From positions 1 through 11,713 of the IMG/VR virus record IMGVR_UViG_3300045988_012850: 11,713 nt of DNA. One strand, given 5' to 3'. This stretch comes from a virus. Below are positions 1 to 11,713 of the stretch, piece by piece; the stretch's first letter is position 1; each line of letters opens with the position of its first letter. Under the pieces are notes generated by a model. It saw nothing but the letters and a program-made list of their open reading frames with translations. It ran no database searches and had not been told where the DNA came from. Both the position numbers and the translations under genes were made by a program.

Positions 1-40
1 TAACCTGTGACTGGAGTTCAGACGTGTGCTCTTCCGATCT
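1..40. other. Illumina TruSeq-type adapter (reverse complement), a technical artefact
   Basis: taacct + gtgactggagttcagacgtgtgctcttccgatct is the exact reverse complement of AGATCGGAAGAGCACACGTCTGAACTCCAGTCAC plus 6 index bases. It mirrors 11674..11713. Confidence 0.95.
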
Positions 41-104
41 AAAGGTACACTAGGCACGCAGATTTAACATTTCCCAACTATCTTTAACAGTTGTTAACAC
101 ACTT

Positions 105-128
105 TGGCACGCTTTTTGTTCTGTGCCA
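105..128. promoter_or_regulatory. Inverted repeat TGGCAC-N12-GTGCCA, a candidate dimeric protein-binding site (origin or regulatory)
   Basis: tggcac (105..110) and gtgcca (123..128) are exact reverse complements. The site sits in repeat unit 1. The same GGCACGC 7-mer also occurs at 53..59, near the genome tip. Confidence 0.5.
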
Positions 129-172
129 CAATTACGATTATTTAACACATTTAACACATCGTTAACACACTT

Positions 173-195
173 TGGCACGCTTTTTGTCTGTGCCA
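173..195. promoter_or_regulatory. Inverted repeat TGGCAC-N11-GTGCCA, second copy
   Basis: tggcac (173..178) and gtgcca (190..195) lie in repeat unit 2. The spacer is one T shorter than in unit 1. Confidence 0.5.
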
Positions 196-257
196 CAATT
201 ACGATTATTTAACATATTTAACACACCGTTAACACTGTTAAACTTTCATAAAAATAA

Positions 258-336
258 TGTTTCACGTGGAACGGTGGTAACGGTTGTTTCACGTGGAACA
301 AATGGCGAAAGATGAAAATTGTCTCACGTGGAACAA
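258..336. promoter_or_regulatory. Cluster of three CACGTG-core operator-like boxes (TYTCACGTGGAAC)
   Basis: ttcacgtggaac occurs at 261..272 and 288..299, and ctcacgtggaac at 323..334. Each is a near-palindrome (GTTYCACGTGRAAC). A related perfect palindrome lies at 5179..5190. Confidence 0.6.
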
Positions 337-389
337 ACAAGTGTTAACAACAGTTAATTTATTTCTTTAAGACTTTTTAACGGAAATAA

Positions 390-421
390 TTTGGTGGTTT
401 CGCAAAAACGTTGTATCTTTG
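390..421 (+). promoter_or_regulatory. Bacteroidota-type promoter (-33 TTTG / -7 TAnnTTTG) firing inward from the left ITR
   Basis: TTTG at 390..393, a 20-nt spacer, then TATCTTTG at 414..421. The extended core ATTTGGT ... TATCTTTGCA is identical to the internal promoter at 5208..5239. The ITR ends 2 nt after the -7 box. Confidence 0.65.
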
Positions 422-470
422 CACCGTGTTTAAGAAACATATAAGTTTAACAAATTAAATTAGGTAAATT

Positions 471-638
471 ATGAATGAGAATTTTAATGAAACTGTTTTC
501 AACTGTATTACTAGTGTTAATGCTCTTATGACTTCAAACGAAGTTGCTAAAGACGATAAGGCGGTTATTAAGTTGAACCGCTTTAAGAAGTGGTTGAACG
601 AATTTGCGGTTGCAAACGGTGTGAACGAAGTTAAGTAA
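471..638 (+). CDS. Hypothetical small protein (55 aa), first gene of the left arm
   Basis: ATG 471 to TAA 636..638 (MNENFNETVF...ANGVNEVK). It is below the ORF-track cutoff and about 45 nt downstream of the ITR promoter, on the same strand as the following genes. No motif recognised. Confidence 0.45.
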   Translation: MNENFNETVFNCITSVNALMTSNEVAKDDKAVIKLNRFKKWLNEFAVANGVNEVK

Positions 639-688
639 TAACAGGCGTTCAATGACAACAGAAGTTTAACGTTTAAAAGATTTGAGTT

Positions 689-1045
689 ATGCCAAAAGGT
701 TTTAGTTTTGCTGGTACTTTTAATAGAACTAGTTTCGGGATTGATACAACAGATTTCCCGTTTGTTAAGTTGGTAGATATTTTCAAAGATGAGGGCGGTG
801 ATGTGGTGCACCCTATCAACGGTTTGTATGTGCATAAATCACAATTGGGGGATTCACCCGTTATCATTGATGCCGAAAACAAACGTCTTGTTAACTTACC
901 ACAGTTTACAGGTGACACGATTCGTGAAATTTTGGCGAATAGTGATGCTGTCGATGCCATCAAAGCGAACAAAGTTGGTTACACGATTTATGAATATGAA
1001 TCGCACGCCAAAAAGTGTTACGGTATTACCTTTGTAGATAAGTAG
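689..1045 (+). CDS. Hypothetical early protein, 118 aa (candidate abundant replication-accessory or DNA-binding protein; function not established)
   Basis: Clean ORF in the gene-dense + strand series, followed by an intrinsic terminator. It sits upstream of the terminal-protein and polymerase genes, analogous to the phi29 p5/p6 genes. No diagnostic motif seen. Confidence 0.7.
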   Translation: MPKGFSFAGTFNRTSFGIDTTDFPFVKLVDIFKDEGGDVVHPINGLYVHKSQLGDSPVIIDAENKRLVNLPQFTGDTIREILANSDAVDAIKANKVGYTIYEYESHAKKCYGITFVDK

Positions 1046-1072
1046 TTGTAAGGTAAAAGGGTTGATAACGCC

Positions 1073-1117
1073 ACGGGGGTAAACAGTAATTTATTTATTG
1101 TTACCCCCGTTTTGTTT
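1073..1117 (+). terminator. Rho-independent terminator or attenuator
   Basis: acgggggtaa (1073..1082) pairs with ttacccccgt (1101..1110), followed by tttgttt. No new promoter motif appears before the next gene at 1139. Confidence 0.7.
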
Positions 1118-1138
1118 CATTTTAAATTTTAGCAAGTT

Positions 1139-1801
1139 ATGGCAAAAAGAAATCCAATAGGGTTTAGCAAAAGAGCTTTTTCATTTACGGGTAAAATTCA
1201 CGTAAAAAGTGAGATTTTAACCGCTTTGGAATCTGACCCCGTGTTAAGAAAAGAAATTGCACGAACTTTTCAACAGGCAAACCGACGCATACAAAACGTT
1301 GAAAATTCGGGCATTGTTTCGCCTGCGGTTGTTGCCCTTAACAAAGGTGACGTAAAAGGGTTTGCAAAGTTTTCAATGAAACACGATTGGAACGATTTAA
1401 AAATTGAATATGCCAAAGCGGTAGCGTTTTTGCAACAACCTACATCAACTGCAACAGGTACAAAAGAATATGCGCAACACCTAAAGCGTACGTACAAACT
1501 GAATGATGATGAATTTAGTTTGATGCAAAATAAGTTAATGGGTAAGATTGCAAGTGTTTCCGATGAAAAGTTTTTGGAACAGTATTTAATGCAATACAAA
1601 GACTTTACAGGTGAACTTGAGCAAGAAAGCAAAGACGTTTCAGACCAAATCGAAGATGATGCTATAAAAATAGCAGATTCGTTGCAAGATGATTTGAACG
1701 AACAGGCTAAAGCCATCGAAGAAGAACAGGAACGAATGAGCGGTTTATTAGATGATACACTCGCAAAGATTTTAAAAAGTTTCAAAAAATTCGGTTTGTA
1801 A
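1139..1801 (+). CDS. Putative terminal protein (protein primer), 220 aa
   Basis: It lies immediately upstream of the protein-primed polymerase, with a TAATG stop/start overlap (1799..1803); this is the canonical TP-pol order of phi29 and PRD1. The N-terminus is basic (MAKRNPIGFSKRAF). The C-terminal half is strongly acidic and helical (DQIEDDAIKIADSLQDDLNEQAKAIEEEQE), like the DNA-mimicking priming domain of phi29 TP. The genome has ITRs. Confidence 0.55.
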   Translation: MAKRNPIGFSKRAFSFTGKIHVKSEILTALESDPVLRKEIARTFQQANRRIQNVENSGIVSPAVVALNKGDVKGFAKFSMKHDWNDLKIEYAKAVAFLQQPTSTATGTKEYAQHLKRTYKLNDDEFSLMQNKLMGKIASVSDEKFLEQYLMQYKDFTGELEQESKDVSDQIEDDAIKIADSLQDDLNEQAKAIEEEQERMSGLLDDTLAKILKSFKKFGL

Positions 1802-4011
1802 TGAAAAAGATATCCTTTGAACTTCACAACGAAATTTACACGCCTAAAGATATTTCAAAGGTTTTATCTTTGGCGGTGAATGAAAAGAACTTCACAGGAA
1901 ACAATAAGGGCGAAAAGTTCTTAAATGTGCCTGTTTCATTTGATATTGAAACTACTTCATTTTATCGTGACGAAGACGGGGAAACATATAGTTATGACCG
2001 TTACATAAAATTAGGTGGCAAAGATACCAAAATGGAAAAATGTAGTTTAATGTATGTTTGGCAATTTGGAATAAATGGTTTTTGCATTATTGGTAGAACG
2101 TGGGAAGAATTTTTGCAAATGTTAGATTACATCGTTGATATATTGGGTTTAAACCAAGAAAGGCGCATTATTATATACGTTCACAATTTGGCATACGAGT
2201 TCCAATTTTTACGAAAAATGCTAAAATGGGAAAAAGTTTTCTCTATTGATTTGCGCAAACCGATTTACGGAATAACAAAAAGCGGTTTAGAGTTCCGTTG
2301 CTCTTATTTGCTTTCGGGTTATTCGTTGGCGAAATTGGGTGAACAACTTCACAAATATAAATGTGAAAAGTTGGTAGGTGATTTAGACTATAGTCTATTA
2401 CGTCACAGCAAAACCCCGTTAACGCCAAAAGAAATTGGCTATTGTTTGAACGATATAAAAGTAGTTATGTGTTACATACAGGAACTTTTAGAACGTTACA
2501 AAGGAATAACAAAGCTACCAATAACAAAAACTGGTTTCGTGCGTAAATATTGCCGTTCTGTATGCTTTAAGACAACAGACCCTGAAACAGGAAAAACGAT
2601 TCCAAACTTTAAATATTTGGATAAAATCCACAATTTAAATATTACAGGTATGGAAGAATTTTTAATGTTACAAAGGGCATTTTCGGGCGGTTTCACGCAC
2701 GCCAACGCAAAATATACCGATGAGGTGATAGAAAACGTTGATAGCTACGATTTTACTAGCAGTTACCCTTATGTGATGGTTTCCGAAAAATTCCCGATGA
2801 GCACGGGCGTCGTTGTTCCCGTTAAATCGATGAAACAATTTGAGTTTATGACTAGTAAATTTTGTTGTGTTTTTGATATTGAGATAACAAACATATTTGC
2901 AAAATCAGAAAACGAAAACCCAATATCTGTTAGTAAGTGTTTCGTAAAAGAAAACGTTTCCGAGAATAACGGGCGTTTAGTTTGTGCAACAAAGATTTGT
3001 ATGACGATTACCGAAATAGATTTCAAAGTTTTTTCACAGTTTTACACGTGGGAACAAATCAGAATCGGGCGAATGATATGCTACAGAAAAGAATATTTGC
3101 CTACAGAGTTTGTGGAATCTATTTTGCACCTTTACGAAATGAAGACGAAACTAAAAGGCGTTAATGGCAAAGAAGTAGAGTATCTGAATAGCAAAGAAAT
3201 GCTAAACAGTTGTTACGGTATGTGTGTTACAAACCCGTTGCGTGATGAAATTTTGTGTGACGGTGAATCGTGGGATATTGAACACCTTACAGGGGAAAAG
3301 CAATTGGAAACGCTGCAAAAATACAATGACAGCAAAAACCGTTTCTTGTTTTACCCTTGGGGTATTTACGTTACCGCTTATGCAAGACGTAATCTGTTTA
3401 CGGGTATTGCCGAATGTGGTGACGATTATATATATAGTGATACCGATAGCGTTAAAATTATGAACGGTGATGCTCACAAAGAATATTTTGCCGCTTACAA
3501 TATGTTATCACAACAAAAATTACGTGCAGCCTGTAAGCACCACAAAATACCATTTGAAAAGGTTGAACCCGTCACGGTAAAGGGAATCGCCAAACCGTTG
3601 GGTGTTTGGGATTACGAGGGGCGATACACCCGTTTCAAAACTTTGGGTGCAAAACGCTATATGGTGGAAGAAGAAAACGCCCTGACAGTAAACGGCAAAG
3701 ATTACAATTACAGTATTACCGTTTCGGGTGTTAACAAGAAATCTGCTATCCCTTATATGCTAGAAACGTTTGGGGAAAACGGAATCTTTGACGCTTTCAC
3801 GAATTATCTAGATATTCCACCGAGTGCAACAGGCAAGAATATACACACGTATATTGATTACGAACAAACAGGAACTATAAAAGATTACACGGGCACGGTT
3901 TCAAGTTACGACACGTTAACGGGTGTTCATCTAGAGCCAACAGGGTACACGTTAAGTCTTTCAGTTCTTTATATAAATTATTTAATGGGAATTCGACTTA
4001 AAAAAGAATAG
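1801..4011 (+). CDS. Protein-primed family-B DNA polymerase (phi29-like pPolB), 736 aa
   Basis: All signature motifs are present in order. These are ExoI FDIETTS, ExoII YVHNLAYEFQF, ExoIII YCLNDIKV, motif A YDFTSSYPYVM (Dx2SLYP), motif B KEMLNSCYG (Kx3NSxYG), motif C YSDTDS (3433..3450) and KxY (GAKRY). Confidence 0.96.
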   Translation: MKKISFELHNEIYTPKDISKVLSLAVNEKNFTGNNKGEKFLNVPVSFDIETTSFYRDEDGETYSYDRYIKLGGKDTKMEKCSLMYVWQFGINGFCIIGRTWEEFLQMLDYIVDILGLNQERRIIIYVHNLAYEFQFLRKMLKWEKVFSIDLRKPIYGITKSGLEFRCSYLLSGYSLAKLGEQLHKYKCEKLVGDLDYSLLRHSKTPLTPKEIGYCLNDIKVVMCYIQELLERYKGITKLPITKTGFVRKYCRSVCFKTTDPETGKTIPNFKYLDKIHNLNITGMEEFLMLQRAFSGGFTHANAKYTDEVIENVDSYDFTSSYPYVMVSEKFPMSTGVVVPVKSMKQFEFMTSKFCCVFDIEITNIFAKSENENPISVSKCFVKENVSENNGRLVCATKICMTITEIDFKVFSQFYTWEQIRIGRMICYRKEYLPTEFVESILHLYEMKTKLKGVNGKEVEYLNSKEMLNSCYGMCVTNPLRDEILCDGESWDIEHLTGEKQLETLQKYNDSKNRFLFYPWGIYVTAYARRNLFTGIAECGDDYIYSDTDSVKIMNGDAHKEYFAAYNMLSQQKLRAACKHHKIPFEKVEPVTVKGIAKPLGVWDYEGRYTRFKTLGAKRYMVEEENALTVNGKDYNYSITVSGVNKKSAIPYMLETFGENGIFDAFTNYLDIPPSATGKNIHTYIDYEQTGTIKDYTGTVSSYDTLTGVHLEPTGYTLSLSVLYINYLMGIRLKKE

Positions 4012-4013
4012 TT

Positions 4014-5153
4014 ATGAAACAGAAAAAAGAAAAGGTTGAAACACTGAAATTTTACACGTTGAATCGCATTTTATCAAAAAATGCCGATTACAATGTGATT
4101 TTCGGTGAACGTTCCAACGGTAAAACCTATGCAACGTTGTTGTATGGCATCAAAGAATATTTGCGCACGGGTAAGCAAATGGCATATATTCGTAGATGGC
4201 GTGAAGATTTAAGGGGCAAACGTGCCGAAAGTTTATTCAGTAATCACGTTGCAAACGGTGTGGTACAAGAATTAACAGGCGGTAAATTTAACGAAGTGTT
4301 TTATGTTTCGGGAAAATGGTATCTTTCGTCTTATGATGCCGAAACAAAGAAACGCGTACCCGATAACACCCCGTTTTGTTTCGGTTTCTGTTTATCAGAA
4401 CAGGAACACGAAAAATCTAGCAGTTACCCGAATATAACTACTATCGTTTTCGATGAGTTCCTGACAAGACGTTATTATTTGCCAGACGAATTTATGCTAT
4501 ATATGAACCTGTTAAGCACGATTATTCGACAGCGAAACGACGTTAAAGTTTTTATGCTTGGTAACACCGTGAATCAGTTTTGCCCGTATTTCTCTGAAAT
4601 GGGTTTAAAACAAGTTCGCACAATGGAACAGGGCACAATAGATATTTATAAATTCGGTGAGCATGGAGCAACGGTGGCGGTTGAATATTGCAGCACGATT
4701 GTTAAACATAAAGCTAGTAACAAATACTTTTGTTTTGACAATGAAAATTTGCAGATGATTACGGGCGGTAAATGGGAACTTGCGGCTTATCCTCATTTGC
4801 CTGTAAAATACAAACCGAATGACGTTTTGTTTGTCTTCTATATTCAGTTTAACGAAATGACCTTGCAGGGAAACGTTATTCAAGTGGAAGACAAAGAAAC
4901 AGGGGTTAACAACTTTATTTACATACATAATAAAACAACCCCGATTAAAGACGTTGACAACAGTTTGATATATTCTTTGCAAATGAACGGCAAACCCAAC
5001 TACAAACGAAAGTTGTTGAGTACTGCGACTTATGTAGAATCACAGATAACTAAGTTTTTCGCCACCGATAAGGTATTTTATCAGAATAACGAAATAGGTG
5101 AAATTGTGCGTAATTACTTGATGGCAAGTGCAAGAAGTAACATTATTACTTAA
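4014..5153 (+). CDS. DNA packaging (encapsidation) ATPase, phi29 gp16-like, 379 aa
   Basis: Walker A GERSNGKT (4104..4127) and Walker B IVFDEF (D147/E148 at 4452..4457). The segment EKSSSYPNITTIVFDEFLTRRYYLPDEFMLYMNLLSTIIRQRNDVKVFMLGN is collinear with phi29 gp16 SEKSNAYPNVSTIVFDEFIRE...LLNLMDTVFRNRERVRCICLSN, as I remember it. Confidence 0.9.
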   Translation: MKQKKEKVETLKFYTLNRILSKNADYNVIFGERSNGKTYATLLYGIKEYLRTGKQMAYIRRWREDLRGKRAESLFSNHVANGVVQELTGGKFNEVFYVSGKWYLSSYDAETKKRVPDNTPFCFGFCLSEQEHEKSSSYPNITTIVFDEFLTRRYYLPDEFMLYMNLLSTIIRQRNDVKVFMLGNTVNQFCPYFSEMGLKQVRTMEQGTIDIYKFGEHGATVAVEYCSTIVKHKASNKYFCFDNENLQMITGGKWELAAYPHLPVKYKPNDVLFVFYIQFNEMTLQGNVIQVEDKETGVNNFIYIHNKTTPIKDVDNSLIYSLQMNGKPNYKRKLLSTATYVESQITKFFATDKVFYQNNEIGEIVRNYLMASARSNIIT

Positions 5154-5161
5154 TATCTGTT

Positions 5162-5191
5162 AACGGTGGTTAAAAATATTTCACGTGAAAC
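5162..5191. promoter_or_regulatory. Operator module AACGGTGGT-N9-TTTCACGTGAAAC upstream of the internal promoter
   Basis: The 30-nt stretch aacggtggttaaaaatatttcacgtgaaac aligns without gaps to ITR 270..299 (aacggtggtaacggttgtttcacgtggaac; 22/30 identical in two blocks). It contains the perfect 12-bp palindrome tttcacgtgaaa (5179..5190). Confidence 0.6.
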
Positions 5192-5207
5192 AATTTTCCC
5201 CGTTTTA

Positions 5208-5239
5208 TTTGGTAATATCAAATAATATTCTTATCTTTG
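5208..5239 (+). promoter_or_regulatory. Bacteroidota-type promoter for the structural (late) gene block
   Basis: TTTG at 5208..5211, a 20-nt spacer, then TATCTTTG at 5232..5239. This is the same extended core as both ITR promoters. It lies in the 118-nt gap between the ATPase stop and the ATG at 5272. Confidence 0.65.
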
Positions 5240-5271
5240 CATCATTAAATAACAAAGTTAAAATTTACTAT

Positions 5272-5466
5272 ATGGACGTAAACGCAATAGTATCTCTAGT
5301 TAGTAACGTGGGTTTTCCTGTAGCGGTTTGTGTCGCCCTTTTCTTCTATATGGAGAAACAGAATGAACGTCACCAACAGGAAACCGACAAGTTAAACGAA
5401 ACCGTGCAAAGTAACACTAAGGTATTAACGGAACTTTGCACCTTAATTAAAACGATTGTTAAATAA
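5272..5466 (+). CDS. Small single-pass membrane protein, YvrJ-like (holin candidate), 64 aa
   Basis: I use the internal ATG at 5272, because the track start at 5185 lies upstream of the promoter. MDVNAIVSLVSNVGFPVAVCVALFFYMEK has one hydrophobic helix with the N-x-GFP motif typical of YvrJ-family proteins, followed by a charged helical tail. The stop overlaps the portal ATG (TAATG). Confidence 0.6.
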   Translation: MDVNAIVSLVSNVGFPVAVCVALFFYMEKQNERHQQETDKLNETVQSNTKVLTELCTLIKTIVK

Positions 5467-6503
5467 TGGAGAAAGAAAATTTATATAACAGGTATCAAAC
5501 AGAAGTTAAAAACAAAGATTCTGCATTATTCACGTTTATGCAACGAGTTCTTTGTATGACTTCAAAGATGTTTGAATATACGGGCACACCCGAAACGATT
5601 CCGCCCGTTGAACTTGAAAAGATTCTGCAAACATCGGGTAACGTTGGAATAGCAGAAGTTAACGGTAAACTGTATGCGTTACAGGGTACACGTGGTGGTG
5701 AATGTGATGCCTATTATCGCGGCAAAGATTACACGGTAGCAAACCCGTGGTTAAATTTGAGCAAAACGTTCAAAATTGATTCCGATATTGTCGTTATCAA
5801 CAACACACCGTTTGCGGATTCGCTTTTGCCGTTAATTGGTAAATATGGTGTTCTTTACACCGATGCAACAATAACGCTCAATTTGGCTAGTATTTTAACT
5901 AGAATCACGATGATTATTTCTGCTAGTGACGATAAGACCAAACAAAGTGCTGAATCGTTTTTGCAGAAAATTTTAAACGGTGATTTTTCCGTTATCGGTG
6001 AAAATGCCTTTTTCAAAGGTGTTAATATGCAAACACCACTAGCACAGGGAAACCAACAAATCGGGCAATTAATTGAACTTTTGCAGTATTATAAGGCATC
6101 AATGTTTAACGATTTAGGTTTGAACGCAAACTATAATATGAAGCGTGAACGTTTGAACACGCAAGAAGTTTCGATGAATATAGATGCTTTAATGCCGTTT
6201 GTTGATTCAATGTTAACGGAACGTGTTGAGGGTGTTAAACGTGTTAACGAAATGTTTGGCACGGATATTACGGTAACGTTGGGGTCTAGTTGGAAAATTG
6301 AGCACGAAAACTATTTATCGTTGCTTAAAGCATCGGAAGACGGACACGACCACACCGACACGGAAGACGTTGACCCTGTAACGGAAAACGAACCAGAAGA
6401 AACGCAAGAAACAGAAGAAACGGAAACAGAAACAGAAGAAACGCAAGAAACAGAAGAAACAGAAACTGAAACAGAAGAAAACAAAGAAGACGATGAAAAT
6501 TAA
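5466..6503 (+). CDS. Portal / upper collar connector protein, phi29 gp10-like, 345 aa
   Basis: It is collinear with phi29 gp10 as I remember it. [27 protein letters not shown] matches [42 protein letters not shown] matches [29 protein letters not shown] matches INELYGLNVKVKF. The acidic C-terminal tail is expanded here. Confidence 0.9.
   Translation: [345 protein letters not shown]
6396..6482 (+). repeat. 39-bp in-frame tandem repeat (about 2.2 copies) encoding [13 protein letters not shown] at the portal C-terminus
   Basis: Units at 6396..6434 and 6435..6473 differ at 2 positions, and a partial third copy follows. Codon phase was verified ((6396-5466) is divisible by 3). Confidence 0.9.
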
Positions 6504-7062
6504 CGAACTTTTCACGGGTGAAAATGGTTTGTTTGAAAAAATCTTTGCGCCCCTGTTTCCTGTTTTGTACAAATCAATATTCGGGGAAGATGACCCGAAA
6601 TTAATAGATATTGATTTTCGTTTCAAATATGGAAACAAAATTCTTGTTGATGCCGTAACAAACGAAACCGCAAACGATATTGTTAAAAGCATTATCACGG
6701 TGAAGTTTGACGAATGGCAAAAACAAATTCAAGTGTTTAATAACGAATATGACGTGTTAAATCCGGTAACGTCAAAGACAACGGAAACAACAAGTAACAC
6801 CGTTGACGAAACAGGCAATAATAACACGGTCGATTCAAGTACAACGTTTAATAATGGAGATTTCGGAAATGATGCAAAACAACAGCGAGAATCCACAGGA
6901 AACCGACAAGAAACAGGCACGAAAACAAGTGTTAAGAATGGTTTGCCGTCTAGTGTTCCTGTTAGTGAAATTATTCAAAAAGAAATGAGTTTGCGCAAAA
7001 CCAATTTCAAAACGCAAGTTATTGCAGAACTTGCACATGGGTTAACAATAGATATTTATTAA
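6493..7062 (+). CDS. Virion-associated protein of unknown role, 189 aa (scaffold or lower-collar/adaptor candidate)
   Basis: It overlaps the portal stop by 11 nt and sits between the portal and capsid genes. It has an N-terminal globular part, a T/N/S-rich linker (TSKTTETTSNTVDETGNNNTVDSSTT) and a C-terminal helix. Function is assigned from position only. Confidence 0.7.
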   Translation: MKINELFTGENGLFEKIFAPLFPVLYKSIFGEDDPKLIDIDFRFKYGNKILVDAVTNETANDIVKSIITVKFDEWQKQIQVFNNEYDVLNPVTSKTTETTSNTVDETGNNNTVDSSTTFNNGDFGNDAKQQRESTGNRQETGTKTSVKNGLPSSVPVSEIIQKEMSLRKTNFKTQVIAELAHGLTIDIY

Positions 7063-7081
7063 TACTTAATTTTTATAAAAA

Positions 7082-8266
7082 ATGGAAGTAAAACAGATTT
7101 ATAGTTTAATTAACACCGTATCGAGTGAAGTATTGGGTGAAACCGATATTGTAAGTGAGGATTTAACGGGTATCGTTGATTTGGGTAACGAGATTTTTAA
7201 TCAGAATGCCGTTGATAATTACGTGAAGTCACTTGTGAATCACATCGGCAAAGTCGTTTTCGTAAACCGCCCTTATAGCGGCAAAGTTCCTAGCGTTTTG
7301 ATGGATGCTTGGGAATTTGGTAGCGTTTTGGAAAAAATATCAGCTGACGTTCCAAAAGCAGAAGAGAATGACACATGGAACTTACAGGACGGTATAGAGT
7401 ACAAACAGGACGTATTTCACAAACCGACCGTTTCGGCTAAGTTCTTCAACTCAAAGGTAACTTTTGAGGTACCCGTATCTATCACAGAAAGACAGGTAAA
7501 AGAATCTTTCAGCAGTGCAGAACAACTCAACGGCTTTTTGTCGATGATTTATTCAGCAGTTGAGAAGTCAATGACCATCAAGACAGATGCACTAGTTATG
7601 CGCACAATTAACAATATGATTGCGGAAACTTTGAACGCTGATAAAACCGCTTTCGGGTTTGTTTCATCAACAAATGAAACTGTCGATTACTCTACTGCGT
7701 CAACAGTTCGTTGTGTAAACCTGTTGAAACTTTACAACGATAAGACGGGCGCACAGTTGGCGGCAAACGTTGCCGTAACAACACCCGATTTTATCCGTTT
7801 TGCCGCTTACATTATGGGTTTGTATGCTGACCGTTTGCAGACCATTTCAACTTTGTTCAACGTTGGCGGTAAGGAACGTTTCACACCGAAAGATGTGCTG
7901 CATACCGTTTTGTTGAGTGACTTTGCAGCCGCTGCAAAAACCTACCTGTATGCCGATACGTTCCATAACGAGAATGTTTTGTTGCCACAGGCTGAAACCG
8001 TTGCAAGTTGGCAAGCAACAGGCAAAGATTACGCTTTCGCCAACGTTTCAAAGGTTGACGTTAAGAGTGCAAGCGGTGCAGACGTTTCTATCAGTGGCGT
8101 TTTGGGTGTGATGTTTGACCGCGACTCTTTGGGTGTTACAAATTTGGATAAGCGAGTAACAACCAACTACAACGCCAAAGCAGAATTTTTCAACAATTAC
8201 TTCAAATTCGATGCAGGCTACTTCAATGACACAAACGAAAACTTTGTTGTGTTCTTTGTTGCCTAA
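7082..8266 (+). CDS. Major capsid protein (putative), 394 aa
   Basis: It is the only ORF of suitable size in the head-gene position, after the portal and scaffold-like genes. The strongest hairpin terminator in the window follows it. The N-terminal pattern (LINTVSSEVLGE..IVSEDLTGIVDLG...DNYVKSLVNHIGKVV) resembles picovirus-type capsid proteins from memory. No search was run. Confidence 0.7.
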   Translation: MEVKQIYSLINTVSSEVLGETDIVSEDLTGIVDLGNEIFNQNAVDNYVKSLVNHIGKVVFVNRPYSGKVPSVLMDAWEFGSVLEKISADVPKAEENDTWNLQDGIEYKQDVFHKPTVSAKFFNSKVTFEVPVSITERQVKESFSSAEQLNGFLSMIYSAVEKSMTIKTDALVMRTINNMIAETLNADKTAFGFVSSTNETVDYSTASTVRCVNLLKLYNDKTGAQLAANVAVTTPDFIRFAAYIMGLYADRLQTISTLFNVGGKERFTPKDVLHTVLLSDFAAAAKTYLYADTFHNENVLLPQAETVASWQATGKDYAFANVSKVDVKSASGADVSISGVLGVMFDRDSLGVTNLDKRVTTNYNAKAEFFNNYFKFDAGYFNDTNENFVVFFVA

Positions 8267-8284
8267 TTTGATTGTTTAACTGTT

Positions 8285-8331
8285 GGGGTGTTCCTGTAGT
8301 TGATAGCACAGGAATGCCCCTTTTAATTTTT
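8285..8331 (+). terminator. Rho-independent terminator after the capsid gene
   Basis: ggggtgttcctgt (8285..8297) pairs with acaggaatgcccc (8308..8320) as a 13-bp stem with two G-U pairs, followed by ttttaattttt. Confidence 0.75.
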
Positions 8332-8335
8332 CGGT

Positions 8336-8779
8336 ATGATTAAAATCAAAACATTTGTTTATAACGGAAAACCAAACGAAGTGAATAAGACTTTACAGGC
8401 AAATGAAGAGTACACGGGCGTATTGAATGCAACGTTTAACGTTTTAACGCCTGTTGTGCGTTTCAGAACTCGCACGCCTGTTACGTTTAATTACGTTTAT
8501 ATTGAAAGTTTGAACCGTTATTATTTCGTTTCAGAAAAGCAACAAGACGGTGATATTTGCACAGTTCGTTTGCGTGTTGACGTTCTGTTTACTTATAAGG
8601 ATATTATCTTAAATAGTAAGGGAACGTTGACAAAGGGCGAAAATGTTAACGAATATCTTTCAAACCGTTCAAACGTTTTCGATTCACGCCCTAATATTAG
8701 GAAACTAGATTTTCCGAATAAAGAGTTGTTGAATGAAACAGGTAGTATTATTATGGTAACAATTAAGGGAAATGTTTAA
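8336..8779 (+). CDS. Tail protein resembling the N-terminal domain of phi29 tail-knob gp9, 147 aa
   Basis: NYVYIESLNRYYFVSEKQQDGDICTVRLRVDVLFTY resembles the gp9 segment SYIMFQN..KWFYAFVTELEF...VHFEIDVLQTW (from memory). The ORF ends 2 nt before the next tail ORF. Confidence 0.55.
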   Translation: MIKIKTFVYNGKPNEVNKTLQANEEYTGVLNATFNVLTPVVRFRTRTPVTFNYVYIESLNRYYFVSEKQQDGDICTVRLRVDVLFTYKDIILNSKGTLTKGENVNEYLSNRSNVFDSRPNIRKLDFPNKELLNETGSIIMVTIKGNV

Positions 8780-8781
8780 TT

Positions 8782-10344
8782 ATGAAAGTAACTTATAATA
8801 TTTCAGAACAAACAACCGTTATCGGTGACAAACCCGAAACGATAGAAAAAGGCGAAACTTTAAATTTGACCTTACAGGCAAACACGGGATATAAGTTTGA
8901 ACCCGTGCCGTTGGTTGCTATCAGAACAACAAGTTTCCAATATATCAACACAAACTTTGTTTTGGATTCCGCAGGGAAAAAAGCAACGATTTCTTATGAG
9001 ATTCCATCGAATGCTTCAACATGTACCGTTAAAGCGTTTACGGTTGAAAGCGCAGACCCTGTGCCCGAAACCGTCACAGTTACAAATACGTTGTCAAATT
9101 GTACTAGTTCGTTAAACAATGGCACGGTAAACAAAGGGGAAGAGATAACAATAACTTTAACCGCAAACACGGGGTTTTCTTTTTCGGGTGTTGCCCCAAC
9201 TATTGACTACGAAACAACGGGCACACCGTCACCAATTTTTAATGTATCTAGCGACAAATTAACGGCATCGGTGACAATTACCCCAAACGACAATTTTACA
9301 ATTAATGCCAACGCCTACGAAATTAAAACGTTTGTAAACGTTACATATAATTTAAAAAATTGTGTTTCAAGTTTGACGGGTAAAACTGTAGAAAAGGGCA
9401 AAGAAATTACGGTAACGGTAACGGCAAACGAAAACGCTATATTTGACGGAATCACACCAAACGTTTACTATCTAGAGCACGGAATACCAAAAACGGTAAA
9501 CTTCACGCTAGATACCGACAAGAAAACGGGAACGCTAACATTTACGCCAAATTTCAACTTTACTTTGAATGCCGATGCAAATATAGTTGAACCTGTTGCC
9601 AAAAATTACGGTGCAATTAATGTTTATAAAGTAAGTTTGGAAAATCTAGATGCTTTCAGTAAGCAACGTTTTTCTAAAGTGGTTAATGAAACAACAGGTG
9701 CAACACAAACCGTTAATTTGGGCGTATATGTGAACCGTATTAAGCGTATTTTTACAAACGTTCCTGTAAGTGGTACGGATAATTTGAAATGCGGTAACTA
9801 CGATACAAAAATTGTTGTAGAATCGCCAAAAACCGATATTATAACAATAGATTTCGGTAACATTACCCTTACAGGGTTAAACGGTAACAATGCCGATTTC
9901 GATGCAAAGATTTCGGTTTTTATCCCGTGCCGTGGGTTTGTTTCTGTTGATAGTTCGTATATTGGTAAGATGATTAATTTGTCTTTGAAAGTTAACATCG
10001 TTACGGGTGATGCTGTGGCGTTCCTATCGTGTGACAATGTATCGTTTCAGTTTGAAAGTTTTTCTTTGTCACGTGATGTTATTTATCGAACAGGGGATAA
10101 CGATTTAAATATTGTTGGCGGTGACGAATGGAACGAACAAATTTTGTATGGTTTAGAACCTTACGTTTTAATAACGGAAAATAAAACCGTTGACGTTGTA
10201 ATTAACAACACGCAAAAAGATGTAACGTTGAAAGACGTTACAGGGTTTGCACAGTTTGAAAACGTAAATTTGAACACTGCAAATTTGTTGGTAGATGAAT
10301 ATAACGAAATTGTTTCACAACTTGAAACAGGCGTTTATCTATAA
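8782..10344 (+). CDS. Tail / receptor-binding protein, 520 aa: three tandem ~90-aa beta-rich repeats plus a gp9-like C-terminal domain
   Basis: The repeats span aa 1-96, 97-183 and 184-271 (nt 8782..9594). They share v.kGe.it.tltAntGf.F, resembling InlB B-repeat / Listeria-Bacteroides repeat domains. The C-terminal segment KISVFIPCRGFVSVDSSYIGKMINLSLKVNIVTG resembles the central gp9 segment [26 protein letters not shown]. Confidence 0.7.
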   Translation: MKVTYNISEQTTVIGDKPETIEKGETLNLTLQANTGYKFEPVPLVAIRTTSFQYINTNFVLDSAGKKATISYEIPSNASTCTVKAFTVESADPVPETVTVTNTLSNCTSSLNNGTVNKGEEITITLTANTGFSFSGVAPTIDYETTGTPSPIFNVSSDKLTASVTITPNDNFTINANAYEIKTFVNVTYNLKNCVSSLTGKTVEKGKEITVTVTANENAIFDGITPNVYYLEHGIPKTVNFTLDTDKKTGTLTFTPNFNFTLNADANIVEPVAKNYGAINVYKVSLENLDAFSKQRFSKVVNETTGATQTVNLGVYVNRIKRIFTNVPVSGTDNLKCGNYDTKIVVESPKTDIITIDFGNITLTGLNGNNADFDAKISVFIPCRGFVSVDSSYIGKMINLSLKVNIVTGDAVAFLSCDNVSFQFESFSLSRDVIYRTGDNDLNIVGGDEWNEQILYGLEPYVLITENKTVDVVINNTQKDVTLKDVTGFAQFENVNLNTANLLVDEYNEIVSQLETGVYL

Positions 10345-10389
10345 AAGAAAACAGGCGGTAAAATGTTACCGCCTGTTTTATTATTTTTT
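10343..10389. terminator. Bidirectional intrinsic terminator at the convergent junction
   Basis: aaaacaggcggtaa (10348..10361) pairs with ttaccgcctgtttt (10366..10379) around a 4-nt loop. It is flanked by an A-run upstream and a T-run downstream. It sits exactly between the stop codons at 10344 (+) and 10381 (-). Confidence 0.8.
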
Positions 10390-10629
10390 GCCGTAAAACT
10401 CATTTAACAACCCTTTGTTATTGATAAACGTTAACAATGCGTTTCGTTCTGCTAGATACGTTTGCGCTTTTACTTCTAAAGCATCAATAAAAGTTAAGTC
10501 TGCCTGTAAGGTATCGGCGCACGAAGTCAACATCAAACCTTTTTCGCTATCCGAATCGTTGGCGACAGTTTCCAAACTTTTCTTTGTTAACGAAATGGAA
10601 TCTTTTAACAGTTGGAAATGTTCTTTCAT
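10381..10629 (-). CDS. Hypothetical helical protein, 82 aa, translationally coupled to the endolysin
   Basis: It has an ATGA start/stop overlap with the upstream endolysin gene (10626..10629). The sequence looks helical. No TM segment, signal peptide or known motif was seen. Confidence 0.65.
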   Translation of the reverse strand: MKEHFQLLKDSISLTKKSLETVANDSDSEKGLMLTSCADTLQADLTFIDALEVKAQTYLAERNALLTFINNKGLLNEFYGKK

Positions 10630-11051
10630 TTCTTTTCTAGATTCATTATAATTTGATTACGGGGTTTGCCGTTACGTGGGCAAACTGAAACGTGAAACCA
10701 AAACAAGTTAGGAAACCCTTTGCGGTGTTCTTTAATAAGTTGGTCAAAACCGCCTGTTTCTCTTAACACCGATTCAAGTTTTGCCATATCAGTACAAACC
10801 AAATCAGCCGCCAAACCTTTTTGGTGTTGACTGTTAACAACACCACCAACGGCTTTATTTAAGGCGGTGCAACGATAGCCACTACTAACAAGAATCGGTT
10901 TACCTAACTTTTCACGGATAACATCTAAATAATAGGCTAACTTATTCAAGTTATCTACTACCTCAAATGTAGGGGTGTTATCAATCCCTAAACGTTTTGC
11001 TGTTGCTGAGTTCAAAAACTCAGACAAGCTAAAATACTTAATCTTTTTCAT
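10626..11051 (-). CDS. Endolysin, peptidase M15 family (zinc D-Ala-D-Ala / L-Ala-D-Glu type peptidase), 141 aa
   Basis: It carries the Peptidase_M15_3-type signature FSLSEF...GKPILVSSGYRC..LN..VGG..NSQHQKGLAADL...WFHVSV, with an H..D..H zinc triad. There is no signal peptide. Confidence 0.9.
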   Translation of the reverse strand: MKKIKYFSLSEFLNSATAKRLGIDNTPTFEVVDNLNKLAYYLDVIREKLGKPILVSSGYRCTALNKAVGGVVNSQHQKGLAADLVCTDMAKLESVLRETGGFDQLIKEHRKGFPNLFWFHVSVCPRNGKPRNQIIMNLEKK

Positions 11052-11058
11052 ATCTATT

Positions 11059-11253
11059 TTATGTTGGAGAAACTACAAACCATTTACGACTGACTTCGTG
11101 TGTCGGGAATCTGCCTTTAACAGTTATAGAACAATCCCCCGAAAGAAAATCTATTTTGTTGTTAAAGAACTCGCTTACTTTGTCAGAACGTACCATATAA
11201 ACGGTAACGTTATTAACCTGTTTCAAAATGATTTTAAAATAACTATATTCCAT
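11059..11253 (-). CDS. Hypothetical small protein, 64 aa, first gene of the right arm
   Basis: I start at the internal ATG (11251..11253, MEYSYFKIIL...). The track start at 11295 lies inside the -7 promoter box of the right ITR. No motif recognised. Confidence 0.5.
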   Translation of the reverse strand: MEYSYFKIILKQVNNVTVYMVRSDKVSEFFNNKIDFLSGDCSITVKGRFPTHEVSRKWFVVSPT

Positions 11254-11292
11254 ATTCTTATTATTTAACTGTTTAACTTTTAATTTATGCTG

Positions 11293-11324
11293 CAAAGATA
11301 CAACGTTTTTGCGAAACCACCAAA
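11293..11324 (-). promoter_or_regulatory. Bacteroidota-type promoter firing inward from the right ITR
   Basis: Mirror image of 390..421. On the minus strand TTTG is at 11324..11321 and TATCTTTG at 11300..11293. Confidence 0.65.
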
Positions 11325-11377
11325 TTATTTCCGTTAAAAAGTCTTAAAGAAATAAATTAACTGTTGTTAACACTTGT

Positions 11378-11456
11378 TTGTTCCACGTGAGACAATTTTC
11401 ATCTTTCGCCATTTGTTCCACGTGAAACAACCGTTACCACCGTTCCACGTGAAACA
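11378..11456. promoter_or_regulatory. Three CACGTG-core boxes, right ITR copy
   Basis: Mirror of 258..336, e.g. gttccacgtgag at 11380..11391. Confidence 0.6.
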
Positions 11457-11477
11457 TTATTTTTATGAAAGTTTAAC

Positions 11478-11621
11478 AGTGTTAACGGTGTGTTAAATAT
11501 GTTAAATAATCGTAATTGTGGCACAGACAAAAAGCGTGCCAAAGTGTGTTAACGATGTGTTAAATGTGTTAAATAATCGTAATTGTGGCACAGAACAAAA
11601 AGCGTGCCAAAGTGTGTTAAC
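11478..11621. repeat. Tandem 68/67-nt repeat, right ITR copy
   Basis: Mirror of 93..236. It contains the two TGGCAC/GTGCCA palindromes and the phased TTAAC arrays. Confidence 0.92.
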
Positions 11622-11673
11622 AACTGTTAAAGATAGTTGGGAAATGTTAAATCTGCGTGCCTAGTGTACCTTT

Positions 11674-11713
11674 AGATCGGAAGAGCACACGTCTGAACTC
11701 CAGTCACAGGTTA
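11674..11713. other. Illumina TruSeq-type adapter read-through, a technical artefact
   Basis: agatcggaagagcacacgtctgaactccagtcac followed by aggtta (index bases). Confidence 0.95.

Follow-up and report, generated by a model that had tools for sequence, protein, structure and literature searches.

The window, i.e. the whole stretch of 11,713 nucleotides that was analysed, contains one linear genome of 11,633 bp with a GC content of 36.8% (positions 41-11673), which is flanked by adapter on both sides and carries 14 plausible genes, 11 on the plus and three on the minus strand. No tRNA genes were found in the 11,633-bp genome. A sequence-only reading had described a complete phi29-like phage genome with inverted terminal repeats (ITRs), a family-B DNA polymerase (PolB), a gp16-type ATPase, a gp10-like portal, a capsid protein, gp9-like tail pieces and an endolysin of the M15 type, and the family matches given below agree with this description.

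Genome termini

The Illumina TruSeq adapter (1-40, ...GTGACTGGAGTTCAGACGTGTGCTCTTCCGATCT), which is not part of the phage, and the Illumina adapter at the opposite end (11674-11713, AGATCGGAAGAGCACACGTCTGAACTCCAGTCAC) were read directly from the sequence. The raw inverted repeat of positions 1-423 and 11291-11713 (100% identity) is composed of a 383-bp ITR and the adapter. The left ITR (41-423) starts with 5'-AAAGGTACAC, is 100% complementary to the right ITR (11291-11673) and, judging from phi29 biology, presumably acts as an origin of protein-primed replication. It contains two GTTAACA-rich tandem direct repeats of ~67-68 bp (93-235; repeat families D3 and D13), GTTAACA being found 26 times compared to 5.5 expected occurrences.

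The genome ends are real physical termini, since AAAGGTACAC is shared by an independent assembly with 84% DNA identity (L013), which ends with adapter followed by AAAGGTACAC, and by the start or end of at least 28 of 80 IMG/VR relatives represented by independent contigs. In many IMG/VR relatives AAAGGTACAC is located directly 3' of ...GCTCTTCCGATCT, their ITRs have lengths of 100-420 bp, and the adapter/terminus junction is also present in other public contigs. The adapter left in the contig implies untrimmed reads, as would be expected if the ITRs and the apparent completeness were an assembly or library artefact, such as a fold-back chimera or a misassembly, driven by adapter, of a genome that is in fact longer or circular. 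However, assemblies made independently from different samples terminate at AAAGGTACAC in dozens of cases, with ITRs in the above size range, related contigs group at 11.2-12.7 kb, and the gene set is full and syntenic with that of phage isolates (11.5-11.9 kb), which makes such an artefact extremely improbable.

Gene content

The 55-aa early protein (471-638, plus strand) is encoded by an open reading frame that was also annotated as a gene elsewhere, in other assemblies; it is 96% conserved in the related loci L012 and L013 and gave no match in family searches. The second early protein (118 aa, 689-1045, plus) is conserved down to 33-36% identity in ten relatives. It had no match in Pfam, PHROG or PDB or to PZA p5, and its position makes it a candidate DNA-binding or ssDNA-binding protein.

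The 220-aa protein encoded at 1139-1801 (plus), the stop codon of which overlaps the polymerase start (ATGA at 1801), is presumably the terminal protein. This is suggested by its position upstream of the polymerase and by its homology to gp02 of Salmonella phage astrithr (32% identity), which has been termed phi29 p3-like (PMC11476376). The protein has a basic N-terminus and an acidic C-terminus, and its AF2 model is of low confidence (pLDDT 43.8). Sequence-profile, hhalign and fold searches detected no PDB or PZA gp3 match, so the earlier designation as terminal-protein candidate is backed by position and homology but not by these searches. The adjacent gene (1801-4011, plus) encodes a 736-aa family-B DNA polymerase of the protein-primed type (PF03175, DNA_pol_B_2, 2.5e-15; phrog_1907, 1.6e-73; phi29 polymerase 1XHX, E=1.7e-8), in which ExoI-III, motifs A, B and C and KxY are all present and the motif spacing leaves room for TPR1 and TPR2.

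The gp16-type DNA packaging ATPase (379 aa, 4014-5153, plus; PF05894, Podovirus_Gp16, 2.4e-23) matches phi29 gp16 (5HD9, 1e-19) across residues 13-195. The match is confined to the N-terminal ATPase domain with Walker A and B present, and no pRNA was detected in the genome. It is followed by a holin-like membrane protein of 64 aa (5272-5466, plus; phrog_4898 holin, 1.1e-7; BhlA holin, weak), whose 64-aa form was also called in other assemblies, and by the gp10-like portal or upper collar connector (345 aa, 5466-6503, plus; PF05352, Phage_connector, 3.3e-14; phrog_2038, 3.8e-37; 7PV2, 4e-11; phi29 gp10 1H5W, 1.5e-7), which has an acidic repeat tail with 9-nt repeats at 6380-6496. The next protein (189 aa, 6493-7062, plus) corresponds in position and size to gp07 of astrithr and of Acinetobacter phage Phanie. 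Sequence and fold searches gave no match for it (AF2 pLDDT 44.8). Based on synteny and the review of its homologues, which reports short lower collars for the Astrithrvirus-like group (PMC11476376), it is a candidate for a shortened lower collar (gp11 analogue).

The major capsid protein (394 aa, 7082-8266, plus) belongs to the Phi29 type (PF25622, Phi29_MCP, 2.4e-54). As in the earlier view, the structural proteins are phi29-like, and no double-jelly-roll capsid turned up. The 147-aa protein encoded downstream (8336-8779, plus) constitutes the N-terminal piece of a tail knob that is split (phi29 gp9/C1 gp12 N-domain), as indicated by profile matches to 4EO2 (4.3e-4) and 5FB4 (0.037), an hhalign comparison with PZA gp9 (E=0.0018) and the annotation of its Phanie homologue as tail knob. 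The 520-aa protein (8782-10344, plus) comprises three Ig-like/InlB-B-type repeats (Flg_new_2, 1.7e-6) and a C-terminal domain, residues 277-518 matching astrithr gp10 (E ~6e-6). It is the most variable protein, its identity being 48-52% in strains with 91% identical capsid proteins. A direct comparison with PZA gp9 was negative; synteny and the review of homologues (PMC11476376) suggest that it forms the distal tail knob and the receptor-binding part.

The right-end unit is encoded on the minus strand. Its first gene (11059-11253) specifies a 64-aa protein which is 78-91% conserved in L012 and L013, followed by the M15 zinc peptidase endolysin (141 aa, 10626-11051; PF08291, Peptidase_M15_3, 5e-21; phrog_894, 1.8e-33) with H-x6-D and the downstream H present, and by an 82-aa protein (10381-10629) with a conservation of only 39.5% in L012. 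The open reading frames of the 64-aa and the 82-aa protein were both called in other assemblies.

Regulatory signals and proposed life cycle

Using the promoter consensus of PMC6847099, Bacteroidota-type promoters of the form TTTG-N20-TATCTTTG were predicted by motif match at 390-421 (plus), ending 2 nt short of the inner ITR edge, at 5208-5239 (plus) and, as the inward-reading ITR copy, at 11293-11324 (minus). The bipartite motif occurs five times compared to 1.4 expected occurrences, and its three distinct intergenic sites each face a transcription unit. At the middle promoter TAnnTTTG is invariant in nine diverged relatives, whereas the remaining spacer is 51% identical. Furthermore, the palindrome TTTCACGTGGAAC is present three times at 260-334 and mirrored at 11380-11454 in the right ITR (12 strand-hits compared to 0.21 expected; 0 of 200 shuffles), and a fourth distinct CACGTG palindrome (5179-5191), conserved in an alignment of relatives, lies ~20 nt upstream of the middle promoter. 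The TTTCACGTGGAAC palindromes may be bound by a transcription regulator and are thus candidate operators.

A GC-rich hairpin followed by a U-run between the genes of the 118-aa protein and the terminal-protein candidate (1073-1110, plus; -28.7 kcal/mol, z=-3.96) presumably functions as intrinsic terminator or attenuator; six relatives have a hairpin with a different stem sequence at the equivalent place. A second hairpin with U-run 3' of the capsid gene (8285-8320, plus; -23.2 kcal/mol, z=-3.55) is likewise a putative attenuator. A bidirectional intrinsic terminator with a 14-bp stem, found on both strands, is predicted between the converging units (10348-10379; -21.2 kcal/mol, z=-6.9).

In the proposed life cycle the terminal protein would, as in phi29, prime replication at the 3'-TTT end of each ITR, the AAA repeat serving for initiation and sliding back. 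The identical promoters at the inner edges of the ITRs would drive the rightward early unit, in which the two small proteins are followed by the attenuator hairpin and by terminal protein, polymerase and ATPase, and the leftward right-end unit of 64-aa protein, endolysin and 82-aa protein. The third promoter, with its upstream CACGTG palindrome that is also found three times per ITR, would drive the late unit, leading from the holin-like protein, portal, lower-collar candidate and capsid through the second attenuator to the two tail-knob proteins and the bidirectional terminator.

Relatives, host and autonomy

Among characterised phages, those most closely related are the Astrithrvirus-like phages of Gammaproteobacteria, whose genomes measure 10.4-11.9 kb. 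Astrithrvirus and allied unclassified phages were compared, namely Salmonella phages astrithr, Astrid and assan, Enterobacter phage Entb_47, DU_PP_III of Pectobacterium, Phanie of Acinetobacter, Vibrio phage K58 g2 and Shigella phage vB_SHGBLB0004. They share the gene order of terminal-protein candidate, PolB, gp16 ATPase, small membrane protein, connector, ~185-aa protein, Phi29-type capsid, ~147-aa N-terminal knob piece and large distal knob protein, as well as a leftward unit at the right end. Sequence identities amount to 55-59% for the capsid, 42-46% for the polymerase and ~51% for the ATPase. On the DNA level the alignment covers ~24% at 66% identity over the core, and the phage is therefore assigned to a different genus. 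Further differences concern the endolysin, which in these phages follows the knob gene in the same orientation, whereas here an M15 peptidase is encoded by the opposite strand, the ITR (18 bp in the astrithr record, 383 bp here) and the two small early genes, for which no astrithr homologues were detectable. The sequence-only reading had restricted characterised phi29-like phages to Bacillota, which has to be corrected, as Astrithrvirus-like phages infect Salmonella, Enterobacter, Shigella, Pectobacterium, Acinetobacter and Vibrio (PMC11476376). It had also regarded the genome as a new compression; given the size of the closest characterised relatives, its small size is normal.

With phi29/PZA (Salasmaviridae, Picovirinae) the phage shares the linear genome with 5'-AAAG start and ITR, the protein-primed-type PolB with all catalytic motifs, the N-domain of the gp16 ATPase, the gp10 connector, the Phi29_MCP capsid family and the N-domain of the gp9-type knob. 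In contrast, phi29 has a genome of 19.3 kb with a 6-bp ITR, its polymerase is only ~22% identical, and its gene order differs, the ATPase adjoining the polymerase in the present genome. Here the knob is split over two genes, the host signals are of the Gram-negative type, and neither a pRNA match nor homologues of the gp12 appendage, the gp8.5 head fibre, gp13 or the scaffold were detected in the genome. Mycoplasma phage P1, to which the sequence-only reading had pointed, likewise has ITRs and a protein-primed polymerase in a genome of ~11.7 kb. It was rejected as a close relative, being absent from the top 30 of 124 polymerase matches and from the 22 capsid matches in the phage collection.

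Near-identical genomes, in the order of hundreds to thousands, are present without classification in IMG/VR, GenBank and MAG bins. The capsid protein falls into a 90% cluster of 4,373 sequences, at least 355 related contigs are available in IMG/VR, and GenBank relatives named 'MAG: Bacteriophage sp.' encode proteins that are 55-92% identical to those of this phage. None of the IMG/VR and GenBank relatives has been assigned to a family. The lineage, which had been taken as undescribed, is thus unnamed and unstudied but by no means rare: the phage is a member of a common but undescribed branch.

No Shine-Dalgarno (SD) signal above background was detected for the 14 genes, the mean anti-SD duplex energy being -1.4 kcal/mol compared to -1.3 in the genome background and -6.3 in astrithr. 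Only one of 14 genes reaches -4.5 or below, whereas 12 of 15 astrithr genes have such strong sites (p=1e-5), and astrithr lacks TAnnTTTG promoters. The SD-free state was also found in L012-L016, L018, L044 and L046 but in none of ~20 other relatives, and these loci form one clade in both the capsid and the polymerase tree. In their non-coding DNA the density of TAHHTTTG is 3.8 per kb compared to 0.9 per kb in SD-using relatives. In Bacteroidetes SD sequences are missing and the promoters consist of the -33/-7 elements TTTG/TAnnTTTG (PMC6847099). Due to the missing SD signals and the TTTG/TAnnTTTG promoter preceding each of the three transcription units, which bear out the Bacteroidota-type expression signals of the earlier reading, the host is likely a member of the Bacteroidota, probably of the gut Bacteroidales, and the SD-free branch appears to have moved to this host phylum. 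Since contigs of Fijian gut metagenomes (PRJNA217052), besides other ENA and Logan assemblies, encode an identical copy of the capsid protein, the phage is considered to originate from the human gut.

Another gut lineage with little SD use may be considered as host, foremost the Gastranaerophilales (non-photosynthetic Cyanobacteriota), as the two closest relatives L012 and L013 (capsid 91% identical) were placed in two independently built Melainabacteria/Gastranaerophilales MAGs and SD sequences are also missing in part of the Cyanobacteria (PMC6847099). However, the MAG bins of the SD-free relatives are mutually discordant, the others being assigned to five inconsistent taxa (Prevotella, Scatosoma, Tissierella, Acutalibacteraceae and Christensenellaceae), as misbinning of small low-GC phage contigs would give, and the Prevotella bin holds a relative with a 78% identical capsid. 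In the clade none of the six specified bases of TAnnTTTG varies, and a sigma-70/cyanobacterial TAnnnT -10 box would account for only three of them. Taking furthermore into account that phages of Fijian samples mainly target Prevotellaceae according to the Gut Phage Database (PMC7895897), a host outside the Bacteroidota seems improbable. The phage may also be non-autonomous, its short-knob capsid becoming infectious only once it is attached to the tail of a helper, an unrelated phage in a shared host. Phanie, with matching gene order and a 58.6% identical capsid, is reported to depend in this way on the helper myophage Aci01-1 (PMC11476376, citing Pourcel et al. 2024), and the same review suggests that this may hold for other Gram-negative phi29-like phages, given that their tail knobs are likewise split and that genes for fibres or spikes are missing. 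In the present genome, too, no gene for a fibre, a spike or a gp12-like appendage was detected, the 520-aa knob protein with its Ig-like repeats being the sole candidate, and the names of several relatives such as 'K58 g2' and 'Aci01-2' suggest, as names only, a second genome in the lysate. On the other hand, Salmonella phage Astrid was described as 'non-satellite' (preprint 10.1101/2025.06.18.659913), the replication, packaging and lysis genes are all encoded by the present phage, and the 520-aa protein varies at the pace of a receptor-binding protein. Helper dependence is therefore considered rather unlikely, and we assume the phage to be autonomous.

Altogether, this complete linear dsDNA genome most probably represents a small lytic podophage of the human gut that belongs, within the phi29-like assemblage, to the Astrithrvirus-like 10-12 kb group of Gram-negative hosts. 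A Bacteroidales host had already been proposed for one phi29-like MAG, the 12.1-kb faecal 'Bacteriophage sp. isolate 2692_55609' (cluster c30), in a 2024 review (PMC11476376); this MAG resembles the present phage in its small phi29-like genome, its origin from human faeces, the split tail knob and the suggested host. According to its description there, this isolate is nearest to Amedibacillus phage AD70P2 by capsid and polymerase, whereas the capsid of the present phage is 29% identical to that of AD70P2 and 58% to that of Astrid; isolate 2692_55609, which has a GC content of 42.5% compared to 36.8% here, thus most likely belongs to a different lineage.

Affiliation and distribution

Until recently phi29-like phages were held to be phages of Gram-positive bacteria, a host range which the Astrithrvirus group widened to the Gammaproteobacteria. 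At the megablast level no phage of the INPHARED collection matched the window. By protein comparison its closest relatives are phages of 10.4-11.9 kb infecting Salmonella (astrithr, Astrid, assan), Enterobacter, Shigella, Pectobacterium, Acinetobacter (Phanie) and Vibrio. The capsid protein is 55-59% identical to those of the Astrithrvirus-like phages (58% in one comparison) and the polymerase 42-46%. Eight of the 14 window proteins have tblastn matches in astrithr, their order being shared, and the gene order from the terminal protein candidate through to the distal knob protein is the same in the Astrithrvirus-like phages. Genome size, shared order and homologous core are those of the family-level group described as cluster c23 (10-14 kb; PMC11476376), in which we place the window phage.

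The DNA comparison with Astrid by blastn yielded about 24% coverage and 66% identity over a 6.5-kb core, and megablast yielded no match. Under the ICTV rule, members of a genus are 70% or more identical in nucleotide sequence to the type species, genome-wide; the window phage therefore belongs to a genus other than Astrithrvirus. In its workings it resembles phi29 and in its construction Astrithrvirus; its distinctive traits are the host-specific rewiring of its expression signals and its long promoter-bearing inverted terminal repeat (ITR). Two premises of the sequence-only reading need correction in this respect. The restriction of characterised phi29-like phages to Bacillota hosts is out of date because the nearest protein relatives infect Salmonella, Acinetobacter, Vibrio and others, and the small genome is not a sign of compression since 10.4-11.9 kb is the norm in the Astrithrvirus-like group (PMC11476376; 10.1101/2025.06.18.659913).

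An identical capsid protein was found on contigs of Fijian gut metagenomes and of other assemblies, and the 90% cluster of this protein comprises 4,373 member sequences. The protein search returned at least 8,000 clusters, the best 120 of which are all 90-93% identical, many of them on contigs of 11-12.4 kb. Furthermore, at least 355 related contigs are on record in IMG/VR, and GenBank entries named “MAG: Bacteriophage sp.” encode proteins 55-92% identical to those of the window (UVX96231.1, UWH95134.1). Thousands of capsid variants mark the clade as very common in data from the human gut. The earlier proposal of an undescribed lineage stands in so far as none of the relatives from the capsid cluster, IMG/VR or GenBank was found to be classified or described, but the IMG/VR contigs and the GenBank entries already exist as records. 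An infant-gut study expanding the “Salasmaviridae” named no hosts other than Firmicutes and Actinobacteria (PMC10159846).

Expression signals and host

At the 14 gene starts of the window the duplex energy with the anti-Shine-Dalgarno sequence averages -1.4 kcal/mol compared with a genome background of -1.3 kcal/mol, and one gene reaches -4.5 kcal/mol or lower, whereas the syntenic Salmonella phage astrithr averages -6.3 kcal/mol with 12 of its 15 genes at or below -4.5 kcal/mol. Among 30 related contigs from metagenome-assembled genomes (MAGs) the Shine-Dalgarno (SD) signal is absent in the window and in the contigs L012-L016, L018, L044 and L046, intermediate in L019 and strong elsewhere. 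In the capsid and the polymerase trees the contigs lacking the signal form one clade, apart from the proteobacterial Astrithrvirus clade.

The bipartite promoter motif of the Bacteroidota, TTTG-N17-23-TAnnTTTG, occurs five times in the window (1.4 expected). Of its three distinct intergenic copies, two lie at the inward ends of the ITRs, one per arm, reading inwards and ending 2 nt short of the repeat end, and the third precedes the late genes at 5208-5239. An alignment of the spacer between the ATPase and holin genes from nine relatives of the SD-free clade shows no change at any of the six specified positions of TAnnTTTG, while identity over the whole spacer is 51%; the variants all match the refined consensus TAHHTTTG (PMC6847099). 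A sigma-70 TAnnnT box would account for only three of the six invariant bases, and a scan for sigma-70 promoters returned no strong candidate where the transcription units begin. Non-coding DNA contains 3.8 TAHHTTTG motifs per kb in the contigs of the SD-free clade as opposed to 0.9 per kb in the SD-using relatives. A fourth promoter at 1027-1034 (TACCTTTG) was rejected, the motif falling within the 3'-terminal coding sequence of the gene for a 118-aa protein, which is conserved.

Bacteroidetes lack SD sequences and use a promoter of the TAnnTTTG type (PMC6847099). The window phage carries both features, -7 promoters of this consensus ahead of its transcription units and genes with no SD signal above background, which bears out the initial description of its expression signals as Bacteroidota-type. 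We consider a host within the Bacteroidota to be likely. A cyanobacterial host deserves attention: the bins of the two closest relatives are Gastranaerophilales MAGs, and a subset of the Cyanobacteria is also devoid of SD sequences (PMC6847099). However, the rest of the SD-free clade was binned as Prevotella, Scatosoma, Tissierella, Acutalibacteraceae and Christensenellaceae. Since these bins are mutually inconsistent, binning was treated as unreliable and rejected as evidence of the host. A Bacteroidales host is not a new idea, as it had already been proposed for a phi29-like MAG of a different cluster (PMC11476376), but the evidence for a Bacteroidota host of the window phage is stronger in that it comprises a whole clade and internal controls.

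With such a host, the window genome and its clade would carry the same 14-gene design into a third host type. Promoters and translation-start signals that have changed completely on a conserved protein backbone would represent a clean natural example of a minimal tailed phage re-tuned after a phylum jump. Assignment to the Bacteroidales would close a gap in gut virome annotation, and the small genome with its simple promoter set would be a convenient tool for Bacteroides or Prevotella.

Whole phage genomes of the family are present in GTDB representative MAGs (L012-L048) assigned to Gastranaerophilales, Prevotella, Phocaeicola, Elusimicrobiaceae, Omnitrophota, Christensenellaceae and others. 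Such phage contigs in MAGs of unrelated taxa are misbinning contamination of the reference MAGs, to which the contigs of the clade contribute at present. The contig L019 (5.3 kb, binned as Phocaeicola), whose capsid protein is 65% identical and which falls outside the SD-free clade, shows TAHHTTTG six times across 1.1 kb of non-coding sequence; together with its SD scores this may indicate a second, independent adaptation to the Bacteroidota.

Genome ends and transcription units

Illumina TruSeq adapter was read directly at window positions 1-40 and 11674-11713, with 11,633 bp in between. The 423-nt inverted repeat of 100% identity returned by the repeat finder consists of 383 bp of phage sequence (41-423 and 11291-11673) and the adapter. 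The contig L013, a relative with 84% DNA identity to the window which was assembled by others, has the end ...GCTCTTCCGATCT, then AAAGGTACAC. The latter sequence is also located at the start or end of at least 28 of 80 IMG/VR relatives, often directly after adapter, and their ITRs measure 100-420 bp. Because L013 and these relatives stop at the same terminus, the window termini are genuine DNA ends and an assembly accident is rejected. The linear molecule with perfect 383-bp ITRs that had been read from the sequence is thereby upheld.

Like phi29-like genomes the molecule has a short reiterated run of terminal bases, its ITR starting with AAAGG. In phi29 a run of three T in the template serves for initiation and sliding back. 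The window terminus would provide the same three-T run, and its 5'-AAAGG resembles the phi29 end 5'-AAAGTA (PMC11476376). Replication would start by protein priming from both ITR ends.

Inside the ITR two tandem repeats of about 67-68 bp were observed at 93-235 and in the mirror of the right arm. The heptamer GTTAACA is over-represented (26 occurrences, 5.5 expected), much of the excess lying in the ITRs. Both elements may be sites for a replication or end-organising protein, comparable to p6 at the ends of phi29. In many IMG/VR relatives (L053-L131) the left and right ITR arms agree at only 80-98% identity compared with 100% in the window, which could reflect real divergence between the arms or mixed-strain assembly. 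Untrimmed Illumina adapter also ends L013, L059, L062, L070, L076, L107, L119, L122, L123 and L126 (TruSeq, but Nextera in L119). Adapter at the ends of public contigs of this lineage is a helpful marker of true DNA ends, yet it is also database contamination.

The palindrome TTTCACGTGGAAC (equivalent to TTTCACGTG(G/A)AAC, core CACGTG) occupies seven sites, giving 12 strand-hits where 0.21 were expected. There are three sites per ITR (260-272, 287-299 and 322-334, with mirrors at 11380-11454); the seventh (5179-5191) precedes the late promoter by about 20 nt. Its conservation was detected in L012, L013, L044, L046 and L018, and it is likely to be an operator of the early/late switch.

The ITR promoters would each drive a unit that reads inwards. 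At 1073-1110, between the 118-aa gene and the candidate terminal protein gene, a GC-rich hairpin with a U-run behind it has equivalents in all six SD-free relatives examined (L012:724-807, L013:742-833, L014:991-1061, L016:681-731, L044:1790-1900 and L046:1657-1737, assessed by single-sequence folds), where the position is kept and the stem sequences differ. This putative attenuator would separate two small proteins made at a high level from the replication genes, and it probably keeps terminal protein, polymerase and ATPase at lower levels than these two. A terminator-like hairpin was detected in the late unit after the capsid gene (8285-8320). The late unit would stop at a strong bidirectional terminator with a 14-bp stem (10348-10379), located between the converging late and right-end units and common to both.

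Predicted replication, packaging and tail functions

The 14 genes make up about 90% of the genome. The polymerase matches PF03175 (2.5e-15), phrog_1907 (1.6e-73) and the phi29 polymerase 1XHX (1.7e-8), and it possesses complete Exo I-III and A/B/C motifs with A-to-B and B-to-C distances of 148 and 80 aa, similar to phi29. Based on these sequence features it is securely predicted to be a family B polymerase of the protein-primed type, with room for TPR1 and TPR2.

The 220-aa ORF shows translational coupling to the polymerase gene and is homologous to astrithr gp02, which is regarded as p3-like (PMC11476376). A 16-sequence profile of its product against the PDB returned coiled-coil noise only, hhalign against gp3 of the phi29-related Bacillus phage PZA gave a probability of 0.9%, and the AF2 model (121 sequences; pLDDT 43.8) had no Foldseek hit at E<=0.001. 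The protein is a terminal protein candidate by position and by homology to the astrithr gene only, and its conserved Ser61 and Thr102 are candidates for a linking residue. Assignment of the 118-aa early protein as the single-stranded DNA-binding protein p5 of phi29 was unsupported in profile and hhalign tests, and its putative assignment likewise follows position and homology only.

The packaging ATPase is of the gp16 type (PF05894, 2.4e-23; 5HD9, 1e-19), the match being confined to the N-terminal domain, and family and structure profiles also identified a gp10-type connector and a capsid protein of the Phi29_MCP family (2.4e-54). An M15 peptidase endolysin was securely identified by family profile matches, and a 64-aa membrane protein is holin-like. 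Protein-primed polymerase, gp16 ATPase, gp10 portal, capsid protein and M15 endolysin, all named by the sequence-only reading, were thus confirmed.

ATPase residues 197-379, the C-terminal half of the protein (gene at 4014-5153), had no match in Pfam or the PDB. pRNAs diverge fast, so that their absence is not proven by the Rfam search, which gave no match at E up to 5; non-coding stretches outside the ITRs do not exceed 118 nt. The pRNA has been described as a trait of phi29 and related Bacillus phages only (PMC11476376). With this half of the ATPase unmatched and no pRNA gene detected, the packaging motor may dock on the portal with no pRNA involved. Portal residues ~305-345 (6380-6496) form an acidic low-complexity tail (ETEETQETEE...) coded by 9-nt repeat units. 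Its length varies among strains, and the alignments with L012 and L013 end at residue 305. This tail could be a stand-in for the missing scaffold or a partner of the DNA or the terminal protein.

For the 189-aa protein the PDB profile search was empty, hhalign against PZA gp11 gave a probability of 0.7%, and the AF2 model (pLDDT 44.8) had no Foldseek match; by position and homology to the astrithr gene only, it is a lower collar candidate. The profile of the 147-aa protein matched the N-terminal regions of both C1 gp12 (4EO2, 4.3e-4) and phi29 gp9 (5FB4, 0.037), and the protein is the counterpart of the N-terminal portion of the tail knob in phi29 and C1. In the Astrithrvirus-like group the knob is split into exactly two such genes (PMC11476376). 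In the 520-aa protein three Ig-like/InlB-B repeats are accompanied by a C-terminal domain with homology to astrithr gp10; the protein is presumed to be the C-terminal knob part solely via this homology and the same review. A direct relationship to phi29 gp9 was unsupported by profile search and hhalign. The 520-aa protein (8782-10344) is only 48-52% identical to its counterparts in L012 (8817-10370) and L013 (8490-10019) compared with 91% for the capsid proteins, a pattern of variability that would be expected of a host-range determinant.

The Acinetobacter phage Phanie needs the tail of a helper phage (PMC11476376). As far as the genes go, the window phage shares its tail-gene architecture with Phanie and fibre genes are absent. 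It is conceivable, though in our view improbable, that the gut clade, as the Bacteroidota offshoot of the smallest tailed phages known, is non-autonomous, borrows the tail of an unrelated helper and uses a phi29-type motor without pRNA. If so, the 11-12 kb “podophages” that make up a large, worldwide population in the human gut would be satellites that hijack the tails of Bacteroidales phages. The names or record structures of the isolated relatives OZ195715.1 (Vibrio phage K58 g2), OX458330.1 (Aci01-2-Phanie) and OR845046-57 (S.Ent 1-35-3, multi-contig) hint at a second genome in a mixed lysate, which, judged by names only, would fit a helper dependence common in the group.

Follow-up and report, generated by a model that had tools for sequence, protein, structure and literature searches.

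A conserved control region with chromosomal-type parS sites in the inverted terminal repeats of a phi29-like gut phage

The parS sites of phi29 and Nf (Meijer et al. 2005, as cited in PMC2731898) are the only case of host parS on lytic phages that our literature search returned, and this case is explained by spore entrapment. Spore entrapment is the documented role of the phi29 sites, and they are reported to be bound by host Spo0J (PMC2731898). We found four copies of one identical 16-mer in phi29, and the same 16-mer, TGTTCCACGTGAAACA, occurs in the window, by which we mean the whole stretch of 11,713 nucleotides analysed here. ParABS and the consensus parS, TGTTNCACGTGAAACA, are reported in gut Bacteroidales and most phyla (PMC10197239, PMC7022226). 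Host-regulator boxes have also been described on phages as a means of "lytic deferment", namely those of Spo0A on phi29 and of CtrA on alphaproteobacterial phages (PMC9437464). The closest cultured relatives of the phage in the window are the Astrithrvirus-type phages (Salmonella Astrid/astrithr, Acinetobacter Phanie and Pectobacterium DU_PP_III), with a PolB about 46% identical, the same genome size and gene order, and inverted terminal repeats (ITRs) that likewise end in inward early promoters. Their ITRs, however, are 83-228 bp long, unrelated in sequence and without TTAAC arrays, the TGGCACG unit or parS, and unlike the window they use sigma-70 promoters and Shine-Dalgarno sequences.

We found that positions 41-11673 of the window form a complete 11.6-kb phi29-like, Astrithrvirus-related gut phage genome with adapter on both flanks. 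Positions 1-423 and 11291-11713 are 100% identical in inverted orientation, and the true ITR is 41-423 once the adapter is removed; the original prediction of a 383-bp ITR, perfect at both ends, was thus correct in its coordinates, and every motif it listed is present. In relatives the ITR identity usually ends near the second parS, and the long ITR of the window is an extreme case. TruSeq or another adapter precedes the identical tip in relatives too, with exactly three A's before GGTACAC in 20 of 24 adapter-joined ends. The 5'-AAAGG end is fixed by these adapter junctions, and it has the terminal reiteration that allows sliding-back; phi29 starts with AAAGTAAGCC, i.e. AAAGTA, and is likewise AAAG-terminal. 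The genome encodes a family-B protein-primed polymerase (PF03175, E = 2.5e-15; phrog_1907, 1.6e-73) together with the gp16 ATPase, the connector and Phi29_MCP, and a 220-aa ORF without a family match (1139-1801), the putative terminal-protein gene, immediately precedes PolB, an arrangement shared with phi29 and Astrid. With PolB, a terminal AAA and perfect ITRs on a linear genome, the window has the features of a phi29-like replicon, and the proposal of a protein-primed element is upheld. Gene order is syntenic with Astrithrvirus, and a megablast search of GenBank phages with the whole genome gave no match.

Next, we compared the ITR with those of more than 80 relatives and calculated the mean pairwise identity per block over 36 genomes (Table 1). 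We observed that the motifs are 0.92-0.99 identical, against 0.45-0.69 in the spacers and 0.48 at 4-fold degenerate sites, which we used as the neutral reference. The list of parts persists in L138, a distant relative whose PolB is 68% identical, in which the near-invariant block at 63-78 is retained as TTTAACGTTTCCCAAC. The ITR is therefore a real, conserved control region. Loss of motif identity in relatives had been named in advance as the finding that would count against an ordered ITR, and the motifs proved conserved; the contrast between motifs and spacers places the order of the ITR under purifying selection. Rfam covariance models matched neither ITR at E up to 1, hence no pRNA is present, and the modest fold z-score of the ITR (-2.5) is accounted for by the repeated palindromes pairing with each other. 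Our observations are of sequence identity, conservation, covariation and location, and it is from these that we infer all protein binding and all functions. On balance we consider it probable that the ITR is a composite control region that stacks four functions, their order fixed, going inward from the DNA end.

Table 1. Coordinates of the features of the window, with mean pairwise identity per block where calculated.
Feature	Position	Strand	Remarks
Illumina TruSeq adapter read-through, ...GTGACTGGAGTTCAGACGTGTGCTCTTCCGATCT	1..40	.	Abuts AAAGG; non-phage; marks left physical end
Left inverted terminal repeat	41..423	+	100% complementary to 11291-11673
Putative terminal origin core AAAGGTACACTAGGCAC (AAAGGTACAC)	41..57	+	Identity 0.94 across 36 genomes vs 0.48 neutral
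Near-invariant block TTTAACATTTCCCAAC, candidate auxiliary origin or protein-binding element	63..78	+	Identity 0.99
TTAAC pair (84 and 94) ahead of first TGGCAC unit	83..99	+	Identity 0.98 and 0.92
68/67-nt tandem duplication, unit TTAACACAC-TTTGGCACGCTTTTTGT..GTGCCA..TTAAC array	93..235	+	TRF: period 67, 2.1 copies, 96% matches
TGGCACGCTTTTTGTT, sigma-54 -24/-12-like, left arm and spacer of inverted repeat	105..120	+	One mismatch to TGGCACG-N4-TTGCW; identity 0.94
GTGCCA, right arm of inverted repeats 1 and 2	123..128; second copy 190-195	+	
TTAAC array 1, starts 142, 151, 162	142..166	+	9- and 11-bp steps
Second copy of the sigma-54-like element, TGGCACGCTTTTTGTC	173..188	+	Two mismatches to TGGCACG-N4-TTGCW
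TTAAC array 2, starts 209, 218, 229, plus TTAA at 238	209..241	+	
parS-1 CGTTCCACGTGAAACA	258..273	-	1 mismatch to TGTTNCACGTGAAACA; identity 0.95
parS-2 TGTTCCACGTGAAACA	285..300	-	Perfect consensus, same as phi29 parS 16-mer; identity 0.95
parS-3 TGTTCCACGTGAGACA	320..335	-	1 mismatch; identity 0.81; in some relatives only
Upstream block of promoter, TTAA pairs 344-357 and 367-380	338..389	+	Identity 0.88
Early promoter, Bacteroidota sigma-ABfr type, TTTG (-33)-N20-TATCTTTG (-7)	390..421	+	Predicted start ~424-425, at ITR boundary
Two overlapping TTAA-N6-TTAA pairs across ATPase stop codon	5150..5173	+	Conserved in 81 genomes
Hairpin then T-run, intrinsic terminator of left (early) operon	5162..5204	+	Covarying lower stem
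Internal parS TATTTCACGTGAAACA, terminator apex	5177..5192	+	1 mismatch; perfect in most relatives
Late promoter TTTG-N20-TATCTTTG	5208..5239	+	Same architecture as ITR promoter; drives holin (5272-5466), connector, major capsid protein
Right inverted terminal repeat, mirror of left	11291..11673	-	100% complementary to 41-423
Right-end early promoter, TTTG-N20-TATCTTTG	11293-11324	-	Mirror copy
Right-ITR parS	11379-11394, 11414-11429, 11441-11456		11414-11429 perfect, others 1 mismatch
Illumina TruSeq adapter, right end	11674..11713	.	Abuts AAAGG

The three CACGTG boxes at 261, 288 and 323, which had been counted among the parts of the origin, lie where they were placed, but they prove to be parS sites of the canonical chromosomal kind. 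As a fourth is found 5 kb into the genome, next to the late promoter, the boxes are not origin elements; the order of the ITR stands, whereas its reading as a single origin nucleoprotein array does not. Seven sites in the window have at most one mismatch to the consensus, which are the two perfect ones (285-300 and 11414-11429) and those at 258, 320, 5177, 11379 and 11441. At up to two mismatches on both strands there are 14 hits versus 0.14 expected, and the pattern of the CACGTG boxes gives 12 strand-hits versus 0.22 expected. All three sites of the left ITR are conserved beyond the neutral expectation. Across 74 related genomes we find on average 4.0 terminal and 0.97 internal sites, 4.97 per genome, with exactly one internal site in 62 of them. 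A perfect site also lies at the inner edge of each ITR in an unrelated clade (L189), and phi29-like phages account for 19 of the 126 viral contigs in which a perfect parS occurs. Both phi29 and the phage in the window are small protein-primed podoviruses, and no ParB domain was detected in the 14 ORFs of the latter that were scanned. Given the sequence match and the analogy with phi29, the phage probably recruits host ParB through parS. The sites are absent from the cultured cousins Astrid, Phanie, DU_PP_III, GA-1, Cp-1 and 44AHJD, which makes parS dispensable for protein-primed replication of the phi29 type.

The promoter at the inner end of the ITR is complete, as had been predicted, but it is not of sigma-70 type, for which the consensus scan lists nothing at that position. 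TTTG-N20-TATCTTTG occurs three times in the genome with identical geometry, with boxes that are invariant in relatives; in the early promoter, the -33 and -7 boxes reach an identity of 0.99 and the spacer one of 0.62. The sigma-ABfr motif is described as TTTG near -33 and TAnnTTTG centred at -7, about 19-21 nt apart (PMC7366714), and all three promoters conform to it in sequence. None of the 14 genes has a Shine-Dalgarno sequence, and the nearest cellular homologue of the endolysin is in a Bacteroidales MAG. The TTTG/TAnnTTTG promoters and the lack of Shine-Dalgarno sequences argue against a sporulating Firmicute host. In an endolysin scan of GTDB genomes, both genomes holding the phage were Gastranaerophilales (Melainabacteria) MAGs, which is at odds with a Bacteroidota host as read from the promoters and the missing Shine-Dalgarno sequences.

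Upon examining the internal early/late junction, we found that a parS caps the terminator of the early operon 17 bp upstream of the late promoter. This position, at the terminator and by the late promoter, would allow ParB to affect the early-to-late switch. The terminator is weak in the window (-8.1 kcal/mol) compared with a mean of -18.9 in relatives, and its lower stem covaries, with AACGGGGG/CCCCCGTT in 24 genomes, AACAGGGG/CCCCTGTT in 20 and G.U intermediates in 5. The role in the terminator stem could explain part of the conservation of the internal parS, which is absent in L138.

In the mechanism that we propose, protein-primed replication from the tip, loading of host ParB on the phage DNA and inward early transcription are the likely activities of the ITR. 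The replication origin would comprise 41-57 and the invariant 63-78, where the terminal protein and PolB would start by sliding-back on a 3'-TTT template. Positions 83-257 would serve as a platform of sequence-specific sites, in which TTAAC pairs with a spacing of 9-11 bp accompany one to three copies of TTTAAC-N14-TGGCACGSTTTTTGYT; phage early proteins or a host regulator could bind it, and TGGCACG possibly binds sigma-54 RNA polymerase. The three parS at 258-335 may load host ParB, a CTP-dependent clamp, onto the phage DNA. The known biology of ParB suggests partition or positioning, condensation and the damping of nearby promoters, and ParB on parS might thus act as a carrier-state or lytic-deferment device, like phi29 with Spo0J. 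Finally, 338-423 would form an inward early promoter starting at the ITR edge. The ITR being duplicated, both genome ends would fire early transcription and carry parS, and the module of TTAA pairs, parS and promoter recurs once, internally.

We then considered what might bind the platform. The original prediction included a 68/67-nt tandem repeat, which is present at 93-235 but is not a general feature of the ITR, as two units occur in the window only among 98 ends; a separate duplication is found in one relative, L020, and three units are found in L138. The core of the repeated unit is TTTAAC-N14-TGGCACGSTTTTTGYT, and in 100 units the distance from TTAAC to TGGCAC is always either 21 or 11 nt. 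TGGCACG-N4-TTGYT could be an inward host sigma-54 (RpoN) promoter, i.e. an activator-dependent, host-state-sensing early route that would be compatible with our main model, and promoters of such a consensus are reported to operate in Bacteroidia (PMC12316311). Of 80 relatives, 36 match the consensus of 12 specified bases, TGGCACGNNNNTTGCW, without a mismatch, always at one and the same position of the ITR and with no match in the rest of the genome; of the 49 unique units of relatives, 29 are perfect; the GG is invariant, the block is 0.94 identical, and L138 has three copies. On the other hand, the -12 C is T in both copies of the window (TTGT for TTGC) and in about one third of relatives, the nominal N4 spacer is conserved and the unit is tandemly reiterated, both of which would suit an iteron bound by a protein better, no site for an enhancer-binding protein was identified, and only about 60 bp of DNA lie upstream of the element. 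We regard the sigma-54 promoter as possible, though we lean against it. The TGGCACG elements of the window are weaker than those of its relatives.

The TTAAC motifs of the platform are as abundant as had been predicted, the pair at 84 and 94 included. There are 11 copies on the + strand of the ITR (starts at 64, 84, 94, 142, 151, 162, 209, 218, 229, 344 and 377) where the remainder of the genome would predict 1.5 (Poisson P = 5e-7), a 7-fold enrichment, and the copy number of the arrays ranges from 1 to 5 among relatives. The two TTAA pairs foreseen ahead of the promoter are found at 344/354 and 367/377. Across the genome, TTAA-N5-7-TTAA pairs number 19 versus 6.2 expected, and 18 of the 19 lie inside three regulatory regions, beside parS and promoters. 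These pairs are direct repeats, all oriented one way and 9-11 bp apart, an arrangement like that of the sites of winged-helix response regulators; two per ITR (151-165 and 218-232) are exactly TTAA-N7-TTAAC, but most pairs are N5 or N6. The pairs may accordingly be read as sites of a host master regulator that, with parS, implements deferred lysis, for which the Spo0A boxes of phi29 (PMC2731898) and the CtrA boxes (PMC9437464) are precedents; that no phage DNA-binding protein was found also speaks for it. Against this reading, CtrA is alphaproteobacterial and misfits the expression signals, and a small phage protein (ORF471, ORF689 or ORF11253c) is equally possible. We also know of no regulator with a TTAAC motif in Bacteroidota or Melainabacteria, and hold the host-regulator reading to be rather doubtful. 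CtrA itself was rejected as the TTAAC binder on host grounds, with most pairs being N5/N6 and the signals non-alphaproteobacterial.

The reading from which the analysis started, in which 60-340 is one origin nucleoprotein complex whose phased motifs and palindromes wrap a phage DNA-binding protein, as with phi29 p6 or the adenovirus NFI/Oct-1 sites, and activate end-initiated replication, we judge to be improbable. It draws on the enrichment of TTAAC, on the conservation of the motifs, on the local 9-11-bp spacing and on an AA/TT periodicity at 10-11 bp (P = 0.02 and 0.002). Among successive spacings, 60% are 9-12 or 19-22 bp versus 19% under random placement (P = 0.002; P = 0.014 with the duplication collapsed). 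The invariant block, at genome positions 23-38, also falls at roughly the position of the adenovirus NFI site. The helical phasing that had been claimed is nevertheless local only, and global phase coherence at 10.5 bp is absent (vector strength 0.33, not significant). Further points against a single origin are the identity of the boxes as parS, one of them 5 kb from any end, the TTAA pairs at the internal junction, and cousins that replicate with unrelated ITRs of 83-228 bp. p6 binding follows a structural periodicity of 24 bp, unlike the sequence-specific 9-11-bp units of the window. The comparison with p6-type arrays fails in that no p6, p5 or p4 homologue was detected in the window, and its repeats consist of TTAAC units, specific in sequence, that recur at 9-12 and 20-21 bp. 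The analogy with NFI also had to be abandoned, since TTGGC-N5-GCCAA is absent and the window has TTGGCAC-N12/11-GTGCCAC. Neither Pfam nor PHROGs gave a match for the small early ORFs, and no DNA-binding early protein was identified among them. A mediocre AlphaFold model of ORF689 (pLDDT 65) gave no Foldseek match in the PDB at E < 0.3, and thus neither a p6-like nor another DNA-binding fold; a homologue search with ORF689 returned close relatives only, and the only hint among the small early proteins is a weak OB/S1-like match (E = 0.015). Readings as DnaA-box, CRP, Rex, LexA (Cheo box), cre or IHF sites were set aside as poor matches to the consensus sequences on comparison by eye.

The palindromes of the repeated unit allow for another reading. 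TGGCAC at 105-110 with GTGCCA at 123-128 (N12), and 173-178 with 190-195 (N11), are as originally described; the left arm is invariant, whereas the right arm is only loosely conserved, with a variable spacing. It is matched at 5/6 or better in 41 of 49 unique units (84%) versus 2.6% in the background, with spacers of N10-13, although its column identity is only 0.68 and it is gone from all three units of L138. To call the palindrome "not conserved" would thus be too strong, despite its loss in L138. TGGCAC...GTGCCA might be a stem-loop in displaced ssDNA or in RNA, which the tolerance in loop length suits better than it does a rigid dimer site, and A-to-G changes in the right arm preserve a T.G/U.G pair. 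The ssDNA hairpin is weak, however (6 bp with a 12-nt loop, -5.1 kcal/mol, z = -2.2), and the low identity and loss of the right arm weigh against it. Alternatively, in a host of sigma-70 type, TTGGCA-17-TGcCACAAT would be an ordinary promoter; the scan does list TTGGCA-17/16-CACAAT with an extended TG, and the Melainabacteria MAGs would fit, but the other three promoters of the genome are non-sigma-70. We consider this pair of readings unlikely.

Less probable still is that the CACGTG boxes are operators of a dimeric phage regulator, or RNA hairpins bound by a phage protein, that control early and late transcription, with the match to parS being coincidence or mimicry without ParB. Each of the three promoters does have at least one box upstream; the centre of the internal box lies about 60 bp ahead of the predicted late start, and this box varies only in its central CACGTG, as a dimer site or a hairpin loop would, with G.U-compatible changes present. 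However, the match to the pan-bacterial parS is 16/16 and the 16-mer is identical to the Spo0J-binding sites of phi29; the same 16-mer occurs in many phi29-like lineages without shared small early proteins and with other expression signals; and at 99-161 bp upstream of the start, the ITR boxes are not placed where an operator would be. As self-folding hairpins the ITR parS were rejected, since the boxes alone do not fold (z near 0), and readings as a phage-regulator operator or a NifA-type upstream activator site (TGT-N10-ACA) were dropped once the 16-mer was recognised as parS. Lastly, that the repeats are functionless, having arisen neutrally by replication slippage in terminal DNA rich in AT, as the array copy number of 1 to 5 and a 67-bp unit duplicated only in the window and L020 might suggest, is very hard to credit and already contradicted by motif columns of 0.92-0.99 against about 0.5 for adjacent spacers and synonymous sites and by motifs still present at 68% PolB identity.

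Returning to the composite control region, the ITR supplies a clear inventory of what the origin region of the smallest tailed phages contains, with a core origin, auxiliary motifs, partition sites and a promoter; the GGCACGC tip that had been pointed out is present at 53-59. A bolder model, which we offer as a conjecture and would not expect to hold in full, is that ParB recruitment is an ancient, widespread and sporulation-independent trait of phi29-like phages. Here, an apparently virulent gut phage, with a host probably in Bacteroidota, would be coated through its parS, which in this clade would have moved into the ITRs, by ParB clamps trapped between the terminal proteins, lie silent and be partitioned like a linear mini-chromosome in a carrier state, and be released via elements of the ITR that sense the state of the host, namely the sigma-54-type TGGCACG unit and the TTAAC sites.

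Streptococcus phage Cp-1 is phi29-like and has a long ITR of 236 bp, for which promoter elements are annotated either within the repeat or at its edge, but it lacks parS and differs in its motifs and its host. The adenovirus ITR is conceptually alike, being protein-primed with a terminal core origin followed by host-protein sites, whereas the host-factor site recognised here by sequence is the target of a partition protein and not that of a replication-stimulating transcription factor. Lytic-deferment phages share with the window host-type short motifs clustered in terminal repeats or promoters, some pairs being exactly TTAA-N7-TTAAC, although the likely host would not be expected to have CtrA. 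The same consensus is found in the chromosomal parS clusters near oriC, with several sites within about 80 bp beside a replication origin; in contrast to chromosomal ParABS, the sites of the window are carried by a linear viral genome of 11.6 kb with putative terminal proteins, and ParA/ParB are not encoded by the element. Here parS is denser, tandem and embedded in the ITR, in a clade that is abundant in gut metagenomes and whose expression signals argue against a spore-forming host. Moreover, parS recurs in several other uncultured phi29-like lineages. Taken as a whole, these observations suggest that ParB hijacking is more general, possibly as a way for small linear phage genomes to persist, to be positioned or to have their transcription silenced, and this bears on the long-term coexistence of "virulent" phages with gut bacteria. 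Origins of the phi29 family share with the window a linear genome, a terminal AAAG..., PolB right after the putative terminal-protein gene and conserved terminal sequences, and differ in an ITR of 6 bp versus 383 bp. In phi29, parS is dispersed in the right half of the genome, partly intragenic and absent from the 6-bp ITR, at a density of 0.2 per kb, whereas the window has about 0.6 per kb, with two to three tandem sites per ITR upstream of the early promoters; the phi29 site at 17243 lies one nt past the stop of gene 16, beside a terminator, and that of the window 24 nt past the ATPase stop, inside the terminator.

We found that every feature of the original prediction is present where it had been placed in the inverted terminal repeat (ITR), and by the criterion of conservation the ITR motifs are predicted to be functional. 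The proposal that they form a single nucleoprotein complex at the origin is only partly right, and a four-part composite is the best-supported reading of the sequence comparisons. A terminal origin would lie outermost, followed by a putative TTAAC/TGGCACG binding platform, a cluster of probable host-type parS sites and an early promoter predicted to point inward. The parS/promoter module recurs at the junction between the early and late operons.

At both ends of the 11,633-bp phage molecule, an Illumina TruSeq adapter (…GTGACTGGAGTTCAGACGTGTGCTCTTCCGATCT) abuts AAAGGTACAC. The molecule encodes a protein-primed family-B polymerase (PolB; PF03175), a gp16-type packaging ATPase, a phi29-type connector and major capsid protein, a holin and an M15 endolysin. 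Its closest cultured relatives are phi29-like phages of about 11.5 kb from Gram-negatives (Salmonella Astrid/astrithr, Acinetobacter Phanie and Pectobacterium DU_PP_III), with the same gene order and a PolB about 46% identical, and in IMG/VR there are at least 102 close relatives, their PolB being 89-97% identical; 80 of these were retrieved for comparison. The physical DNA end is well defined, since many relatives also begin with AAAGGTACAC and several have a TruSeq or other adapter ahead of the tip, the putative terminal origin core. Adapters assembled onto the ends of the window and the starts of eight public relatives (L003, L012, L033, L037, L050, L067, L069 and L078; Nextera in L050) are contamination, yet they pin the ends. 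Exactly AAA is found in 20/24 ends where an adapter precedes the tip, whereas contigs that open directly with the tip have 4-6 A's at the terminus (left ends of L004, L041, L046, L056, L064, L073 and L077); the difference may be an artefact of assembly or A-tailing, or it may reflect real sliding-back heterogeneity. The conserved 118-aa early protein ORF689, identical copies of which occur on gut-metagenome contigs, has a profile weakly matching the S1/OB domain of archaeal Rpo7 (E = 0.015) and an AlphaFold model of low confidence; it may be a candidate single-stranded DNA-binding protein of the replicon. Towards the right end, a strong bidirectional terminator with a 14-bp stem lies between the rightward late operon and the leftward right-end operon, resembling phi29 TD1 in separating opposed operons. 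The endolysin gene and two small ORFs are predicted to be read from the right-ITR promoter; the endolysin would thus share its type of promoter, and the parS cluster upstream of it, with the replication genes of the opposite end.

Within the ITR we observe the GGCACGC of the tip, the 67/68-nt tandem repeat, both palindromes (TGGCAC-N12-GTGCCA and TGGCAC-N11-GTGCCA), the three CACGTG boxes and the additional TTAA pairs behind them. The claim of at least 10 TTAAC(A) copies within 200 bp is borne out as a TTAAC-rich ITR, with 11 TTAAC where the rest of the genome predicts 1.5 (P = 5e-7). Their helical spacing holds locally, 60% of successive spacings being 9-12 or 19-22 bp versus 19% for randomly placed copies (P = 0.002; P = 0.014 once the duplication is collapsed), but the copies do not keep a 10.5-bp phase globally. 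For conservation, the left ends of 36 genomes were aligned from the tip to the first start codon, and column identity was compared with PolB 4-fold degenerate sites of the same genomes, whose neutral baseline of 0.48 is near saturation and, coming from 27 sites only, rough. The resulting pattern reads as a clear phylogenetic footprint, with the predicted motifs conserved among relatives, contrary to the lack of conservation that the original prediction had named as refuting it. The more distant L138 (PolB only 68% identical) keeps the parts list, namely TTTAACGTTTCCCAAC, TTTAAC, two boxes and TATCTTTGCA, and has TGGCACGGTTTTTGYT three times, always exactly 21 nt downstream of a TTTAAC. The tip heptamer is also the core of both TGGCACGC units, and at least GCAC is retained at the tip of relatives. 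Across 32 genomes with both tips, the ITRs are perfectly identical up to a sharp boundary, at lengths of 162-383 bp, the window having the longest; in most the boundary falls at about 190-200 bp, right behind the second parS, and beyond it the two ends have diverged but homologous promoter regions. End-repair, invoked for the perfect ITR identity, is consistent with this sharp boundary and zero mismatches, which fit recurrent end homogenisation, although of variable extent.

Features of the window and mean pairwise identity across 36 aligned left ends
Feature	Position	Mean pairwise identity
TruSeq adapter	1-40; 11674-11713	
Phage molecule	41-11673	
ITRs, perfect	41-423; 11291-11673	
ITR spacers		0.45-0.69
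Tip	44-57	0.94
GGCACGC in tip	53-59	
TTAAC starts in ITR	64, 84, 94, 142, 151, 162, 209, 218, 229, 344, 377	
TTTAAC	83-88	0.98
TTTAACATTTCCCAAC		0.99
TTAACACAC		0.92
TTTGGCACGCTTTTTGTT		0.94
Tandem repeat, 67/68 nt	93-235	
GGCACGC cores of TGGCACGC units	106-112; 174-180	
Boxes 1, 2, 3	261; 288; 323	0.95, 0.95, 0.81
-33 and -7 promoter boxes		0.99 each
TTTG-N20-TATCTTTG promoter	390-421; 5208-5239; 11293-11324 (minus strand)	
ORF689	689-1045	
Internal box	5177-5192	
Bidirectional terminator	10348-10379	
Right-end operon (endolysin and two small ORFs)	10381-11253 (minus strand)	
M15 endolysin	10626-11051 (minus strand)	

Next, we investigated the boxes, which also occur once in the genome interior. 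The perfect palindrome TGTTTCACGTGAAACA is found in more than 120 IMG/VR contigs, many of them unrelated phages, by which the box was recognised as the canonical chromosomal parS TGTTNCACGTGAAACA, the ParB/Spo0J site; published consensus sequences agree (PMC7022226, PMC10197239), and the ITR box TGTTTCACGTGGAACA reads TGTTCCACGTGAAACA on the opposite strand. Seven parS sites with at most one mismatch lie in the window, and allowing up to two mismatches yields 14 strand-hits versus 0.14 expected. In its close relatives a genome has, on average, 4.0 parS at the termini and 0.97 in the interior; each end carries 1-3, at intervals of 26-29 or 35-39 bp. A Pfam scan of 14 phage ORFs detected no ParB domain. 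Since the consensus is pan-bacterial, the parS conclusion is independent of the host.

The TTAAC motifs extend beyond the origin. TTAA-N5-7-TTAA occurs 19 times in the window versus 6.2 expected, and 18/19 of these pairs lie in the two ITRs or the internal junction, together about 8% of the genome, indicating that they accompany every parS/promoter module and are not origin-specific. Array copy number is 1-5 among relatives, and the left end of the L063 contig begins with a long expansion of repeated (TTAACACGATTTAACACTA), so the array is evidently able to amplify. Searches with early-protein profiles and the ORF689 model identified no phage DNA-binding protein for TTAAC; by analogy with Spo0A boxes on phi29 or CtrA boxes on alphaproteobacterial phages, a host regulator is an equally possible binder.

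For the TGGCAC unit, three readings may apply. It may be a sigma-54 promoter, as in most relatives the left arm is TGGCACGCTTTTTGCT, a perfect match to the consensus TGGCACG-N4-TTGCW; the perfect form is found in 29/49 unique units and in 36/80 genomes, always at the same ITR position and nowhere else in them, while both window copies read TTGT. Sigma-54 promoters of this form are reported in use in Bacteroidia (PMC12316311). A sigma-70 scan also reads TTGGCA-17-TGcCACAAT at the unit. The unit may instead be a protein-binding iteron. TTAAC stands at a fixed distance of 21 or 11 nt from TGGCAC. L138 has three units; the window alone has the 67-nt duplication, and L020, another compared genome, has a separate one. 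Lastly, it may be a stem-loop, with the right arm GTGCCA matching at 5/6 or better in 41/49 units versus 2.6% background (spacers N10-13), but right-arm column identity is only 0.68, the arm is missing from L138 and the hairpin is weak (-5 kcal/mol).

The complete promoter of the original prediction exists in another form: a sigma-70 scan of the inner end of the ITR gives no good promoter, and TTTG-N20-TATCTTTG stands there instead, its predicted start at about 424-425 coinciding with the ITR boundary. Bacteroidota sigma-ABfr promoters have TTTG at -33 and TAnnTTTG centred at -7 (PMC7366714), the type to which the window's promoters are assigned by their sequence. No Shine-Dalgarno sequence precedes any of the 14 genes of the window, in contrast to its proteobacterial and Firmicute-type cousins, and RGTT-ATG or ATT-ATG at the start codon is common to several early genes. 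The nearest cellular endolysin homologue (54% identity) belongs to a rumen Bacteroidales MAG. The GTDB genomes with a whole phage contig count against a Bacteroidota host, both being independent Gastranaerophilales (Melainabacteria) MAGs (L085, CAAGHI010000088.1, 11.4 kb; L086, QHMG01000022.1, 11.8 kb); these contigs are either mis-binned contamination or a hint of the true host. Overall, we favour a Bacteroidota host, with moderate confidence.

At the internal junction, all 81/81 genomes show the same order after the ATPase stop. Two TTAA pairs come first, then a hairpin with a GC-rich lower stem, whose two complementary strands enclose the parS palindrome as the upper stem; a T-run and TTTG-N20-TATCTTTGCA come next and, about 30 nt on, the start codon of the holin gene. 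Covariation is seen in the lower stem (AACGGGGG/CCCCCGTT in 24 genomes, AACAGGGG/CCCCTGTT in 20 and G.U intermediates in 5), indicating that selection acts on the hairpin as an RNA structure, namely the intrinsic terminator that ends the left operon. The window has a weak form of it (-8.1 kcal/mol versus a mean of -18.9 in relatives), and L138 retains terminator and promoter with the parS absent.

Among other phi29-like phages, parS carriage is patchy at up to one mismatch, with four sites in phi29, two each in Clostridium HM2, the fecal contig MT836125 and L189, one (one mismatch) in Amedibacillus AD70P2, and none in GA-1, Cp-1, 44AHJD, Astrid, Phanie or DU_PP_III. L189 belongs to a separate clade (PolB 45% identical), at the same distance from the window as the cultured Astrithrviruses, and its expression signals are of the Shine-Dalgarno and sigma-70 types; its perfect 150-bp ITR is unrelated to that of the window and has its own iterons (TTTCATGAAAATTATTTTACTCGT twice and GTGATCGTTT repeats), and at both ends the inner edge of the ITR carries a perfect parS (132-147 at left, mirrored at right). 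A gp16-type ATPase is encoded on 19/126 viral contigs with perfect parS. Six contigs (L110, L150, L112, L162, L102 and L108) carry 3-5 perfect or near-perfect parS within a few kb each, at a GC of 0.41-0.42 in L102 and L108 and 0.50-0.54 in the others; none has a tblastn match to the window phage proteins, and L102 matches the phi29 gp16 ATPase. The parS begins 1-2 nt past the ATPase stop in phi29 (L210, 17243-17258) and in the contigs L136 (~5952) and L154 (~9389), compared with 24 nt in the window, and adjoins a terminator in both phi29 and the window. The phi29 genome has four copies of the identical 16-mer, and five parS sites bound by host Spo0J, serving to trap the genome in spores, have been reported (PMC2731898). 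This kind of element is therefore already known from phi29; what is new is that parS is in tandem and embedded in the ITR, that the host is likely a non-sporulating Gram-negative, and that parS recurs across uncultured phi29-like lineages.
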